Assembly (NCBI GenBank): GCA_937921525.1
Contig: CAKZUM010000221.1
Location: 9,342 to 73,341 of the forward strand
Reading direction: 5' to 3'
DNA length: 64,000 nucleotides
Source: an uncultured Saprospiraceae bacterium
Lineage (GTDB): Bacteria; Bacteroidota; Bacteroidia; Chitinophagales; Saprospiraceae
In this document: positions 1 to 64,000 of the stretch, in pieces
Numbering within the stretch: the first letter of the stretch is position 1
How the letters are laid out: each line of letters starts with the position of its first letter
The notes under the pieces: generated by a model
The model's input: only the letters and a program-made list of their open reading frames with translations
The model's database searches: none
Told to the model about the DNA's origin: nothing
Position numbers and translations under genes: made by a program

Positions 1-578
1 TTAATTGCCCAACAGCAGAGTTGGATTGTAGTGAATTACAAACTTATCGGGTAGACAAATACGCTACCATTTGTGTAAAGTCGAACCATTACTCTATACC
101 AGAGCAATATGTAGGAAAACGAGTAGATGTGAAATTATATGCAAATCGCTTAGTTGTATACCTCAATCGTCAGCTGGTGGCATCCCATCAGCGAAGACAT
201 ACGAACTCTGAGTGGTACTTAGATTTATCTCACTATCTAAATTCTTTACAACGTAAACCAGGGGCTTTAAAACGGTCTGTAGCATTACAACAAGCTGAAG
301 AAGCATTGAGAAATATTTATTTTCAACACTTCCAAGAACAGCCCAAATCGTTCATTGAATTATTGCACTATCAAAGAAACCACTCCTTGAGTTCTTCTCA
401 AATTCAGCAAGCTATTAATGAGTTATTTCGATTGGGATGCAGGATGATTACGCTTGATAAAATCAAAATTCGCCTAGAACATACCCCTACCGAAGAAGAA
501 ATAATAGAGGAAGGAGAAATTGAACTTTTATCAAGGGAGCAGTTAAAGCAGCTAAGTCAATTATTAGCTGGTAGTTAA
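1..578 (+). CDS. istA: IS21-family transposase IstA, C-terminal part (5' end lies upstream of the window)
   Basis: The frame is open from the window edge. C-terminal IstA-like motifs are present (HYSIP..., HQRRH, HYLNSLQRKPGALKRS). An IstB gene follows 33 nt downstream. Confidence 0.8.
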   Translation, partial: NCPTAELDCSELQTYRVDKYATICVKSNHYSIPEQYVGKRVDVKLYANRLVVYLNRQLVASHQRRHTNSEWYLDLSHYLNSLQRKPGALKRSVALQQAEEALRNIYFQHFQEQPKSFIELLHYQRNHSLSSSQIQQAINELFRLGCRMITLDKIKIRLEHTPTEEEIIEEGEIELLSREQLKQLSQLLAGS

Positions 579-611
579 TAGAATTATTAATCATCAGGAA
601 TTTGTAAACAA

Positions 612-1451
612 ATGAGCCAATCTTTAAAAGAACAAATCATTCATTATTCTAAACTCCTACGACTACCTTCTTTTAGAAGAGAGTACTTGGAGAAAGCTCA
701 ACAGGCAGCGCAGGAAAATAAGAGCTATGAGGCCTATCTCTTAGAATTGATGCAACTGGAATGGATCAACAGAACAGACAGTCGTAAAAAACAACGCATC
801 CGTAGAGCAGGGTTTCCTTATAAAAAGTACTTGCATGATTTGAAAAGAGAAGAATTACCTAAAGATGCTCTTAAAAAATTAAGCCAACTAGAACGACTAG
901 ATTTTATAGATAGTGGCCAGAATGTAGTTCTTGCTGGTAATCCTGGTACAGGGAAGACTCATATTGCTATTGCTCTAGGAATTAAAGCTTGTATGGAAGA
1001 CTACAAAGTGTTATTCACTACACTTCCGCGATTGATCACACAAATAAAAGAGAGTCGCTCCAGTAATTGGAGGCGCCAACTAGAGAGTAAATTTGAAAAA
1101 TATGATCTAGTAATTTGTGATGAATTTGGGTATATCTCCTTTGATAAAGAAGCAGCAGAATTGCTCTTTACCCATTTATCCCTTAGAGCAGGTAGGAAAT
1201 CAACCATCATTACCACCAACTTATCATTTGATCGGTGGAGTGAAATCTTTGGTGATCCCGTTTTGACAGCTGCTATGGTAGATCGGTTGACCCATAAAGC
1301 ATTCCTTGTCAATATGAAAGGTAATTCCTTTAGAGTAAAAGAAACCAAAAAGTGGATACTTACTCAGCAGGTGCTGGCGACGGCGAATGAAATAGAAGAG
1401 GAAGACGTACCTATCGAACTTCCTGATTATCGACCTTTACCGTTTGAATAA
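612..1451 (+). CDS. istB: IS21-family helper ATPase IstB
   Basis: Walker A GNPGTGKTHIAIALG, Walker B LVICDEFGY, and the typical IstB C-terminus (TTNLSFDRWSEIF...DRLTH). It sits directly after istA. Confidence 0.9.
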   Translation: MSQSLKEQIIHYSKLLRLPSFRREYLEKAQQAAQENKSYEAYLLELMQLEWINRTDSRKKQRIRRAGFPYKKYLHDLKREELPKDALKKLSQLERLDFIDSGQNVVLAGNPGTGKTHIAIALGIKACMEDYKVLFTTLPRLITQIKESRSSNWRRQLESKFEKYDLVICDEFGYISFDKEAAELLFTHLSLRAGRKSTIITTNLSFDRWSEIFGDPVLTAAMVDRLTHKAFLVNMKGNSFRVKETKKWILTQQVLATANEIEEEDVPIELPDYRPLPFE

Positions 1452-1682
1452 GAAAAACAAAAGCGACATAAGGACATTTTACAGCAAATCTATGTTTGCA
1501 ATTACTACTCAAAAAAAAGGTCCAATCATTACGTATTTGATTGAACCTTTACCACTTATTGTCAGTAGTGGCCAAACTGCTTGCAAAAATGAGTTTGCAC
1601 CCTTGTTTTGGAACGTCCTCACAAACCTCAAAGGGCATGACAAATATAATATTATTTGATAGAGCAATGATTTTATCCAGAA

Positions 1683-2621
1683 GAAGTTGTTTAAAAATAG
1701 AAGGCTCAAAAAAGACAGATTATAATAAATGTTGCAAAAGCATTAAATTGAAAGTTCTCACACACAACAATTTAAAAGCTTCCACAACATGTATGTAAAT
1801 TTATCTAAAAAGTTCATAACAGAAAATTTATTACCCTATTTGAGCCAATCTAATTTAGGTAGAAAAACAAAAGTTCCTTTATGGCGAATTGTTAAAGCAA
1901 TTATTTATCGCCTCAAAAGTGGATGCCAATGGAGAGAACTACCTATTTCTGCTTTTTGTAGTCGAATACTAATTAGCTGGAATTCAATCTATTACCACTT
2001 TAGAAAATGGTCTAAAGATGGATCATGGAAAAAGATGTGGACAAAAAATCTGTCCATAAACAGATCAAAACTAGATATGTCCTCTGTACAATTAGATGGT
2101 TCTCATACCCCCGCCAAAAGAGGTGGAGATGCAGTAGCTTATCAAAATCGTAAAAAATCTAAAACTACTAATGCGCTATTTTTAACCGATAGACAAGGTC
2201 TTCCATTAGCTATGTCAGCACCTATTAGTGGTAATCATAATGACCTTTTTAAGATCGAAATTTTCTTCACTAAAATGTTGTCGGATATAGAGGCTGCTCA
2301 AATAGAAACAAACGGATTGTTTCTAAATGCAGATGCAGGTTTTGATAGCGAAGGTTTCAGAGAAATATGTTTTTCAAAAGATATTATTGCTAATATTGAT
2401 TTTAATAAACGTAATTCAAAGAATACTGATAATCAACCACTTTTAGATGATGAATTATATAAAGAACGTTTTTCTGTAGAGAGAACAAATGCTTGGATTG
2501 ATGCTTTTAAGGCATTGTTAGTTAGATTCGAAACCAAATCTGATACATGGATGAGTTTGCATTACATGGCTTTTTCTCTAATCCTTATTAGAATTCAAAC
2601 AAATCATTTTTAAACAACTTC
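1683..2621 (+). mobile_element. Compact IS5-family-like insertion sequence (939 bp)
   Basis: 15-bp perfect terminal inverted repeats: GAAGTTGTTTAAAAA (1683-1697) and TTTTTAAACAACTTC (2607-2621). A single DDE transposase ORF has its stop codon inside the right IR. GAA occurs on both flanks (1680-1682, 2622-2624). Confidence 0.7.
1789..2613 (+). CDS. IS5/IS4-superfamily DDE transposase (DUF4096-type N-terminus)
   Basis: N-terminal motif WRIVKAIIYRLKSGCQWRELP is typical of IS5-family transposases. The C-terminal ERTNAWID...L..RFE motif is also present. Confidence 0.85.
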   Translation: MYVNLSKKFITENLLPYLSQSNLGRKTKVPLWRIVKAIIYRLKSGCQWRELPISAFCSRILISWNSIYYHFRKWSKDGSWKKMWTKNLSINRSKLDMSSVQLDGSHTPAKRGGDAVAYQNRKKSKTTNALFLTDRQGLPLAMSAPISGNHNDLFKIEIFFTKMLSDIEAAQIETNGLFLNADAGFDSEGFREICFSKDIIANIDFNKRNSKNTDNQPLLDDELYKERFSVERTNAWIDAFKALLVRFETKSDTWMSLHYMAFSLILIRIQTNHF

Positions 2622-2669
2622 GAAATATGAATTGCTAAGTGGTACACTTTTCAATTAAAATTATGGTAC

Positions 2670-2677
2670 ACTATTGA
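2670..2677. repeat. Left copy of the 8-bp target-site duplication ACTATTGA of the ISL3 element
   Basis: The identical octamer directly abuts both inverted repeats. Confidence 0.8.
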
Positions 2678-4386
2678 GGTTCTTCGTCACTTTTGGTGAT
2701 ACTTGGTAAAAATGTAGCTAATTCTTAGATTTCGGGGATGAGACTCGATGTATTACTACCCGATATTTCAGGCTTGACTTTAGAGCGGGTGGAGATGGAG
2801 GAAGAATGCCTAAAGATTACCACTATTTCTCAGAAGAAATCCTTGTGTCCAATATGTAAAACCCCTAGTGATTCTGTTCACAGTAGCTACACACGAGAGG
2901 TGGCAGATTTACCTTGGGCAGGCTTTGCTATTAAGATTGTCCTGAAAGTACACAAGTTTTTTTGTAAAGAAGATGCCTGTGAAAGAATAATTTTTACTCA
3001 ACGATTTGAAAGATTACCTCCTTATGCACGGCGCACAGATAGACAACGTGATAAATTAACATCTATAGGGATGGCTGCTGGTGGAAATGTAGGTGCTAAA
3101 TTAAGCAAAGGCTTAGGGCTACCAATAAGTGCTTCTACTATTTTAAGACTATTAAATACACCAGAAGAAAATGAAGTGGAAACACCTCGTGTATTAGGAA
3201 TTGATGATTGGGCAATTAGGAAAGGTCAAGTGTATGGAACCATTATGGTTGATTTAGAAAAACGTAAGCCTATTGATTTAATCCCGAGTAGAGAAACGGA
3301 GGCAGTTGTAAAATGGTTGGAAGCACATCCAGGTGTTGAAATAGTCAGTAGAGATAGAGCCACCGCCTACGCAGAAGCAATAGAACAAGGAGCACCAGAT
3401 GCTATTCAAGTAGCTGACAGATGGCATCTAATAAAAAATATGACGGATGCTTTAAAGCGATTAATGAATAGATATAATCAAGCTAGTCGAAAAGTAGCGG
3501 TTCAAATAGCAGAGGCAGAACAAGCTAAGATTACAGAAGCTTTAAAATTAATGGATTCTTGTAAGGATAACTGCAACCAAGATATTACTAAAGAAAGTAA
3601 AGATGCTCCATCTAAGTATGAGTTACTATTTAAAGAAGTTAAAAAACTTCAGAAAAAAGGAATATCGCAACGAGAGATTAGTCGGAGATTACAAATAAAT
3701 CGTTCAACAGTATCTAAATACATGGAGTACGATGAGTTCCCTAAAAGAATAACTCCACCTCGTCAAGCACCAAAAGCGAGTAAGTTCAGCACTTACCTTA
3801 CTAAGAGGTGGCAAGAGGGCGAACAAAACTATCATCAATTATGGAGAGAAATTAAGGAGCAAGGATTCGATGGGTCTTTCGTAAGCATTTATAGGTATAT
3901 GATCAAAAACTTCACTAAAGAAAATGATGGTGGTACTTCAAAAAATAGTGTGCCTGTAAAAGTATATTCTGCAAGGCGGCTTAGTTTTTTAATGTATAGA
4001 GAAGCAGATAAATTGAAACCAAAGGAACAGCACTATCTAGATTTGTTATTTGAACATTGTCCTCAAGCGAAACAAGCAAGCGAGCTTGCAAAAAGATATA
4101 AGGATATTCTAGTTAATAAAAAATCTGACCTCTTGGATCAATGGATAGAAGATGCAATAGAAAGTGGCAAAGAAGTTATAATGACATTTGCTAAGAATCT
4201 TATGCAAGATTATGATGCTATAAAAAATGCATGTACACTTGAATGGAGTAATGGGCAAGTCGAGGGACAGGTAAATCGGCTAAAAAACATCAAGCGTCAA
4301 ATGTATGGCAGGGGAAGTTTTGAACTTCTGAAAAAGAAGGTGCTATCCGACTGGTAGCCAATTATCACCAAAAGTGACGAAGAACC
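2678..4386 (+). mobile_element. Intact ISL3-family insertion sequence (1709 bp)
   Basis: 24-bp perfect terminal IRs: GGTTCTTCGTCACTTTTGGTGATA (2678-2701) and its exact reverse complement (4363-4386). The GGYTCTT start is typical of ISL3. The element is flanked by an 8-bp TSD. Confidence 0.9.
2738..4357 (+). CDS. ISL3-family transposase
   Basis: N-terminal zinc-finger region (CPICK...HSSY..R.V.DLP), the DDE region (GIDDWA...) and the hallmark ADRWHLIKN motif. Confidence 0.9.
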   Translation: MRLDVLLPDISGLTLERVEMEEECLKITTISQKKSLCPICKTPSDSVHSSYTREVADLPWAGFAIKIVLKVHKFFCKEDACERIIFTQRFERLPPYARRTDRQRDKLTSIGMAAGGNVGAKLSKGLGLPISASTILRLLNTPEENEVETPRVLGIDDWAIRKGQVYGTIMVDLEKRKPIDLIPSRETEAVVKWLEAHPGVEIVSRDRATAYAEAIEQGAPDAIQVADRWHLIKNMTDALKRLMNRYNQASRKVAVQIAEAEQAKITEALKLMDSCKDNCNQDITKESKDAPSKYELLFKEVKKLQKKGISQREISRRLQINRSTVSKYMEYDEFPKRITPPRQAPKASKFSTYLTKRWQEGEQNYHQLWREIKEQGFDGSFVSIYRYMIKNFTKENDGGTSKNSVPVKVYSARRLSFLMYREADKLKPKEQHYLDLLFEHCPQAKQASELAKRYKDILVNKKSDLLDQWIEDAIESGKEVIMTFAKNLMQDYDAIKNACTLEWSNGQVEGQVNRLKNIKRQMYGRGSFELLKKKVLSDW

Positions 4387-4394
4387 ACTATTGA
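4387..4394. repeat. Right copy of the 8-bp target-site duplication ACTATTGA of the ISL3 element
   Basis: Identical to 2670-2677 and directly abuts the right IR. Confidence 0.8.
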
Positions 4395-4662
4395 ATTATT
4401 ACTTACAGTCTGGGGTAGGGGCTTCGTTTGATCTGCTTCTATCGCTATATGCACTAGCTGATATAGTAGCGACATAGCGTTGGGTTTATCTTGCAGGATA
4501 CAGGCTATTCGTTTTTTGTTGATTCTTTTTAGTATCTCTGTAATTGTCATTGCTGTAAAATAGAAGTATTTAACGTAGTAGTAAGGTTTACTTTTCCAAA
4601 GTCTTTATTGGACAGCAATTCTAGATATAGGCAAAATAGGATCAAATACCTATCTTGTGCTT

Positions 4663-6066
4663 ATGAAAAATATAAAGATAGACGAGCTATTTAAGTATAC
4701 TAAAGCGCAATTTGATAAATTTAAGGACCATCGAGGAGCGAATAAGCAGTATAGTATAGGAGATTGTGTGCAAAGTGGACTGGCAGTATTTTCCTTAAAA
4801 GATAGTTCTCTGTTAAGTTACAACAATCAAATTACAGAGCGATTAGAAAACTTAAAGAGAATATATAAAATTAATAATCCTCCTTCAGATGGACAGATGC
4901 GGGAGGTATTAGATGAAATTGTACCTATTCAGATTGAACGAGTCAAACGGGAAGTAATTAAAAAGATTCAACAAAAAGAGTTGCTCAAAGAATTTGAATA
5001 TTTTCCAGGTTATTTATTATTAGCCGTTGATGGCGTACATCATTTCAGTAGCAAAAGTGTGAATTGTGTTAACTGCTTAGAACGCAATCATAGCGATGGA
5101 ACGATAACTTATTCTCATTCTATGTTAGCTTCTGTGATTACACATCCCACAAAGAAAATAGTGATTCCTTTATGTGAGGAGCCAATTGTACATCAAGATG
5201 GACAAACGAAAAACGATTGTGAAATTAATGCAGCCATCCGCTTATTTGATAAAACTCGGACTCGGCATATGGATTTAAAATTCATTCGACTAGAAGATGC
5301 CTTATTTGCAAATGGTCCACATATTCAGAAAATACAGAGTACAGGAGATAAGTATATAATATGCGTCAAAGAAGGAAGCGGAGCGGGAAGCGTTATTAAG
5401 CAGTACGAGCATCTATTAGAAATAACGGATGCAGAAAGACTGGCCAATAAAAAAGCTGCAGCCAAAGCGCATAAACTATACAAATGGCATGGTATAGAGA
5501 AGCCTGTAGCAGATAAACCAGTCGTTAAAGTACTAGAGCTTAAAGAAGACAAAATCCTCAAAGTGTATCATTATGTAAATGGCTTATATTTGAATGAAGC
5601 ACACAAAGAGATGAAAGTGAATTTTGTCCATTACGAGGAGCGTTCAATTACCACAAACAAAATACTGAAGCGGTTTGATTGGATAACAGATATTAGCGTA
5701 ACACAAGAGAATGTAGAAAAAATAGAAAAAGCGGGACGAGCACGCTGGAAGATAGAAAATGAGACCTTCAATACTCTAAAGAATCAAGGTTATAACTTTA
5801 AGCATAATTTTGGTCATGGGGAGAAAAATTTATGCACTAATTTTGCCTTATTGATGATGCTAGCATTTTTGATAGATCAGATACAGCAGCTTAGTAATGA
5901 AGTTTTCCAAAAAGTACTAGCAAAAAAGAAGTGGAAAAAATACATATGGGAAGATGTCCGTTCCTTTTTTAGGACCTTACCTTTTGAATCTATGGATATG
6001 ATTTATAAGGCGATCCTTTATGGTATTAAAGTAGAATACCTGGCTATCCAAGAAAATAGTGATTAG
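4663..6066 (+). CDS. IS4-like/ISNCY-like DDE transposase
   Basis: C-terminal RARWKIENETFNTLKNQGYNFKHNFGHG motif (R-x3-E...K signature of IS4-type DDE enzymes). The ORF-track start is GTG at 4657 and the first ATG is at 4663. Element ends were not resolved. Confidence 0.75.
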   Translation: MKNIKIDELFKYTKAQFDKFKDHRGANKQYSIGDCVQSGLAVFSLKDSSLLSYNNQITERLENLKRIYKINNPPSDGQMREVLDEIVPIQIERVKREVIKKIQQKELLKEFEYFPGYLLLAVDGVHHFSSKSVNCVNCLERNHSDGTITYSHSMLASVITHPTKKIVIPLCEEPIVHQDGQTKNDCEINAAIRLFDKTRTRHMDLKFIRLEDALFANGPHIQKIQSTGDKYIICVKEGSGAGSVIKQYEHLLEITDAERLANKKAAAKAHKLYKWHGIEKPVADKPVVKVLELKEDKILKVYHYVNGLYLNEAHKEMKVNFVHYEERSITTNKILKRFDWITDISVTQENVEKIEKAGRARWKIENETFNTLKNQGYNFKHNFGHGEKNLCTNFALLMMLAFLIDQIQQLSNEVFQKVLAKKKWKKYIWEDVRSFFRTLPFESMDMIYKAILYGIKVEYLAIQENSD

Positions 6067-6373
6067 TTCCAAATAATTAATCTGGAATCTATAATCTCGG
6101 AATTGGTCTAGTTAAGAAGGGCTTAAAAAAGAGTAGGAAACCCAGACTCTTGACGCGCTACAGCAATATCTTTTTTACAGAATGTAGCTTTTAGCGGTCC
6201 AATAACAACAGTCATTTTTTCAAATTAGAGATTTTGGTGCTCAAAATTACACCTAGATAGGTTAATAATATTTTAGTAAATTTTATGTATAGGCATATCC
6301 AGAATTACTGTTATTGGATTTTTAAAATCTTACTCATTTGTTTATTTCTTTTGATATTTTATTGGATGAGTCA

Positions 6374-6402
6374 AGTCAGAAAATCCAATAAATTTTCTGA
6401 CT
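6374..6402 (-). terminator. Hairpin (11-bp stem AGTCAGAAAAT / ATTTTCTGACT, 7-nt loop) downstream of the ParB-like gene
   Basis: Perfect inverted repeat read directly from the sequence. It is the second of two tandem hairpins after the stop at 6461. Confidence 0.35.
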
Positions 6403-6419
6403 TATCGAAACGCTATTAA

Positions 6420-6451
6420 TTAAACAGGTTGGAATGTACCAACCTGTTTAA
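6420..6451 (-). terminator. Hairpin (13-bp perfect stem TTAAACAGGTTGG / CCAACCTGTTTAA, 6-nt loop), 10 nt after the ParB-like stop codon
   Basis: Perfect inverted repeat immediately 3' of the minus-strand CDS. There is no clear U-tract. Confidence 0.55.
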
Positions 6452-6460
6452 TACACTAAC

Positions 6461-8737
6461 TCATTGACTATTCTTTTTTTCACTATCCGCTGTCAATTGA
6501 ATTTCTCCTTGTTTTTTATCTAGCAAATAAGATAAGTCCTGCTGATTAGACACCTTCTTGATGATGGATATACATTCAGAGTGGAGTAGAGGAAGCCTAA
6601 TTTTTTTCTCTTGAATTATTGCTGTAATAAAAGCTGCTACCGCAATTGCTTTATCTGTTTCTGTGGCAATCCCTATACAAGCCTTCAAGAAAATAGCTAC
6701 CATGTTTGTTGGCGTACTCCATTTTGTAGGTACTGGATTTTTCAACTTTCGACAACTTGCTTTTTTGTAGGTTTCTAGAAAGTCTATTTCTTGCTGAGAC
6801 AAACTAAAATCTGGAAACAAGAGGTCCAGTTCTGCTTTCTTGCCTCTTAGTTTTTGTAGCACCTGTTCTGGAAGATATTCTATATCTTTTAGAGAGACGC
6901 CTACTAACCGACAAGCCTTACGTCCTTTGGCTTCATCACTTAACACCTTCAATAGTTGTTTCTTACTCTTCCAATTCCATATACCTACTTGATACGGTAA
7001 TTTGAAATACAGGGCGTATATCTTATTGCGCAAGGTTTGTTCCTTTTCCTGCCATCCCTGTTGTCGTTTCTGATGATTGATTTCTAGTTCCTCCATACTA
7101 AGGTCTAGATTCTGCTGATACATCTTTGTAAAATCTAGCTTTGCCAGTTCACCCCATTTTGCTACTGATTCCCAATGTTGGTCATAATCATGAAATAGAT
7201 AAGCTAGTAGTAAGGCTTGATAAGATTTCTCTTTACCATATTTCTCTAGGCTCTCTACTAAGCGATTGATAGGGTAGGTATCAAAGTATTCGCCTTTCTT
7301 GATTCCTAAAAGGATGGCAAAAGTATTTGTTACATCTGATGAACTAGAGCGATACAAAGCTTCAAACCCATACAACAGAAATTGTCCTTGCAGCTGTTCT
7401 ATAATTAATGAAAGGGTATCTTGTTGCAATAGTTGCTTTCCCCATTCTATAGCGGTCAACATTCTAGTCGATCGCTCTGTATTTTGTTTTTCTTGGACTA
7501 ATCGCTCTGAGCGTTTATATTCCTGTTGCTGTTTTTTCTGCGGATGATGCACTAGGCATTTAGATTTAGCAGGGCATACATAGAGTACCTTTCCTTTGGG
7601 TAAAGATTGAGATTGATAACTGCCATCGGGAATTCCTGCAACAATATGTGGACAAGAACCTTGCTTCACAATCTCATAGTATCGAATCATCTTTTGACCA
7701 TTTTCTAATTCTTCCTCTGCTGCCTTGCCGCCCCAACCATTATCATATTGTTCATTAAGTAGGACAAATGGTATTTTCTGATCTGCTAATTGAGTCGCTA
7801 AAACCGCTATTTGCTTTTCTTTCTTCGCTTTATAACATTTAGATTGAAAGCAGTAGGTTTGTTCTACCACTTTGTCTCGCCAATCTTGTTCTTGAACTAG
7901 TTTTAAGTATCGGCATCCCGTACAGGCTTTTGTGTCGTATTCTTCAATCCCTAGATTTTCATCAGTTGTATCAAATGGTACGGTATCGAGTTCAAAGGCT
8001 ACCCGAAACCTATTAAAGAAGCCTAGTAAACTATCATCTGATTTAGTGACAGGGGCTTCTTGAAACTCTTTGGCTAATGCTTCTTGCATATCCTGTTCCA
8101 TACCCATTACTAGATAACCTTGATGGGGTTTGGATTTATAGGACTTTAAAATTCCACTATTCAAGAAAGGATAAAGGCTAGGATGTAAAGCCACTAGATC
8201 AATACGTTCGGTAATATATTGCATTCTAGCTTTTCGACTGTTGATTCCTGCAGGAAATTGGATCGTAGATAATAAGTCTCTTTTATTTCCTCCATGCTCA
8301 ATATATCGCTTAAAAGCTACCCCATCTTCTACAAAAGAGGTATTCTTTCTGTCCATATTAAAAGCTATCTGTAGGGATAGAAATTGAGGTAAGGAATGGA
8401 CAGGAATAAACTCTACTTTCACGCTTGCAAATGAATCAGCATTCATTTGATTAGCGATTTCCATTCCGCAGAGTCGTCGTTCTCCATCAATCAAGAGTTG
8501 GTTTCCGTTTTTACAAAGTTCTTGTAGTTGTTCGTTTTGTAAAGCTTCCTCAATCAATACTGCAATTCTAATAGGCGTTAATTGTCCTTCTTCTTGTAAT
8601 CGAATAGCAAAGGCTTTTAGTTCTGTTTGGTCTGCACTCGTAATCACTCGATAATTAAACCTACTGATTTGGAGACATTCCTTTAAGGAGAGGGTAGTAC
8701 TTGTTTCTTCCATAGCTACCGCTTGATTATTATTCAT
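6461..8737 (-). CDS. Large ParB/Srx-like N-terminal-domain protein (758 aa) with central Cys clusters
   Basis: ParB N-domain pattern (QLTPIRI..., LLIDGERRLCG, ...NMDRKNTSFVEDGVAFKRY). Cys-rich middle (CTGCRYLK, CFQSKCYKAKK, CPH...CPAKSKC). Long helical C-terminus. Confidence 0.8.
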   Translation of the reverse strand: MNNNQAVAMEETSTTLSLKECLQISRFNYRVITSADQTELKAFAIRLQEEGQLTPIRIAVLIEEALQNEQLQELCKNGNQLLIDGERRLCGMEIANQMNADSFASVKVEFIPVHSLPQFLSLQIAFNMDRKNTSFVEDGVAFKRYIEHGGNKRDLLSTIQFPAGINSRKARMQYITERIDLVALHPSLYPFLNSGILKSYKSKPHQGYLVMGMEQDMQEALAKEFQEAPVTKSDDSLLGFFNRFRVAFELDTVPFDTTDENLGIEEYDTKACTGCRYLKLVQEQDWRDKVVEQTYCFQSKCYKAKKEKQIAVLATQLADQKIPFVLLNEQYDNGWGGKAAEEELENGQKMIRYYEIVKQGSCPHIVAGIPDGSYQSQSLPKGKVLYVCPAKSKCLVHHPQKKQQQEYKRSERLVQEKQNTERSTRMLTAIEWGKQLLQQDTLSLIIEQLQGQFLLYGFEALYRSSSSDVTNTFAILLGIKKGEYFDTYPINRLVESLEKYGKEKSYQALLLAYLFHDYDQHWESVAKWGELAKLDFTKMYQQNLDLSMEELEINHQKRQQGWQEKEQTLRNKIYALYFKLPYQVGIWNWKSKKQLLKVLSDEAKGRKACRLVGVSLKDIEYLPEQVLQKLRGKKAELDLLFPDFSLSQQEIDFLETYKKASCRKLKNPVPTKWSTPTNMVAIFLKACIGIATETDKAIAVAAFITAIIQEKKIRLPLLHSECISIIKKVSNQQDLSYLLDKKQGEIQLTADSEKKNSQ

Positions 8738-8819
8738 AATACATTGTTTTGTACTGCTTGTGTGTTTGCTGTTAAACTCACACTCTAAACAGTAGAAGTT
8801 AAGAATTTATAACAAGGAG

Positions 8820-9235
8820 CTTCCTTTTATTTAATTGGAAGGCAACCGCTTTGGCTTGCTGCGTTGCTATTTTCCATTCATAACGGAGGAGTTCCTTTTT
8901 TGGACTACTTACTGTAAGGCAAGAAGGCACTACTAGCAGCAAGGGGTAGCTGCTTATTTTTTATTAAAAAATGAGTGCTATAGGACGACAGGACGTACCC
9001 TTGTGCTAATATTGCCTTCCTGCCTAGTTTTGTAGTAGAAAAAAGGAATGCTGGAGGGAATGGAAAAAGTAAGGCAGTTTCAAAGGAAGGTGTACTGAAA
9101 AGTCCTTAATCCCCTGATTGTCTATTGGATCCCGAATGGGCGTCCATTTTTGGTCGGGTGGGGGAGTGGTAAGTGAAAATGATGCCCATTCTAGGTGGAT
9201 ATGAAGGGGATTAAAAGAAGATGGGTAACTATAAA
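8820..9235. other. GC-enriched ORF-free block with an AAGGCA repeat array and nested long-range complementarity (candidate structured RNA or protein-binding/centromere-like site)
   Basis: No ORF >=60 aa on either strand between 8738 and 9950. AAGGCA occurs 5 times within 240 nt. Nested helices lie at 9106-9217. See findings. Confidence 0.3.
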
Positions 9236-9950
9236 GGAGTGATTCATTCCATATAATAAAATATATGGTTAGAGAGCGAATTATTTTTCTAATATTACAC
9301 TAAAGGTCTTGAATGGTATTTATTTAGACAATTTCTATATACTACAGCAATTCTTTTTATCCAGGTGCTATTTTTTCGACCAATTTATCAACTTACTTTT
9401 TCGTTATTATTGTCTGTAAATGACAATTATAACAATATGAAACCATTTGCTTTGGTTAATGATTTTGTACAGTCAAGGCATGAAATTTTGGACGTAAACG
9501 CATGACTCTTTAATTCTTTTTGTATCTGGTTCTTTTGAAAAAAAATCATTCTATCAATAAACAATTTTGTTTCTTTCCAAACGCTTTAATATCTACTTCC
9601 TAGTATTCTAAAAATAGTAACTAATTTTATTAGATATTATACAATATGAGAGTAACTTACAACCTAAATGTATTAAAAAAAATGACTATACTTTAGTATC
9701 TTGCACTCTTAAAAACTGTTTTTGGGCTGCTTTATACCAAAGTCTGAGAATAGTTTAGAATTGAAATTTAATCTGGTACAGAGATAAATATTATAATAGC
9801 TTCTAGCCTTACTATTCTGCTTTTTATTTCCAGATTATTAATATAAGATACGCTAATATTTTTGTTACTGCCATTGGTAGCGTACGGAGGAGCGTTTTAA
9901 CTACTTTGATAGTATTATCATTTTAAATAGCCCAAATTCAAAAATGAGAA

Positions 9951-10760
9951 ATGAGGATTGCCTTAATAATAACTTTTTCTTACTTAATACTCTTTATTGC
10001 TTCTTGTGAAAGTGAAGAATCGTCAAAAAATAACAATGAACTTACCAACACATCAAGTTCTGAAATGTATGCGCGTTGTAACTGTCCTTTTGGTAAGGTA
10101 GGAGGAGATTATCGAGATTCTACTACGACGACGACTACTTTAGATAATAAGGCACAAGCAAGAGGGGAGGTGTCTTTCAATCAACTTATTAAAAAGTATA
10201 TAGACTTACAATTAGCTGCTTCCTATAAGCAAAATAATAAGAAGGTAGAAACAAAAATGGTGGTACAAAACATTGTTGATCGTTTTCCAGAGTTAACGAA
10301 TCTTGTCCTACTAGAAAAAGATTTATTCTGTGCTTATATACAACTTCGATGCAAGGATACTTCTTTGAGTGATGCTGCTTTTTATGAAGATATACGAGCG
10401 GAGTATGACAATGTAAAAATCATTATTAGGTCGTTTTATAAAGTACCAGCCAAAAAAGAGGTTCTTTCTGTGGTTCCTATAGCTTCAAAAGCTAAAAAAA
10501 AATTTAAAGTTTCTTTAGTTATATATGTAGATAAAATAGGACAGATGTCTGTTCCTGTTTATCTCAAAAATGATAAGCAAAGCGTAGAGCTTATTCCAAC
10601 AAGAAATGGCAATCATTTTTATGTTATAGAAAAAACAGTACCAGAAGGAGAATATACTTTGGAGTGGATAACTAATGAAAATCATCCCTGTTCAGATTAT
10701 TCTATTTCTTTAGAAGTTCACCGAGCCATAGAAAAGAAAATTAATTACCAATGTCTCTAA
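9951..10760 (+). CDS. Hypothetical lipoprotein
   Basis: N-terminal signal with lipobox (LILFIASC). No family recognised. Confidence 0.7.
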   Translation: MRIALIITFSYLILFIASCESEESSKNNNELTNTSSSEMYARCNCPFGKVGGDYRDSTTTTTTLDNKAQARGEVSFNQLIKKYIDLQLAASYKQNNKKVETKMVVQNIVDRFPELTNLVLLEKDLFCAYIQLRCKDTSLSDAAFYEDIRAEYDNVKIIIRSFYKVPAKKEVLSVVPIASKAKKKFKVSLVIYVDKIGQMSVPVYLKNDKQSVELIPTRNGNHFYVIEKTVPEGEYTLEWITNENHPCSDYSISLEVHRAIEKKINYQCL

Positions 10761-10772
10761 AAGTTATTAATT

Positions 10773-13073
10773 ATGAAAAGATATTTACTGCTTTTTACCA
10801 TTATACTAGCGGGGATTAATGTGTATGCTCAATCTATTGCTTGCGAAGGTATAGCTATACATAACTATCCTACAAATGATGAAAGGCTTCTTAATATTTC
10901 TAAAGCTTTTAAATCTGTTCTAACCGATTTTTCGGATTGTAAAGTTATCAGTAAAGAAAAATCAGCAGCACATCGAGTAGTTTTTAATGAGGAATATAAA
11001 GAAAGTGAATTTTTTAATATTCTATCAGGAGGAAGGGGGGATAGTATTAAAAAAGTGCTGTTTTTAGAATTTAAACTGATAAAGGAAGATTGGGTTCAAG
11101 TCACCGCAGAAATAAGGAACAGATACAATCTTGTTGATAATTATGATTATATTTCATTGGATTTGGCCGATTTTAGAGAGGAAATTACATCATCAGGCAG
11201 GCGTGAAATTCAAAAATTTGTAGAAAAATTACTTAGAAAAAAGGGCTTGTGTGAGACTAAATTTGATTCCGATAAAACATTTAATATATTGATTACTCTG
11301 TTCAATCTTCCGAGTCGATGTCCGAAAATGGAATCCCCAGAAATAATTGTGCAAGAAGAACTTATATCCTTGTTTAAAGCAGATGGTGTAGAAGTTGTTT
11401 TAGATTGTAGATATGATTACCCAGTTTATAATGAGAAGGATGCTTATGAACGAGCAGAGATTGTTGAAAAGGTAGATATGGTGCTTTGGGGAGAATATCG
11501 AATTAAGTGTAATCAGCAAGAAGAGATTAGTTATAACTATAATCTTATGCAAGAACCAACTAAATCATTTATTCGACAAGTTGGTAAGAGTGGGCGCTCT
11601 TTACCCAGAATGGCAATAGCTAATTCTTTTGAAGGCAAATTAGGGCCTATTGTTTATTGGAATATAGTAGATAAATGCTTAAAAAATATTAAAGACAATA
11701 TTGAAGCACAAGAGAATGAAAAAACAGCTTTGAAATATTTGAGAAAAATTGATGAAGCTACTAATGAACAAGATTTTATTCAAAGAGCGACCATTAATTA
11801 CAAATTTGCGGATCTTCATTATTCTAAAATTGCGAGTAAAAATCAATTGAAGGAATGTGCTAATTACTACAACAAGGGATTTAGTTATGATAATACAACG
11901 GAATATGCTAAAAGAAAGGAATGGATTCAACGATTAGAAATTTTACAGTATTTACATACGGATCGTAAAGAGCTATATACTGTCATTAGCGAGGAGATAG
12001 CACAGCAAGCAAAAGATTTAATGCTCCTGTTAGACCGAATTATTATTCCTACTAACAAAGAAGATCTTTTATTTTTGCTAAGAATGGCTAAGTTGGTAGA
12101 TGTGAGTTATTCCAATCAAGTAAGCAAAATTTTAGCAAGTGCAGATCAAAGTAAAGATAAAGTTGTATTACTTGCATTATACGACTTCCGTGTAGTCGTG
12201 ACTAAACAATATGATATTGTCTTAAATGCTAAAATAAAGAAAATATCTGGAGCTGAAAGCTTTGAAAATGATTGGGATGTATGGCATAATAAAGAAGATG
12301 TAAACAAGAAAGAGTACCTATTAAATAATATATTTACCCACCAAAAAGAAAACCCAACTTGGCATTTAATACTTGCCCGTTTTTATAGCCAAACTAAAGA
12401 AAAAGATTTAGGTCTTTTTCATTTTGCATCCGCTTGTGTATTGGATTCTGAAAATAAGGCTTATTTAGAGGAAGTTAAGATTTTAGACTTTTTGGGTTTC
12501 TTAAGAAACAGACCTATTTCTCCAGAACCCGTTCCATCCCCTAACCATATCCACTATGTAGGAGAAGATAGAGAATTTAAAAATTTAGTGTCAGAACTTA
12601 AAAAATTAAATAGTGAATTAGCAAAAGAAGTAAAAGCAAGGTATCCTAATGAATATAACAACAATAGCATTGTAGGCACTAAAGATAAAATTGTGCTGTA
12701 TACTGGAGAAAAAGCTTTACGTCATTTGGTTAGACCTGATGAAGGTCTAAGTGAAATTGTTGATGGCAGTAATGATTTAAAAACTCATCACGATCATGAT
12801 GGCTACGAAAAATTCATAAATACTAAAAAACACAATATAAATATTAAGAGTATTCGCCAGCTAAATAAGCTTAATGGTAATTGTAGAACTTATCACCCTA
12901 ATACTTATTTACTTATCAAAAGAGGAGTAAATACAATAATAAAAGCAATTGATGAGCCTATTTCTCTTGATATGGCTGCAAAGAAATTTAAGATAAGTAG
13001 AAAAGAATTGTTAAAAATGAATGGTCTACCTGGGGCACAATTAAATAAATGCCTATGGATAACCAAGAACTAA
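10773..13073 (+). CDS. Hypothetical secreted protein (766 aa); helical-repeat middle, possible LysM-like C-terminal segment
   Basis: Cleavable signal peptide (LAGINVYAQS). Two segments resemble the TolB-N/LpoB-like pattern (ILITLFNLPS...VDMVLWGEY). The C-terminal SLDMAAKKFKISRKELLKMNGL is LysM-like, a tentative call. Confidence 0.7.
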   Translation: MKRYLLLFTIILAGINVYAQSIACEGIAIHNYPTNDERLLNISKAFKSVLTDFSDCKVISKEKSAAHRVVFNEEYKESEFFNILSGGRGDSIKKVLFLEFKLIKEDWVQVTAEIRNRYNLVDNYDYISLDLADFREEITSSGRREIQKFVEKLLRKKGLCETKFDSDKTFNILITLFNLPSRCPKMESPEIIVQEELISLFKADGVEVVLDCRYDYPVYNEKDAYERAEIVEKVDMVLWGEYRIKCNQQEEISYNYNLMQEPTKSFIRQVGKSGRSLPRMAIANSFEGKLGPIVYWNIVDKCLKNIKDNIEAQENEKTALKYLRKIDEATNEQDFIQRATINYKFADLHYSKIASKNQLKECANYYNKGFSYDNTTEYAKRKEWIQRLEILQYLHTDRKELYTVISEEIAQQAKDLMLLLDRIIIPTNKEDLLFLLRMAKLVDVSYSNQVSKILASADQSKDKVVLLALYDFRVVVTKQYDIVLNAKIKKISGAESFENDWDVWHNKEDVNKKEYLLNNIFTHQKENPTWHLILARFYSQTKEKDLGLFHFASACVLDSENKAYLEEVKILDFLGFLRNRPISPEPVPSPNHIHYVGEDREFKNLVSELKKLNSELAKEVKARYPNEYNNNSIVGTKDKIVLYTGEKALRHLVRPDEGLSEIVDGSNDLKTHHDHDGYEKFINTKKHNINIKSIRQLNKLNGNCRTYHPNTYLLIKRGVNTIIKAIDEPISLDMAAKKFKISRKELLKMNGLPGAQLNKCLWITKN

Positions 13074-13077
13074 ATAT

Positions 13078-15531
13078 ATGGCAATCAAAAAATCACAACT
13101 CTATTCCACACTATGGAAATCCTGCGACGAGCTACGAGGCGGCATGGACGCCTCCCAATACAAAGACTACATTTTAGTACTGCTCTTTGTAAAATACATC
13201 AGCGACAGATATGGGGAGGAACAGGATAGCGTTATCGAAGTACCCAAAGGCAAAAAGCTTGGAGAAGGCGGCAGCTTTAAGGATATGATTTATTGGAAAA
13301 ACAAAGCGGAAATTGGCGATAATCTAAACCTCATTATTGGCCGTCTCGCTAAAGCGAACGACCTAACGGGTATTATCACGGTTGCCAACTTTAATGATCC
13401 CGATAAGCTAGGAAAGGGTAAGGATATGATGGACCGATTGACGAACCTGATTGCTTTATTCGAGAATCCAGCCCTCAACTTTAGTAAGAACCGAGCAGAT
13501 GGGGATGATATATTGGGCGATGCTTACGAGTATTTGATGCGTAACTTCGCTACGGAATCGGGTAAGAGTAAAGGACAATTTTATACGCCTTCTGAAGTAT
13601 CTAGGATATTGGCGAAAGTAGTAGGTATTTCTAAATCAGTTAGTCAAGACCAGACTATTTATGACCCGACTTGTGGCTCTGGATCTTTGTTACTTAAAGC
13701 GGCGGATGAAGCACCTGAAGGTATTACGATCTATGGGCAAGAAAAAGACAATGCTACTCGTGCCTTAGCGGTAATGAATATGTGGTTGCACCAATATCCA
13801 GATGCAGAAATCTGGCAGGACAATACCTTGTCGACTCCGTATTTTAAAAACAAATTAGATGGTTTAGAGACCTTTGATTTTGTGGTGGCTAATCCACCTT
13901 TTTCGGATAAGGCTTGGGGGAATGGGTTTAATCCCGAAGAAGACCCTTATCAGCGGTTTGATAACTATGGGGTACCGCCTTCCAAAAATGGCGATTATGC
14001 TTATTTGCTGCATGTTATTCGGTCCTTGAAAGGTAAAGGTAAAGCGGCAGTCATCTTGCCGCATGGGGTGTTATTTCGGGGGAATGCAGAAGCGACTATT
14101 CGAAAGAATTTGATTAAGACAGGATATATAAAAGGTATTATTGGCTTACCTGCTAACTTGTTTTACGGCACGGGTATTCCTGCTTGTATTATTATTATTA
14201 TTGATAAAGAAGGGGCTGCTGGGCGTAAAGCCATCTTTATCATGGATGCCAGCAAAGGATTTATTAAGGATGGGAATAAAAATCGCTTGCGGGAGCAGGA
14301 CATTCATAAAATTGTAGCCATATTTAATAACCAAGATAAACGAGACTCGAAATATGCTCGCTTAGTATCCCATCAGGATATTGAAAAAAATGAGTACAAT
14401 TTGAATATCCCTCGCTATATAGATGGCCAAGAAATAGAAGATATTCAAGACATTGAAGCACATCTTTTAGGAGGAATACCCAATAGAGATATTGAACAAT
14501 TGGATCACTTTTGGACGGTTTTCCCGAATCTGCGAAAGGTCTTATTGACGAAGAGCGAGCGACCTGATTATAGCCAACTGCGAGTAGGGAAGGAAGCTAT
14601 TAAACCAACTATTTTCTCTAATCCCGAGTTTGTGGGCTTTTTGACGGAAATGAAAGGGATCTTCGCTAGTTGGGATAAAAAGTTTAACCCTTACCTAAAA
14701 GGACTTACTCAAAATTGCCAGCCTAAAAAAGTCATTATACAGATTGCAGAAAAACTATTGGCTGATTATACCGATAAGCCTTTGATTGATAAGTATGATA
14801 TGTACCAGCATCTTATGAATTATTGGGCGGCTACGATGAAGGATGATTGCTATATTATTTCGGAAGATGGATGGGCGGCAGAGATGTATTTAGTGTATAG
14901 CGACAAGGACAAAGAAAAGAAAAAGCCGAAAGGGTGGGATTGTGATTTAGTACCAAAGGAGCTGGTTATTAATCGCTATTTTGATGCGGAAAAGAGAGCA
15001 ATAATAGCATTAGAAACAGAACGGGACGCTTTTATTCAAGCATTGGAAGAACTGGTAGAAGAGCATAGTGGGGAAGATGGACTATTTACGGAAGTGATTA
15101 ATGATAAGGGCAATATCAGTAAAGGAGATGTTGCTAAAAGGATTAAGCTGATTAAAGGCAACAAGGTCGATAGGGAAGAGTTAGCAGTACTACAGCAATG
15201 GATAAAAATAAATAATGCTATTGCTGCTACTAAAAAGAAAATCAAAGAAGCAGAGGAAGATTTAGACGAGAAACTCATCGCTAAATACAAGGTACTGACA
15301 CCCGAAGAAATTAAGGTGCTAGTAGTGGATGATAAATGGATGGCTAGCCTACGCAAGGATATACATGGCGAGATAGACCGAGTGTCGCAACGCTTGACAC
15401 AGCGTATTAGTGACCTTGCGGAGCGGTATGAATATACAATGCCAGCTTTGGCGGATAGAGTAGTAGCGATGAGAAATAAAGTATCTGTTCATCTTAAAAA
15501 AATGGGAATGGTATGGAAATTAAAGAAATGA
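13078..15531 (+). CDS. hsdM: Type I restriction-modification system methyltransferase subunit HsdM (long form, 817 aa)
   Basis: HsdM N-terminus (LWKSCDELRGGMDASQYKDYILVLLFVKYISD), AdoMet motif DPTCGSGSLL, catalytic NPPF (VVANPPFSDKAW), and YNLNIPRYID. About 350 aa of extra C-terminal coiled-coil-like sequence follow. Confidence 0.95.
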   Translation: MAIKKSQLYSTLWKSCDELRGGMDASQYKDYILVLLFVKYISDRYGEEQDSVIEVPKGKKLGEGGSFKDMIYWKNKAEIGDNLNLIIGRLAKANDLTGIITVANFNDPDKLGKGKDMMDRLTNLIALFENPALNFSKNRADGDDILGDAYEYLMRNFATESGKSKGQFYTPSEVSRILAKVVGISKSVSQDQTIYDPTCGSGSLLLKAADEAPEGITIYGQEKDNATRALAVMNMWLHQYPDAEIWQDNTLSTPYFKNKLDGLETFDFVVANPPFSDKAWGNGFNPEEDPYQRFDNYGVPPSKNGDYAYLLHVIRSLKGKGKAAVILPHGVLFRGNAEATIRKNLIKTGYIKGIIGLPANLFYGTGIPACIIIIIDKEGAAGRKAIFIMDASKGFIKDGNKNRLREQDIHKIVAIFNNQDKRDSKYARLVSHQDIEKNEYNLNIPRYIDGQEIEDIQDIEAHLLGGIPNRDIEQLDHFWTVFPNLRKVLLTKSERPDYSQLRVGKEAIKPTIFSNPEFVGFLTEMKGIFASWDKKFNPYLKGLTQNCQPKKVIIQIAEKLLADYTDKPLIDKYDMYQHLMNYWAATMKDDCYIISEDGWAAEMYLVYSDKDKEKKKPKGWDCDLVPKELVINRYFDAEKRAIIALETERDAFIQALEELVEEHSGEDGLFTEVINDKGNISKGDVAKRIKLIKGNKVDREELAVLQQWIKINNAIAATKKKIKEAEEDLDEKLIAKYKVLTPEEIKVLVVDDKWMASLRKDIHGEIDRVSQRLTQRISDLAERYEYTMPALADRVVAMRNKVSVHLKKMGMVWKLKK

Positions 15532-16760
15532 TAAATAAAAATTTGGATTCAGAAGATATTAGTATATGGAAGAAAAGACCATTAAAAGAAGTTAGCCTAA
15601 TGAATGGAAGGATAGGATGGCAAGGATTAAAGAAAGTTGAATTCACTATGAATCCCCATGAGCCTTTTTTGATTACAGGCATGAATTTTAAGGATGGGGC
15701 AATAAGATGGGAAGAGGTATATCGTATTTCTATGAAGAGATACGAAGAAGCAAAACAGATACAACTAGCTAAAGGAGATGTGTTAATGACAAAAGATGGC
15801 ACCATTGGCAAGTTACTTTATGTAGATGATATTCCCTTTCCTAGTTTAGCTTCTTTAAATAGTCATTTACTATTATTTCGACCAATAAGAAATTCTTATG
15901 TGCCTAAATTTCTTTATTATCAACTTGCTTCTAAGCGTTTTGAAGACTTTATTGAATTAAATAAATCAGGGACTACGTTTTTTGGTATATCGCAGGAATC
16001 TGTTGGTAAATATTTGGTTCTTCTTCCTCCTTTAAAAGAACAAAAAGCCATAGCCACCGCCCTCTCCGACATAGACCACTTACTCCAATCCCTCGACCAA
16101 CTCATCGCCAAAAAACGAGCGATCAAACAAGGAGCGATGCAGCAATTGTTGACTCCGCCAGCGGAAGGAGGAAAGCGGTTGGAGGGGTTTAGTGGGGCGT
16201 GGGAGGTGAAGAACTTAGGAGATGTAGTTGAATTTAAGAATGGTAAAGCACATGAAAATAGCATTTCAAAACATGGCCAATTTATCGTAATCAATTCAAA
16301 GTTTGTTTCCACTGAAGGAAAAGTAAAAAAATATTCTAATAATTGTTTGTGCCCTGTATATACAAATGATATAGTTATGGTTATGAGTGATATTCCAAAT
16401 GGAAAGGCAATAGCAAAATGTTTTTATATTGGTGAGGGTAAGCATTATACTCTAAATCAAAGGATATGTGCATTGACATCTAAAAGTTCATCATCCAAAT
16501 TTCTATTTTACCTAATAAATAGACACCCATATTATCTAGGATTTGATGATGGAGTCAAACAAACTAATTTAAGAAGAGATGATGTATTAGATTGTCCTTT
16601 ATCTATGCCTTCAACACTTCAAGAACAAAAAGCCATCGCTCAGGTTCTAACCGACATGGACACCGAAATAGAAATCCTAGAACAACAACGCGCCAAATAC
16701 CAAAGCATCAAGCAAGGGATGATGCAGGAATTATTGACGGGCAAAACGAGGTTGGTATGA
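15513..16760 (+). CDS. hsdS: Type I R-M specificity subunit HsdS (two target-recognition domains)
   Basis: Two conserved helical spacers: LPPLKEQKAIATALSDIDHLL...KRAIKQGAMQQLLT and LQEQKAIAQVLTDMDTEIEILE...KQGMMQELLTGKTRL. The gene overlaps hsdM by 19 nt. Confidence 0.95.
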   Translation: MEIKEMINKNLDSEDISIWKKRPLKEVSLMNGRIGWQGLKKVEFTMNPHEPFLITGMNFKDGAIRWEEVYRISMKRYEEAKQIQLAKGDVLMTKDGTIGKLLYVDDIPFPSLASLNSHLLLFRPIRNSYVPKFLYYQLASKRFEDFIELNKSGTTFFGISQESVGKYLVLLPPLKEQKAIATALSDIDHLLQSLDQLIAKKRAIKQGAMQQLLTPPAEGGKRLEGFSGAWEVKNLGDVVEFKNGKAHENSISKHGQFIVINSKFVSTEGKVKKYSNNCLCPVYTNDIVMVMSDIPNGKAIAKCFYIGEGKHYTLNQRICALTSKSSSSKFLFYLINRHPYYLGFDDGVKQTNLRRDDVLDCPLSMPSTLQEQKAIAQVLTDMDTEIEILEQQRAKYQSIKQGMMQELLTGKTRLV

Positions 16761-17812
16761 GTCTGTTTAATCAGTTATTACGCTTATATGGTGATACGAA
16801 ACCAACAGAAGATTTCTTAACAGAAATTTTTGCCTATTGTTTGTTAGTAGAGTTGGAGATATTAGAAGAATTTTTAATTTTTTTTGATATTACTAAGCAA
16901 GTTGATAAGGAGTATTCTCTAAGGACACAGGTATTTTTAAAAAAATTGCCAGCCTATCAACAACAAACGGATAGTAAACCAGATATGGTGCTTTCATCTA
17001 ATACTAGTATAATTTTCTTTGAAAATAAAGTAGGTGCGGACGAACAAGAAGATCAACTACCACGGTATGCAGAACAATTAGATAATATTACAGGAATAGA
17101 GGAGCGGGTTTTAATTTATATTACCAGAGATTTCGACCCCAAAAACGAAACAGCAATTCTAGAAAAATGTAAACGCCCAATTAAATTTATACAGCTTAGA
17201 TGGTATCAAATTTATTTATTTTTAAAAAAATATACTGACCATTCTATCATCAAAGAATTACTATTTTTTATGAACAAAAATAATCTCTCTTCCAATAATC
17301 AGTTTAGTCCGTTAAATATTCTAGCACTTAACAATTTCTCCAATAGCATAAAAATGATGGATAATGTATTAGATGCTATTATTCCTAAATTTCATCTGTT
17401 AGTGGGTAAGGAAAAAACAGGTAATCCTAGAATGGAATCTTTGAAAGAGAAAGAGAGGTATACGGTTCATTCAAAAAACAATGGAATATGGATAAATATG
17501 GGTTTTTACTTTAATACACCTGACTACCCAAATTATCCTGTTTTGAGATTTGACTTTCAAGAACAAGCAAACAATACAAAGAAACCAGGATTAGTGAAAG
17601 TTTTACAAACCATAGATCAAACAGGAAACAAAGATATGAAATGGAAAGGCTATAACTTAAAGCCTAGCGTTAAATTCACGGGGATTAGATTAGAAAAAAG
17701 TATGCAAGATTTTTTACATCAAGAAGATCATATTATACCAATGCAGGCCTATTTTATGCAATGCCTTGAGGAATATGAAAAGATTAAGCCACAGCTAGAA
17801 CCATTTTTATAA
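16757..17812 (+). CDS. RecB-like PD-(D/E)XK nuclease-family protein embedded between hsdS and hsdR
   Basis: ATGA overlap with the hsdS stop. Motifs are D76 (KPDMVL), E89-x-K91 (IIFFENKV) and Q100-xxx-Y104 (DQLPRY). The ORF-track extension from 16592 overlaps hsdS and is rejected. Confidence 0.75.
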   Translation: MSLFNQLLRLYGDTKPTEDFLTEIFAYCLLVELEILEEFLIFFDITKQVDKEYSLRTQVFLKKLPAYQQQTDSKPDMVLSSNTSIIFFENKVGADEQEDQLPRYAEQLDNITGIEERVLIYITRDFDPKNETAILEKCKRPIKFIQLRWYQIYLFLKKYTDHSIIKELLFFMNKNNLSSNNQFSPLNILALNNFSNSIKMMDNVLDAIIPKFHLLVGKEKTGNPRMESLKEKERYTVHSKNNGIWINMGFYFNTPDYPNYPVLRFDFQEQANNTKKPGLVKVLQTIDQTGNKDMKWKGYNLKPSVKFTGIRLEKSMQDFLHQEDHIIPMQAYFMQCLEEYEKIKPQLEPFL

Positions 17813-17871
17813 TAGACTACTTTCTATAAGCATTTAACCTTTGGCAATTTACCTTTAATCAACCCAAACAC

Positions 17872-20800
17872 ATGAGCAAAGTCGGCGAATCAGAAAGAAT
17901 CACCCAAAACAGAGTCATCCAACTACTGACGTCTACGTCAATGGGCTACCGCTACCTTGGCAATTGGGAAGAACGCCCCAATAACAGCAACATAGAAGAA
18001 GGCATTCTAAAGTCGTGGCTAAAAGAACAAGGGTATAGCCAAAAACTAATAGACAATGCCCTGTACGAATTGCGCAAAGTAGCCAATGAAAAAGGTAAAA
18101 AACTCTATGACCTAAATGAAGCCGTCTATAGTCTACTACGCTATGGCATCAAAATCAAAGAGGCAGCAGGAGAAAACCATCAAACCGTCTGGTTGATAAA
18201 TTGGAACGAACCTCTTAAAAATGATTTTGCGATTGCTGAAGAAGTTACGGTAGAAGGGGAAAACAACAAACGGCCAGATGTAGTTTTTTATGTCAATGGG
18301 ATAGCGGTAGGCGTGATAGAACTAAAAAAAGGTAAAGTAGATGTTACAAAAGGAATAACCCAAAATCTGGATAATCAACAATCTATTTTCATACAATCCT
18401 TCTTTTCAACTATGCAGCTCGTGATGGCGGGCAATGATACACAAGGTATCCGATATGGGACAATCGAAACACCGGGCAAATATTATTTGAGATGGAAAGA
18501 AATCAAAGACCCCAACTACCAACATCTAAGACATGCCGAAATAGATGCACTATGCGCCACCGTTGATTTGGCATTAGATAAAGAATTGATACAACTCTGC
18601 CATCGAGAGCGCCTTATAGAATTGCTGCGAGATTTTTTAGTATTTGACGCAGGGGCTAAAAAACTTTGTCGCCACAATCAATACTTTGGTTTAAAATCAG
18701 CACAAGACTTTGTAAGGAGGCGACAAGGAGGTATTTATTGGCATACACAGGGTAGTGGCAAAAGTCTTTCTATGGTTTGGCTGGCTAAATGGATATTAAG
18801 CACAGTCACCGATAGTCGAGTGCTAATTATTACCGACCGAACAGAGTTAGACGAACAAATAAAAGGCGTGTTCTATGGTGTAGGCGAAACTATTTATCGT
18901 ACTAAATCTGGTACTGATTTAATTAATCAGCTAAACACAAAAGATAAAAATTTGATATGTAGTTTAGTCCACAAATTCGGCAAAAAAAGTAAAAAGGAAG
19001 AAGGCAACTACAAAGACTTCATAGAAGAATTAAAAAGAAGTTTACCCAAGGATTTTAGTGCAAAGGGCGACCTCTATGTATTTATAGATGAATGTCACCG
19101 TACCCAATCTGGCAAGCTGCACAAAGCGATGAAAGAGATACTGGGCAATGCCTTACTATTTGGTTTCACAGGTACACCTTTACTAAAAAAAGACAAGCAA
19201 AATAGCGTCAACATATTTGGACCATTTATCCATAGCTACAAATTTAATGAAGCAGTACAAGATGGAGTAGTATTGGATTTACAATATGAAGCGAGAGACG
19301 TAGATCAGCAAATCACTAATCAAGCAGGGATAGACAAGTGGTTTGAGGCAAAGACGAGTGGATTAAATGACTATGCTAAAACAGAATTAAAAAAGCGTTG
19401 GGGAACGATGCAAAAAGTATTGAGTTCTAAGTCTCGCTTAGAAAAAATAGTTTTTGATATCATCCAAGACTTTGACATGAAGCCCCGTTTGTGTGATGGA
19501 CATGGTAATGCCATACTCGTCTCTAGCAGTATCTATCAAGCTTGTAAATACTATGAATTATTTCAGCTAAATGGTTTTACAAAATGTGCCATTATTACTT
19601 CTTATGTGCCTTCTCCTAGTGATATAAAGGGGGAAAGTACTGGAGAAGCCGCTTTGACCGAAAAGCTGAAGCAATACAATATTTATACAAAAATGCTTAA
19701 CGGGCAAGCCGCAGATGTCTTTGAAAAAGAAGTGAAAAAGACTTTCAAAACACAACCTGCCCAAATGAAATTATTAATTGTGGTAGATAAATTATTGACA
19801 GGTTTCGATGCTCCTTCAGCTACCTATTTATATATAGATAAAACAATGCAAGACCACGGCTTATTTCAAGCAATTTGTCGAGTCAATCGCTTGGATGGAA
19901 TAAGCAAAGAATATGGCTATATCGTTGATTATAAAGACCTTTTTGAGGATATTAAGACCTCTATCACAGACTATACTACAAATGCCTTGGGTAACTATGA
20001 TCCAGAAGATGTAAAAGGTTTATTAAAAAATCGATTAGAAGAAGCCAAAGATCGATTGGACACTTCCTTGGAAACCATTAAAGCGTTTTGTGAACCTGTA
20101 CCCCATCCAAAAGGTAAGGCAGATTATTATGTTTATTTCCATGATGACGAAGCAGTAGGAGAATTTGCTCAAAACTATGCCATGCGTCGGGTAGCATTGT
20201 ACAAGCTAGTCCTTTCCCTTATTAGAGCCTATGCCAATATTGCCAACGAAATGGAAAAAGCAGGTTATAGTAAAAAGGAAGCACAAGAGATAAAAGCAGA
20301 GGTGAAATATTACAAAGAGCTGAGGGAAGAAATAAAAGTCCATAGTGGCGATGCCATTGACTTGAAGTTGTACGAACCAGGTATGCGGCAGTTATTGGAT
20401 ATGTATATCCATGCAGAGCCAAGCACCAAATTATCAGCCTTCGAGAACATGACCCTAATAGAGTTGATAGTAGAACGAGGAGAAGATGCCTTAGAGGACT
20501 TGCCAGAAGATATTCGCAAGAATAAGAAATCAATGGCAGAAACGATAGAGAATAATGTGAGAAGTGCCATCACAGAAGGGGCTCCAACGAATCCAAAGTA
20601 TTACGAAAAACTATCTATTCTTTTAAAAGAATTAGTAGATTTGCGCAAACAAGCGGCAATTGATTACAAGGAGTATTTAGAAAGGATATTAGATTTGGCA
20701 AAGAATGCAGGTAATTCAAGCGGTTCGTCGACATATCCAGATACGCTAAAAACAAAGGCACAACAGGCTTTGTATGATAACTTGGACAATAATGAGTTAT

Positions 20801-20964
20801 TAGCTTTGGCACTAGATAATATTGTAAAAAGTACGAAAAAAAATAAATGGAAGGGGAATAGGATAAAAGAGAAAGCCGTCAAGAATGCCATTAAAAAACA
20901 CATACCAGCAGACAAACTAGAAGGGATATTTGCTATTATTATTGCACAAACAGACTATGACTGA
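17872..20964 (+). CDS. hsdR: Type I restriction enzyme endonuclease/translocase subunit HsdR
   Basis: N-terminal nuclease motif (RPDVVFYVNGIAVGVIELKK), Walker A HTQGSGKSLS, DEAH-type box FIDECHRTQ, and helicase C motifs (TGFDAP, QAICRVNR). Confidence 0.95.
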   Translation: MSKVGESERITQNRVIQLLTSTSMGYRYLGNWEERPNNSNIEEGILKSWLKEQGYSQKLIDNALYELRKVANEKGKKLYDLNEAVYSLLRYGIKIKEAAGENHQTVWLINWNEPLKNDFAIAEEVTVEGENNKRPDVVFYVNGIAVGVIELKKGKVDVTKGITQNLDNQQSIFIQSFFSTMQLVMAGNDTQGIRYGTIETPGKYYLRWKEIKDPNYQHLRHAEIDALCATVDLALDKELIQLCHRERLIELLRDFLVFDAGAKKLCRHNQYFGLKSAQDFVRRRQGGIYWHTQGSGKSLSMVWLAKWILSTVTDSRVLIITDRTELDEQIKGVFYGVGETIYRTKSGTDLINQLNTKDKNLICSLVHKFGKKSKKEEGNYKDFIEELKRSLPKDFSAKGDLYVFIDECHRTQSGKLHKAMKEILGNALLFGFTGTPLLKKDKQNSVNIFGPFIHSYKFNEAVQDGVVLDLQYEARDVDQQITNQAGIDKWFEAKTSGLNDYAKTELKKRWGTMQKVLSSKSRLEKIVFDIIQDFDMKPRLCDGHGNAILVSSSIYQACKYYELFQLNGFTKCAIITSYVPSPSDIKGESTGEAALTEKLKQYNIYTKMLNGQAADVFEKEVKKTFKTQPAQMKLLIVVDKLLTGFDAPSATYLYIDKTMQDHGLFQAICRVNRLDGISKEYGYIVDYKDLFEDIKTSITDYTTNALGNYDPEDVKGLLKNRLEEAKDRLDTSLETIKAFCEPVPHPKGKADYYVYFHDDEAVGEFAQNYAMRRVALYKLVLSLIRAYANIANEMEKAGYSKKEAQEIKAEVKYYKELREEIKVHSGDAIDLKLYEPGMRQLLDMYIHAEPSTKLSAFENMTLIELIVERGEDALEDLPEDIRKNKKSMAETIENNVRSAITEGAPTNPKYYEKLSILLKELVDLRKQAAIDYKEYLERILDLAKNAGNSSGSSTYPDTLKTKAQQALYDNLDNNELLALALDNIVKSTKKNKWKGNRIKEKAVKNAIKKHIPADKLEGIFAIIIAQTDYD

Positions 20965-21682
20965 AACAACACAGCAAATAAATGTAGGGAAGTATGAAAT
21001 AGAGGTGGTTCGAAAAGACATCAAAAATTTACACTTATCCGTACATCCACCAACAGGAAGAATACGAATCGCCACACCTTTAAAAGTAAGTGACGAAGCC
21101 GTGCGCCTATTCGCTGTTTCCAAAATAGCATGGATAAAAAAGAATCAACAAAAGTTAGCTGCCCAGCCTCGCCAAAGTCAACGCCAATATATTTACCGAG
21201 AAACGCATTATTTTTTAGGGCAGGCTTATTTATTAAATCTAGTGCCTCACAAAGGACCTGCAAAAGTGATCTTGAATAATCATCAGGAAATCAATCTTTA
21301 CATTAAAGAGACAGCTACTCGTGAGCAGAAGGAACAAGCGATGGAGGCATGGTATCGAGCGGAGTTAAAAAAACATATTCCGGAATTAATTGCTAAATGG
21401 GAAGGTCGGATGCAAGTACAAGTGGCAGATTGGGGAGTGAAGAAAATGCGTACTAATTGGGGTACATGCAATATAGCAGATCGCCGGATCTGGTTGAATT
21501 TGGAATTGGCGAAGAAGTCGATGCAATGTCTGGAATATGTGGTGGTCCATGAAATGACGCATTTATTGGAGCGACATCACAATAAGAATTTTCTATATTA
21601 TATGGATGGTTTCTTGCCGAATTGGGAGATGATTCGGGAGGAGTTGAATAGTGGGCTTTTGGGGTTTGTGGAGTGGGGGTGA
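20957..21682 (+). CDS. DUF45/YgjP-like (M48-type) zinc metallopeptidase
   Basis: HEMTHLLERHH (HExxH) near the C-terminus, and the WGTCN...I.LN pattern of COG1451. The gene overlaps the hsdR stop by 8 nt. Confidence 0.85.
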   Translation: MTETTQQINVGKYEIEVVRKDIKNLHLSVHPPTGRIRIATPLKVSDEAVRLFAVSKIAWIKKNQQKLAAQPRQSQRQYIYRETHYFLGQAYLLNLVPHKGPAKVILNNHQEINLYIKETATREQKEQAMEAWYRAELKKHIPELIAKWEGRMQVQVADWGVKKMRTNWGTCNIADRRIWLNLELAKKSMQCLEYVVVHEMTHLLERHHNKNFLYYMDGFLPNWEMIREELNSGLLGFVEWG

Positions 21683-21757
21683 AAAGACTCCACCTTTGTA
21701 GTAATGACTCTGTCTCAAGAAATCGACACTCCTTTTCTGTCAACATCCCAAATTAAT

Positions 21758-22060
21758 TTAAAGATTGACAGAAGTAGTATTATTACTTTGACTACATACG
21801 ATGGTTACTCTATTACTATATATAGTACCAGAAAAATGTCCACCACCATTTACATTGCCATGGAAAGAAGCCTTATGATGGTAATAAGATATCCCTATAT
21901 CTTCATCTAAAACATGACTATATTGACCAAATGAAGTGTATTCTTCATACTTATATATACAACTGGGGTTAATTTTTTTTCTAAGGAGTTTTACCACCAT
22001 TTTAGCAATATCTATTAATACTTCGTTTGACAAATTTATTTTATCCATTTTAGCACTCAT
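21758..22060 (-). CDS. Hypothetical small protein (100 aa)
   Basis: ORF only. No motif recognised. AT-rich. Confidence 0.35.
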   Translation of the reverse strand: MSAKMDKINLSNEVLIDIAKMVVKLLRKKINPSCIYKYEEYTSFGQYSHVLDEDIGISYYHHKASFHGNVNGGGHFSGTIYSNRVTIVCSQSNNTTSVNL

Positions 22061-22645
22061 TTTATGATAGAAACACCCCCATTTAACTTAGGTTTTGCCA
22101 AGAATCAACACATATAATTGACAAATAGTTTCATTTTGACTGTTATATATTACATTCTTAATATGGCGTCAAATTCATGGACAATTATTCTATTTTCCAT
22201 TTCTTCAATAATGCCTCACAGTTCCCCTTGCACCACCATCTCAAAATTCCCCAACTCCGCTTCCTTAATACTCCGTTGACCATGTTCCTCAAAGTAAGCA
22301 GCAAGACACACCCCACAAGTCAACAACAACCCAGGCTTCCCCCAAGCATTAGCTTGACACTGTTGACCCGGTATATTTGATCTTAGATTTCTTCTTTGGT
22401 TTCTTTACCACTGAAACCTCTTGGCATCATCAAGACAAGAGAAGGTTAAGGAATAGAGTAGACTATAGTACAAAAATCTTTAGCTTTTTGACTGAACAAT
22501 CCATTATGTCACTTAACATAATATGTAATTATTATATATGATATATTATAGACAATTAATCAAAATATATAAATAAAATCATATATTTGAACTAATCAAT
22601 ACCATCCTAACAGTCTTAATATCTATCTAACTCCTCAACTCTTAT

Positions 22646-23344
22646 ATGTCTGAAGATAAAAGATACTCTGTTGTCCTTTTTAATATTTCTCCTCTAAGTT
22701 CAACTTGGATCAAAGAAGTATATAAAAAAATGCAGAAATCTGTTTACTCTGAAGAAGAAGGCGTTGGTTTTAAGAATGTCTACCTACTTAATAATTACTT
22801 GACGGGTACAGTACTTTCCAAAGTGCCTTCTTTCATTCATGAATTTGATTCTAAAAACAGGATATTAAGAAAAAAAGAAATCTTTTTTTTTATAGAAAAC
22901 GATTTTGCAATTGATTCTAAGAATCAAACTCTTGAATTTTTCTGTCCTAATAAAGAAATTACTAGAGTAAAAACTGCTTTGAGAAGTTTCTTACACGAAA
23001 AATCAATCATCTCAGCAAATATTTTTCCTCATAAAATATTGAAAGAATTAGATGAAAGATTTGATTTCTTAAAGGTATGTTCTTTGACTATTAGTCATTA
23101 CAGGCACAGCGAAAAAGTAATAGGTCGTTTTACCTCTAGAGTTGCAGAATACGAAGAAGGAGTGAAACTAATAGCTGAATATGGGGATTATATTTCAAAG
23201 GTCAAATTTATTTTTCATTTAAATGACCAACAAGTAGAAATTGATCTATCGAAAAGTGGAAGAATATCAATAAAATGTTCTGAGAGTATTTTTGATGATA
23301 CATTTCAAATATTAAAAGAGGCTATTAAGAAAAATAATAATTGA
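22646..23344 (+). CDS. Cassette gene 1: hypothetical protein (232 aa), no recognisable family
   Basis: First ORF of a tightly packed three-gene unit. The next ATG lies 2 nt after its stop. Confidence 0.7.
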   Translation: MSEDKRYSVVLFNISPLSSTWIKEVYKKMQKSVYSEEEGVGFKNVYLLNNYLTGTVLSKVPSFIHEFDSKNRILRKKEIFFFIENDFAIDSKNQTLEFFCPNKEITRVKTALRSFLHEKSIISANIFPHKILKELDERFDFLKVCSLTISHYRHSEKVIGRFTSRVAEYEEGVKLIAEYGDYISKVKFIFHLNDQQVEIDLSKSGRISIKCSESIFDDTFQILKEAIKKNNN

Positions 23345-23346
23345 AT

Positions 23347-24270
23347 ATGGCAGAAGACCAAAGCGTAAATGGAGATCGTTGGACTACACAAGCGGCAAAA
23401 TTATTCTCTCGATTAGGATGGAATAAAATAGGAGATTGTAATATAGACGTTCCAGGTGCTGATGGTATTTGTCATGGGATAGATTCTTTATTTACTTATG
23501 AAGATGGCTATTTAAACAAGAAAAAACAAGGAATCTTTTTAGAAGCTAAAAGGTATAAAACTGAAAGCTTTGCTCCTAATAAACTTAGCGGATGGGTACA
23601 AGTCATAAACAATAAAGTAAATGAACTAAAACAATCAAGTCCTTTTCTGGATAAGTATCTCATGAACGACTCAATTAATAATAATGGCGTTCTAGTGATT
23701 TGGTTTCATGATATAGATAACTATAAAGCCTATAAATCTAAATTTCAAAAGGCTTTATTATCTATTTCTACAATTAAAAGAGGTAGTAAAGATTGGACTA
23801 ATAGATTATTTATTATGGATAATTTTATCTTAAGTAGACTAATGTCTCTTTGTAATACCTTAGACACAATAGATAAAGAAAATTTAGATGTAAACTTTTA
23901 CTATGCATCGTCTGTTTCTGATCATGCTGTGGTAGAAAGTAAGATACTCAATTTAGAATTAATGTTTTCCGACTACATATTTATGAAAATTAGAGATCAT
24001 TCCGATGATTCATATACAAAGGAAATAGATACTGTAATATATTATGATGAGTTGAATTTACCCTCCTTTCATAGATTGAAATCAAGTCTAATTCGACATA
24101 ATATGATCAGTAAATCAAACCCTTTACGCTTGTACTTACATAATGATGAAGAAGATGAATCAAGAAAGATACTACCTGAAGTTGAAAAAATATTTTCAGA
24201 CGATGTGAAATCCTTTGAATTGAAGCGTATGAATGTTATTAATAGACTTCCAAATTGGTTAAGAGAATGA
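23347..24270 (+). CDS. Cassette gene 2: protein with N-terminal PD-(D/E)XK restriction-endonuclease-like core (307 aa)
   Basis: AAKLFSRLGW...HGID46SLF...GIFLE66AK68RY matches the D...(D/E)xK core with 19-residue spacing. ATG at 23347; the ORF-track start is TTG at 23341. Confidence 0.7.
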   Translation: MAEDQSVNGDRWTTQAAKLFSRLGWNKIGDCNIDVPGADGICHGIDSLFTYEDGYLNKKKQGIFLEAKRYKTESFAPNKLSGWVQVINNKVNELKQSSPFLDKYLMNDSINNNGVLVIWFHDIDNYKAYKSKFQKALLSISTIKRGSKDWTNRLFIMDNFILSRLMSLCNTLDTIDKENLDVNFYYASSVSDHAVVESKILNLELMFSDYIFMKIRDHSDDSYTKEIDTVIYYDELNLPSFHRLKSSLIRHNMISKSNPLRLYLHNDEEDESRKILPEVEKIFSDDVKSFELKRMNVINRLPNWLRE

Positions 24271-25391
24271 ATCAAAAAGAAAATACTTATAAGTATCCAA
24301 CTAGATACGAACTAAATCTCACTCTAAGCGAACTGACGACTAGAGCATTTGCAGAAAGGCTCGCCAAATCTAAAGGGATTTTTTTTCCTAAAGGTTTACA
24401 ATCTGAAATTGCAGATTCCTTATCATCATTATTTTGGGGACATTCTGATTTAGAGAAAATCAGAAATGCAGCATATAATAGTAAAGTTAAAAAAACACTT
24501 GCAGGTTTTATAGTTAGAACCGAAGACACTGAATTTGATTTACCTAGATTCTTAGATACCTTACGTCGGAATAATACTTTAGGTAAAGATTATGAATTGG
24601 GTCCATTAAGGAAAATGAGTATTCAGGATAGCAAAGAAAACATGTTAAAAGATACTGCGAGAACAACTTATAAATCTAGTTTAAACTACATAAAGAGAAA
24701 ACCAGGAAGAATAGAGTTTTTGAGCGAAGAAATACGACAATTTGATTTTACTATTGAAGAGCGAAACGATAGTGAATGGAAAATTTTAGTAGAATGTCAA
24801 AAATCAACAGACGCTAATGAGATAAAGAAAATTATAGAAACACAAGCACCGAAAAACAGTATAAATATTGATCAATTAGAATACGATTTACTTTCTCCCA
24901 AAGAAACAATTGAGTTTTTTGATAAGCTTGCTGATGTAGGAATGTCAAAGGATTGGAGAATCGAAGACATTAAGTATTTAATATTTAGAAGAGGCGAAGA
25001 CGAAGAAGAGGAAGAAGCTACAGAAGAACAATTATCAGGAATTAGACAAGCAAAACTAGATGGGACTAATCTAAGACAAAATCCATTCGTAAAACAGTCA
25101 GAAAAAAGTGGGTATAGTTTTACTGCAATGACCTATAGATATGAACATAAAACCAAAGGAATAGTTATTCAAATATCTGCGGAATTTAAAATGCGTCCGA
25201 AAGTTTTTGAAATTAGTATCACAAATTACTGGACCCGTGTAGGAATAGGAAGTGACAGCAATATGATAAAAGAAAAGCCACCAATTAGAAAAGAGTTAGA
25301 AATTAAAAGTCATTTTTGGAACAGAGCCAGACAATTATTCAATGAAATAACTGAAACTAAGAAAGAAACAAAAGCTTTATTGAAAATATAG
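24267..25391 (+). CDS. Cassette gene 3: hypothetical protein (374 aa), two halves joined by an acidic linker
   Basis: ATGA overlap with the gene 2 stop (24267-24270). Linker RRGEDEEEEEATEEQ. No family recognised. Confidence 0.7.
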   Translation: MNQKENTYKYPTRYELNLTLSELTTRAFAERLAKSKGIFFPKGLQSEIADSLSSLFWGHSDLEKIRNAAYNSKVKKTLAGFIVRTEDTEFDLPRFLDTLRRNNTLGKDYELGPLRKMSIQDSKENMLKDTARTTYKSSLNYIKRKPGRIEFLSEEIRQFDFTIEERNDSEWKILVECQKSTDANEIKKIIETQAPKNSINIDQLEYDLLSPKETIEFFDKLADVGMSKDWRIEDIKYLIFRRGEDEEEEEATEEQLSGIRQAKLDGTNLRQNPFVKQSEKSGYSFTAMTYRYEHKTKGIVIQISAEFKMRPKVFEISITNYWTRVGIGSDSNMIKEKPPIRKELEIKSHFWNRARQLFNEITETKKETKALLKI

Positions 25392-25785
25392 CAGTATCTT
25401 ATTGAATAAGTAGGGTCTCCAACAATGTAAGCAAAAATGGTCAAGTGGCTAGAGGAACGAAAAGTAACACATATTACAACGGCATCCTCATCAATCATTT
25501 AAAATTTTTACTAAATGGAATAGCTACAGTTCCAAGTAGTCTATATTCTTTAATCGAAAACTCCCGGATTGAAGTTCCTCCATTTCTAAATCCGTAAACA
25601 AGTCTATTTTTTGGTTAGTTTTTCGTTCGCTCGAGCTAGTCCTTTCCTGAAAATTAGTGAGTACTTTCCCAATAGCGTATTCCTTTTTGGATTCTAGTAG
25701 CTAAATTTAAGGCGGTGTGCTGATGTAATTATAATGGTAAATCAGCCATCATTTAGTAAGGGAGTCTTCGCAATACCATTTCTGC

Positions 25786-26022
25786 CTACCCCACAATCTC
25801 CAAATAAGCCTCCTCCGTCAAATCCCCCCATCGAGGCGTATGCAACCGACCCCTCGTTTCCGAATACCAAATCTCCGAATAAGAATCCATATTATGCGGC
25901 CCAACCCCAGCACCCGCCTTCCGAATATATCGCTCAAAGAACCGGATCTCATTGGCCAGCTGCTCCGAGGCATTGGTCACGGAGGTCCCAATATCCGTAT
26001 CTATGAAGGTGATATAGGACAT
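25786..26022 (-). CDS. Hypothetical small protein (78 aa)
   Basis: The minus-strand ORF has protein-like composition (MSYITFIDTDIGTSVTNASEQLANEI...). The overlapping plus-strand ORFs are Pro-rich low-complexity sequence. This patch is GC-richer than its surroundings. Confidence 0.45.
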   Translation of the reverse strand: MSYITFIDTDIGTSVTNASEQLANEIRFFERYIRKAGAGVGPHNMDSYSEIWYSETRGRLHTPRWGDLTEEAYLEIVG

Positions 26023-26229
26023 TTGTTGCCCGTTTCTAATTTCTACGATACAAGTGCTAGGGTGGTGCCTAGACCCAAGAAGTGGTGTTCAAAAGATTGA
26101 ATTTTCATAAGCTTGTTGTTTGGTAGGTGAGAAAAGCAATGGGTATAATAAATGTAGGATTTATTATTGGAGATACCAAAAATAGAGTGCTATAATATGG
26201 ATGCTATTCATCTGAATTTCATACAGGAG

Positions 26230-26679
26230 TTATATAAAAAGGCAACACGCAGACAAGAAATCCAGTTTCCGTTTCTTCCGAACCGCTGCTTCTGTTAATC
26301 GAGTACAGAGTATCAAGTTCCCTTGGAATAAGATCGGTGGATAATCTCGATACGTTACCCGCCATGGTGTACCAGTTTCAGGGGTCGAGCGAACAGCACC
26401 TTCTATTATATCCAAAAAACCTTGTTCTTCTCGATATAGAAAATCTTCTTTAATAACAATCGTGTCATTGGGATTGCTACTAAATGTAAGGTATAAACCA
26501 TAGGGCTGTATTAAATTATTCAGTGTAACAGAGAATCCCACCTTTTCATAAAAGTCAATGGTCATTTTATTTTTCGTAAACAGTTCCTCATTCTTCGGCA
26601 AATGAAACTGCGTAATAATGGCAGGAGTCGAGCGACTTAGACGCTCAGGTAAAGTATCATATAAAACTTGCTTATCCAT
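26230..26679 (-). CDS. Hypothetical protein (149 aa)
   Basis: Clean ORF. No family recognised. Confidence 0.6.
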   Translation of the reverse strand: MDKQVLYDTLPERLSRSTPAIITQFHLPKNEELFTKNKMTIDFYEKVGFSVTLNNLIQPYGLYLTFSSNPNDTIVIKEDFLYREEQGFLDIIEGAVRSTPETGTPWRVTYRDYPPILFQGNLILCTRLTEAAVRKKRKLDFLSACCLFI

Positions 26680-27305
26680 TAGTGTTATGTGTTGGTAGAA
26701 ATAGAATCAAAAATACTTGTCTTTTATGCTCGATGCAAAGTACTAATTCCTCCATACTGAAAATTAAAAATAGGATGAAATTGACCTTTTGGGCGGTATA
26801 TTGATGGAGTAGGGGGGAGTTACTCGATACCTGTCCAAAATCCCCACCTTAGAAACAAATCGTTGCAAAAAAGCCTCTAATTCTTCGTTTTCTGCCATTT
26901 TGACTCTCGAAAACAGCTTTTTGGCTCAAAATTTCACTTTTTTGATGATATGAAAATGGTCACAGAATGGACTAGTAACCGAGTCGATGGTGTATATTTC
27001 AATCAACAATTTGCACACGTTGTTAAAACCCAGCTTTTGGGTAGGGTAGTGCGGAACAAAGGGGTCAAATTGACCACATTGCCTTGATTTTAGAATCTGG
27101 AAGGTGGTTACAGGATGCATGTAAAAAGAAGGTAGAGTCAGTTCATTTGGTAGGAGCTGCTAGTGTCTTGGCAACTAAGTCTGTAAAATCCGCCAGAACT
27201 TTAACACTTGAAAAGGTAGTTACATAATATATGTAATCCGTAGTCACTACCGCAGTTAATAAAATTTCCCCGTAGCCAGTAAATGGTATCTATTATATTT
27301 GCCCT

Positions 27306-27551
27306 ATGGATATAACAAAGACCTTAACCCAAATATCCAACTTTCGGACAAAGGCAATATTTGCCAATAACCAAGAAATAGAAACCCAATTACAGAAGCT
27401 AATTCCTTTGGCCCTTGCGGTCTATGAACATCGAGCCTGTCCGAATAGTGACGAGTACCAGGAGAAAAGGAAATTGTTTTATGAGGCATTGGAAGAGTTG
27501 CCGAAGGGGTGGCGACCGTTTACTCTTCCTGCGGATACGGGACTGGAGTAG
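27306..27551 (+). CDS. Hypothetical small protein (81 aa); its 3' third is duplicated at 29849-29943
   Basis: ORF. A truncated paralogous copy of its C-terminus (..NSNVYQKHRKTFYEVLEQLLKAWRPITLPV*) lies 2.4 kb downstream. Confidence 0.5.
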   Translation: MDITKTLTQISNFRTKAIFANNQEIETQLQKLIPLALAVYEHRACPNSDEYQEKRKLFYEALEELPKGWRPFTLPADTGLE

Positions 27552-27600
27552 CAGGGGAAAATGGCTATTGGTTTACATTCTCGTAGGAATGAACAAAAAT
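27441..27600 (+). repeat. Direct repeat copy A (~160 bp) flanking the two-gene cassette
   Basis: Aligns by eye at roughly 75-80% identity, with small indels, to 29849-30030. Example segments: GGCGACCG-TTACTCTTCCTG and TAGGAATGAACAAAAATAT. Confidence 0.75.
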
Positions 27601-27603
27601 ATC

Positions 27604-29079
27604 TTATTTTATTTCTTGATGATTATTGATTCCCAATAGAATACTTTGGTTGTTTGATTTGTTGATATTATTAACAGTCAGGTTAATTACATTTCTAGCA
27701 TTTATAGAAGGCTGATTATTCACATTGATGCTCTGAAGTATTTTATTTATCTCTGCTTCAGATATTTTCCCCAGAGGTAATCTAGAAGTTAGTTTTAGGA
27801 AAATAGAAGCTATATCAATCAACGTATCTGTAGCCTTAAGTATTTTATCGGGCAGCGTAGAATTTGTTACAGATTGTTGTTGATTTTTAATTAGATTCCA
27901 AAATCTAGGCTCAGTACTATTGATTAAACCCTCAAATATCTCTCTGGATATGTCATCGTTCGAAAAATAGAAAAACGTTATTTGCGTAGGAGTCCGCTCA
28001 TAAATTTGAATGCCAAAATTCATATGATTTTCACCACTAAAATATCTAGAAAATACTTCTGTTAATTCTAAAAGTAGCTCTTGATTTTCATCCGTTAATA
28101 GAATAGTTTTCATTTCGCTAGATACTCTATATTTAAGAACTCCTGATCCAAAAACGACTTTCTCTTTTTTTTCTAACGACTCTAACAAGTCTCTACTAGG
28201 TTTACTTAAGTTAAAGTAATTTATATTTTCTAATATGACAACACCTTGAATCTTCTCCTCATCTAATAATATTTCCGATACGTTATTAAAAAGCTTTTCT
28301 TTAGGATAAGAAGAGTTTATTTGGAAATTATCTTTAATTTCAGAATTAGTTAATGAGAATCTATTATATGTTTTAAAATCGCTAATTCTGGATTGCTTGT
28401 TAAATATTAGCTTTGTAAATCTCACTTCTTGCTCTGAGTGATTATCTAGTATATCTACTAATGATTTGAATTCACATTTTTCAATATTTAATCCTGTATG
28501 TTCTAATTCAGCAGAAAATTCACAATCATTGATGGAGGTAAACCCTTCAAAAATAGAATTATTAATATCTGTATAGCCGTTAGATTTACTTTTATTAAAA
28601 ATAAATTGATTTCTAAATTTACAGTTTTCAATGTACAAGTGGTCATATTCTATTTCATTAAGGGCTAAGCTTTCAAATTCGCAATCTGCAAAGCGGATAG
28701 GTCCACCAAATTTACTGCCATTAAAATTTACATATTCTCCGAAAATAATATTACTAAAAGTAAAATAATTAATTTTGGAATTTCTAAAATCAACATATCC
28801 ATCTAATTCAAGATTCTTAAAGATAGAAAGAGAACCGTCATGAGGTACTAATATAAATTCTGCAAAACTGAAATGTGGAGTTTTACTTTGAGTATAAGCA
28901 TCTTTAATTATCTTTTCACAGAATTCTTTGAAATGAGCAATTATGCCATTTGCTACTTTAAATTCATAATCCTCACTATGAAATATACACTTTCCATCTT
29001 TATCATGGATAACTTCTTCTACAGTAATAGAACAAGTTAGCGAACTTAATTCTCTTGTAAGATATTGATAGTTGCACAT
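27604..29079 (-). CDS. Pentapeptide-repeat-like protein with unassigned C-terminal domain (491 aa)
   Basis: Residues ~95-210 show the 5-residue periodicity of pentapeptide repeats (FRNSKINYFTFSNIIFGEYVNFNGSKFGGPIRFADCEFESL...). The start codon directly abuts the stop of the upstream gene (TAAATG). Confidence 0.7.
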   Translation of the reverse strand: MCNYQYLTRELSSLTCSITVEEVIHDKDGKCIFHSEDYEFKVANGIIAHFKEFCEKIIKDAYTQSKTPHFSFAEFILVPHDGSLSIFKNLELDGYVDFRNSKINYFTFSNIIFGEYVNFNGSKFGGPIRFADCEFESLALNEIEYDHLYIENCKFRNQFIFNKSKSNGYTDINNSIFEGFTSINDCEFSAELEHTGLNIEKCEFKSLVDILDNHSEQEVRFTKLIFNKQSRISDFKTYNRFSLTNSEIKDNFQINSSYPKEKLFNNVSEILLDEEKIQGVVILENINYFNLSKPSRDLLESLEKKEKVVFGSGVLKYRVSSEMKTILLTDENQELLLELTEVFSRYFSGENHMNFGIQIYERTPTQITFFYFSNDDISREIFEGLINSTEPRFWNLIKNQQQSVTNSTLPDKILKATDTLIDIASIFLKLTSRLPLGKISEAEINKILQSINVNNQPSINARNVINLTVNNINKSNNQSILLGINNHQEIK

Positions 29080-29811
29080 TTAGGAAAGTATTTCTTCACC
29101 TTGTTGGTTAATAAGTAAATCTTTTTGAAAAGTATCGCCTCTATGGTTTTCATAACTTAAGCGAATAAGAAAATCTCTTATTTCTTCTGGGTATTTTTGT
29201 TCACGGTATTTCTTCATTTGGTAACCTGATAGTGTTTTGTTGATTATAAATTTTCCGTTTACAGTAAATGATTTTCCCGCATCAATCGTTCCTAATTTCC
29301 CTGACTTAGATATAGAATTAAATTTTGATCCATTCGGAAAGATTAATTTACAGTTGTAGGCATATTCTTTAGATTCATTCTTTATCTTAATTTCGTAGTT
29401 CCAGCTAAACTCTTTTTCACCTGTCCCCCCAACTTGAAATTTGTAAGAAATAGGTTTTGATGCTGCTCCAAGTGTTCGTAAGGTTATAGTTAATTTAGGA
29501 TCACCTATATTATTATGGACTGTAAGGTTACCTGTATTTTGTATATTTCCTTTACCTCCGATTATTGTCTGTTTAGTTGCTGCTGCTGTGTTGTCAATAA
29601 CTTGTGTGTTACCTTTACCACTGATTATTGTTTGCTTATGCTTGCTTTTTCTCTTAATAAAAAAATTAATAATAAGGGTGATTATCAACACACCAATTCC
29701 TGAGAAAATCCATTCTTTATTTGTTAAAATCCATTCCATTCTATAGGCTTTAAAAGTTGATTGTTTTGGGTTAGCTTCACTAAAATGTATTTCTAAGCTT
29801 CTAATATACAC
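29080..29811 (-). CDS. Small membrane-anchored protein (243 aa ORF; likely 219 aa from the ATG at 29739)
   Basis: N-terminal TM helix (IFSGIGVLIITLIINFFI) followed by KRKSKHK. Internal duplicated motif KQTII(S/G)GKGN(T/I)Q. Immediately precedes the pentapeptide-repeat gene. Confidence 0.65.
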   Translation of the reverse strand: MYIRSLEIHFSEANPKQSTFKAYRMEWILTNKEWIFSGIGVLIITLIINFFIKRKSKHKQTIISGKGNTQVIDNTAAATKQTIIGGKGNIQNTGNLTVHNNIGDPKLTITLRTLGAASKPISYKFQVGGTGEKEFSWNYEIKIKNESKEYAYNCKLIFPNGSKFNSISKSGKLGTIDAGKSFTVNGKFIINKTLSGYQMKKYREQKYPEEIRDFLIRLSYENHRGDTFQKDLLINQQGEEILS

Positions 29812-29848
29812 AAAATCTGATAATGTAGTTTATCTAGTTAGATTTATC

Positions 29849-30030
29849 ACTAATAGTAACGTGTACCAGAAGCATAGGAAAACGTTCTATGAAGTATTGG
29901 AGCAGTTGCTGAAGGCCTGGCGACCGATTACGCTTCCTGTGTAGAGGCTAGGGGAGTAGATAGGGCAAATGGCCTATATGACAAGTTGTTTCCTATTTCA
30001 CTTTTTGATAGGAATGAGCAAAAATATAGA
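29849..30030 (+). repeat. Direct repeat copy B (~180 bp) flanking the two-gene cassette; contains a truncated copy of the 27306-27551 gene 3' end
   Basis: See copy A. The translated remnant parallels PNSDEYQEKRKLFYEALEELPKGWRPFTLP. Confidence 0.75.
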
Positions 30031-30264
30031 GATGAGCTTTTAATTGGAAAGAGTGATTTTGCAAGACGTGCACACCCTACTTAACATAAGGCCAATTATA
30101 GGAAAAATAATATTATGTGACTTAATTTAATGTGAAATTATGTTTTGTGGCGAGAGTAAACGGTATGTTTCTTTGATTAAAGATAAAAGGATTCTACCAA
30201 ACATTTTATACGTGATTTAATCAAGTTAAGTTGGGAGGTTATAAATCAATTTTTATTTAGAACA

Positions 30265-30969
30265 CTAAATACCACCAGCATTCACCCCAAACAAATAGCC
30301 CACCAAAGCAGTTACCCCCATAGCAATTGTTCCCCAAAAAGTAATTCTTCCAACTGCCTTCCAAACGATGGAACCTCCTGCCTTAGCAGCTACGACACCT
30401 AGTATAATTAGAAACAAAGTTGCAAAGCAGTACTGATAGATCACCATATTCTTTAATGGTAAAAAGATCGAAACGAGAAATGGAAAAAACCCTCCAAAAG
30501 TAAAAGCGGCACCCGATGCCAAAGCAGCTTGCATCGGTTGAGCTTGAGTCAAGACACTAATACCCAATTCATCTCTAGCATGTGCCTCTAATGCATTATA
30601 TGCGGTTAACTGTTTGGCTACCTCTAGCGCAGTTGATTTATCCAATCCTCTTTGTTCATAAATATCAGCTAGCTCCAGTAATTCTATTTCTGGCGTTTCT
30701 TCTAATTCTAGTCTTTCTCTTTCTAAATCTGCTGTTTCAATATCTACCTGAGAGCTGACGGAAACATATTCCCCCGCTGCCATTGACAAAGCACCTGCTA
30801 CCAATGCTGCTAAAGAGGCCAATACAATTGGATCTCTTAAATCGCTTGCTGCAGCTACTCCTATGGCAACACTTGCCGTAGATAAGATGCCATCATTTGC
30901 GCCTAATACGGCTGCTCTGAGCCAATTGCTACGATTGATGTAATGATTTTCAGGTTGATTTTCAATCAT
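30265..30969 (-). CDS. VIT1/CCC1-family iron/manganese transporter
   Basis: NWLRAAVLGANDGILSTASV motif, an acidic cytoplasmic helix region, and C-terminal TM helices. Confidence 0.85.
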   Translation of the reverse strand: MIENQPENHYINRSNWLRAAVLGANDGILSTASVAIGVAAASDLRDPIVLASLAALVAGALSMAAGEYVSVSSQVDIETADLERERLELEETPEIELLELADIYEQRGLDKSTALEVAKQLTAYNALEAHARDELGISVLTQAQPMQAALASGAAFTFGGFFPFLVSIFLPLKNMVIYQYCFATLFLIILGVVAAKAGGSIVWKAVGRITFWGTIAMGVTALVGYLFGVNAGGI

Positions 30970-31060
30970 AGTTTAATGTTTTTTAAAACCAATGAACAAT
31001 CGATTCAATAGAAGCTATTGATAGAGTTATCCTCGAAAAATAAAATAGTTAGATAACGTA

Positions 31061-31702
31061 TTAATTGACTGGAACTTGTATGGTCGCAAGAATCGTTTCC
31101 CCATCCACTACCTTATCATCTGCTTTCACCGTCGGCTGAACTCCTTCGGGCAAAATTAACGCAACTTGACTCCCTAATTTTATCAAACCAATTACTTCAC
31201 CTTGTTTGACTGTCTGGTTTGGTTCAACATAATCTTCAATCCGACGAGCCATTAAACCTGCTATCTGTACTACTTTATATTTTAGACCTGCTGGTGTTTT
31301 AAAGAATAAGGTATTGCGTTCATTCTCTACTCTAAACCCATAAGGATTTTTTTGAATCAAGGCATTGTTAAATTGCCCTGGGGTATATTCTTCACTTATC
31401 AATTGGCTACTGACGGGGGCACGTTGAAAATGTACATTGGTAATATCCATTTCGATCGCAATCAGCCAACCCGAATCTCCTATGTCTTTAGTTAAAACTT
31501 GCACCGCACCTGCATCTTTATTCCAGCTTAATTTTTCTTTTTCCCAATGAGTCACCGCAACGACTTTACCATTTGCAGGACTAACAAACAATGATTCATT
31601 ATTAGGAATATTTCGTTCGGGTTGTCGTAAAAACCAAACTTGATAATAGGCAATTGAAATAATTAGGAATAAGGCTAAGGCAAGAAGATTTTTTTTAATC
31701 AT
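31061..31702 (-). CDS. Phosphatidylserine decarboxylase-family proenzyme (short, archaeal/Asd type)
   Basis: SPANGKV, VHFQRAPVSS, NERN, QIAGLMARRI, and the LGSQV self-cleavage-type motif. Confidence 0.8.
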   Translation of the reverse strand: MIKKNLLALALFLIISIAYYQVWFLRQPERNIPNNESLFVSPANGKVVAVTHWEKEKLSWNKDAGAVQVLTKDIGDSGWLIAIEMDITNVHFQRAPVSSQLISEEYTPGQFNNALIQKNPYGFRVENERNTLFFKTPAGLKYKVVQIAGLMARRIEDYVEPNQTVKQGEVIGLIKLGSQVALILPEGVQPTVKADDKVVDGETILATIQVPVN

Positions 31703-31779
31703 AGGTACAAATCTATCGTTTATTTTCTACCAAATTATTACATGCTGGTAATTCTTAATATGAACACGCTCTAATAATT

Positions 31780-32643
31780 CTAGCTGAATAGCTTTCTAAA
31801 AAAAGTAAGCATTCTAATTAAATACTTTTTTTCTCCTTCTGACTTAGGAATGCCATCAGGATAGGCAGGTTTATTGGCCACTAATAAATTCAACAATTTT
31901 GGTTGCCTATTCCAATCACTTGCGTCTTGATATAATTGAGCAAACTCAGGTTCAATTAATACATCATCTAATATTTTCATCCCGAAAACACCCAAATCAT
32001 GCGATTGACCTAGTAGGTGTCTTTTATCCTCTGGTGACATAGGATAATTGGTCGGATAAAAATATTCAAATTGAGTGATTAAATTGACTGCGGTTCCTCT
32101 TGGGTTGGCAAATATTCTTCCTAATCGACCAAAGGCGAAATCTTTTCCTTCTACCATTGCCTGCGCAAATAACAGCCGATACAAAACAATATTGATTAGG
32201 ACTTGCTCCGAGTTATTTTCTTTTTTTGCTAAGGAAGGATATTTTAAATATCCATCTATAATACTTGAGTTGTGCGCTCGATACCAGGTGCTTTCACTTG
32301 GTCTTTCAATAAAGTCAACCCAAAATTGGGAAGGAGACGGTAGCTCACTTTTGGGAATACCAAATTCTTTTGCTTTTGCTCCTAACTCTGAAAGATAAAT
32401 AAATCGTAAATTAACAGCATTCCACCATTCACTTCCTTTATTGGACGCATCAGAAGAGCGAATGACTCTGTCATTCTCCCATTTCATAAAGGCTATTTCT
32501 GAATTTCCATATCCAAATTCTCCTCGGTCTGATGCGCCGAATTTTTTATAAAATTCTTCTCTAGACCTTAATCTGGCATCAGGGTCATCCTTTATTGTAG
32601 ATACAAATTTCTTAACTTCTTTTTCTACCTTTTTAAGCGACAT
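31780..32643 (-). CDS. Hypothetical protein (287 aa)
   Basis: Clean ORF. No family recognised. Confidence 0.6.
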   Translation of the reverse strand: MSLKKVEKEVKKFVSTIKDDPDARLRSREEFYKKFGASDRGEFGYGNSEIAFMKWENDRVIRSSDASNKGSEWWNAVNLRFIYLSELGAKAKEFGIPKSELPSPSQFWVDFIERPSESTWYRAHNSSIIDGYLKYPSLAKKENNSEQVLINIVLYRLLFAQAMVEGKDFAFGRLGRIFANPRGTAVNLITQFEYFYPTNYPMSPEDKRHLLGQSHDLGVFGMKILDDVLIEPEFAQLYQDASDWNRQPKLLNLLVANKPAYPDGIPKSEGEKKYLIRMLTFFRKLFS

Positions 32644-32662
32644 ATTCTATGTTTTTATCCCC

Positions 32663-33853
32663 CTACTCTATTCCAATCAAATTAAAAGCACCTTCTATCA
32701 AAATTTGTTCTTTCCCAGAAAAATCCTTACTATTTAAAATTTGGGCAAAGCCATTTTGTTTTTGACCTACGCTAACAGCCATTTTTTCAAAAAGACTAGC
32801 TCCATCTTTTTTGCCTTTGCTTATTAAAACGTAATCTTGCTCCTCTTCCGAAACAATGGCTGATTCGGGTACGCCTTTAGTTGGATGGTCCTCGGTAACA
32901 ATTTCAGCATCTATGAACATACCTGCTATTAAAGCTGCCTTGTCTTTTTTATTTTTTAGATGAGCATGTACTTGAATCACTCGTTTTTCAGCATCTACCG
33001 TTTTCCCGACTAGATAAACTTCCGCTTGATAAGTAGCAGCATTGGCATTGGGTATTCTAAAAGTAACGGTTTGACCTTTCTTGATTTTTAAAATATCTTT
33101 TTCAAAAACATTCAATTCTAAGTGTATATGGTCGGTGTTTAATATTCCAAGAGCTACATCTGTTGGATCTAAAAACATGCCTTTCATCGCATGGATGTCA
33201 GTAATGTAACCGCTGGCAGGAGATTTTATAGAAATGGAAGAAACCAAGTTCTGCGCACTTATATTATCCGTTGAAATGTTTAGTAAAGATAATCGCTTTT
33301 TCATGCCTTCCATCTTGGTTAAAGTCACTCGATATTCAGATTCTGCTTTGAGGAATTTCTTTTGAGCAACAACGTTTTCATTGGCCAAGGTTTTTTGCCG
33401 TTCATAATCTGATTGCAAATAAGTGAGTCGCTCTTTTGCTTCTAAATAATCCTGTTGCATTTGTACAAATTCAGGATTTTCTAAAGTGAATAAAACTTGT
33501 CCTTTTTTGACTCGCTCTCCTTGAACTAAATTGATATGAGTGACATAACCACCAGCATAGGCGCTTACTTTTGTATGATTCTTGGAAGGCACTTCTACTA
33601 TCCCATTTGCCTTTATTGTTGTTGGAAAATTATACTCCGCTAATTGCCCTAATTGCATTTTCGCCATTTCAAATTGACTTTGGGTCACCACTATTTCATC
33701 CGACATTTCGGCTTCAACCGCCGCAGCCATTTCATTAGCTCCAATTTCGATTGGCTTTGGCTGGGTATTAGAACAGTCAACTAAAAAGAAACTACCGAAG
33801 GATAAGAAGAGAACTGTTTTTATTATATTTTTCATGATAATTGTACTTAGCAT
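32663..33853 (-). CDS. Efflux RND periplasmic adaptor (membrane-fusion) subunit, CzcB/CusB-like
   Basis: Lipoyl/hairpin/beta-barrel MFP pattern (VVKGQVLFTLENPEF..., coiled-coil, GMFIDAEI). The likely start is the second Met (33835), giving a lipoprotein signal ...FFLVDC. Confidence 0.85.
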   Translation of the reverse strand: MLSTIIMKNIIKTVLFLSFGSFFLVDCSNTQPKPIEIGANEMAAAVEAEMSDEIVVTQSQFEMAKMQLGQLAEYNFPTTIKANGIVEVPSKNHTKVSAYAGGYVTHINLVQGERVKKGQVLFTLENPEFVQMQQDYLEAKERLTYLQSDYERQKTLANENVVAQKKFLKAESEYRVTLTKMEGMKKRLSLLNISTDNISAQNLVSSISIKSPASGYITDIHAMKGMFLDPTDVALGILNTDHIHLELNVFEKDILKIKKGQTVTFRIPNANAATYQAEVYLVGKTVDAEKRVIQVHAHLKNKKDKAALIAGMFIDAEIVTEDHPTKGVPESAIVSEEEQDYVLISKGKKDGASLFEKMAVSVGQKQNGFAQILNSKDFSGKEQILIEGAFNLIGIE

Positions 33854-33892
33854 ATTACTATATAGAGAAATGCTTGCTTAGTTAAAAGGGTA

Positions 33893-36800
33893 TTAATTCA
33901 TCAAGTAATTGATTTCCAAAACAATCAAATTGTATTGATAAAGATTATCCAAGTAACTTCGCTCTATATGCTTTGCATTTTCCATAGACTGTAGGTATTG
34001 CAAAAAATCTATTTCTCCGTTTTTAAAACCTTTCGTAGCGGTATTGATAATTTCCCTAGACAGCAGGCGCCCATCTTCTTGATAAAACAATAAGGCTTTT
34101 TCATACTTATTCAATTGCGCTTGTAATCGCTCTTTTTTTGCGGCAATAGATAAACGATAATTTAAGGCTTGTTGCTCAATCATTTTTGTTTCAAGTTTAC
34201 CTGCTTCTATGGTGGATCGTTGCGCCTTTCGCCACAAGGGTATGCCCACCCCCACTTGAAAGCCATTATATATTTTGGCATTATCAGCAGTATTACTACC
34301 CAAAAAGTATTCAAGATTGATGTCTGGTAGGGATTGTTTCTTTTCCAATTCAATAGTATTAAGAGAGACATCGGTTGCCGCTTGATATAATTGTAAGCTT
34401 GGATGATTTTCTATCGCAGATTCCTTGATAGCTAATGGCACAAATGAGGCGGTAGAAATAGTAAAAGGTTCTTCTGTCTGTAACCAACTAGCTAAATTGC
34501 TATAGCTCGCTGTAATATTATCGGTACATTGATCTATTTGCAAAGCCATTTCTTTTTGCTTCGTATCCGCTGTCAACTTTTCTAAATAATTAGTTTCCCC
34601 CAATTCATATCTACGAGTAGCTGCAGTTGCAAATTGTAGATATAAACTATCCATGTACTGATAATGTCCTTGGGTAGTTTCCCAGAATTGTATGGTCGTA
34701 TAAATCGTCGTTATTTCTTTTTCTAATAGCCGCTCGGCTATTTTTAAGCGTTGTTCTTGCACTTTCACTTCTGATTCCCTCAACTGCTTTTGCATTTTAT
34801 AAACCGAAGGCAATTTGATTGCTTGTTGGATACCTAGTATACCTAAAGGTTTGTCATTTGCGGCAATGTTGTTTTGGTCGAATCCAAAATAAATATTCGT
34901 TTTATCAATATCATAAGCTCCATTCGTCAGTTCTTGACTACGTTCGATAGCTAGAGAACTAGCTTTCAATCCTGCATTATTCTGTAAAGCAATTTCGATG
35001 GCTTCTTCCAAGGATAAAGTAGTACTTTGTGCTTGTCCAAAATTTGGAAAAATGAAGGTTGCAATAAAGAACAATAGCAAGGTATTCGAAGGCAGAATGG
35101 GTGTACTTCCTTTTTCTTGCTTATCAAAAAGTGCATATAAAACAGGGAGTACAATCAGCGTCAATAAAGTGGCCGAAATCAAGCCCCCCACCACTACTGT
35201 TGCCAAAGGACGTTGTACTTCTGCCCCTGCGGAAGTAGACAATGCCATTGGGATAAAGCCCAATGCTGCCGCCGAGGCAGTCAATAATACAGGGCGCAAG
35301 CGTTGCTGTGTTCCCAGTATCACTCGTTCTTTTAAATTATCCATACCCTGTGCTTTTAGTTCTTTAAAATGTTCAATCAATACAATGCCATTTAAAACAG
35401 CAATACCAAAAAGTGCAATAAATCCAACACCTGCAGAAATACTAAAAGGCATATCTCTAAAGTACAATAGCAGAATGCCACCGACAGCAGATAAAGGAAT
35501 CGCAGTATAAACCATCAATGCCTCTTTTATAGATTGAAAAGCGAAGTACAATAAAATAAAAATCAAGACCAATGCGATGGGTACAGCGACCATTAAACGG
35601 TCTCTAGCATTTCGAAGATTTTCAAATTGACCACCATAAATAACAGAATAGCCAACTGGAATTTTGACTTTAGTATCTATGATTGCTTGTACATCATTGA
35701 CGACCGATTCTAAATCTCGATTTCGTACATTTACCCCAACAACAATTCTTCTCTTGGTATCATCTCTAGAGATTTTAGCAGGACCTTTGGTGTAGCTAAT
35801 GTCTGCCAACTCGCTTAATGGAATTTGGCCACCATTGGATAAAGTAATGGAACTATTTCGGATGTTATCAATATCTTTTCTGAATTCAGCAGCATATCTA
35901 ACGACCAAGTCAAATTGCTTTTCCCCCTCGAATACACTTCCTGCGGGTAAACCAGCAAAACTCATCGTCAACATTTGGTTAACCTGTTCGATATTCAATC
36001 CAAAGTTGGCGATTTTTGCTCGATTATATTTAACCGACATTTGCGGCAAACCTGCCACTTTTTCAACTGAAATATCTGCCGCCCCTTCTACGCCTTCAAT
36101 GGCTTTTTTTATTTCCTGTGCCTTTTTATTCAGTACCTCCAAATCATCTCCAAAGAGCTTAATGGCTAAATCTGCTCGTACCCCCGTAATCAATTCATTA
36201 AATCGCATTTCAATGGGTTGGGTAAATTCATAGTCTAAACCTGGAATATCCGATAAGGCTTCTTTGAAAGCATCGGCTAATTCATCTTTGGTAGTTGCTG
36301 AGGTCCATTCTGAAGGAGGTTTTAAAGTAATGATGACATCACTCTCTTCCATAGACATCGGATCGGTTGGCACTTCTGCTGCCCCAATTCTGGTGACTAC
36401 CTGCTTGACCTCTGGAAAGGTCTTCAATATTTTTTCTATTTGAGTGGTTGTTTCTATGGTTTTACTAAGATTTGTTCCTGTTTTTAAAACGGGCTGAATG
36501 ACAAAATCTCCTTCATCCAAGGTAGGCACAAATTCCCCCCCCATCTGAGTAAATAAAATGCCAACACCTACTAAAAGTACCACCGCTAAGAAAAGGACAA
36601 TTCCTTTAAATCTTAATGCTAGCGTAATAACAGGGGTGTATATTTTTTCTAAAAAGGTAAGAATGATAACCGAAATATTTTTACTACTCTGAGCCGCAGG
36701 TTTGAGGAATAAGGCAGCCATAACAGGAACATAAGTAAAGCATAGTACCATCGCCCCAACGAGCGCAAAGCAAAAAGTCATGGCCATTGGGCTAAACATT

Positions 36801-38227
36801 TTCCCCTCAATATCAGATAAGGATAAGATAGGAATGAAAACGATAATAATAATTAACTGCCCAAAGACCGCAGAGCGCATCATTTTAGTAGCACTCTTAA
36901 AAGTAATCGCATCAATTTTATTGCGTTTCTCCGCAACGCCTAAACTAGCCAATTGACTGCTTTGAGCCGTAATTTGAAAAGCAATATATTCTACAATAAT
37001 AACCGCACCGTCAATGATGATTCCGAAGTCAATGGCACCTAAACTCATGAGGTTAGCATCTACCCCAAATAGATACATCAAAGACAAGGCGAACAATAAA
37101 GAAAGTGGAATGACAGAGGCGACTAATAATCCAGAACGGATATTACCTAACAAAACGACAACGACAAAGATAACTATCAGACAACCTAAAATAAGGTTTT
37201 CGGCAATGGTAGAAGTGGTTTTTCCAATTAGCTCACTTCTATCCAAAAAAGGATTGATAAACACACCTTCAGGTAAAGATTTTTGCACTAATGCGACTCG
37301 TTCCTTTACACTTTCAATCACGGCCTTAGAATTGGCATCTTTCAACATCATTACTTGTCCCAACACCTTTTCGCCTTCCCCATTGGCAGTAATTGCTCCA
37401 AACCGATTAGCCGCTCCAAATTGGACTTTGGCAATATCTTTTACATAAATCGGCATGCCACCTCGATTGGAAACAATAATATTATTAATGTCTTCCATTG
37501 AGCCTATCAGCCCTTCCCCACGAATAAAATAACTCTCATTGCCTTTTTCAATATAGCCACCACCAGCGACACTATTATTATTTTCTAAAGCGGTAAACAC
37601 CTCGGAAACTGAAATATTCATAGCTCGCAATCGCACAGGATTAACCGATACTTCATACTGTTTGAGTTGACCACCCCATGTATTTACCTCTACTACCCCA
37701 GGAATACCCGATAATTGCCTTTTGACAATCCAATCCTGCATCGTCCGCAAATCCATGATAGAATATTGATCTTCATAGCCTGGCTTAACATCTAAGATAT
37801 ATTGATAAATTTCTCCTAATCCCGTAGAGACAGGCCCCATAAATGGACTACCAAAACCTTTAGGGATTTTTTCTTCTGCACTTTTTATCTTCTCTCCAAT
37901 CAATTGCCGAGGTAAGTAGGTTCCCATTTCATCCTCAAAAACAATGGTCACAACGGATAAACCAAATTTGGAAATAGACCGAATCTCCTTGACGCCTGGC
38001 AGGTTCGCCATTTCTAACTCCACAGGATAGGTAATAAATTGTTCTACGTCTTGTGTGGATAAATTTCGGGAAGTAGTAATTACCTGTATTTGGTTATTGG
38101 TCACATCTGGTACCGCCCCAATAGGTATGTTGAAGAGGGAATAAATACCGAAACCGATAATCCCTAAAGTAAATAGAAGGATAAGTAGTTTGTTATGAAT
38201 ACTGTAATTGATGATTTTTTCGAGCAT
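33893..38227 (-). CDS. CusA/CzcA-type heavy-metal RND permease fused to a C-terminal TolC/CzcC-like outer-membrane-factor domain (1444 aa)
   Basis: The N-terminal ~1040 aa are CzcA-like (MLEKIINYSI..., 12 TM pattern). A linker plus hydrophobic segment follows (LLLFFIATFIFPNFGQAQS), then OMF-like repeats (LSLEEAIEIALQNNAGLKAS...). Confidence 0.9.
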   Translation of the reverse strand: MLEKIINYSIHNKLLILLFTLGIIGFGIYSLFNIPIGAVPDVTNNQIQVITTSRNLSTQDVEQFITYPVELEMANLPGVKEIRSISKFGLSVVTIVFEDEMGTYLPRQLIGEKIKSAEEKIPKGFGSPFMGPVSTGLGEIYQYILDVKPGYEDQYSIMDLRTMQDWIVKRQLSGIPGVVEVNTWGGQLKQYEVSVNPVRLRAMNISVSEVFTALENNNSVAGGGYIEKGNESYFIRGEGLIGSMEDINNIIVSNRGGMPIYVKDIAKVQFGAANRFGAITANGEGEKVLGQVMMLKDANSKAVIESVKERVALVQKSLPEGVFINPFLDRSELIGKTTSTIAENLILGCLIVIFVVVVLLGNIRSGLLVASVIPLSLLFALSLMYLFGVDANLMSLGAIDFGIIIDGAVIIVEYIAFQITAQSSQLASLGVAEKRNKIDAITFKSATKMMRSAVFGQLIIIIVFIPILSLSDIEGKMFSPMAMTFCFALVGAMVLCFTYVPVMAALFLKPAAQSSKNISVIILTFLEKIYTPVITLALRFKGIVLFLAVVLLVGVGILFTQMGGEFVPTLDEGDFVIQPVLKTGTNLSKTIETTTQIEKILKTFPEVKQVVTRIGAAEVPTDPMSMEESDVIITLKPPSEWTSATTKDELADAFKEALSDIPGLDYEFTQPIEMRFNELITGVRADLAIKLFGDDLEVLNKKAQEIKKAIEGVEGAADISVEKVAGLPQMSVKYNRAKIANFGLNIEQVNQMLTMSFAGLPAGSVFEGEKQFDLVVRYAAEFRKDIDNIRNSSITLSNGGQIPLSELADISYTKGPAKISRDDTKRRIVVGVNVRNRDLESVVNDVQAIIDTKVKIPVGYSVIYGGQFENLRNARDRLMVAVPIALVLIFILLYFAFQSIKEALMVYTAIPLSAVGGILLLYFRDMPFSISAGVGFIALFGIAVLNGIVLIEHFKELKAQGMDNLKERVILGTQQRLRPVLLTASAAALGFIPMALSTSAGAEVQRPLATVVVGGLISATLLTLIVLPVLYALFDKQEKGSTPILPSNTLLLFFIATFIFPNFGQAQSTTLSLEEAIEIALQNNAGLKASSLAIERSQELTNGAYDIDKTNIYFGFDQNNIAANDKPLGILGIQQAIKLPSVYKMQKQLRESEVKVQEQRLKIAERLLEKEITTIYTTIQFWETTQGHYQYMDSLYLQFATAATRRYELGETNYLEKLTADTKQKEMALQIDQCTDNITASYSNLASWLQTEEPFTISTASFVPLAIKESAIENHPSLQLYQAATDVSLNTIELEKKQSLPDINLEYFLGSNTADNAKIYNGFQVGVGIPLWRKAQRSTIEAGKLETKMIEQQALNYRLSIAAKKERLQAQLNKYEKALLFYQEDGRLLSREIINTATKGFKNGEIDFLQYLQSMENAKHIERSYLDNLYQYNLIVLEINYLMN

Positions 38228-38327
38228 AGCTACTATTTGTCCATTTTAGTTTATGGACAAATATAGGCTTTGTACCCGCCTTGCTCGTTTCTGATCGCTT
38301 AAGATTTGCTTAAGAAAGGGACATGAA

Positions 38328-39764
38328 TTAATATAAAGCGATTGAATTTGGCTTATAGTCACTTATTAAAATCATTATTGAGTCAGAAGAAATTTCTCTA
38401 AAATCGTCATTTTTTTCATACAGGATCCTTTCTATATCTGTATTAGAAAATACATAGTTTTGATAGCCTCCAAATCTCCCGAAGTAATAATCAAATCTGC
38501 GATGGTCGTTTATAATTCCTTCAATTATGTATGCAATTCTAAAATCCCCATTTTCGTTAATTTCATTAAATTTCAATTCACCTAATTCAGTATTTTCATA
38601 TCCGATACTATCCAAAACAGCAGAGAGTACAGGGATATTAAATGTAAGTTTCTTAGAATTTGATGTTAACTCAACTATTTCAATATTTTGTTTAGTTGTA
38701 TCACTCCAAAAATTTATAATTCCATTTTTAAAGTCATAAGTATATCTTTCTAGGTCCAGTTCAATAATATCTTCAAAAAGCATAATATTATCAGTTGTTA
38801 TCATTTTTGGACTTCCAAGTTTATCCCTAACATACTGCATATTGGTTCCAACATCAAAGTCATTTAGAATATCAGAATATAATTCTTTGATGGGAGGATT
38901 AGTATTAAAAACTAAATTTGCTGGATTAGAAAAATTTGAAGTATTTGTAATAACTGTATTTTCTTTTGATAAGCTATCTTTTTTATTTGGTTCGTTAAGA
39001 GCTTTTATGACTCCAAAAATGATGGTAAAGCAAACAGTAATAACAGCACAGATAGCTAATACAATTTGAGAAATATTACTTTTAGGTCTCCTTGATTCTT
39101 TTAATCCTTTATCGGTATTAGTCAATTCTAATCTTTCTTCTAGTGATGTTATAATGTTTTCATAGTATTTTTGCGTATTCAAAATAGCTGCGTATCTAAA
39201 TTCTACGAGTGTTAGTTGCCAATATAAGCCCGGCATATCTTTTTTAGAAAAAACGGCTTCTGCTATTGGTAATATTCTTTTATTAAAAGTAGTTTTCTCT
39301 TTAAATGTTATATCTGTTATTATAGGTTTATATTTATTAATTATTCTCCTCAGCTTCAAAATTAGCTTTTTTGCATCTTCATCGTTTAGATTTAAACTAT
39401 CGTCATGAAATTCTATTAGTTTACCTGATACGATTGTCTCTAGGTTAGAAAGATGTGCTATTACTTGTCCATAAAAATTAGTCCTTTTATGATTATTTTC
39501 CTGTTCAATACCTATCATTTCGAAAAAATAAAATTCAGGGTATAAATCATCTAAGAGTATGAATGGTTGAATGAAATCTTCTATAATTTGAAATTGATTC
39601 CAGATATTTGGATATAAGGTGTTTGATTTTAAAAGTTGATTATGCCTTTCTAAAGTTAATATTCCTATCATGTAACTTTTGTTTTCTAATATTAAGTAAA
39701 AAAATGAAACGACTGATAAGATAATGAATACTAGAAAAAAATCAGGATAAGTTCCCCTACCCAA
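38328..39764 (-). CDS. Hypothetical membrane protein (AT-rich orphan)
   Basis: ORF with a central TM helix (IVLAICAVITVCFTIIFGVI). The ORF-track start is TTG at 39764, overlapping the kinase stop. The first ATG is at 39671. Confidence 0.6.
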   Translation of the reverse strand: MGRGTYPDFFLVFIILSVVSFFYLILENKSYMIGILTLERHNQLLKSNTLYPNIWNQFQIIEDFIQPFILLDDLYPEFYFFEMIGIEQENNHKRTNFYGQVIAHLSNLETIVSGKLIEFHDDSLNLNDEDAKKLILKLRRIINKYKPIITDITFKEKTTFNKRILPIAEAVFSKKDMPGLYWQLTLVEFRYAAILNTQKYYENIITSLEERLELTNTDKGLKESRRPKSNISQIVLAICAVITVCFTIIFGVIKALNEPNKKDSLSKENTVITNTSNFSNPANLVFNTNPPIKELYSDILNDFDVGTNMQYVRDKLGSPKMITTDNIMLFEDIIELDLERYTYDFKNGIINFWSDTTKQNIEIVELTSNSKKLTFNIPVLSAVLDSIGYENTELGELKFNEINENGDFRIAYIIEGIINDHRRFDYYFGRFGGYQNYVFSNTDIERILYEKNDDFREISSDSIMILISDYKPNSIALY

Positions 39765-41133
39765 AAGTCAACATAAAGCAACTCCCCTCCCTCACCTCAC
39801 TAGAAACAACAATCCTAATTCCCATCATATCACAAGCCTTCTTCACAATAGAAAGCCCCAAACCATTCCCTGTAATCTCTTTGTGATTTAAAGCATCTGA
39901 TCGAAAAAACGGGATAAAAATATGATCCATATCCACAGCTTTAATGCCTATGCCCGTATCTTTAATTTGGCAATGGAGTTGTCCGCTTTCTTGGGAGAGT
40001 GTAATGTTTATAGTACCATTAAGATAAGAATATTTTATCGCATTGGAAAGTAAGTTATCAAAAATCAAATCTAGATAATAAGGGTCAGAGGTGATGATAC
40101 TTTGGTTGGTCGCTTTTACATTGACAGCTAATTTTTTATCGGTAATAGCAGCTCTATATCTATGTAGTACATCATCAATAGATGTTTGTATATTGACAGA
40201 TTGTTTCGTTAATTGATGGTTTGCTTTATCAAATCTTGCTAGTATCAATAATTGGTCGACGACCTCTGATATTCGGTTAATCTCTTGAATACTATATTTT
40301 ATTTTTTCTTGATATTCAACTGCCGTTCTTGGCTTTCTAATCAATACCTCTAAAGTCCCTTGCAATACCGCTAGGGGTGTTCTAAACTGGTGGGAAGCAT
40401 CTGCCGTAAATTGCTTTTCTCGTTCAATCGCGTCTTGCATCCTACCCAACAACTCATTAATAGAAGAAGTGAGCGTGAATAGTTCATCTTTATTCACAGG
40501 CAATGGAATTCGTTCATTTAGACTATTTCTAGTGATTCTATCTGCCGTTTGCGTAATGGTCTGCACAGGAATGATACTTCGACCTGCTAAAAAACGAGTG
40601 ATAAAAAAAAGCCCAATCAAGACAATTGGAAAAAGGAGCAAGAGTGTATTTTTTAGATTATGTAATACGATATTTGATCCTTCTAAAGACATTGCTGCCA
40701 TGATATAGCCTTTCATTTCTCCATACATTTCAACAGGCACTTGAATCTGTCGAATCGCTCGACGGTTAAGCTTCGTATCGAACTGATTAAAAAATGCTTT
40801 GTTGGGATGAAAGCGTAAATTGTCTTCTTTTAGATTAGGAGATTTATCCATTAAAGTCCCTTCTTTATTAACAATTTGAATAAAAACAGGATTTGCCTGC
40901 ACTTCTATATGTTCTCGTTCTGCCCATTCATTTTTATTAAAAAAAAGGATACTATCATTTCTAACAAAAATTTCGTTTCGATGCATTTGCGCCTCAAAGT
41001 TCAGGTCGCTATCTATTTCGTTATACATGGCAGATTGCGCCACCAAGTAGATAATGACAAACACCAAAGCTGTAATACTAGCTGTCGCCAACATATAATA
41101 TAACGCAATTCTATTTTTAAAAGATAAATTCAT
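39757..41133 (-). CDS. Sensor histidine kinase (CusS/heavy-metal-sensor-like)
   Basis: Two TM helices plus HAMP, H-box FTADASHQFRTPL, and N/G boxes (NLLSNAIKY, DTGIGI, GNGLGLSIV). Confidence 0.9.
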   Translation of the reverse strand: MNLSFKNRIALYYMLATASITALVFVIIYLVAQSAMYNEIDSDLNFEAQMHRNEIFVRNDSILFFNKNEWAEREHIEVQANPVFIQIVNKEGTLMDKSPNLKEDNLRFHPNKAFFNQFDTKLNRRAIRQIQVPVEMYGEMKGYIMAAMSLEGSNIVLHNLKNTLLLLFPIVLIGLFFITRFLAGRSIIPVQTITQTADRITRNSLNERIPLPVNKDELFTLTSSINELLGRMQDAIEREKQFTADASHQFRTPLAVLQGTLEVLIRKPRTAVEYQEKIKYSIQEINRISEVVDQLLILARFDKANHQLTKQSVNIQTSIDDVLHRYRAAITDKKLAVNVKATNQSIITSDPYYLDLIFDNLLSNAIKYSYLNGTINITLSQESGQLHCQIKDTGIGIKAVDMDHIFIPFFRSDALNHKEITGNGLGLSIVKKACDMMGIRIVVSSEVREGSCFMLTFG

Positions 41134-41799
41134 TTAGTCTTTGGCTATATAGCCTACCCCCCTAACGGTTTGGATGTAGTCTTCTTCTGTTTTTAAATGT
41201 AGTTTTTTTCTAAGCGCATTGATATACACATCTATGACGCCGGTATCGTACTCAAAATGAATATCCCAAACTTTTTCTATAATTTGGGTTCGTCGACAAA
41301 CGGTTCCTTTATGTCGGATCAAAAATTCAAGCAAATCAAATTCTTTTTGGGTCAACGAAACCACTACTCCATCTTTCAATACTTGGTGTGCAGCTACATC
41401 TAATACAATATTGCCTAAGGTTAATTTTTCTAAGTCGCTACTTTTAGTCCTTAACTGTACTTTAATCCGAATTAACAATTCTTCAAAATGAAACGGCTTT
41501 TTGATGTAGTCATTCGCGCCTGCTTGTAGTCCTTGAATGGTGTCTTGTACCGTATCTTTTGCCGTTAAAAAGATAAGAGGTGTCTCCGTATCAGTAGTTC
41601 TAATAATTTTGCAGATGTCTATACCCGTTATTCCTGGCAACATCCAATCCACTAATAGTAAATCATATTTTTTGCTTTGTGCCAGTTCCAACCCATTCGT
41701 ACCGTTATTAGCCGTATCTACTAGATAGCCTTCCTCTTCCAGCCCTTGTTGAATGAAATTAGCAATACCTAATTCGTCTTCTATGACCAAAATATTCAT
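41134..41799 (-). CDS. OmpR-family response regulator (CusR-like)
   Basis: Receiver domain (DLLLVDWMLPG, K at KKPF) and a winged-helix output (LTQKEFDLLEFL..., VRGVGY). Confidence 0.9.
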   Translation of the reverse strand: MNILVIEDELGIANFIQQGLEEEGYLVDTANNGTNGLELAQSKKYDLLLVDWMLPGITGIDICKIIRTTDTETPLIFLTAKDTVQDTIQGLQAGANDYIKKPFHFEELLIRIKVQLRTKSSDLEKLTLGNIVLDVAAHQVLKDGVVVSLTQKEFDLLEFLIRHKGTVCRRTQIIEKVWDIHFEYDTGVIDVYINALRKKLHLKTEEDYIQTVRGVGYIAKD

Positions 41800-41973
41800 G
41801 GCGTAAAAATATTGAAACTAACTAGATAGTTTTCTTAAATCTTGCTTAAGATGTTAGAAAGGTCTTTGAGTTTAAGTACTTATACTAGATTTTTATAGCA
41901 TTTTCCGTAAAAAATATAAATTACTAGGCAACTCTTTCCTTCAACTAGACCGTACTCCTTAGTAGATTAGTAT

Positions 41974-42528
41974 ATGCAAAATAAAATGCCAGAACTAAAG
42001 ACCGTAATTAATGGCTGTAGACAAGGAAACCGCTTGGCTCAGAAACAACTCTATAAAGTGTTGTATAGCTATGCTATGGGGCTTTGTATGCGATATGCTC
42101 AAAATACGGAAGAGGCAGAAGAAATGTTGAATAATGGTTTTTTTAAAGTCTTTAAGAAAATAGATCAATATGATGTTAATTTACCCTTTAAGCCATGGTT
42201 TAAGGTGGTAATGGTTCATACAGCTATTGATTATCAAAAAGCTAAAAAGGTCTTTTATACGGAGGAGATTTCGGAAGTGCAGCTTGATTTAGTAAACGAT
42301 CATGGAATTGAAACACAAATGGCCTATGAGGAATTAATACTTGTCATACAAAAATTAAGTCCTGCCTACAGAATCGTGTTTAATATGCATGAAATAGAAG
42401 GATATAAGCACCATGAAATAGCCGAGCAACTCAATATAAGCACTGGTACTTCTAAATCTAATTTAGCAAAAGCTAAAAAGAAATTGCGAACACTACTGCA
42501 AGAAAAGCAACTAACAAAATTGAATTGA
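41974..42528 (+). CDS. ECF-type RNA polymerase sigma factor
   Basis: Region 2 (FKPWFKVVMVHTAIDYQK) and region 4 (YRIVFNMHEIEGYKHHEIAEQLNISTGTSKSNLAKAKKKL). Confidence 0.9.
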   Translation: MQNKMPELKTVINGCRQGNRLAQKQLYKVLYSYAMGLCMRYAQNTEEAEEMLNNGFFKVFKKIDQYDVNLPFKPWFKVVMVHTAIDYQKAKKVFYTEEISEVQLDLVNDHGIETQMAYEELILVIQKLSPAYRIVFNMHEIEGYKHHEIAEQLNISTGTSKSNLAKAKKKLRTLLQEKQLTKLN

Positions 42529-43817
42529 TGGAGATGGAAAAAAATGACTACAATAACATAAAGAAGATTTTAGATAATCCGCCAAGCTTTCCATATAAGG
42601 AAGAACAATGGAATGCCTTAGCCAAACAACTTGACCAAGCGGAAGAAAAGTCAGCTAGCTATTGGGAGCGGTATGCTTGGTTACTAATGATCCTACCTTT
42701 TCTATTACTAGGTGGTTGGGCTTGGCATACTATTCAAAAAGCAAATCAAGAAATTTTTAAGCTAAAAAAACAAGTAGAACAGGTAAATTTAGTAAATGAA
42801 AACATAGTAGATACAACCATCTATCGATCTACCGTTTATGTGTATGATACGATCTACCAAACAAAAACTATCTATCAAGAAGTAGATTCTCCAATAAAAG
42901 CGGCTTTACAATTGAATAAACCCGCTAGTTTAAGTCAACAACTGCAGCTTGCTTTTGAACAAAAAGGAGTAGGTACGAAGTTTCAGCAAACCATATTTAC
43001 ACCTCTAAGTCAAATTGGAATAGGTGGCGTACAACAAATTTTAAACCAATCAAGAAGCACCCCAACTGTCTATGCTTATAATGAAGAAGCAATCAAACAG
43101 CCTTTAACCGCTACTGACATTCTACAAGTAGATTTGCTTGATCTTCCTCTAAGAGACATGCCACTGTTTTTATACGATGAGCCTGCTCAGGTCACAGAAC
43201 CAGATAATTCACGCTTATTTTTACAACCTACAGGTTTTAGTCTTGGGATAGAGGGCAGTTTATTGAAGCTTATCCATGCACCTGTTTTGAGTACCCAAGG
43301 TTATACCCTAGGCTTATCAAGTGATATACATTTTGGGAGTAATTTGAGTATGTTTATTGGTGGAGAGTATCTTGAAAATCAATATAAGGTAACAAATATA
43401 GAAGACTTTGAAATTTACCCTACTGTTACACCTGATGACAGAACAGACCTTTTAAGTTACATTCGAATCAAGTCTAGATATCTACAGATTCCATTTGGGT
43501 TTAAATATAAATTTCAATCAATGAAATCCTTAAGACCTTACTTAGGCTTCGGTTTAATTGCTAGAAAACCTATAGCTAAAGAATTAGACTATGAATTTTT
43601 AGGCGTAAGGGAAGAATATTATATCAACCGTTCCTATAATACTAAAGGGTTCGCCATTAATACTTGGAGAGGAGATATAGGCGTGGAGCTAGCTCTTAAT
43701 AAAGAATGGAATGTGTATTTAGAGGCAACATATGATCAAGATTTCAGAAAAAGCACCTTTGATTTTGAGCAAATCAAATACCTTAATCTACGAGCAGGTG
43801 TTTTGTATAATTTTTGA
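42528..43817 (+). CDS. Sigma-partner protein: short N-terminal cytoplasmic segment, one TM helix, C-terminal beta-barrel-like domain
   Basis: TGATG junction with the sigma gene. TM helix YAWLLMILPFLLLGGWAW. The C-terminus has an alternating-hydrophobic pattern and ends ...GVLYNF. Paralogous to 56328-57638. Confidence 0.7.
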   Translation: MEMEKNDYNNIKKILDNPPSFPYKEEQWNALAKQLDQAEEKSASYWERYAWLLMILPFLLLGGWAWHTIQKANQEIFKLKKQVEQVNLVNENIVDTTIYRSTVYVYDTIYQTKTIYQEVDSPIKAALQLNKPASLSQQLQLAFEQKGVGTKFQQTIFTPLSQIGIGGVQQILNQSRSTPTVYAYNEEAIKQPLTATDILQVDLLDLPLRDMPLFLYDEPAQVTEPDNSRLFLQPTGFSLGIEGSLLKLIHAPVLSTQGYTLGLSSDIHFGSNLSMFIGGEYLENQYKVTNIEDFEIYPTVTPDDRTDLLSYIRIKSRYLQIPFGFKYKFQSMKSLRPYLGFGLIARKPIAKELDYEFLGVREEYYINRSYNTKGFAINTWRGDIGVELALNKEWNVYLEATYDQDFRKSTFDFEQIKYLNLRAGVLYNF

Positions 43818-43969
43818 CAATAGAACAGGCAACCCTTTCATAAAAAACTACCGTACCTTTTTATAGGTATACAATAATTTATATTTATTATTTTTAAATA
43901 ACTGCCAACTCCAAGTAGAGTTTGGAGCTGGCAGCGCTTATTCAATTCTTAAATAAACTTTTCAAAATT

Positions 43970-45139
43970 ATGAAGATTTTTCGAATTTTTCTCGTTTTCT
44001 TAGTAACAGGAGCATTAATAGTTGCTTGTTCAAAGGAATCCAAAGAAGAAATGAGTTCAGTAGTTAATGAATCCGCGACAGTAGCTACTATTAGTGCTAA
44101 CATCCCATTAGATGCTAGTCTACAAAAATTGGAAGCTACATTACTGAATTTCGATCAAACGGAGGAGTTTAGAGCACAAAGCATAACAGCTTCCTCTAGA
44201 AATGCTTTACCAGCTAGAGTATTAAACACCGTAGCTAACAATTATCCAAATGCCACTATCCAGTCTTATGAAGTGTATACTTCTGTTCCTGGGGCATCTT
44301 ACCAACATTATTCTGTACTATTAGATAATGGTATAGAGTTCGTTGTTTTTCAGTGGGGACATATTCTAGCTAGAGCAACTATAGAAGCAGTATATGAACC
44401 AAATGAACTTAAAGCAGGACAGTTACCTTGGAATTTATTACTTAGAATTTATAGCAATTATCAAAATGATCTTATCGAAGAAATAGAGCCTAGAGGGAGT
44501 TCTTTTGAAGTAGATTTAAAAGACGGTAGAGAATTGATTATTAATGCCAGTGGTACAGTGATTGCGATCAATCAAGATGCAGATGGCGATGATGATGATG
44601 ATGATTCAGGGAATACTTTACCCGGGGTTGATGGCATAGATAACAATTCTTCTTCGGACGATGACGATGATGGTTTAGGAGACAACGATGATGGAGTCTC
44701 AGGCAACAATGACGATGACGATGATGGTAATGGCGATAATGATGACGGTATATCTAGCAATAATGATGACGATGATGACGGAGATGGAGACAATGATGAT
44801 GGTGTATCTAGCAACAGTGATGACGATGATGACGGCAACGGAGACGACGATGATGGAGTTGCTGGAAATGGTAATCATATTGATCCAGCAACACTTCCTA
44901 CTGCTATTCGGAATTACATAGCAGCTAATTACCCAGGTGCCACTATTACGGAGGCGGAGAGATACAGTAATCAATACGAAGTTGAGTTAAACAATGGTGT
45001 AGAACTTTATTTTGACTTAAATGGTAATTTAATCAGTTCTTCTGGTAGTTCTTCAGATGACGATGATGATAATGGAACTAGTGACAACGACGATGATGAT
45101 GATAATGGAACTAGCGACAACGACGATGATGATAACTAA
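43970..45139 (+). CDS. PepSY-like (PF11396-type) lipoprotein with poly-Asp repeat region and tail
   Basis: Lipoprotein signal (LVTGALIVAC). PepSY-like modules (LPTAIRNYIAANYPGATITEAERYSNQYEVELNNGVELYFDLNGNLIS). Acidic 18-aa repeats. Start chosen at the Met preceding the signal peptide. Confidence 0.8.
   Translation: MKIFRIFLVFLVTGALIVACSKESKEEMSSVVNESATVATISANIPLDASLQKLEATLLNFDQTEEFRAQSITASSRNALPARVLNTVANNYPNATIQSYEVYTSVPGASYQHYSVLLDNGIEFVVFQWGHILARATIEAVYEPNELKAGQLPWNLLLRIYSNYQNDLIEEIEPRGSSFEVDLKDGRELIINASGTVIAINQDADGDDDDDDSGNTLPGVDGIDNNSSSDDDDDGLGDNDDGVSGNNDDDDDGNGDNDDGISSNNDDDDDGDGDNDDGVSSNSDDDDDGNGDDDDGVAGNGNHIDPATLPTAIRNYIAANYPGATITEAERYSNQYEVELNNGVELYFDLNGNLISSSGSSSDDDDDNGTSDNDDDDDNGTSDNDDDDN
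44657..44872 (+). repeat. Four tandem 54-nt (18-aa) repeats encoding DDDDDG-x-GDNDDG-x-S-x-N-x
   Basis: Units read directly: DDDDDGLGDNDDGVSGNN / DDDDDGNGDNDDGISSNN / DDDDDGDGDNDDGVSSNS / DDDDDGNGDDDDGVAGNG. Confidence 0.85.
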
Positions 45140-45261
45140 TTTATTATTCTAATTCATCCAAATCTATCCTGTCTCCTTCCTTGAAACGGAGGGGATAGGA
45201 TAGTTTATTTGCACCGAACTTTTAGACAACTGCTTCTTTTTCTACTAAAACAAGCAAAATA

Positions 45262-46689
45262 ATGAACTTTAACACATTCCAAAAACAACTGCAAGCGTCC
45301 ACCTCTATTGCTTCTTTAGCATTTTTTAGAATGGCTTTTGGTGCTATTATGCTATGGGAAGTTTGTCGATATTTTCACTATGGTTGGATTGACAGATATT
45401 GGATACGACCAGATTTTTATTTTACTTATCCTGGGTTTGATTGGATAAGCCCATGGGAGGGGAATGGGATGTATCTTCACTTTATGTTTTTGGGTGTTCT
45501 GGCTATTTTCATCCTATTAGGATTTTGTTATAGAATTGCCAGTGCATTATTTTTTCTAGGTTTTACTTATATCTTTTTATTAGATCAAGCCAACTATCTA
45601 AATCATTTTTACTTAATTTCTTTATTAAGCTTTTTACTGATACTAGTGCCTGCTAACAAAAATTATTCCTTAGATGCAGCACTTCGGCCAAATAAGGCAA
45701 GCGATACGATTCCGTTATGGGCCTTACGATTAGTTCAATTTCAGATGGCCATTCCTTATATTTATGGAGGTATTGCCAAAATTAACCACGATTGGCTGAG
45801 AGGAGAACCTATGCAAATGTGGTTAAAAGATAGTAGCGCTTTTCCGTTTATTGGTCCTTATTTAACAATGGATGGAATGGCTTTGTTTTTTAGTTATAGT
45901 GGTCTATTATTAGATCTATTAATTGTTCCTTTCTTAATTTGGAAACGTACTCGATTATTCGCTTTTGTAGCCATTACTTTATTTCATTTAACCAATTCCC
46001 AATTATTTCATATTGGAATTTTTCCTTGGTTTATGATCGCTGCAACGACTATCTTTTTTGAACCAGATTGGTGCAAGAATATAATTGCTCGTTTTTATAC
46101 GTCCCCTACCTCTAATGTCTATTCTCGACAAATAGTAAAAAAAGCAAATTTAAAATGGGGTGGATATGCACTAGGTATATATATCGCATGGCAACTACTC
46201 TTCCCATTTCGTCATATACTAATACCAGGCAATGTACATTGGACAGAAGAAGGGCATATCTTTTCTTGGCATATGAAATTAAGAGATAAACGTTCTAAAG
46301 CGACCTTCTACGTAAAAGATCTTGATAGTCCCAATGCAAAAGAATGGAAAATAAAAAATAAACGCTATCTCAGTAAGCGACAACGTAGCAAAATGGCCAC
46401 TCGTCCATTACTAATCTACCAATATGCGCATCATCTCAAGGAAGTATATCAAAAAGAAGGCTATGAAAATGTTCAAGTAAGGGCAGAAATCAATACTTCA
46501 CTAAATGGCAGACCAAGACAATTACTAGTAGATCCTTTTACTGACTTAGCTGCTATTGACCAATATACGTATCCTGGCAAATGGATTAATCCCTTGTATT
46601 TTAGTCTTGGTGATAAAGACTATTTTACGGAAGAGCCGATAAAAAAAAACAAAGTCACACCTGTTGTTCTTGAAGAATCACAACATTGA
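45262..46689 (+). CDS. HTTM-domain protein (vitamin-K-dependent gamma-carboxylase-like polytopic membrane protein)
   Basis: N-terminal LAFFRMAFGAIMLWEVCRYF...WI.P.F.F.YPGFDWI pattern and the multi-TM architecture typical of HTTM. Confidence 0.8.
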   Translation: MNFNTFQKQLQASTSIASLAFFRMAFGAIMLWEVCRYFHYGWIDRYWIRPDFYFTYPGFDWISPWEGNGMYLHFMFLGVLAIFILLGFCYRIASALFFLGFTYIFLLDQANYLNHFYLISLLSFLLILVPANKNYSLDAALRPNKASDTIPLWALRLVQFQMAIPYIYGGIAKINHDWLRGEPMQMWLKDSSAFPFIGPYLTMDGMALFFSYSGLLLDLLIVPFLIWKRTRLFAFVAITLFHLTNSQLFHIGIFPWFMIAATTIFFEPDWCKNIIARFYTSPTSNVYSRQIVKKANLKWGGYALGIYIAWQLLFPFRHILIPGNVHWTEEGHIFSWHMKLRDKRSKATFYVKDLDSPNAKEWKIKNKRYLSKRQRSKMATRPLLIYQYAHHLKEVYQKEGYENVQVRAEINTSLNGRPRQLLVDPFTDLAAIDQYTYPGKWINPLYFSLGDKDYFTEEPIKKNKVTPVVLEESQH

Positions 46690-46886
46690 TGCGTACCCTG
46701 AAAAGGGTATTTACAGAAGGAGAGGCAACGCTCAAGGCATTTTATACCGTACCTCCTTATATAGTAGAATACCATTCATTGTTAAGTGTTTGAGCAAAAA
46801 GATTTGCACAATACAAATTACTTTTGCTCAAACACTATTTTTTTACCGTATCAACTACAGTCCTTCTACTATCTAATCCATACAAA

Positions 46887-47486
<600 letters not shown>

Positions 47487-47525
47487 TACTATATTATTAA
47501 TATCCTAACTAATTTCAGTAATATA

Positions 47526-47936
47526 ATGGATTCCTATAACCAATCAATTATTCTATTTGATGGAGTTTGTAACCTTTGTAATGGCTTTGTACAATTTATT
47601 TTGACTAGAGAAAAAACAGATAGATTAATCTTTACTTCCTTACAATCAGATAAAGGAATGGCTCTATTAAAGGAATACCATCTACCCTTAGAAGAAACGC
47701 CTTCTTCTATTGTTTTTATTGAAGAGGGAAAAGCTTATACTCAATCTACAGCTATCCTCAAAATTGCTAGGCATTTAAAAGGCATTTGGTGTTTAGCTCC
47801 TTACCTTTTAATTATTCCAAAACCGATAAGAGATTTAGTATATGAACTAATTGGCAAAAATCGTTATCGCTTATTTGGAAAAAGTACTACTTGTTGGTTA
47901 CCAACTCCCGAATTTAAAAAACGATTTTTAGTTTAA
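47526..47936 (+). CDS. DCC-family (DUF393) thiol-disulfide oxidoreductase
   Basis: ILFDGVCNLCNGFVQFIL motif (DG-x-C-x-x-C). Confidence 0.85.
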   Translation: MDSYNQSIILFDGVCNLCNGFVQFILTREKTDRLIFTSLQSDKGMALLKEYHLPLEETPSSIVFIEEGKAYTQSTAILKIARHLKGIWCLAPYLLIIPKPIRDLVYELIGKNRYRLFGKSTTCWLPTPEFKKRFLV

Positions 47937-48068
47937 CGCTTCGATCACTAGTCCTCTTATACTTTGAAACATTCTTTTAATTCGGAAGCATTGCTTAAGC
48001 AGGTATATAAGTCTTCGAATTAATAATAGACTTGTTACCCTTTAACAAGTCTAATAAACAAATCTGTT

Positions 48069-48686
48069 GTGAACACCCTCAAAACGATATTTTTTTTTTT
48101 ACTAATTGCCAGTAATATACTACTTCTTAGAAACGCTTCTTCGAGCCCTAAACAAGAGAGCTATTCCTCTACTAATGCCGATTATGCAGAATGGTTAGAA
48201 AGAATCACAAATTCGGAATCCATAGAAAAAGGAAGTATTGTAGCTGTCAAAGCTGGTAAAATAACAAAAAACATCAATAATGCAGAGCAATTATTAGTAG
48301 TCTCTCATCGACCTGCGGTAGCAGCAAATAGGCCATCGAAATCTTGGAGTCGTCATGGTAATTATGTAGCATTCCTAGGACAAGTACCTGTACGGGTAAT
48401 AGGTGCGGTACAAACAGGTGACTACATCATTGCCCAATCAGATCACTCAGGTGTTGGGAAAGCTGTTGCCCCTGCCAATCTCCATATAAATGACTACCAA
48501 CGAATAGTTGGCAGAGCTTGGGAAGCTAATTCAGATGAAGGTCTTAAAAAAGTGAATACAGTTGTTGGACTAGCTACCAATCAATATCTATCCTTATTTC
48601 AAAAACAAGCTGATCGGGAAGAGAAATTATCTGAAAAAATACAAAATTTAGAAGAACAAATAAATAATCTAAAAAAACATAATTAA
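48069..48686 (+). CDS. Hypothetical secreted/anchored protein with C-terminal coiled coil
   Basis: GTG start in the ORF track. N-terminal hydrophobic segment. The middle region faintly resembles Peptidase_G2/IMC-type beta domains (GQVPVRVIGAVQTGDYIIA), a tentative call. Contains a T11 tract at 48090-48100. Confidence 0.55.
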   Translation: MNTLKTIFFFLLIASNILLLRNASSSPKQESYSSTNADYAEWLERITNSESIEKGSIVAVKAGKITKNINNAEQLLVVSHRPAVAANRPSKSWSRHGNYVAFLGQVPVRVIGAVQTGDYIIAQSDHSGVGKAVAPANLHINDYQRIVGRAWEANSDEGLKKVNTVVGLATNQYLSLFQKQADREEKLSEKIQNLEEQINNLKKHN

Positions 48687-48749
48687 GCTTTTTAAAACAA
48701 GCAACGTTTCCCTGTATCCATATCTGGAACATAGAAGAAAAATAGTACA

Positions 48750-49334
48750 ATGAAAAAAATATCAATTTTAATATTAGGCGTTATATTCTTTGCTTGTAAG
48801 AAGCAAGATTCGATTTCGCTTTTTAATGCAGAGTTAGCCGCTATTACCTTTAATGAATATAATCCTTGTTTAGAAAGTTTTGAGGTTGATCCTTTACTCG
48901 TACCCAATGCGATAACAGACATGCTCAACAATCAATATCCTACGGCTAATGTGATTAAGACTAGCGTACAGAATGACAATGGTATGTTGCTTTATGATGT
49001 ACAATTGGATAATCAAAAAGAATTCTTTTTAGATGTGAATGCAACCGTCTTAATAGAAAATACAGTTGAATCAGGACAATCAATAGACGTCCAAAGTTTA
49101 CCCAATACGCTACGTAGTTTTGTAGCGTCTAATTTCTCTGGAGCATCTATCGAAGGGGCTACCAAAATGAATAAATTTGGTAATCAATATCTTCAGCTTA
49201 GCTTGGGTCAGAATAATCAATTGATTTTTGACGCCTCTGAGAATTTCATTTGTGCTAGTGGTGACTTTAATATGGATGAGGATGAGGACGATGAAGGCGA
49301 TGAAGGATATAGTGGAGATGACGATGATGAATAA
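48750..49334 (+). CDS. PepSY-like lipoprotein with acidic tail
   Basis: Signal plus lipobox (GVIFFAC). Modules VPNAITDMLNNQYPTANVIKTSVQNDNGMLLYDVQLDN and LPNTLRSFVASNFSGASIEG.... Tail DEDEDDEGDEGYSGDDDDE. Confidence 0.8.
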   Translation: MKKISILILGVIFFACKKQDSISLFNAELAAITFNEYNPCLESFEVDPLLVPNAITDMLNNQYPTANVIKTSVQNDNGMLLYDVQLDNQKEFFLDVNATVLIENTVESGQSIDVQSLPNTLRSFVASNFSGASIEGATKMNKFGNQYLQLSLGQNNQLIFDASENFICASGDFNMDEDEDDEGDEGYSGDDDDE

Positions 49335-49430
49335 CTCAGTACCTGAAGAAGATAAAATAGGTATCAATCAAATTGATCTATTTACATGCGCTTAGCACCT
49401 TTTTTACCAGCCAAAATGTAATTATAAATA

Positions 49431-50396
49431 ATGAAATTATTAAAATATACCCTTCTTTTAGCTTTGATTAGTGTGTTCGCCTGTGAAAATACGGAAGAAA
49501 TTGATCAATTCAATTTATTAGAAACACCTTGTAATTCTGAATTGGTGTTTATTGATTCAGATAGACTAAACCAAATTTCTTTAATGCCTAATCAAATACC
49601 AGCTACTATAAGAGCATTTATTGCTGCCGAGTTTCCTGGCAGAACGATTATGTCTGCAAAAGAGTTTGTTACTAAGGACCAACAAAACTTTACCGAAGTC
49701 AGATTGGACTTAATCGGCTATTTATTATTTGATGATACCGAAACTTACCGATGTGTAAATTCCTCGACGGAAACAGATAATACGGTTAGTTTAATAGAGG
49801 TCTCGGAAAGTGGCTCTTGTAGCGATAATCTTGTTTCCTTTAAATTTCAAGTACATCCTATTTTAGTATCTAATTGTGCCCAAAGTGGTTGTCATAATTC
49901 AAAAGATAAGGAAGATGGAATTTCCGTAGAAACTTATGAGGAGGTGATGAAAGAAATAAGACCCGGAAATGCTAATAGAAGTGAGCATTATAAAAGTATT
50001 ACGGAAGACCCTGATGATGATGACATTATGCCAGAAAGACCAAGAGATCCTTTGTTGGCATCTGAAATTAAAATCATCGGTGATTGGATAAATCAAGGAG
50101 CAGGGAATACAGATTGTTCCGTACCTTGCGACGCTACCGCTAACTCTTTTAAAGAAAATATTCAACCTTTATTTAAAATGTATTGCTATGGTTGTCACCA
50201 AGCAAATGACCAACAAGGAAATGTTAGCATGGAAGACTATGAACACATCTTGGAATACGTTAGAGATGGGTCACTTTTGGGTTCTATGAAACACGAAAGA
50301 GGTTATGATGCGATGCCGCTTTATTTAGATAAAATGACAGATTGTCAAATTGCCCAAGTAGAGAATTGGATAACTGAAGGTGCGCTAAATAATTAG
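49431..50396 (+). CDS. Lipoprotein with N-terminal PepSY-like module and C-terminal cytochrome-c-like (PSCyt-type) repeats
   Basis: Lipobox (ISVFAC). IPATIRAFIAAEFPGRTIMSAKEF. CYGCH heme-binding motif, plus an upstream related repeat CAQSGCH. Confidence 0.7.
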   Translation: MKLLKYTLLLALISVFACENTEEIDQFNLLETPCNSELVFIDSDRLNQISLMPNQIPATIRAFIAAEFPGRTIMSAKEFVTKDQQNFTEVRLDLIGYLLFDDTETYRCVNSSTETDNTVSLIEVSESGSCSDNLVSFKFQVHPILVSNCAQSGCHNSKDKEDGISVETYEEVMKEIRPGNANRSEHYKSITEDPDDDDIMPERPRDPLLASEIKIIGDWINQGAGNTDCSVPCDATANSFKENIQPLFKMYCYGCHQANDQQGNVSMEDYEHILEYVRDGSLLGSMKHERGYDAMPLYLDKMTDCQIAQVENWITEGALNN

Positions 50397-50507
50397 TGTA
50401 GTGTTTTATCGGCATTGTTACTGTATATTCTTTTTAGATTATAATTATTAAGTGACAGTTTTTATCGAGATACCCGTTTTATTTTTTTATAAAACATAAA
50501 CAACAAC

Positions 50508-50960
50508 ATGAAATCTATCTTATTTATTTGTTTCTCATTCTTATTAGTACTAGGGGTACAAGCCCAAGAAGAAGTAAAGACCTTCACAGATATTGAAAAA
50601 GCAAAAAAACATGCTGCCGAAAATAACCAAGACATATTAATGGTCTTTGCTGGTTCGGATTGGTGTAAGCCTTGTATTCAATTTAAAAAAGATGTCTTAC
50701 AATCCAATGACTTCGTGGATAGACTAGAGGATAAGTTAAGTATCTTATACTTGGATTTTCCTGCTAGACGAAAAAATAAATTATCAAAAGAACAAACGGC
50801 GCACAACGAGGCATTAGCAGAACGATTTAATAAATCAGGAGCTTTTCCTAAAATCGTGTTATTAGACCGCCAAGAAAAAGTCTTAGGTAGTCCTGCCTTT
50901 AAAGGTCAGACCGCTTTAGATTTTGTCCATGAACTAGAATCTGCCTTAACTGCTAAATAG
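50508..50960 (+). CDS. Thioredoxin-fold protein (secreted)
   Basis: Signal peptide. FAGSDWCKPC (CxxC) motif. Confidence 0.85.
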   Translation: MKSILFICFSFLLVLGVQAQEEVKTFTDIEKAKKHAAENNQDILMVFAGSDWCKPCIQFKKDVLQSNDFVDRLEDKLSILYLDFPARRKNKLSKEQTAHNEALAERFNKSGAFPKIVLLDRQEKVLGSPAFKGQTALDFVHELESALTAK

Positions 50961-50966
50961 TACCTT

Positions 50967-51959
50967 ATGCGTCTTTTTATTTTCATCATTGCTTTTGGGT
51001 TTACGCTGGGACAGGTCTTTGCACAAAACAAAATAGAGCAAACAAAAGTACTACTGCTGATGGGCAGTCGGTTTGAAGTAACTGCCGTTGCCGATAATGA
51101 AAGTATAGCATGGAATGCCATTAATGCAGGGATTGAAGAAATTACCCGAATCGAACGTTTGATTTCCTCTTGGGATGCCCATTCTCAAACAAGTGAAATT
51201 AATCGGCAAGCAGGAATTCAAGCAGTAAAAGTAGATAAGGAATTATTTGACCTCATCTTTCGAGCTAAAAAAATATCGACTTTAACCAAAGGGGCTTTCG
51301 ATATTTCTTATGCCTCCATGGATAGGATTTGGAAATTTGATGGTTCGATGACTGCTATGCCTAGTCCTGAAAAGGTGGCGCAAGCAAAGGCAAAAATCAA
51401 TTGGCAAAATATCTTGTTGGATAGAATCCAACAAACCGTTTTCCTAAAAGAAAAGGGGATGAAAATTGGTTTTGGTGCAATGGGTAAAGGCTATGCCGCC
51501 AATCGTGCCAAAGCGATTATGGAAAAAACAAAAGGTATTCAAGGGGGAATAGTCAATGCAGGAGGCGATTTAATTGCTTGGGGCGAAAGTAATACACCTG
51601 AAGGTTGGGCGATAAAAATTGCAGACCCAAAAGACAAAAATAAAATGATCGGTTCGATTCAATTACAGAATCAAGCTATTGTTACATCGGGTGATTATGA
51701 AAAATTTGTGGTGTTTGATAGCAAACGATATGCCCATATCATTGACCCCAGAACGGGTTATCCCACTACGGGTATCAAGAGCGTAACGATTATTAGCCCC
51801 GATGCGGAATTATCCGATGCCTTGGCTACTTCCGTTTTTGTAATGGGGGTAATCGAGGGCATGGCTTTAATTAACAAAATTAATGGAGTAGAAGGTTTAA
51901 TCGTTACGGATGCTGACGAATTACTCACTACCGAAAATCTTAAACTAAATTATTACTAA
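50967..51959 (+). CDS. apbE: FAD:protein FMN transferase ApbE
   Basis: MGS.F.V, S.WD..S, GAMGKGYA, GGD and the IIDPRTG motifs of ApbE. Confidence 0.9.
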   Translation: MRLFIFIIAFGFTLGQVFAQNKIEQTKVLLLMGSRFEVTAVADNESIAWNAINAGIEEITRIERLISSWDAHSQTSEINRQAGIQAVKVDKELFDLIFRAKKISTLTKGAFDISYASMDRIWKFDGSMTAMPSPEKVAQAKAKINWQNILLDRIQQTVFLKEKGMKIGFGAMGKGYAANRAKAIMEKTKGIQGGIVNAGGDLIAWGESNTPEGWAIKIADPKDKNKMIGSIQLQNQAIVTSGDYEKFVVFDSKRYAHIIDPRTGYPTTGIKSVTIISPDAELSDALATSVFVMGVIEGMALINKINGVEGLIVTDADELLTTENLKLNYY

Positions 51960-52177
51960 TGAAAAATTTAATTAAGGGATTTGGCTTTTTGCTGGTTTGC
52001 GTTTTAGCAACTTCCTGTATGGATGTCAAAGCCTACCAAAAAATGTATTTGAATGATTCCGAAATGGAATTAGCTGCTAAAAAATGTGAAACTTTTGAGA
52101 CTAATTTTGAATCCTATCGAGAAGGTGCTGCGGGGGCAAATGGAGGAAAAGTTGGTGGCGGATGTGGGTGCAATTAA
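51959..52177 (+). CDS. DUF4266-family small lipoprotein
   Basis: Lipobox (LATSC). VKAYQKMYLNDSEMEL and the terminal GGGCGCN signature. 1-nt overlap with the apbE stop. Confidence 0.8.
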   Translation: MKNLIKGFGFLLVCVLATSCMDVKAYQKMYLNDSEMELAAKKCETFETNFESYREGAAGANGGKVGGGCGCN

Positions 52178-52199
52178 TTAATTTTTTCAAAAAAAAAGC

Positions 52200-53387
52200 A
52201 TGACTAAGTTTAGTATAATAGGAATACTTTGTTTGTTGATGGCCACTATCAGTTTTGGTCAAAACAGCGAATACGAAATGAAAGGTAATGATAAGGAAAT
52301 AACTGCTGATTTTTTGACTAGTTATTACGACCAAACAGGTAATAATGGTGCTGTAACCGGAGGGGTCGGAACAGAAGAATTACAAGATTATGCCTCTATG
52401 TTAGTCGTAAATGTACCGCTAGATTCTATCAATGCCATTAATGTAACAGTAGGTGCAGATTATTATACTTCCGCCTCTACCGACAATATCAATAGTCGAG
52501 TTTCCTCTGCCTCTAGCAAAGATTTACGTGCTTATGGTACGATTGGCTACACTCGAAAAAAACTCAAACAAGGAACAACCTACGGGGTAAAGGCTAATTT
52601 TTCTACTGAATACGACTACACTTCCATTTCTGGAGGTTTATCTTTTGCCAAAGAATTTAATGAAGGTAACAGCGAATTAAGTTTGAATGCCCAAGCCTTT
52701 TTTGATACTTGGGAGCCTTTCTTTCCGCAAGAACTGCGAGGAGAAGTAAGTGTACCAACTACGGAAAGACAGTCTTATAACTTTCAAGCAACCTATTCCC
52801 AAGTTATCAATCGTCGAATGCAGTTCTCAATCTCTAGTGAGGCCATCCTAATGAAAGGTTTATTATCTACGCCTTTTCATAGAGTCTATTTCGCTAATCA
52901 AACTTTACCTGATATAGAACGATTACCCGATTCCAGATTGAAAATACCAATTGGTTTACGCTTAAATATTTTCCCTACAGATGCGTTTATCCTAAGAACG
53001 TACTACCGATACTATTTTGATGATTGGGGATTAAGAGCACACTCTATGAGTTTAGAAGTGCCTTTCAAGATTAGCACAAGTTTAACTGTTTCACCTTTTT
53101 ATCGTTTCCATACACAAAATCAAGCGGACTATTTCGCACCTTTTGCCGTTCATACTTCAGACGAAATTTTCTATACCTCTGATTTCGATTTATCAGAATT
53201 GAGTAGTCATAAAGTTGGTTTAGGTGTAAAAATTGCGCCTTTATATGGTGTAGGGCGTACCAAAGTCCCTTTTACTAAAAAAGTTTTTACTTTTAAATCT
53301 ATTGATGTTAGAGGTGCATACTATCAGCGTAGTACTGGCTTAAATGCTTTTATTGTTAGTTTGGGTTTGAGCTTTGGGATGAAGTAG
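52200..53387 (+). CDS. DUF3570-family outer-membrane beta-barrel-like protein
   Basis: Position after Trx/ApbE/DUF4266 (a recurrent four-gene cluster). Beta-strand-rich sequence ending ...SLGLSFGMK. Confidence 0.75.
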   Translation: MTKFSIIGILCLLMATISFGQNSEYEMKGNDKEITADFLTSYYDQTGNNGAVTGGVGTEELQDYASMLVVNVPLDSINAINVTVGADYYTSASTDNINSRVSSASSKDLRAYGTIGYTRKKLKQGTTYGVKANFSTEYDYTSISGGLSFAKEFNEGNSELSLNAQAFFDTWEPFFPQELRGEVSVPTTERQSYNFQATYSQVINRRMQFSISSEAILMKGLLSTPFHRVYFANQTLPDIERLPDSRLKIPIGLRLNIFPTDAFILRTYYRYYFDDWGLRAHSMSLEVPFKISTSLTVSPFYRFHTQNQADYFAPFAVHTSDEIFYTSDFDLSELSSHKVGLGVKIAPLYGVGRTKVPFTKKVFTFKSIDVRGAYYQRSTGLNAFIVSLGLSFGMK

Positions 53388-53640
53388 GGATAGTGACATA
53401 CTACGGATAAAAGTAGTCAAAAATATTTTTGTCCAGAACTGACTACCATAGTACATTATACGTGTATCAATTTTATATTTATTATTTTATCAGTGGGTGC
53501 AGTCATTATGTAGAGAGAATCTGGCAACAGCATTCTATAACCGGCTGCATCTACTGATAAAAGTTATAGAGAGTTGATCAGACCACAATTATTTTCTTTA
53601 TTACCAGAATTATTAATATTAAAAAATCTATAGTACCTAA

Positions 53641-53814
53641 ATTAATAGTGCTTTTACTAGTTGCTCTAGATCGTCAGCTAAAAAAGCGGTAGCATTCGAG
53701 TTCTTCATGATAAAGTATTTAGAAATAAGAGGGACTTACTACACGAGAGATACAGGATTGACTGGTTATAGTGGTAGTTTGAATCTTGGGTTTAGTTTAA
53801 ATAAGAAACGATAG
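53641..53814 (+). pseudogene. Remnant of the 3' end of a second DUF3570-like gene
   Basis: The translation ...KKAVAFEFFMIKYLEIRGTYYTRDTGLTGYSGSLNLGFSLNKKR* parallels the C-terminus of the intact gene (TKKVFTFKSIDVRGAYYQRSTGLNAFIVSLGLSFGMK*). The frame is closed by TAA just upstream. Confidence 0.6.
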
Positions 53815-53861
53815 AGAAAGGAAGTACCTTTTTCTTTTAAACGATATATCAAATTTTAAAA

Positions 53862-53892
53862 AGTCTTTTCCTACGGGGAAAGGCTTTTTTTT
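53862..53892 (+). terminator. Rho-independent-type terminator (10-bp stem incl. 2 G-U, tetraloop TACG, T8 tract)
   Basis: AGTCTTTTCC-TACG-GGGAAAGGCT followed by TTTTTTTT. Lies 48 nt after the remnant stop codon. Confidence 0.55.
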
Positions 53893-53938
53893 ATTACTAC
53901 TTTTAATAATATATATAGTAATTTGGCAAATCATTGCA

Positions 53939-54063
53939 CCTCCCAATTCTCTTCAAAACCACCTACTATCTTTACCTTTTCAAGGTAATAAAAAGCTTTC
54001 ACTATTCCACGCAGCGTTTTGACAAAATATCTACGTATAAACTATTATATACTTTCATTAGGC
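53939..54063 (+). repeat. 125-bp direct repeat, copy 1 (upstream of the GDPD gene)
   Basis: About 90% identical (13 mismatches, no gaps, by eye) to 55561-55685. Confidence 0.85.
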
Positions 54064-54117
54064 AAAAAATGAAATTTTTGAAGGTATTTTTTTTTGCACT
54101 ATTTAGTTATCAGACCA

Positions 54118-55005
54118 ATGAAAAAAATATTAAAACATGTATCAATTATAACGTTCATAATAATTTGTGGAATTATAATTCTTGGACAAGTTGAACCAAA
54201 TCCTAATACAATTGAAATGAATACTATGGATATAATATGCTACAGTTGTGGTCGTGGAGAAAATCCTGAAAATACCATTAAGGGAATTGAACATTGCCTT
54301 ACCGTGAATCCAAATTGGAGGATAGAAATGGATGTTCAAATTTCTGCTGATGAACATCTTGTGTTATTTCATGATTACGGAACAAAAAGAACAACAGGAC
54401 AAGATAAGCGGATAAATGAGCTAAAATTGAAAGAAATAAAAGAAATGAATGCAGGATATAATTTTAAAAATAATGGAAATTACCCATACAGGTTATCCCC
54501 CATCAGGATACCAGAATTAATAGAGGTATTTAAAAAGTTTCCAAAAGCAAAATTATTGTTAGATATCCATACTAATCACCCAAAAGTAGTAGCTATTTTA
54601 ATTCAATTGATAGAAACAGAATTCAAAGGAGGTGACTTTATTATAGGCAGCGAATATGATGAAATAATTAAACTACTAAAAAGCGAAAGATCAAATTGGA
54701 AATATGGAGTACCAGAAAAAGAGGCGAAAAAAATGCTTTACAGTAGTTTCTTATATTTAGATGGACTATTCCCTATACAATCTGATATTTTAATGTTACC
54801 TAAAAAATATGGTAACATAAATGTACTCTCAAAAAGGGTTATTAACCATGCAAAAAAGAGACAGATACCGATATGGGCATGGATGTATGAAGGAAAATAT
54901 GTAAAAACAGTAGAGTCAAAAAAGGAAATGGAAGTATTGAATAAGATGGGAATAGAGGGAATATTTACAGAATACCCTGAAAAGTTTTTTAATGAATTAC
55001 AGTAG
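54118..55005 (+). CDS. Glycerophosphodiester phosphodiesterase-family protein
   Basis: N-terminal TM/signal. CGRGENPENTIKGIEHC...IEMDVQISADEHLVLFHD (the HRG/ENT...E.D...T.D...V..HD pattern, with the first His replaced). Confidence 0.75.
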   Translation: MKKILKHVSIITFIIICGIIILGQVEPNPNTIEMNTMDIICYSCGRGENPENTIKGIEHCLTVNPNWRIEMDVQISADEHLVLFHDYGTKRTTGQDKRINELKLKEIKEMNAGYNFKNNGNYPYRLSPIRIPELIEVFKKFPKAKLLLDIHTNHPKVVAILIQLIETEFKGGDFIIGSEYDEIIKLLKSERSNWKYGVPEKEAKKMLYSSFLYLDGLFPIQSDILMLPKKYGNINVLSKRVINHAKKRQIPIWAWMYEGKYVKTVESKKEMEVLNKMGIEGIFTEYPEKFFNELQ

Positions 55006-55034
55006 GTAAAATTTTCATTATTAGTAGAATTAGC

Positions 55035-55490
55035 ATGAGAAATATTTTTGAGCAACAAGTTATGGATGAAATAATTGACCGTATCAATAATCTTACACCC
55101 TCTTCAAAAAGACAATGGGGAAAAATGGAAGTAAGTCAAATGTTAGCACATTGTTCTACCTCTCTTCGATTTGCAACAGGAGAAAGAAAACCTACAAAAT
55201 TATTTTTGATAGTAGGTAAGACCATCGGAGCGTTTTTCAAATCAACCTATTACAACGAGCAACCATTTAAAAAAAACAGACCGACATCGAAAGCATCAAA
55301 AATTAGTGATAAAAGAGATTTTTACAAAGAAAAAGAATTGCTGATAAAAAGTATTGATCAATTAATGACAGAAGGACCTAAAAATTGTGAAAAATATCCT
55401 CACCCTTTTTTTGGAGCCCTTACCTCTAAGCAATGGGGAATGGGTGTTTACAAGCATTTAGATCATCACTTACGACAATTTAATGTTTAA
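55035..55490 (+). CDS. DUF1569-family (DinB-like) protein
   Basis: QWGKMEVSQMLAHCS and the C-terminal HPFFGALTSKQWGMGVYKHLDHHLRQF. Confidence 0.8.
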   Translation: MRNIFEQQVMDEIIDRINNLTPSSKRQWGKMEVSQMLAHCSTSLRFATGERKPTKLFLIVGKTIGAFFKSTYYNEQPFKKNRPTSKASKISDKRDFYKEKELLIKSIDQLMTEGPKNCEKYPHPFFGALTSKQWGMGVYKHLDHHLRQFNV

Positions 55491-55560
55491 AATCAGGCTA
55501 CACTAGGAATAAAAGTGGTTATAACAAAGAACACAGAACGCTTTGCTGAGATAATAGAGA

Positions 55561-55685
55561 CCTCCCAATTCTCTCCAAAATCACCTACTACCTTTACCTT
55601 TTCAAAATAATAATAAACTTCCACTACTCCACGCAGCGTTTTGGCAAAATGTCTACGTATAAACTATTATAGACCTTCATTAGGC
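55561..55685 (+). repeat. 125-bp direct repeat, copy 2 (upstream of the second ECF sigma gene)
   Basis: See copy 1. Confidence 0.85.
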
Positions 55686-55733
55686 GAAGAATCGGACAAT
55701 TTTGAGCCTAATGAAGCAGAACCAACTATCTTA

Positions 55734-56297
55734 ATGAAAAGGGATACCATTAATATTCAGCTTCTTATACAAGGTTGTAAACAGAATAACCGCAATAGCC
55801 AAAGACGGCTTTTTGAGCATTTCGCTGGATATGCACTAAGTATTTGTCTGCGCTATACTAAAAACAGGGCAGAAGCAGAGGAAATTATCAATACTGGATT
55901 TCTTAAAATATTCAATCATATTGACCAATATGATTCCACTTTTCCATTTCGAGTTTGGTTACGACGGATAATGATTAATGCAGCTATTGATTACCACAGA
56001 GCGAACAAGGCTTCTTTTACGCTATTGGAGTTACGGCCAGAAATGGAAGTTGCTATAGAGGAATTACCTTTACCGATGCTTTCCCCTGAAGAAGATGTGT
56101 TGCCTATATTACAACAACTTCCAGAGGCTTATCGAATAGTGTTTAATTTGTATGTCCTAGAAGAATATAAGCATAAAGAAATCGCTAAACTATTAGGTAT
56201 TACGGAAAGTACGTCTCGATCCAATTTAGCAAGAGCTAAAGAAAAATTGAGAACTTTGATGCTAAAAAAAGATAAAACCAGATTTGTTAAAGGATAA
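55734..56297 (+). CDS. ECF-type RNA polymerase sigma factor (paralog of 41974-42528)
   Basis: Regions 2 and 4 (FRVWLRRIMINAAIDYHR; YRIVFNLYVLEEYKHKEIAKLLGITESTSRSNLARAKEKL). The start is taken at the Met that aligns with the paralog. The ORF-track start at 55641 runs into the 125-bp repeat. Confidence 0.85.
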   Translation: MKRDTINIQLLIQGCKQNNRNSQRRLFEHFAGYALSICLRYTKNRAEAEEIINTGFLKIFNHIDQYDSTFPFRVWLRRIMINAAIDYHRANKASFTLLELRPEMEVAIEELPLPMLSPEEDVLPILQQLPEAYRIVFNLYVLEEYKHKEIAKLLGITESTSRSNLARAKEKLRTLMLKKDKTRFVKG

Positions 56298-56327
56298 ACT
56301 ACTTTGATAAATCTTACTTATAAAAAA

Positions 56328-57638
56328 ATGTTCATGGAGGATTTTTACAAACAATTCAAGGAAAATTTAGAAAATCGAGAAGAACCAGTCGTAGAGAACA
56401 AGTTATGGGAGAAACTAGAAAAAGACCTAAACCACCAAGAAAAATCTCTACCTAAAAGTGGGTTTGCTAATTGGGGGGCACTTGGTCTACTCTTATTACT
56501 GCTACTAGGATCTAATATTTATTCGATTTTAGAGATGAAAAAAGCCAATAAAAAAATGGCTACCTTAGAACAAAGAACAGATACTATCTTTCAAACAAAA
56601 ATAGTGTATCAGATAGATACTGTTTTCCAAACTGTAACTAAACGAGAAGAAGTGATCCGATATAGAACAGCTACTTTTTCAAAAAATGATTTAGTGCTAC
56701 CTGCTTCTTTTTCTACAACTACCTCTACTCCTCTAGTCGTATCAAAAAATAGAGGTCTTGTAAATAATACGCGTAATTTATTAGATAATACCATTACTTC
56801 TACTGCTTTATTTTCTGCCTATTTGCAAGAACAGCAGTTAATTAATTATAGCGATAATAAGGTAACTAATACAGCAATTACGGCCTCCCCTGAAATTTCA
56901 ACTAATTTTAGTATTTCTTCTCCCATAAGTACGATTGCTCCAAGTGTCATTGACTATGTGCCCAATACATTAAGAGCGCTGGACATTCCAGCTTTAGTTA
57001 TTACACCACGAAAAAAAACAATTGCGCAACGTATATATCCAATGCAACCTAAAGGATTTAGTATAGGCGCAGTTGCAGGCACCTTACTTCCATTAGGGAA
57101 AGAATTATCCTCCAAATTTAGTTATTCGGCAGGTTTAGAAGCAACCATTGAATTTTCGCCTTCCTTACAACTTTGGGCGTCTGCCTCTTTTCTAAATCTT
57201 AGTTTTGAAACAGAGCAATTTAATGAGACCGTAGGCATTCCTTCTACTTTACCGCCTTCAGATGATTTTGAATTTCAACAAGCCAATACAATACAGCCCT
57301 CTTTGCAGTATTCTTTAGGGATGCAATATACTTTTAATGCACAAAAGAGATGGCAACCACTAGTTGGGATAGGCTATGCCGCCATGCAATTACTACCGTA
57401 TGAAGTATACTATGAATTTGAAATACCTGATCAGGATATTAAGTGGGTCGTTGATGAAGAGCTAGATTCAGATGAATTAGTTAACGGCTTATTGTTATTA
57501 AAAGGAGGGATTAATTTCAACGTATCCAAACATTGGAATTGGAAAGTACAAGCCATCTATCGAAATCAATTGAAGGGGGAAGGTTTGCAGTCTCCCAGCA
57601 TCTTAGGTTTGCAAAGTGGAATAAGCTATAAGTTTTAA
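56328..57638 (+). CDS. Sigma-partner protein with one TM helix and C-terminal beta-barrel-like domain (paralog of 42528-43817)
   Basis: LWEKLEKDL motif, TM helix WGALGLLLLLLLGSNIY, shared TIFQTKIVYQ-type segment, and a C-terminus ending ...GISYKF. Confidence 0.7.
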   Translation: MFMEDFYKQFKENLENREEPVVENKLWEKLEKDLNHQEKSLPKSGFANWGALGLLLLLLLGSNIYSILEMKKANKKMATLEQRTDTIFQTKIVYQIDTVFQTVTKREEVIRYRTATFSKNDLVLPASFSTTTSTPLVVSKNRGLVNNTRNLLDNTITSTALFSAYLQEQQLINYSDNKVTNTAITASPEISTNFSISSPISTIAPSVIDYVPNTLRALDIPALVITPRKKTIAQRIYPMQPKGFSIGAVAGTLLPLGKELSSKFSYSAGLEATIEFSPSLQLWASASFLNLSFETEQFNETVGIPSTLPPSDDFEFQQANTIQPSLQYSLGMQYTFNAQKRWQPLVGIGYAAMQLLPYEVYYEFEIPDQDIKWVVDEELDSDELVNGLLLLKGGINFNVSKHWNWKVQAIYRNQLKGEGLQSPSILGLQSGISYKF

Positions 57639-57724
57639 TGAAAAAGACGCAGCGTTTGTAAAAGAAACTGTCGTATAGAGAAGTGTGTAGCGGAATGTAT
57701 TTGCCAAGCACAAAAAATAAAAAA

Positions 57725-58618
57725 ATGAGAAAATATTCTATTCTAACAGCAAGCCTTATTATCAGTTTAGTAGCTTGTTCTAAATCCGATAGGGTAATCC
57801 CCTCTTTACCAATTAGCAATAACGCTTTATCTGATATTACAGCATTACCTACTATACTAAAAGAAAGTTCTGGTATTGAGCTGGCAAGCAATGATACTTA
57901 TTGGTCACATAATGATGCTGGCAATAAAGCGAGTATATATAACTTTGATAAACAGGGACAATTGATAAGCACCCTAAAGATTAAAGATACAGACAATGAA
58001 GATTGGGAAGATATGACGCAGGACGAAGCAGGTAATTTGTACGTTGGAGATTTTGGAAATAATGATAATGACCGAAAAGATTTAGCTATTATCAAATTAT
58101 CAAAACAAGATTTAAGTAAAAATAACAGTACTATTACAGGGCAACGTATTAGTTTTAATTTAGAAGATCAAAACGCTTTTCCTCCTGACAAAACGGTCCG
58201 AAACTTTGATATTGAAGCAATGTTTAGTAAAGACAATTTTCTTTATTTATTTACAAAAGACCGTACTAAGCCATTTAAAGGTAGTACTAAATTATATCGT
58301 TTGCCCAATACAGCAGGCAATCATACTGCTTCTTTATCAGCAGAATTGAAGACAGATACATCGGAAAAAATTGGCCGAATTACTGCAGCAGATATTAGCC
58401 CTGATGGTGCAACGGTTGTATTATTAGCTAACGAGGCGATCTGGGTATTAACTCAGTTTTCTAGTGACAAATTCTTTGATGGAACTGTACAACGTATTGA
58501 TTTGCCTGTTAATGTACAGATGGAAGCTATTGTTTTTCAAGATAATTGTACGCTTTATTTAACCAATGAAAAAGAATCCAAACAAGATGCTCGGCTTTTT
58601 GAATTAAAAATTTGTTGA
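57725..58618 (+). CDS. Beta-propeller-type lipoprotein (SdiA-regulated/phytase-like family, tentative)
   Basis: Lipobox (SLVAC). Motifs SGIE...HNDAGN and EDWEDMTQDEAGNLYVGDFGNN. Confidence 0.6.
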   Translation: MRKYSILTASLIISLVACSKSDRVIPSLPISNNALSDITALPTILKESSGIELASNDTYWSHNDAGNKASIYNFDKQGQLISTLKIKDTDNEDWEDMTQDEAGNLYVGDFGNNDNDRKDLAIIKLSKQDLSKNNSTITGQRISFNLEDQNAFPPDKTVRNFDIEAMFSKDNFLYLFTKDRTKPFKGSTKLYRLPNTAGNHTASLSAELKTDTSEKIGRITAADISPDGATVVLLANEAIWVLTQFSSDKFFDGTVQRIDLPVNVQMEAIVFQDNCTLYLTNEKESKQDARLFELKIC

Positions 58619-58639
58619 TAAAAAATAAACTTGTTCGGG

Positions 58640-58677
58640 AATAATAACTATACATTCTATGTATAGTTATTATTTTT
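58640..58677 (+). terminator. Rho-independent-type terminator (16-bp perfect stem, 3-nt loop, T-rich tail)
   Basis: AATAATAACTATACAT-TCT-ATGTATAGTTATTATT followed by TTT. Lies 22 nt after the stop at 58618. Confidence 0.7.
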
Positions 58678-58857
58678 GAGCAATATCTAATGATACTATA
58701 ATAATTCTTCTACTAAGGCTAATTAACTAAATTTTTTCCTTCTACCTAAAGCTAAAATAGCCATTTCAAAAAAAAATCTTGCTTTTTTCAACCAGTACAC
58801 CTTATAAGTGTGGCTAGCAGATAATGCCCATACTTAAACGGGTAGTTTATCGCCACG

Positions 58858-59013
58858 ATGAAAGATGAAATTTGTAATCAACAGCTAGATAGGTTGATTC
58901 ATAAAGTATTGAGTGTACCATCAACTAAGGTTGAACAAACTGAAATAGAGGCAGCTTGGAAAAAATTGAGTAAACAGATAAATGCTTGGGAAGGAACAAA
59001 ACATATTCTTTAA
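58858..59013 (+). CDS. Possible small ORF (51 aa) resembling the N-terminal segment of the sigma-partner proteins
   Basis: Translated by hand: MKDEICNQQLDRLIHKVLSVPSTKVEQTEIEAAWKKLSKQINAWEGTKHIL*. It shares the E..W.KL.K.I..WE pattern with 59549-59761. It is below the ORF-track length cutoff. Confidence 0.3.
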   Translation: MKDEICNQQLDRLIHKVLSVPSTKVEQTEIEAAWKKLSKQINAWEGTKHIL

Positions 59014-59036
59014 AAAAAGAAAGTCAAAAATAAATA

Positions 59037-59444
59037 ATGAATAGAAAAGATTTTTTATCAAAGATAGGCATTGGTGCTGCTTTTACCTTAACGGCAACGT
59101 GTTTAGGTGCTTGTGCTAAAGAAGATTTCAGACCTACTGAAGCTGTTGATTTTACACTTGATTTAGATAATTCAAGTAATGTAGCATTAAAAAATAATGG
59201 TGGATATATAATTCAAAACAGAGTGGTAGTAGCTCGCAATGAAGATGGGAATTATGTAGCAGCGACCCAACAATCTAGCCATGAAGGTACGAAAGCAATC
59301 ATACTCAAAAATAATGAATGGTTTTGTACAGATCATGATGCCCGTTTTGATTTGAGCGGTGCTGGCTTGAATGATGTTGGTAAAAAAGGATTAACGATTT
59401 ATAAAACTGATTTATCTGGAAATACGCTGCGAATATATTCTTAA
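59037..59444 (+). CDS. Rieske-fold-like lipoprotein with degenerate cluster-binding box I
   Basis: Tat-like/lipoprotein N-terminus (NRKDFLSKIG...LGAC). Box II is CTDHDARFD, but box I reads SSHEGT instead of C-x-H-x-G-C. Confidence 0.6.
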   Translation: MNRKDFLSKIGIGAAFTLTATCLGACAKEDFRPTEAVDFTLDLDNSSNVALKNNGGYIIQNRVVVARNEDGNYVAATQQSSHEGTKAIILKNNEWFCTDHDARFDLSGAGLNDVGKKGLTIYKTDLSGNTLRIYS

Positions 59445-59548
59445 AAATAATTCAGCACTACGCAGCGATATATAACTACTTTCTCGTATCTATTAGTAAC
59501 AAGTGGCTACTATTCAATTTAATCAATATACCATGCCTGATTAATCTG

Positions 59549-59761
59549 ATGGTCATGAAAAGAACACTAGAAGAGCAAGAATTTGAAAAATACTTGCAAT
59601 ATATTTTAGTGGAGGAAGCTCCAATTATTTCAGAAGAAGAAATTCAAACAAGCTGGGAAAAAATTACAAAAAGAATTGCAGTTTGGGAAGAATTACAAAA
59701 AAATCCGCTAAAAGGAAATCATCAAAGTGATTATAAAATATCTCCTAGCGGTAAAAATTAA
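59549..59761 (+). CDS. Possible small protein (70 aa), paralog of 58858-59013
   Basis: ORF. EEIQTSWEKITKRIAVWEE parallels TEIEAAWKKLSKQINAWEG. Confidence 0.35.
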   Translation: MVMKRTLEEQEFEKYLQYILVEEAPIISEEEIQTSWEKITKRIAVWEELQKNPLKGNHQSDYKISPSGKN

Positions 59762-59922
59762 AAATTTTATTTAAAAAAAAACAGGCATTGGTTGCCCCTT
59801 TGCCCTAGACTTCTTTTGTCTCAAAAGAAGCGGGCAAAGGAGCTAATGCATAATTTACGATTAATGAAAAGAACTATTTACATTTTTTTAACTATTAATT
59901 TTCTAACTAAAAAAATGTTCTT

Positions 59923-61011
59923 ATGAATCAACGATTGTTGTTATCCCTTTTAGTATTCGCTAGTTTCTCTGCAATAGTATCTTGCACAAAAAATGCAGCA
60001 CTAAACAGTACTAATAATGTATCCCCTAGTACTAGTACCTTTAATAGTACTAATCCATCAAATACTGGAGGAAACTGCCTTATAACAGGACAAGAAATAT
60101 CCAAAGATAGTTTACCTGCTGTTATTACGAATTACTTACAGAACAATCTACCGAATGAAAAAATAGATGACGCAGAATTGTATAATGATAATGGTGTCAT
60201 TACTTACGAAGTAGAACTAAAGAATGAGACCATACTAATTTTGGATGCTACTGGGAATTTGTTGGCGCAAGGACAAGAAACAGAATTGATGCCTGCTGAT
60301 ATTCCACAAGTAATCAAGGATTTAATTGCTACGGATTACTCTGCTGAAACAATTGAAGAAGCTAAAAAAGAATGGACCTACCAAGGACAAGAAGTGATTA
60401 ATGTGGAGCTGGCTAGTGAGTTGAATCTACTTTTTGATTTGAATGGCAACTTACTTTGTTCTGAACAAGATCTCACCGACAGCAATGACCATAATGGTAC
60501 TCCCGATTCAGATACGGACGAGACTATCGATACCGATAGTGATGCGGATGATGGTACAGATACCGATAGTGATGCGGATGAAGATGATGGGATAGATACA
60601 GATATAGCAATTCCTGCGGAAATAAAAGTACTTGTAGAAGGATATTTAGCCACTAATTTCCCTGGTTATACGCTTAAAGAAGCAGAACTAGACAGTCTTT
60701 GTAATGGAACACCTGCAGTAGTAGCAACCTTAAAAGATGCGAATGGTCTGTCTTTGGATGCTTATTTTGCACTAGACATAAACATTACTTTGTTGCAAAC
60801 TTCTACCAAAATATTATCGACTAATTTACCTGTCGCTGTCACGGATGCTATTAATACTGCATATCCAAATCTACTACTTGAAGCAGATGCTAGACAAATA
60901 GAATTACCAGATGGAAATTTACAATACGAAGTAGAAGTAGAAAACACGACGAATAATACAGAACGAACGCTTATTCTTTCAGCCGACGGAACGGTCGTTT
61001 GCGAAGAATAA
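59923..61011 (+). CDS. PepSY-like lipoprotein (three modules) with internal acidic D/T/S repeat region
   Basis: Lipobox (AIVSC). Modules LPAVITNYLQNNLPNEKIDDAELYNDNGVITYEVELKN, IPQVIKDLIATDYSAETIEEAKKE... and LPVAVTDAINTAYPNLLLEADARQIELPDGNLQYEVEVEN. The 30-nt unit GATACCGATAGTGATGCGGATGA occurs twice. Confidence 0.8.
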   Translation: MNQRLLLSLLVFASFSAIVSCTKNAALNSTNNVSPSTSTFNSTNPSNTGGNCLITGQEISKDSLPAVITNYLQNNLPNEKIDDAELYNDNGVITYEVELKNETILILDATGNLLAQGQETELMPADIPQVIKDLIATDYSAETIEEAKKEWTYQGQEVINVELASELNLLFDLNGNLLCSEQDLTDSNDHNGTPDSDTDETIDTDSDADDGTDTDSDADEDDGIDTDIAIPAEIKVLVEGYLATNFPGYTLKEAELDSLCNGTPAVVATLKDANGLSLDAYFALDINITLLQTSTKILSTNLPVAVTDAINTAYPNLLLEADARQIELPDGNLQYEVEVENTTNNTERTLILSADGTVVCEE

Positions 61012-61141
61012 AAGAAATTGTTTTCATTTGGTTTTATAGGGTTTTACAGGAGCGGTAGACCTACCGCTCCTTCCCAAAAAAAGAAAACTTTATACGAGTT
61101 TAACTTCATAGCAAAACCAACATCCAGTAAAAACCCTTTAA

Positions 61142-62602
61142 ATGAACTATCTGAAGAGAAAGGTTTGGCTGCTATTGCCACTCTTTTTGACCCTCACTAC
61201 CTATGCCCTATTCAACGAAAATTTCAATATCTATTACGAAGATGACAGTTGGACGATTTCCAATGTATGGAATTATCAGCAACTTGGGATAGAAGAAGAT
61301 TTGATTTTTTTGGAAGCCGACGCACCAGGCAGAGAACATATATTTAGTAAATTATACAATCTAATTTGTGGCAATTTTTTGAGTGTACTTGGCTGGACAA
61401 AAGGGAATGTGTTCTTACTGAATAGCTTATTCATTTTTATGGCGGCAATCGTCTGGTGGTTTATTTTACAGCAATTACCCGTTTCCAAAAAAACAGCTAG
61501 TATCGTTGCGATGCTATTACCTATATTTCCCCCTTTTTTTTTCGCCGCCCATACTGGTAGACCTGATGCGATGACCTTTTTGTTAGTGTCTTTGATGTTT
61601 TTAGCTTTTATTAAAAACCGATATATAATAGCTGCCTTTTTGCTCGTCATGGCGATAGAAACCCATATTATGGGATTGATTGGTTTGTTTTACATGCTTG
61701 CTTATTTCCTTTATCAACGAAAAGAATACATGCACAACTCCAAAAAACTAGGTCAATTGATAAGTAGCAGTTTGCTTGGTGGTCTATTAGGTATTGTTTA
61801 TTATCTAAGCTTGCACTGGCATACCTTTTCCCTTCCCGAAATGATTACCTTGGTTAGCAGTAAAGCGGATATGGTGTCTCCTTTGGATAATTATATGCTG
61901 ACCTATTTCACAGATTTTGATTGGAGGTATCACTTGTTAGAGTTTGGATTATTAGTGGTCACTACAACTTTATTCATAAAAAACAAACTCTACAAAAAAA
62001 ATGATTTCGTTACTATTTTCCTACTTGTTTTACTTGTTTCTACGCTACTAACCAGACGGGAAAACAGAAATTATATTATTTATATTTTTCCTGCTATTTT
62101 AATCATGTATTCTTATACTTATGAACAATTAAAAAAGCTCCCGCAATTCTTAGCAGCAACAATTGCTGTATTAGGAATTTATTATGGAAGTATTTTCAAT
62201 GCCAACCGAAGCTACCAATTTCAGGAAATAAGCGCTAAGATAACAGCAGTCATTCAACAGGAAGATATACCTGTAGTAGGCATGCCTGATGTTTGGTTTG
62301 CCGCACAAGAAAGAACCTTCTATCCATTACACACGCATCGGGATTTTAATCGAATAGCCTTAGACGAATTTTTCTTAGTAGAAAGTGATTTTTTAGCCCA
62401 TCGAAACCGTGCCTATCAGCCTTTAATGGACTACTTTTTTAAAAATTATGATAAGGAATTGAAAAGTGAGTGGATTGCTTTTAAGGGGCAACCCATCCGT
62501 ATCTGGAAATTATCAAACAAAAAAGTACCACTTCCTAAGTTTATTAAGCAACCCTATCCTGGCTGGCAAAAAGTAGTCAAGAATTATTTATCTGCTAGAT
62601 AA
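61142..62602 (+). CDS. Polytopic membrane protein (GT-C/ArnT-like glycosyltransferase fold suspected)
   Basis: At least 10 hydrophobic helices in the N-terminal two thirds and a soluble C-terminal domain. The family call is tentative. Confidence 0.55.
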   Translation: MNYLKRKVWLLLPLFLTLTTYALFNENFNIYYEDDSWTISNVWNYQQLGIEEDLIFLEADAPGREHIFSKLYNLICGNFLSVLGWTKGNVFLLNSLFIFMAAIVWWFILQQLPVSKKTASIVAMLLPIFPPFFFAAHTGRPDAMTFLLVSLMFLAFIKNRYIIAAFLLVMAIETHIMGLIGLFYMLAYFLYQRKEYMHNSKKLGQLISSSLLGGLLGIVYYLSLHWHTFSLPEMITLVSSKADMVSPLDNYMLTYFTDFDWRYHLLEFGLLVVTTTLFIKNKLYKKNDFVTIFLLVLLVSTLLTRRENRNYIIYIFPAILIMYSYTYEQLKKLPQFLAATIAVLGIYYGSIFNANRSYQFQEISAKITAVIQQEDIPVVGMPDVWFAAQERTFYPLHTHRDFNRIALDEFFLVESDFLAHRNRAYQPLMDYFFKNYDKELKSEWIAFKGQPIRIWKLSNKKVPLPKFIKQPYPGWQKVVKNYLSAR

Positions 62603-62610
62603 AACCAACG

Positions 62611-64000
62611 ATGAACGATTATTATAAAATGAGATATTACAAAACAAGATACTTATTCCTATGCTTTTTTCTCCTAGCACAACTAGCAATAGGGCAAGAT
62701 CACCTAACTATTAATGGACTCATCACGGATGCTAAAACAGGGGAAACTTTACCATTTGCAACGGTTGTTTTTGTTGGCAACGAATCAGTTGGTACTACTA
62801 CCGATTTTGATGGTATCTATATCTTAGATTCTAAATGGGGAACCGATTCTATTCAAGCTTCTTTTGTGGGCTATCAATCCAAAACATTTGCCATCCAAAA
62901 AGATGTTAAGAAACAGGAAATCAATTTTCAATTAGAAGAAGAAGGATTTACACTTGTCACCGCAGAGGTTAAAGCAAAAAAACAACGTTACCGCCGAAAA
63001 GAAAATCCTGCCGTAGCCTTAATGAAAAAAGTGATTGCGAATAAAGACAACAATCGAATACAAAGCCAAGACTTCTACGAATATGAGAAGTACGAAAAAA
63101 TGGAATTATCCTTGAATAATATTACAGAAGAGTTTCGACAGAAAAAGCAATTAAAAAACTTCCAATTCTTATTTAATTATGTGGACACCTCCGAATTAAA
63201 TGGTAAGCCCTATTTACCTGTCTATATTCGAGAAACGGCATCAGAGGTCTATTATCGCAAAAATCCAGCACATGAAAAAGAGTACCGAAATGGGATAAAA
63301 GTAACCGAGTTTGACCAATGGATCAACACGGATAATATGTCTTTATTGACGGATAGATTATACCAAAAAATTGACATCTATGAAGATAATATTTTTATGA
63401 TGTCCAAGAATTTTATTAGTCCTTTAAGTGATTTTGCAGGGAATGCTTTTTACCGATATTATATCATTGATACGATTCAATACAAAGGAATGGAAGTGAT
63501 TGATCTGGCATTTATGCCTGTCAATAAACAGGATATTGGATTTAAAGGTAGCTTATATATTCTCAATGATGACAGCCATGCGGTAGTGAAAGCAGAATTT
63601 GGAGTGACGAAAGATGCCAATATTAACTGGGTCAATGACTTATTACTAATACAAGAATTTGAACCACAGGATTCCTTTTGGATTTTGACTAGAGATGAAA
63701 TTATTATAGATTTTGCCTTATCGAAAAAAGCGAATGGCTTATTTGGGAAACGGACCGTGATGTACAACAATCACCTTTTCAATAAGGAACGAGATCCTGC
63801 TGTTTATAGAGGTACAGTTGATATAATTGATGCGGATGATGCCTTCAAAAAAACGGATTCCTACTGGACGGATATGCGACAAGAACCGCTTTCAAAAGGA
63901 GAGGCAGGTATTTATGAAATGGCAGATTCCTTACAACATGTTCCTGTCTTTAAGCGAACAATGAATATCCTATCTACCCTACTTACTGGTTATTGGAGTT
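62611..64000 (+). CDS. CarboxypepD_reg-like plus DUF5686 domain protein, 5' part (continues beyond the window)
   Basis: Not in the ORF track because no stop is reached. I translated it by hand in the frame of the ATG at 62611 (alternative 62629). The frame-checked parts (62611-62770 and 63241-63780) contain no stop. Signal peptide, then LTINGLITDAKTGETLPFATVVFVG...DFDGIY (carboxypeptidase-regulatory-like), then DUF5686-like sequence (PAVALMKKVIANKDNN...). Confidence 0.8.
   Translation, partial: MNDYYKMRYYKTRYLFLCFFLLAQLAIGQDHLTINGLITDAKTGETLPFATVVFVGNESVGTTTDFDGIYILDSKWGTDSIQASFVGYQSKTFAIQKDVKKQEINFQLEEEGFTLVTAEVKAKKQRYRRKENPAVALMKKVIANKDNNRIQSQDFYEYEKYEKMELSLNNITEEFRQKKQLKNFQFLFNYVDTSELNGKPYLPVYIRETASEVYYRKNPAHEKEYRNGIKVTEFDQWINTDNMSLLTDRLYQKIDIYEDNIFMMSKNFISPLSDFAGNAFYRYYIIDTIQYKGMEVIDLAFMPVNKQDIGFKGSLYILNDDSHAVVKAEFGVTKDANINWVNDLLLIQEFEPQDSFWILTRDEIIIDFALSKKANGLFGKRTVMYNNHLFNKERDPAVYRGTVDIIDADDAFKKTDSYWTDMRQEPLSKGEAGIYEMADSLQHVPVFKRTMNILSTLLTGYWS

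Follow-up and report, generated by a model that had tools for sequence, protein, structure and literature searches.

Locus organization and base composition

The window analysed here is a 64,000-nt stretch of one contig from an uncultured Saprospiraceae bacterium, and it carries a cassette of three same-strand genes (232, 307 and 374 aa; Table 1) whose coordinates are exactly those first reported for them. The TGA stop of the protein 1 gene (23342-23344) lies 2 nt from the ATG of the protein 2 gene (23347), and the genes for proteins 2 and 3 share an ATGA overlap (24267-24270). This gap and overlap, together with the recurrence of the gene order in 21 other loci, bear out the translationally coupled operon that was proposed in a first-pass annotation of this DNA.

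The cassette begins 963 nt past the end of a YgjP/DUF45 gene (21682), in agreement with its earlier placement about 1 kb downstream of the hsd operon, and, as had also been noticed, it is more AT-rich than the hsd genes (GC 0.26-0.33 vs 0.35-0.42). The description of its flanks as ORF-poor DNA with GC-richer gene remnants holds only in part. GC content does reach 0.43 at 25500-25999, but the upstream flank contains a minus-strand ORF of 96-100 aa (21758-22060) that is an annotated gene in public copies of the contig, and the supposed remnants are interrupted reading frames without a recognisable family. Neighbours of the cassette in the window include the type I R-M operon, a PDC-S26-like nuclease and transposases, and similar neighbours occur at related loci elsewhere, which agrees with its assignment to a setting of defence and mobile genes.

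Signals for expression and mobility are sparse. Upstream of protein 1 there is a sigma-70-like TTAACA-18-TATGAT at 22513-22542 (10/12), a kind of match no commoner here than in shuffled sequence, and a Bacteroidota-type TAnnTTTG motif at 22582-22589 that is a consensus match only. No terminator-like site was found 3' of protein 3, and the search for repeats or att sites flanking the cassette turned up nothing beyond short, AT-rich matches attributable to chance. Shine-Dalgarno usage is near-absent, which together with the taxonomy of related loci suggests a Bacteroidota-like host.

Table 1. Coordinates of the cassette and its features in the window
Feature	Position	Strand	Remarks
Protein 1 gene, first in operon	22646..23344	+	232 aa; ORF confirmed
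Protein 2 gene	23347..24270	+	307 aa; GAPS4a-type PD-(D/E)xK nuclease, predicted effector
Protein 3 gene	24267..25391	+	374 aa; divergent GAPS4b; partner or sensor predicted to form a DNA-binding ring
Predicted protein 2 catalytic core, H43-G44-I45-D46 ... E66-A67-K68	23473..23550	+	
Protein 3 N-terminal four-helix domain, residues ~13-71	24303..24479	+	AF2 model; likely nuclease docking site
Protein 3 RdgC-like alpha/beta body, residues ~77-374	24495..25388	+	Foldseek
Protein 3 acidic surface loop, residues 241-255	24987..25031	+	
Candidate promoter region 5' of protein 1	22513..22589	+	consensus matches only

Protein 2 and the GAPS4a nucleases

PADLOC (2023), as the first-pass annotation had suggested running it, gives no significant match for proteins 1-3, and neither do local Pfam and NCBIfam; at E <= 1, none of the three matches any component model in PADLOC-DB v2.0.0, including Hachiman, Gabija, Septu, Lamassu, Zorya, Kiwa, Druantia, Thoeris, Menshen, Azaca, Shango, Detocs, PD-T4/T7/lambda and the PDC candidates. 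The local Pfam copy evidently lacks the PF26115 model, because canonical GAPS4a is likewise unmatched there. In a newer Pfam release protein 2 already bears the PDDEXK_GAPS4 label, and the precomputed Pfam assignment is PF26115 for the database protein identical to protein 2 (P0001) and for all 22 of its homologues.

Profile comparison points the same way. With hhalign, the protein 2 family aligns to canonical GAPS4a at 97.4% probability (E 9.3e-12, 231 columns) and to the experimentally validated GAPS4a-RiKo at 75% (E 2.6e-5), colinear over residues 8-223 vs 8-220. By BLASTP the alignment of protein 2 to GAPS4a-RiKo is confined to the HGID region, with E 0.019.

The restriction-endonuclease-like core D46/E66/K68 that had been read from the sequence is a predicted PD-(D/E)xK site, and G44, D46, E66, A67 and K68 are invariant across 22 family members. 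The clade's active-site motif is xGxD...E[A/S]K, with a His that varies within the clade. Relative to the published HGxD...SxK signature, the Asp and Lys are kept and the Ser is replaced clade-wide by Glu, so that the protein in the window reads H43-G-I-D46 ... E66-A-K68. Among 66 full-length canonical GAPS4a sequences, the position of the clade's Glu is S in 60, T in 5 and E in 0. By sequence, protein 2 is identifiable as a GAPS4a-family nuclease of the PD-(D/E)xK type.

Protein 3 as a divergent GAPS4b with an RdgC-like fold

The gene directly downstream encodes a homologue of GAPS4b, so that of the two proteins first described as lacking a family, only protein 1 still does. The link between protein 3 and GAPS4b is a profile-profile comparison: with hhalign, the protein 3 family matches an alignment of 40 canonical GAPS4b sequences, gathered from metagenome loci, at 96.2% (E 2.1e-9), and a broader 141-sequence GAPS4b profile at 98.9% (E 3.1e-17, 341 columns). 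In addition, at canonical loci a protein 3 HMM picks up 16 ORFs, and 15 of these clearly occupy the position directly downstream of canonical GAPS4a. Comparisons with the validated GAPS4b-RiKo are uninformative by contrast. BLASTP with protein 3 returns nothing, the protein 3 profile gives a weak, non-significant N-terminal match to the single GAPS4b sequence (E 0.015), and phmmer, used to bridge from GAPS4b-RiKo to 182 relatives of protein 3, yields no significant match. Pairwise BLASTP is too insensitive for comparisons with the RiKo proteins, and profiles were therefore used instead. The profile evidence identifies protein 3 as a divergent GAPS4b.

An AF2 monomer model of protein 3 (pLDDT 89.2, pTM 0.84) has an N-terminal helical domain (H13-22, H26-35, H45-53, H59-71) followed by one RdgC-like body. 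This does not agree with the earlier picture of two halves joined by an acidic linker; the acidic stretch itself, RRGEDEEEEEATEEQ at residues 241-255, is a surface loop in the model. The N-terminal helical region aligns to the N-terminus of GAPS4b and, by analogy, is likely the docking site for the nuclease. Foldseek against the PDB places E. coli RdgC first (2owl, E 2.2e-6, probability 1.00) and Iml3 next, and against BFVD, where phage RdgC models lead, the top seven matches all have probability 1.00 (E 4e-7 to 8e-6), 4 of the 7 being annotated as RdgC. TM-scores to RdgC are modest (0.35-0.46), and protein 3 and RdgC therefore differ in domain arrangement. There is no match to Pfam RdgC (PF04381) at E <= 1, and the hhalign probability of the protein 3 and GAPS4b profiles against E. 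coli RdgC is at most 0.5%. Protein 3, as modelled, has an RdgC-type fold without sequence membership in the RdgC family.

Protein 1 has no recognisable relatives of known function

Searches of PADLOC, Pfam, NCBIfam and PDB sequences give no significant match for protein 1. Its family does match PHROG phrog_5850, of function unknown, in 11 of 20 members (best E 1.6e-12), and it resembles no other known family in the databases searched. A word-indexed homologue search with protein 1 returned only itself; this reflects the limited sensitivity of the method, since every related locus has a relative at 14-37% identity. Protein 1 is the quickest of the three to diverge: its median pairwise identity is 24.9%, whereas the partners reach 40.7% and 39.4%, and in 165 of 171 locus pairs it shows the lowest conservation of the three. 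G160 is the family's sole invariant residue, there is no motif suggestive of catalysis, and the charge of protein 1 orthologues ranges from +4 to -20.

Several candidate relationships fail on inspection. By hhalign, protein 1 is unrelated to GAPS4a, GAPS4b, proteins 2 and 3, RdgC and NA37. The idea that protein 1 split off from, or duplicates part of, GAPS4a, GAPS4b or either partner is rejected at probabilities <1%, and a diverged NA37 is rejected at 0.1%; a small RdgC-like protein, a lead taken from the appearance of the N-terminus, finds no support in the sequence. Weak matches to uL23 among PDB sequences (E 0.04-0.14) were treated as chance. The AF2 model of protein 1 was built from a single sequence and, with pLDDT 44, is unusable for fold search, and its Foldseek matches to RAD51 paralogues and KaiC (TM ~0.16) are meaningless.

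The triplet is conserved across distant hosts

The cassette had been called an orphan, but the triplet occurs in 21 other distinct loci, with the order protein 1-2-3 kept and a protein 1 homologue directly 5' of the nuclease gene in 21/21, so the synteny for which the first-pass annotation proposed searching is indeed conserved in other genomes. The hosts are Bacteroidota, including gut taxa, Chloroflexota, a Halobacterium plasmid and a gut-virome element, and the genes for proteins 1 and 2 overlap by up to 8 nt or are separated by up to 6 nt. The three-gene operon recurs far beyond chance. Genomic context beyond the triplet is not conserved. The triplet often adjoins integrases and conjugation genes, and is also found on a predicted viral contig; PHROG counterparts exist for all three protein families. 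Matches among neighbours at the other loci include integrases, TraG, PtuA, AriA, MADS, KAP NTPase and patatin. HSDR_N_2 is matched by 2 of 133 neighbouring ORFs, and most of the other loci have no hsd operon nearby.

Canonical GAPS4 loci are organised differently, in that protein 1 is found in 0 of 74, of which 32 are non-redundant with adequate upstream sequence. Reciprocal HMM scores separate the two groups deeply, at -0.5 to 46 bits across clades vs 92-474 bits within; this very low cross-clade similarity means that function could have shifted. A further arrangement appears in three metagenome loci (L091, L093 and L097), where a tightly coupled extra 5' gene precedes GAPS4a and GAPS4b. These NA37-GAPS4a-GAPS4b operons share with the cassette a three-gene layout in which a coupled 5' gene is added to a GAPS4 core, but their extra gene is of the NA37/YejK nucleoid-associated type, unrelated to protein 1, and their core is canonical-type.

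Comparison with known systems

GAPS4 is a two-gene, DNA-break-triggered abortive DNase (Mahata et al., bioRxiv 10.1101/2023.03.28.534373, 10.1101/2025.09.07.674715). Canonical systems from Vibrio and from E. coli are both anti-phage, the nuclease Asp is essential in both, and an expression-dependent autoimmunity cost has been reported (Mahata et al., 10.1101/2023.03.28.534373, 10.1101/2025.09.07.674715). In an AF3 model by the same authors, two GAPS4b form a ring with GAPS4a docked on the alpha-helical globular domain (Mahata et al.). The cassette is like GAPS4 in having a nuclease from the common Pfam family PDDEXK_GAPS4 with a GAPS4b homologue directly downstream, in the sizes of the two proteins (307/374 aa, vs 308/385 aa in the RiKo system), in the equivalent positions of the catalytic Asp and Lys, in a partner predicted to form a ring, and in the defence-island or mobile settings of both. 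The protein 3 monomer model, a helical domain plus an RdgC-like body, is consistent with the GAPS4 a2b2 heterotetramer. The differences lie in the upstream protein 1, which the cassette clade always has while published GAPS4 consists of two genes, in the active site (xGxD...ExK vs HGxD...SxK), and in range, the clade being known here, from sequence alone, in Bacteroidota, Chloroflexota and Haloarchaea. The GAPS4 papers make no mention of protein 1 (Mahata et al.), the GAPS4 preprint examined does not mention RdgC, and the parts of the authors' homologue files that we examined do not contain the motifs or accessions of the cassette clade.

RdgC is a recombination-associated protein whose dimers form a ring, with a basic pore in which DNA is bound non-specifically (PMC11077077). 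Among the structural matches of protein 3 it ranks first in the PDB as well as in BFVD, and a ring is likewise predicted for GAPS4b; unlike RdgC, protein 3 has an additional N-terminal helical domain and a predicted nuclease partner. RexA of phage lambda likewise adopts an RdgC-like fold, shows non-specific DNA binding and acts in phage exclusion (PMC11077077), and the fold is therefore already used by anti-phage systems. The partner of RexA, RexB, is a membrane protein, whereas that predicted for protein 3 is a nuclease, and RexA is not among the top structural matches of protein 3 and has no sequence relationship to it. Shedu and Hachiman offer a broader parallel, drawn by the GAPS4 authors, as systems in which a PD-(D/E)xK nuclease becomes active once DNA ends or damage have been sensed. 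Their sensors and protein families are different, however, Hachiman has a helicase, and their PADLOC models are unmatched here.

A probable three-component GAPS4 branch and its alternatives

Taken with the published work on GAPS4, these features suggest that the cassette is probably a three-component member of a deep GAPS4 side branch, in which protein 1 would be an obligate extra subunit with a gating or sensing role. By homology with GAPS4, protein 3 would dimerise into a ring-like DNA-binding scaffold that senses broken or linear DNA arising during infection, and protein 2, with catalytic residues D46, E66 and K68, would dock onto the N-terminal helical domain of protein 3. Once triggered, the complex would allow protein 2 to destroy phage and host DNA indiscriminately and so abort the infection. 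Protein 1 would then lack enzymatic activity and serve as a gating or sensing subunit that sets when the nuclease-ring complex fires. This role is conjectural, since the fold of protein 1 lacks a usable model (pLDDT 44). The first-pass annotation was probably right to call the cassette a defence system.

A close relative of this explanation, differing from it solely in the direction of control, would make protein 1 an antitoxin-like inhibitor that restrains a more active ExK nuclease, so preventing the autoimmunity known for GAPS4, until infection leads to its displacement or degradation. The expression-dependent autoimmunity cost reported for GAPS4 would fit such an inhibitor, as would the first position and translational coupling of protein 1, which suit stoichiometric co-production, and the clade has a canonical ExK catalytic site that canonical GAPS4a is missing. 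Protein 1 also diverges quickly, as do many antitoxins and immunity proteins. However, it is homologous to no antitoxin or DNA-mimic family, and the charge range of its orthologues is not that of a consistently acidic DNA mimic; we regard inhibition as somewhat doubtful. We consider it unlikely that protein 1 serves only a structural or DNA-loading purpose, as it might if it paired with protein 3 in the manner of IML3 and CHL4 and thereby replaced or altered the homodimeric ring. Protein 3 does have the RdgC/IML3/CHL4 fold, whose members homo- or heterodimerise on DNA (PMC11077077), protein 1 is similar in size to IML3 (232 vs 245 aa), and other GAPS4 cores recruit the DNA-binding NA37 at the 5' position. 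Yet hhalign gives <1% for protein 1 against RdgC, protein 3 and GAPS4b alike, its model is unusable, and it evolves faster than its partners, which is not expected of a core structural subunit.

More distant readings concern the cassette as a whole. The recombination-associated role of RdgC itself, the integrases, conjugation genes and predicted viral contig, and the PHROG counterparts of all three families would be compatible with a module for DNA repair, recombination or the maintenance of mobile elements, used by integrative elements or prophages, that has no part in defence. Such a module is very unlikely given that two distant canonical GAPS4, from Vibrio and E. coli, are anti-phage and need the nuclease Asp, that defence matches are many among the neighbours, and that context is unconserved outside the triplet, which is typical of defence cargo. 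It is harder still to credit that protein 1 is an unrelated neighbour, or the cassette a type I R-M accessory, which would leave an ordinary two-gene GAPS4. Two genes do suffice for canonical GAPS4, and here the cassette follows the hsd operon on the same strand after 963 nt. But protein 1 homologues abut the nuclease gene in 21/21 loci from two domains of life, an hsd operon is mostly missing nearby (HSDR_N_2 in 2/133 ORFs), and the cassette has its own base composition; the synteny already contradicts this reading.

If the three-component reading holds, a wider one could be entertained, although we put it forward only tentatively and think it somewhat less than an even prospect. The clade might represent a three-subunit GAPS4-type class in which a structurally novel, fast-evolving protein 1 of the PHROG 5850 family sets or gates the trigger, for instance by sensing a phage factor instead of, or besides, DNA breaks, and which, together with the NA37 operons, would point to interchangeable 5' subunits across Bacteria and Archaea.

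Significance

The suggestion of an undescribed defence system, and of a profile match that might place the genes in a named one, can now be divided between the components. Proteins 2 and 3 fall in GAPS4, as remote but traceable homologues of GAPS4a and GAPS4b, while protein 1 does not; in the literature searched, protein 1 and the obligate three-gene layout are the sole undescribed elements. Were protein 1 dispensable, the finding would shrink to a divergent GAPS4 homologue. The range of the GAPS4 family is widened to Bacteroidota, Chloroflexota and a haloarchaeal plasmid, where tools with 2023 models, such as PADLOC-DB v2.0.0, miss it. How GAPS4 senses DNA and how it spares its host are the questions that bear on the interest of the cassette. 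For the former, the modelled RdgC-like fold of the GAPS4b-type partner suggests that ends or breaks may be sensed by the loading of a ring onto free ends. An obligate third protein in a deep, previously unremarked branch offers a natural experiment on the regulation of a dangerous nuclease.

Operon structure and flanks

The first-pass annotation had described three same-strand ORFs packed into a cassette beside the type I R-M (hsd) operon, and their coordinates and lengths all hold (see the table; we call the products proteins 1, 2 and 3, and the cassette the triplet), as do the junctions, with 2 nt separating the TGA at 23342-23344 from the second gene and an ATGA at 24267-24270 shared by the second and third. 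The cassette is more AT-rich than the hsd genes, as had been stated (GC 0.26-0.33 versus 0.35-0.42, with the downstream flank at 0.43), and the proposed spacing of about 1 kb is equally sound, the cassette starting 963 nt past YgjP/DUF45, the last gene of the hsdM-hsdS-PDDEXK_4-hsdR operon. The flanks had been read as gene remnants. They do hold a small ORF and interrupted frames, and these have no recognizable family, so a remnant origin is plausible but unproven. We looked for repeats bounding the cassette and found none. Across the window, where GC content is 35%, a Shine-Dalgarno-like core lies upstream of 1 of 32 long ORFs. Taken with the taxonomy of the relatives, these two properties suggest a host of the Bacteroidota type.

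Features of the window and of NA37-coupled GAPS4 loci in metagenomes
Feature	Sequence	Position	Strand	Remark
ISL3 and IS4-type transposases	window	2738-6066		
269-aa ORF	window	9951-10760	+	tightly packed with the 766-aa ORF
766-aa ORF	window	10773-13073	+	ends 5 nt before hsdM start
PDDEXK_4 nuclease-like ORF	window	16592-17812	+	between hsdS and hsdR; matches PADLOC candidate PDC-S26
Small ORF in upstream spacer	window	21758-22060	-	annotated as a 96-aa gene in public copies of the contig; GC-richer than cassette; no family match
Small ORF/interrupted frame	window	22177-22404		GC-richer than cassette; no family match
Protein 1 ORF	window	22646-23344	+	232 aa
Protein 2 ORF	window	23347-24270	+	307 aa
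Protein 3 ORF	window	24267-25391	+	374 aa
Small ORF/interrupted frame	window	25786-26022	-	GC-richer than cassette; no family match
490-aa ORF, then 242-aa ORF	window	27604-29811	-	downstream of cassette
AcrB/AcrD/AcrF transporter with C-terminal OEP (outer-membrane efflux protein) domain	window	33893-38227	-	one 1443-aa ORF
NA37-coupled canonical GAPS4	L091	627-1676		
NA37-coupled canonical GAPS4	L093	141-1214		
NA37-coupled canonical GAPS4	L097	2044-3069		

Protein 2 resembles the GAPS4a nuclease

GAPS4 is an anti-phage system of two genes that was discovered in Gamma-Mobile-Trio islands (10.1101/2023.03.28.534373). A second study characterized it further, describing GAPS4a as a divergent PD-(D/E)xK nuclease with the motif HGxD...SxK, a need for both genes, and an a2b2 complex of 160.8 kDa (10.1101/2025.09.07.674715). 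Sensitization to DNA-breaking agents such as nalidixic acid has also been shown for GAPS4. The cassette had been proposed to be an orphan, and the profile libraries agree, since none of the three proteins has a significant match in PADLOC-DB v2.0.0, our Pfam-A copy or NCBIfam, and the 2023 PADLOC models do not detect the cassette. The homolog search overturns this status. All 23 protein 2 relatives, an identical database entry included, carry the precomputed Pfam domain PF26115 (PDDEXK_GAPS4), and the UniRef name of one of them is "GAPS4 PD-(D/E)XK nuclease domain-containing". The Pfam-A copy that we scanned lacks the PF26115 model, as canonical GAPS4a (from loci of the published type) is also unmatched there, and a negative scan can thus hide families that already exist in precomputed annotations.

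As references we used GAPS4a and GAPS4b of the E. coli RiKo system (308 and 385 aa), which have been validated by experiment and whose sequences were taken from a supplementary AF3 model file. Pairwise BLASTP of protein 2 against GAPS4a-RiKo gives an alignment confined to the HGID region, while the protein 2 family profile aligns with it colinearly (8-223 against 8-220, E 2.6e-5), and reaches 97.4% probability (E 9.3e-12, 231 columns) against a five-sequence canonical GAPS4a alignment. G44, D46, E66, A67 and K68 are invariant across the protein 2 family. The motif of this clade, xGxD...E[A/S]K, deviates from the published one: at the position of the clade's Glu, 66 full-length canonical GAPS4a sequences have S in 60 cases, T in 5 and E in 0. 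These comparisons show that protein 2 is a homolog of GAPS4a with a conserved catalytic core.

Protein 3 resembles GAPS4b and has a predicted RdgC-like fold

BLASTP of protein 3 against GAPS4b and a profile comparison with the single sequence are both non-significant, and phmmer found no bridge to GAPS4b among 182 protein 3 family members. We therefore gathered canonical GAPS4a loci (73 metagenomic and 4 viral) for GAPS4b profiles, and took from each the ORF that follows GAPS4a. The protein 3 HMM matches 16 of the 1196 ORFs of canonical loci, 15 of them clearly in the GAPS4b position (E 9e-7 to 4e-4). The protein 3 profile scores 96.2% (E 2.1e-9) against 40 non-redundant canonical GAPS4b sequences, and 98.9% (E 3.1e-17, 341 columns) against a broader 141-sequence GAPS4b profile, so that homology with GAPS4b is well supported at the profile level. 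For both proteins 2 and 3, reciprocal HMM scores are 92-474 bits within clades and -0.5 to 46 bits across them, which points to a deep split between the triplet clade and canonical GAPS4.

In an AF2 model of protein 3 built from a 35-sequence alignment (pLDDT 89.2, pTM 0.84), four helices make up an N-terminal domain (about residues 13-71), and an alpha/beta body comes after it. Protein 3 had been described as two halves joined by an acidic linker, a description that the model contradicts, as residues 241-255 form a loop inside the alpha/beta body. In Foldseek searches, the first PDB match is E. coli RdgC (2owl, E 2.2e-6, probability 1.00), with Iml3 next, and the top seven BFVD matches are all at probability 1.00 (E 4e-7 to 8e-6), four of them annotated phage RdgC. 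TM-scores to RdgC are modest (0.35-0.46), and profile comparison gives no sequence-level link to RdgC. The modeled fold of protein 3 is thus RdgC-like. The RdgC dimer is a ring with a basic pore in which DNA is bound, and the RdgC fold is also found in lambda RexA and IML3/CHL4 (PMC11077077); RdgC is unmentioned in the GAPS4 preprint, though a ring is noted there (10.1101/2025.09.07.674715). In the Halobacterium ortholog of protein 3, an additional helix-hairpin-helix at the C-terminus just misses the Pfam cutoff (26.0 against 27 bits), and is consistent with DNA binding.

Protein 1 is an obligate third gene

A word-indexed homolog search with protein 1 returns protein 1 alone. This result is misleading, because every related locus has, immediately before the nuclease gene, a gene of 224-233 aa with 14-37% identity to protein 1. 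Scoring with HMMs of the three families gave 21 distinct triplet loci beyond the window: 4 from metagenomes, 15 from species-representative genomes (twelve Bacteroidota, two Chloroflexota and one labeled just Bacteroidetes), 1 on a Halobacterium sp. DL1 plasmid and 1 viral-record element. The order protein 1, 2, 3 occurs in all 21, though two are partial exceptions: the L016 contig stops within the nuclease gene, and L018 is decayed. The genes for proteins 1 and 2 overlap by up to 8 nt or are separated by up to 6 nt. By contrast with the triplet loci, the protein 1 HMM has no match at E <= 1 in 74 canonical GAPS4 loci, 32 of them non-redundant and with their upstream sequence covered for more than 800 nt. 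Protein 1 is therefore an obligate third gene of this clade.

Several of these loci show how the triplet travels and decays. The Halobacterium plasmid (CP007061.1, 187497-190463; L025:3330-6296) carries a complete archaeal triplet of overlapping genes (233/322/433 aa) adjoining an integrase and an ISH8 transposase. One identical element is found in four viral contigs of IMG/VR (L104-L107, 29-48 kb) and again in MT836957.1 (L108), a human-fecal 'Bacteriophage sp.' scaffold from a gut-virome record, so predicted prophages or mobile DNA in the gut carry the triplet too. In the uncultured Chloroflexia chromosome OY969938.1 (L018:7580-10014), the protein 3 gene is broken into two ORFs and protein 1 is shorter than elsewhere; the system can thus be lost by pseudogenization.

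Protein 1 has no match in Pfam, NCBIfam, PADLOC or PDB sequences, and no relationship to GAPS4a, GAPS4b, protein 2, protein 3, RdgC or NA37 was detected. Of 20 protein 1 family members, however, 11 match PHROG 5850 (best E 1.6e-12), whose function is unassigned there; the Halobacterium orthologs of proteins 2 and 3 likewise belong to PHROGs without assigned function. Protein 1 is the fastest-evolving member of the triplet, with a median pairwise identity of 24.9% (40.7% and 39.4% for its partners), and is the least conserved of the three in 165 of 171 locus pairs. G160 is its sole invariant residue, and the homolog alignment contains no catalytic-looking motif. A single-sequence AF2 model (pLDDT 44) is too poor for fold assignment.

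Genomic neighborhood

Within the window, the cassette sits in a mobile and defense region. The 269- and 766-aa ORFs before hsdM have no Pfam or PADLOC match, and may be additional, uncharacterized defense genes that are joined to the type I R-M operon. Downstream of the cassette, the 490-aa ORF has a weak pentapeptide-repeat match that just misses the Pfam cutoff (26.3 against 27 bits), and the N-terminus of the 242-aa ORF has a weak match to PADLOC candidate PDC-M43A (E 8e-9); the two may form another defense pair. The AcrB-OEP ORF is an unusual fusion, or possibly reflects a missed stop or frameshift.

Elsewhere, a qualitative listing of 133 ORFs neighboring triplets includes Pfam matches to Phage_integrase (five), TraG, MobC, KAP NTPase, patatin, AAA_21 and HSDR_N_2, and PADLOC matches to PtuA, AriA, MADS and PDC-M01A. 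The PDC-S26 family also adjoins the triplet in other loci, e.g. L004. In Mucilaginibacter terrae (JAVLVU010000001.1, L006; flanks 456-3704 and 9026-12645), three tandem tyrosine recombinase genes and DUF932 lie on one side of the triplet, and on the other a patatin-like protein and then an AAA_21/AAA_15 ATPase, a typical layout for an integrative defense island. A canonical GAPS4 locus on an Ewingella plasmid has a recombinase upstream.

Discussion

The cassette would work like GAPS4 by analogy, and proteins 2 and 3 are members of the GAPS4a and GAPS4b superfamilies, but the additional gene, for protein 1, sets it apart from the two-gene definition of that system. By transfer from GAPS4 and RdgC, a protein 3 dimer would form a DNA-binding ring that detects free DNA ends or breaks. 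Protein 2 would dock on the helical domain of protein 3 and, once licensed, would degrade DNA non-selectively, and the infection would be aborted.

Protein 1 might act in such a scheme as an inhibitor or antitoxin, or as a structural or loading partner, or it might be a dispensable neighbor. We favor a non-enzymatic gating or sensor subunit, a conjecture, because protein 1 is encoded first in the operon and translationally coupled, is strictly co-inherited with proteins 2 and 3, evolves fastest and lacks catalytic signatures, and because its partner nuclease has a classic ExK active site in a family with a known autoimmunity cost (10.1101/2025.09.07.674715).

The cassette had been put forward as the best candidate for an undescribed defense system. 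It is probably a defense system, but the GAPS4-type core was already described, and what is genuinely new is protein 1 and the obligate triplet. We found no description of a GAPS4 third gene or of an RdgC link in the literature searched, and clade signature motifs were not found among the entries examined of the GAPS4 authors' homolog files. A second, different three-gene layout occurs in three canonical GAPS4 loci that are among the most divergent (L091, L093 and L097), where a gene for NA37, a YejK/NdpA-type nucleoid-associated protein (PF04245) unrelated to protein 1, ends <=30 nt from the GAPS4a start. This 5' coupling suggests that the accessory subunits recruited by GAPS4 cores vary.

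Follow-up and report, generated by a model that had tools for sequence, protein, structure and literature searches.

Amyloid- or prion-like templating is established as an immune switch in fungi and animals. In the bacterial amyloid immune switches described so far, to our knowledge, Bell-type effectors work with receptors that are either NLR-like or TPR-GreAB-C-PIN proteins. Pentapeptide helices (Rfr-fold proteins) have 20 residues per coil, and Qnr, MfpA and AlbG are stand-alone dimers of ~200 aa that act as DNA mimics. In E. coli, abortive infection by Bab/Agp relies on a TPR-GreAB-C-PIN sensor that uses a shared amyloid motif to activate a small protein whose N-terminal helix is hydrophobic (bioRxiv 10.1101/2024.11.07.622273). 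The EACC1 two-gene system is defined by its 5′ gene, which encodes an EACC1 domain, and its 3′ gene, which encodes a domain of the caspase superfamily (PMC7159879).

Here, we describe a two-gene cassette located in a 64,000-nt stretch of DNA from an uncultured Saprospiraceae bacterium (the window; all coordinates are positions within it). The cassette is made up of two undescribed protein families, represented by a 219-aa membrane protein and a 491-aa pentapeptide-repeat protein, the latter referred to below as the sensor after its proposed role. With moderate confidence, we read it as a two-component conflict module, most likely for anti-phage abortive infection, in which the two proteins are coupled by a HET-s/BASS-like templating motif. 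The gene pair is tightly coupled and conserved, effectors are swapped throughout the sensor family, and the motif is shared in a one-plus-two arrangement at 21 residues. The defence function, the amyloid-type templating and membrane damage as the output are what we infer.

On the minus strand, the junction of the two genes reads ...TTT CCT AAA TGT GC, with the stop codon TAA at 29082–29080 and the start codon ATG at 29079–29077. The ORFs at 29080–29811 and 27604–29079 therefore abut exactly, in agreement with the TAAATG join proposed in an earlier note on this DNA. In the orthologous pair L004, whose small and large proteins share 66 and 54% identity with those of the window, respectively, the stop and start codons share 1 nt (TAATG). 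According to the ORF list and the sequence, the upstream gene (29080–29739, minus strand) encodes 219 aa from the ATG at 29739 to the TAA at 29080–29082. Its ORF can be extended to a GTG at 29811, giving 243 aa, but the ATG is probably the true start, since the start of each of the homologues P0004, P0005 and P0006 corresponds to ATG 29739 (MEW../MNW..). The close homologues P0004 and P0005 are likewise 219 aa long and P0006 is 205 aa. The downstream gene for the 491-aa sensor (27604–29079, minus strand; same evidence) ends with a stop codon at 27604–27606. Both ORFs are real genes, and homologues elsewhere show identities of 34–74% for the small protein and from 54% down to 21–25% for the large one. 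The pair is as AT-rich as had been claimed, with a GC content of 0.269 for 28001–29000 vs ~0.35 across the whole window.

At its N-terminus, the small protein has a conserved module, M-x-W-I-x-x-N-K-E-W-I-F-S-G-I-G-V, after which comes the basic segment KRKSKHK. Within this module lies the single transmembrane (TM) helix anticipated earlier (approximately residues 9–30; 29650–29715, minus strand), supported by a hydrophobic window at residues 9–27 and a helix at residues 14–30 in the AlphaFold2 (AF2) model. We infer a topology with the N-terminus outside and the C-terminus inside. The N-terminal 55 residues match positions 1–55 of PDC-M43A (E = 6.7e-9), which belongs to the PADLOC guilt-by-embedding candidate PDC-M43. 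The similarity to this candidate is nevertheless confined to these 55 of 203 positions, and the 491-aa protein has no PADLOC match at all.

The module is followed by two copies of a short motif. The first, R1 (KQTIISGKGNTQ, residues 35–46; 29602–29637, minus strand), belongs to DNA repeat family D2 and gives the best match to an HMM of sensor C-termini (at residues 36–47). The second, R2 (KQTIIGGKGNIQ, residues 56–67; 29539–29574, minus strand), follows exactly 21 residues after R1, and four homologues retain its residues G62, N65, I66 and Q67 unchanged. The DNA shows the duplication too: 29539–29575 and 29602–29638 are 81% identical at a spacing of 63 nt (21 aa). KRKSKHK and the duplication of KQTII(S/G)GKGN(T/I)Q had both been pointed out before; the internal duplication stands, but its sharing with the C-terminus of the partner had gone unremarked. 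In the AF2 monomer model, the R2 region has a pLDDT below 50, and the motif region is therefore predicted to be disordered in the monomer. The remainder of the protein (approximately residues 83–219; 29083–29493, minus strand), previously called beta-rich, is modelled as an Ig-like beta-sandwich with a pLDDT of ~70–84. Foldseek returned weak matches for this domain (TM-scores mostly <0.5) to ApaG, TRAP subunits, the TMEM106B luminal domain and the adaptin ear, all of which are beta-sandwiches, and an NCBIfam search also gave a weak ApaG match for the small protein.

The sensor opens with a C2-C16-C31-H34 knuckle (MCNYQY...C...GKCIFHS; 28975–29079, minus strand), identified from its conserved residues, which presumably binds zinc. 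The Cys/His-containing N-terminus CIFHSEDYEF of the earlier note is part of the protein as claimed. M1, C2, Y6, C16, G29, C31, F33, H34 and S35 are invariant in seven distant relatives, and the signature C-[ILV]-[FY]-H-S occurs in ~90 of the 113 core representatives examined. The knuckle is followed by a predicted right-handed beta-helix of the pentapeptide type (approximately residues 85–310; 28150–28827, minus strand; AF2 strands with pLDDT 65–90). A pentapeptide region had been recognised earlier, but the modelled helix is longer than the ~120 residues given for it. Against Pfam Pentapeptide_3 (PF13576), the window protein scores 26.3 bits vs a cut-off of 27, while most relatives checked reach 28–54 bits; by predicted fold and by family it belongs to the pentapeptide proteins, and by score it is borderline. 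In a Foldseek search with the sensor model, which is of low confidence, the best PDB matches were AlbG and 6fls, both pentapeptide proteins, and neither was significant. Two further candidates were rejected as repeat noise: Hailong HalA, which scores 17.6 bits vs an NCBIfam cut-off of 250 and matches only beta-helix residues 96–174, and an ORC1-type NCBIfam match. Qnr, MfpA and AlbG share the right-handed quadrilateral beta-helix of pentapeptide repeats, whereas the window family also has the CCCH knuckle, a ~170-aa conserved domain, a motif at the terminus and effector tails that can be swapped. It is only a guess that the beta-helix may serve as bait for a phage DNA-binding protein, and a DNA-mimic role of the repeat domain is likewise a guess.

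An alignment of 22 relatives delimits the conserved domain to approximately residues 272–440 (27760–28266, minus strand), followed by helices. Its consensus is FEN.N...L..LEK..KV.IG.GC.KYR...F..YF...G.NLG.EI.ER....I.FFYF.D, and profile searches of Pfam and the PDB yielded no credible match for it. Influenza HA2 and the La domain came up in these searches and were dismissed as spurious. AF2 confidence is low in this domain; in the two AF2 models, only the beta-helix and the beta-sandwich rise above low confidence. The sensor closes with a single copy of the motif, NQSILLGINNHQ (residues 477–488; 27616–27651, minus strand), three residues short of the C-terminal end.

Homology searches with a word index retrieved almost nothing for the 491-aa protein, giving only two and five matches and missing even its relatives in L003 and L004, so that an exhaustive HMMER search was needed. 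This gave 380 matches at E ≤ 1e-3, a number that includes matches only to the nuclease tail of the co-query P0002 (35 among the best 150 of the 380). The family, previously unnamed, comprises more than 100 clusters at 50% identity, and its core consists of the invariant N-terminal C-C-C-H knuckle, the pentapeptide-type beta-helix and the conserved unassigned domain. Bacteroidota are the source of several relatives. C-terminal tails of at least 70 aa are present in 53 of the 113 core representatives, and the domains fused there include CHAT (a cluster of 12), TIR (three), PNP_UDP_1, LytTR, EAD11 and PD-(D/E)xK. CHAT is fused in L005 and encoded by a separate upstream gene in L006. Similar G/N/Q-rich segments also sit in cis between the core and the fused CHAT, TIR and other effector tails.

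The EACC1 two-gene system (Kaur et al. 2020) stems from the same EAD, CHAT and TIR repertoire of conflict systems. It also resembles the cassette in that its 5′ gene encodes a conserved component whose single TM helix contains small residues, while the 3′ partner varies. However, the 3′ gene of the window lacks a constant caspase domain, and a shared motif has not been described for the EACC1 system. Identity with that system was rejected, as Pfam gave no EACC1 or caspase match in either window protein.

The family also bears on whether the two genes are merely unrelated neighbours, or a housekeeping pair in which a Qnr/MfpA-like, topoisomerase-protecting DNA mimic lies beside an unrelated envelope protein. 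DNA mimicry by Qnr, MfpA and AlbG, the position of AlbG as the top, non-significant structural match, the VIT1, PS-decarboxylase and metal-efflux genes that flank the cassette on one side, and the fact that the small protein can occur alone would suit this explanation. It is nevertheless highly improbable in view of the start/stop coupling, which is kept in L004, the motif common to both proteins, and the rare, patchy distribution of a family whose CCCH knuckle, extra domain and swappable tails are absent from Qnr-type proteins. A Qnr-like housekeeping role as a DNA mimic was rejected on the basis of this architecture and family behaviour. Homologues were found neither mostly in housekeeping contexts nor with a documented unrelated function. 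A single distant small-protein homologue (P0006, in L002) stands alone; it carries the motif once, and within 750 nt there is no partner.

Tail-less family members, including the window sensor, end in NQ(T/S)I(L/I)LG(I)(G/N)NxQ. The strict pattern Q-x-[ILV]-[ILV]-x-[GS]-x-x-[NDS]-x-Q ends at least 17 of the 113 representatives, with looser variants in further ones. While the sensor carries its single copy at the C-terminus, the partner has two copies 21 aa apart in the window and P0004 (35/56), in L099 (57/78), in L097 (26/47) and, by inspection, in L004; the partner in L094 has two copies at a spacing of 24 aa. As a non-circular test, an HMM built from the small-protein repeats only was run against the 113 core proteins and ~3,070 six-frame ORF decoys. 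After the training sequences, 18 core proteins appeared in the top 50, and 17 of these 18 matches lay within 13 residues of the C-terminus. For the window sensor, the best match in the protein was at residues 476–491 (6.2 bits), ranking approximately 14th of the distinct non-training sequences (3,187 searched). Conversely, an HMM of sensor C-termini retrieved six partners among the top 11 distinct non-sensor matches, and the C-terminus of the window sensor scored 15.0 bits with an HMM of the C-termini of other sensors.

For the window pair alone, the match is weak: the motif HMM scores are only 5–6 bits, and Smith-Waterman alignment of small-protein residues 31–82 with the sensor C-terminus gave p ~0.15 vs shuffles (p = 0.73 for L004). 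The case for a shared motif therefore rests on the family-level pattern. The alignments picked the segment NLTV(H/N)N rather than the motif, and this resemblance is not relied on. A Pfam scan (E ≤ 1) detected no HET-s/HRAM or other motif family in the window proteins.

Tight linkage between a tail-less sensor and a small membrane-protein gene was seen in eight places, of which four represent clearly different lineages. The genes overlap or lie a few nt apart in L091, L093, L094, L097 and L099, and are 180 nt apart in L003. The partner is a 1-TM beta-sandwich protein in the window, L004 and L003, a protein of ~100 aa with two hydrophobic segments in L093, L094 and L099, a 1-TM protein with EAD11 in L097 and a multi-TM protein in L091. 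Sensors are linked to three or four unrelated kinds of membrane protein. The partner sets are few and partly related and amount to three independent small-protein families.

The N-terminal membrane module of the small protein extends beyond these pairs and was found in more than 185 metagenome loci. There it is often encoded by a tiny gene (56–73 aa), and the motif at the C-terminus of its product matches the start of the protein encoded by the following gene. The tail of this short version matches the N-terminus of the overlapping downstream product in 24 of 26 non-redundant pairs (median z 7.1 vs shuffles), and the downstream partners include NACHT, PIN-TPR-GreABC (TPR-GreAB-C-PIN, Agp-type) and AbiLii-like proteins. 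With an Agp-like query, only distant plasmid homologues were found, none with a small upstream gene. Taken further, the cassette may represent a new prokaryotic family of amyloid-type motifs outside the NLRs with HET-s architecture, made of 21-residue rungs with one on the receptor and two on the executioner, in which the C-terminal prion-like segment of a Zn-knuckle/pentapeptide sensor, perhaps itself a DNA-mimic bait for phage proteins, would switch on a single-helix membrane killer, and in which this killer module would be shared with NACHT, TPR-GreAB-C-PIN, AbiLii-like and TPR sensors in diverse, mostly uncultured bacteria. We advance this wider proposal tentatively, as somewhat less than an even prospect.

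These data can also be explained without amyloid templating. The cassette would still be a defence pair, with the motif as an ordinary interaction or oligomerisation segment or a flexible linker and the small protein anchoring or receiving the sensor at the membrane; the motif might also add beta-strands to the end of the pentapeptide helix with its 20 residues per turn. As the G/N/Q-rich segment precedes fused effectors in cis, it may be a generic linker or oligomerisation segment, and in front of fused CHAT or TIR tails there is no need for templating from one protein to another. The spacing of 21 residues differs little from the 20-residue coil of the pentapeptide helix, and the effector motifs are internal rather than terminal. 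On the other hand, the one-plus-two arrangement at 21 residues recurs in three unrelated partner families, the same membrane module takes part in canonical C-/N-terminus motif pairs, Agp-type included, and disorder is predicted for the motif region of the monomer. We regard this explanation as unlikely, though as the strongest of the competing ones. The only hints of amyloid templating are indirect, namely the composition of the motif, its 21-aa period and the low pLDDT.

In comparison with HET-S/NWD2 (HRAM) amyloid signalling in filamentous fungi, the cassette likewise has adjacent sensor and effector genes, a hydrophobic N-terminal helix on the effector and a G/N/Q-rich motif. The HRAM arrangement of 21-residue pseudo-repeats, two on the effector and one on the receptor, is also present in the window pair. 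The sensor differs in being a pentapeptide protein without an NTPase and with a C-terminal motif. On the effector, the motifs directly follow a pre-formed TM helix and precede a beta-sandwich, and the copies are contiguous (21 aa from start to start) instead of being separated by a 15-residue loop. In addition, the Pfam scan at E ≤ 1 gave no match to HET-s_218-289 (PF11558).

The Bell/BASS-NLR pairs and Bab/Agp (BASS11) share with the cassette the two-gene effector/receptor logic, adjacent co-oriented genes and a short motif as the sole similarity between the partners. Their effectors are also small with an N-terminal hydrophobic helix, and the membrane module described here precedes TPR-GreAB-C-PIN and NACHT proteins with N-terminal motifs. 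However, the window effector does not belong to the Bell or Babybell helical domains, and its module MEWIL.NKEWIFSGIGV differs from the 'MEPIS' region described for Bab. The receptor has no NTPase, TPR or PIN domain in Pfam and NCBIfam searches, and its motif is C-terminal. Among the points against our main reading, the sensor is not an NLR/STAND protein and carries its motif at the C-terminus and not the N-terminus, and on the effector a folded domain comes after the motifs, which are thus internal, while they are terminal in the known systems.

Returning to the reading of the cassette as an abortive-infection module with a templating motif, the 491-aa cytoplasmic protein would act as sensor or scaffold. 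The 219-aa protein, with its single-pass membrane module, two motif copies and cytoplasmic beta-sandwich, would be the executioner. An infection cue would alter the state or oligomerisation of the sensor, upon which its C-terminal motif NQSILLGINNHQ could adopt a cross-beta (beta-solenoid-like) fold. This fold may then template both motif copies of the membrane protein, so that the membrane modules would be clustered and the membrane permeabilised or depolarised. If this is true, the amyloid/prion-like switch principle extends to an NTPase-free receptor class and a much simpler membrane effector, and bacteria evolved or retained the one-plus-two, 21-residue geometry of HET-s. With two uncharacterised families and a short, mutable motif, the hypothesis is directly testable, and the module provides an annotation handle on hundreds of easily overlooked membrane genes of 56–73 aa.

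A novel sensor/effector or abortive-infection module had been suggested from the sequence at the outset. That suggestion gains support from the effector-swapping tails, the linked membrane genes, the shared motif, the PDC-M43A match and a type I R-M operon, which was expected from the earlier note and lies at 13078–21682, upstream of the cassette. No Rfam families were found in the window, and a promoter/terminator scan gave a count no higher than expected from shuffles.

The cassette might instead be selfish or mobile-element cargo, for instance an addiction pair of the toxin/antitoxin type or a membrane protein for superinfection exclusion together with its regulator, and not a system for infection-triggered suicide. 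The AT-richness of the cassette and the diverged repeats bracketing it are consistent with this, as are the solitary P0006, which lies in an element carrying PrimPol/VapE, EndoU and HsdM, and a cassette on a Vibrio plasmid in which the membrane module is fused to a product whose annotation is HTH regulator. However, the tails of the sensor family (CHAT, TIR, PNP_UDP_1, EAD11) typify regulated conflict systems rather than antitoxins, and no sensor homologues were found in phage and plasmid collections, which makes cargo of this kind improbable. The bracketing direct repeats are present as claimed, in degenerate form: 27444–27565 and 29852–29973 are 76% identical, and 27572–27602 and 29997–30027 are 81% identical. 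The left copy (27444–27602, plus strand) spans a spacer and the 3′ end of an 81-aa gene (27306–27551, plus strand). The right copy (29852–30027, plus strand) is a truncated, stop-containing remnant, paralogous to the 3′ end of this 81-aa gene (..YQKHRKTFYEVLEQLLKAWRPITLPV*).

The two minus-strand genes abut exactly: the ORF of the small membrane protein (29080-29811) is followed by that of the 491-aa pentapeptide-repeat protein, here termed the sensor (27604-29079), and the junction on the minus strand reads TCC TAA ATG (stop 29082-29080, start 29079-29077). This confirms the stop/start joining described in the earlier note. The AT-richness reported for the pair was also found (GC of 0.269 in 28001-29000 against ~0.35 for the whole window), as were the bracketing direct repeats, which consist of two diverged matches on both sides of the cassette (27444-27565 with 29852-29973, 76% identity; 27572-27602 with 29997-30027, 81% identity). 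The left copy corresponds to the 3' end of an intact, uncharacterised 81-aa gene (27306-27551, plus strand), while the right copy, on the opposite side of the cassette, is a truncated paralogous 3' fragment of this gene (29852-29950, plus strand), suggesting cassette exchange by recombination at the 81-aa gene. The repeats look like the scar of a cassette that recombination inserted or exchanged, and less like a target-site duplication.

The type I restriction-modification (R-M) operon, placed by the note in the same stretch as the pair, lies upstream on the plus strand. It is complete and encodes HsdM, HsdS, an embedded PD-(D/E)xK protein, HsdR and a YgjP-like peptidase. The PD-(D/E)xK (PDDEXK_4) gene between hsdS and hsdR (16592-17812, plus strand) matches the PADLOC candidate PDC-S26 (E=1.4e-8). 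Three overlapping genes of 232, 309 and 378 aa (22646-25391, plus strand) lie between this operon and the pair, with zero matches in Pfam, NCBIfam and PADLOC. The other flank carries VIT1, phosphatidylserine decarboxylase and a heavy-metal efflux/two-component block, in which the gene of a 478-aa ETEC_3214-domain protein (38328-39764, minus strand; NCBIfam E=1.2e-10) separates the CzcA-type efflux pump gene from the genes of the heavy-metal two-component system.

The small protein probably does not start at 29811, as had been assumed. The close homologues P0004 and P0005 (74% and 66% identity, both 219 aa) and the distant homologue P0006 (34% identity, 205 aa) all begin at the Met equivalent to ATG 29739, so the 24-residue extension from GTG 29811 is probably untranslated. 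All the features ascribed to this protein are present. A conserved N-terminal module, MEWILTNKEWIFSGIGV, runs into the transmembrane (TM) helix (hydropathy 9-27; AF2 helix 14-30) and is followed by the basic stretch KRKSKHK, from which the positive-inside rule would place the remainder of the protein in the cytoplasm. The duplicated motif comes next, as KQTIISGKGNTQ (residues 35-46) and KQTIIGGKGNIQ (residues 56-67), spaced by exactly 21 residues and both with pLDDT <50. In AF2 models built on shallow alignments (2 and 4 sequences), the beta-rich C-domain forms a beta-sandwich (~83-219, pLDDT ~70-84). Fold comparison showed a weak resemblance of this sandwich to Ig-like folds (ApaG, TRAP subunits, the TMEM106B luminal domain) and suggested no enzymatic fold; the sandwich might keep the effector in an inactive state or take part in oligomerisation. 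P0006 carries a single motif copy and lies by itself in a PrimPol/VapE element, followed by non-coding DNA, suggesting that the small protein may also work without this sensor.

Word-indexed searches with the 491-aa sensor returned almost no matches. An exhaustive profile search yielded 380 proteins at E<=1e-3, of which 147 reach E<=1e-30; some of them align to the nuclease tail of the co-query P0002 alone. The 113 core representatives have a common N-terminal signature, MC(N/K)(Y/H)xY...C...D..G.C(I/L)FHS, in which C2, C16, C31 and H34 are invariant across seven distant relatives, suggesting a CCCH metal knuckle. The core also has a pentapeptide-type beta-helix, with Pfam Pentapeptide_3 scores of 26.3 bits for the window protein, borderline against the cut-off of 27, and 28-54 bits in most relatives checked. 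The Cys/His-containing N-terminus and the pentapeptide repeats noted before stand, whereas the repeats had been given an extent of about 120 residues and the AF2 strands cover ~85-310 of the window protein (pLDDT 65-90). The unassigned C-terminal domain likewise holds, as a conserved region (~272-440) with no match in Pfam or PDB.

Beyond this core, 53 of the 113 representatives carry tails of 70-270 aa, in which Pfam confirmed CHAT, TIR/TIR_2, PNP_UDP_1, LytTR and EAD11 domains and, weakly, PD-(D/E)xK. A further 19 have ~100-aa tails ending in a hydrophobic Gly-rich helix. CHAT is fused to a Blastocatellia homologue, and a separate CHAT-like gene lies directly upstream of a Bacteroidota homologue. 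A Saprospiraceae homologue adjoins a protein in which visual inspection of the sequence suggested an NB-ARC-like P-loop region and TPR-like repeats, and the relative P0033 is flanked by an LRR-Roc-COR protein on one side and an EAD11-TIR protein on the other. The conflict systems described by Kaur et al. (PMC7159879) characteristically keep the core constant and vary the effector. The contig of P0002 begins with Illumina adapter (positions 1-60; ..ACACTCT.TCCCTACACGACGCTCTTCCGATCT), so the DNA upstream of P0002 is an assembly artefact and uninformative on a partner gene.

Sensors consisting of the core only were found next to membrane proteins at several homologous loci. The window arrangement, with the one-TM beta-sandwich protein upstream, recurs at L004, and at L003 this protein lies downstream of a sensor paralogue. 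A tightly linked downstream gene encodes a ~100-aa protein with two hydrophobic segments at L093, L094 and L099, and the linked protein has one TM helix and EAD11 at L097/L098 and multiple TM helices at L091. At L095/L096 the neighbour is a 151-aa non-membrane protein, and at L092 (795-2743) two Zn-knuckle/pentapeptide paralogues stand in tandem, the second starting 24 nt after the first and cut by the contig end. Since most contigs are short, the independent sensor/partner contexts are few. Next to the pair at L093 (3868-7322), genes for a ThsB-type TIR, Nmad2, DUF1599, thymidylate synthase and HMUDK_hel make up a mix of defence-type and nucleotide-modification genes.

The last ~20 residues of the core-only sensors include the terminal motif N-Q-(T/S/N)-I-(I/L)-(L/F)-G-(I/V)-(G/N)-N-x-Q, present in the window protein as NQSILLGINNHQ (residues 477-488 of 491). 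Their partners carry the motif twice, directly after the TM region. In three unrelated partner families the two copies are set exactly 21 residues apart (positions 35/56 in the window and P0004, with L004 by inspection; 57/78 in L099; 26/47 in L097), and in the L094 partner 24 residues. When an HMM of 16 sensor C-termini, excluding the window, was searched against ~3,080 sequences, six partners were among the top 11 distinct non-sensor matches, each at the post-TM repeat. Conversely, an HMM of 14 small-protein repeats only was searched against the 113 core proteins and ~3,070 six-frame ORF decoys; core proteins topped the list after the training sequences, and in 17 of the 18 within the top 50 the match lay <=13 residues from the C-terminus. 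The window sensor scored 6.2 bits at 476-491 and ranked ~14th of the distinct sequences outside the training set. A direct pairwise alignment between the two window proteins was not significant (p~0.15), with its best segment elsewhere than the motif, so the inference of motif sharing is drawn from the family pattern and not from the window pair alone.

Given the gene coupling, the shared motif and the way the family behaves, the two genes are unlikely to be unrelated or housekeeping. In a rival reading, the motif may serve for plain docking or as a linker, and perhaps lengthens the pentapeptide helix with its 20-residue coils; similar segments occur in cis before fused effector domains. One motif copy on the receptor and two, 21 residues apart, on the membrane effector of the neighbouring gene led us to propose a templating mechanism. 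Activation would expose or order the sensor's C-terminal motif, which would template a beta-solenoid-like stacking of both effector repeats; clustering of the TM modules would follow, and the membrane would fail, giving abortive infection. For the sensor/effector or abortive-infection module suggested earlier, the architecture, linkage, motif sharing and geometry, and modular context were observed, while the trigger of sensor activation, amyloid formation by the motif, membrane damage as the output and a defence role are inferred. The pair may also be a mobile-element addiction or exclusion module.

The proposed templating pair may work like the Bell/BASS-NLR, Bab/Agp and HET-S/NWD2 pairs. It differs from them in receptor class, as the window sensor lacks NTPase, TPR and PIN domains, and in motif position, which here is C-terminal on the receptor and internal on the effector. 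By the Pfam criterion, the window pair has no HET-s match. The EACC1 two-gene system is analogous, but EACC1 and caspase domains are both absent from the pair. Both protein families are new to Pfam, NCBIfam and PADLOC, apart from the known repeat fold and a partial match to the PADLOC candidate PDC-M43A, and no description of either was found in the literature. PDC-M43A has the same N-terminal 55 residues as the small protein (E=6.7e-9), a likeness limited to this module; PDC candidates are defined by embedding within known defence systems (bioRxiv 10.1101/2024.01.29.577857).

The membrane module is widespread. In a metagenome scan, >185 loci encode the first 30-80 residues of the small protein, joined to C-terminal parts of many kinds; TPR arrays occur in fused versions. 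Often the module (NKEWIFSGIGV) is a stand-alone 56-73-aa gene, comprising the TM helix, a basic stretch and a G/N/Q-rich tail, that overlaps or abuts a larger downstream gene (L010, L013, L017, L019-L021, L023, L024, L026, L027, L029-L034, L051, L055, L056, L060-L064, L067, L079). The downstream partners include ~350-aa proteins with weak AbiLii similarity, a NACHT protein (L031) and ~1,270-aa proteins (L030, L055, L062), of which that at L030 has HTH_upstream_double_PIN and PIN-TPR-GreABC domains. This pairing of a tiny module gene with a TPR-GreAB-C-PIN protein parallels E. coli Bab/Agp, an experimentally validated abortive-infection system (bioRxiv 10.1101/2024.11.07.622273). In 24 of 26 non-redundant pairs, the tiny protein's tail and the partner's N-terminus resemble each other at p<0.01 (Smith-Waterman against 500 composition-preserving shuffles; median z 7.1). 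Variant motifs look closest within cognate pairs (e.g. L067, L060, L031, L030), the shuffle scores covering cognate pairs only. Such sharing is the genomic signature by which one defines fungal and bacterial amyloid signalling motifs (bioRxiv 10.1101/2020.01.06.895854), and the tiny-gene pairs, for which no literature description was found, look like a large family of amyloid-signalling-type pairs.

The module also forms the N-terminus of a 298-aa annotated helix-turn-helix regulator on Vibrio parahaemolyticus plasmid pVPTW011 (NZ_CP133902.1; L100, 4989-5885), where residues 4-58 align at 41.8% identity; the small, unrelated cassettes around this gene look like an integron-type array. In a ~225-253-aa family from human-gut and other metagenomes (L038, L041-L053, L058, L066, L073, L080-L085), it is joined to G/N-rich repeats and a beta-sandwich-like domain (weak Cep192_D5 match); these genes usually lie just downstream of a 180-aa gene, an arrangement that recurs in many gut assemblies.
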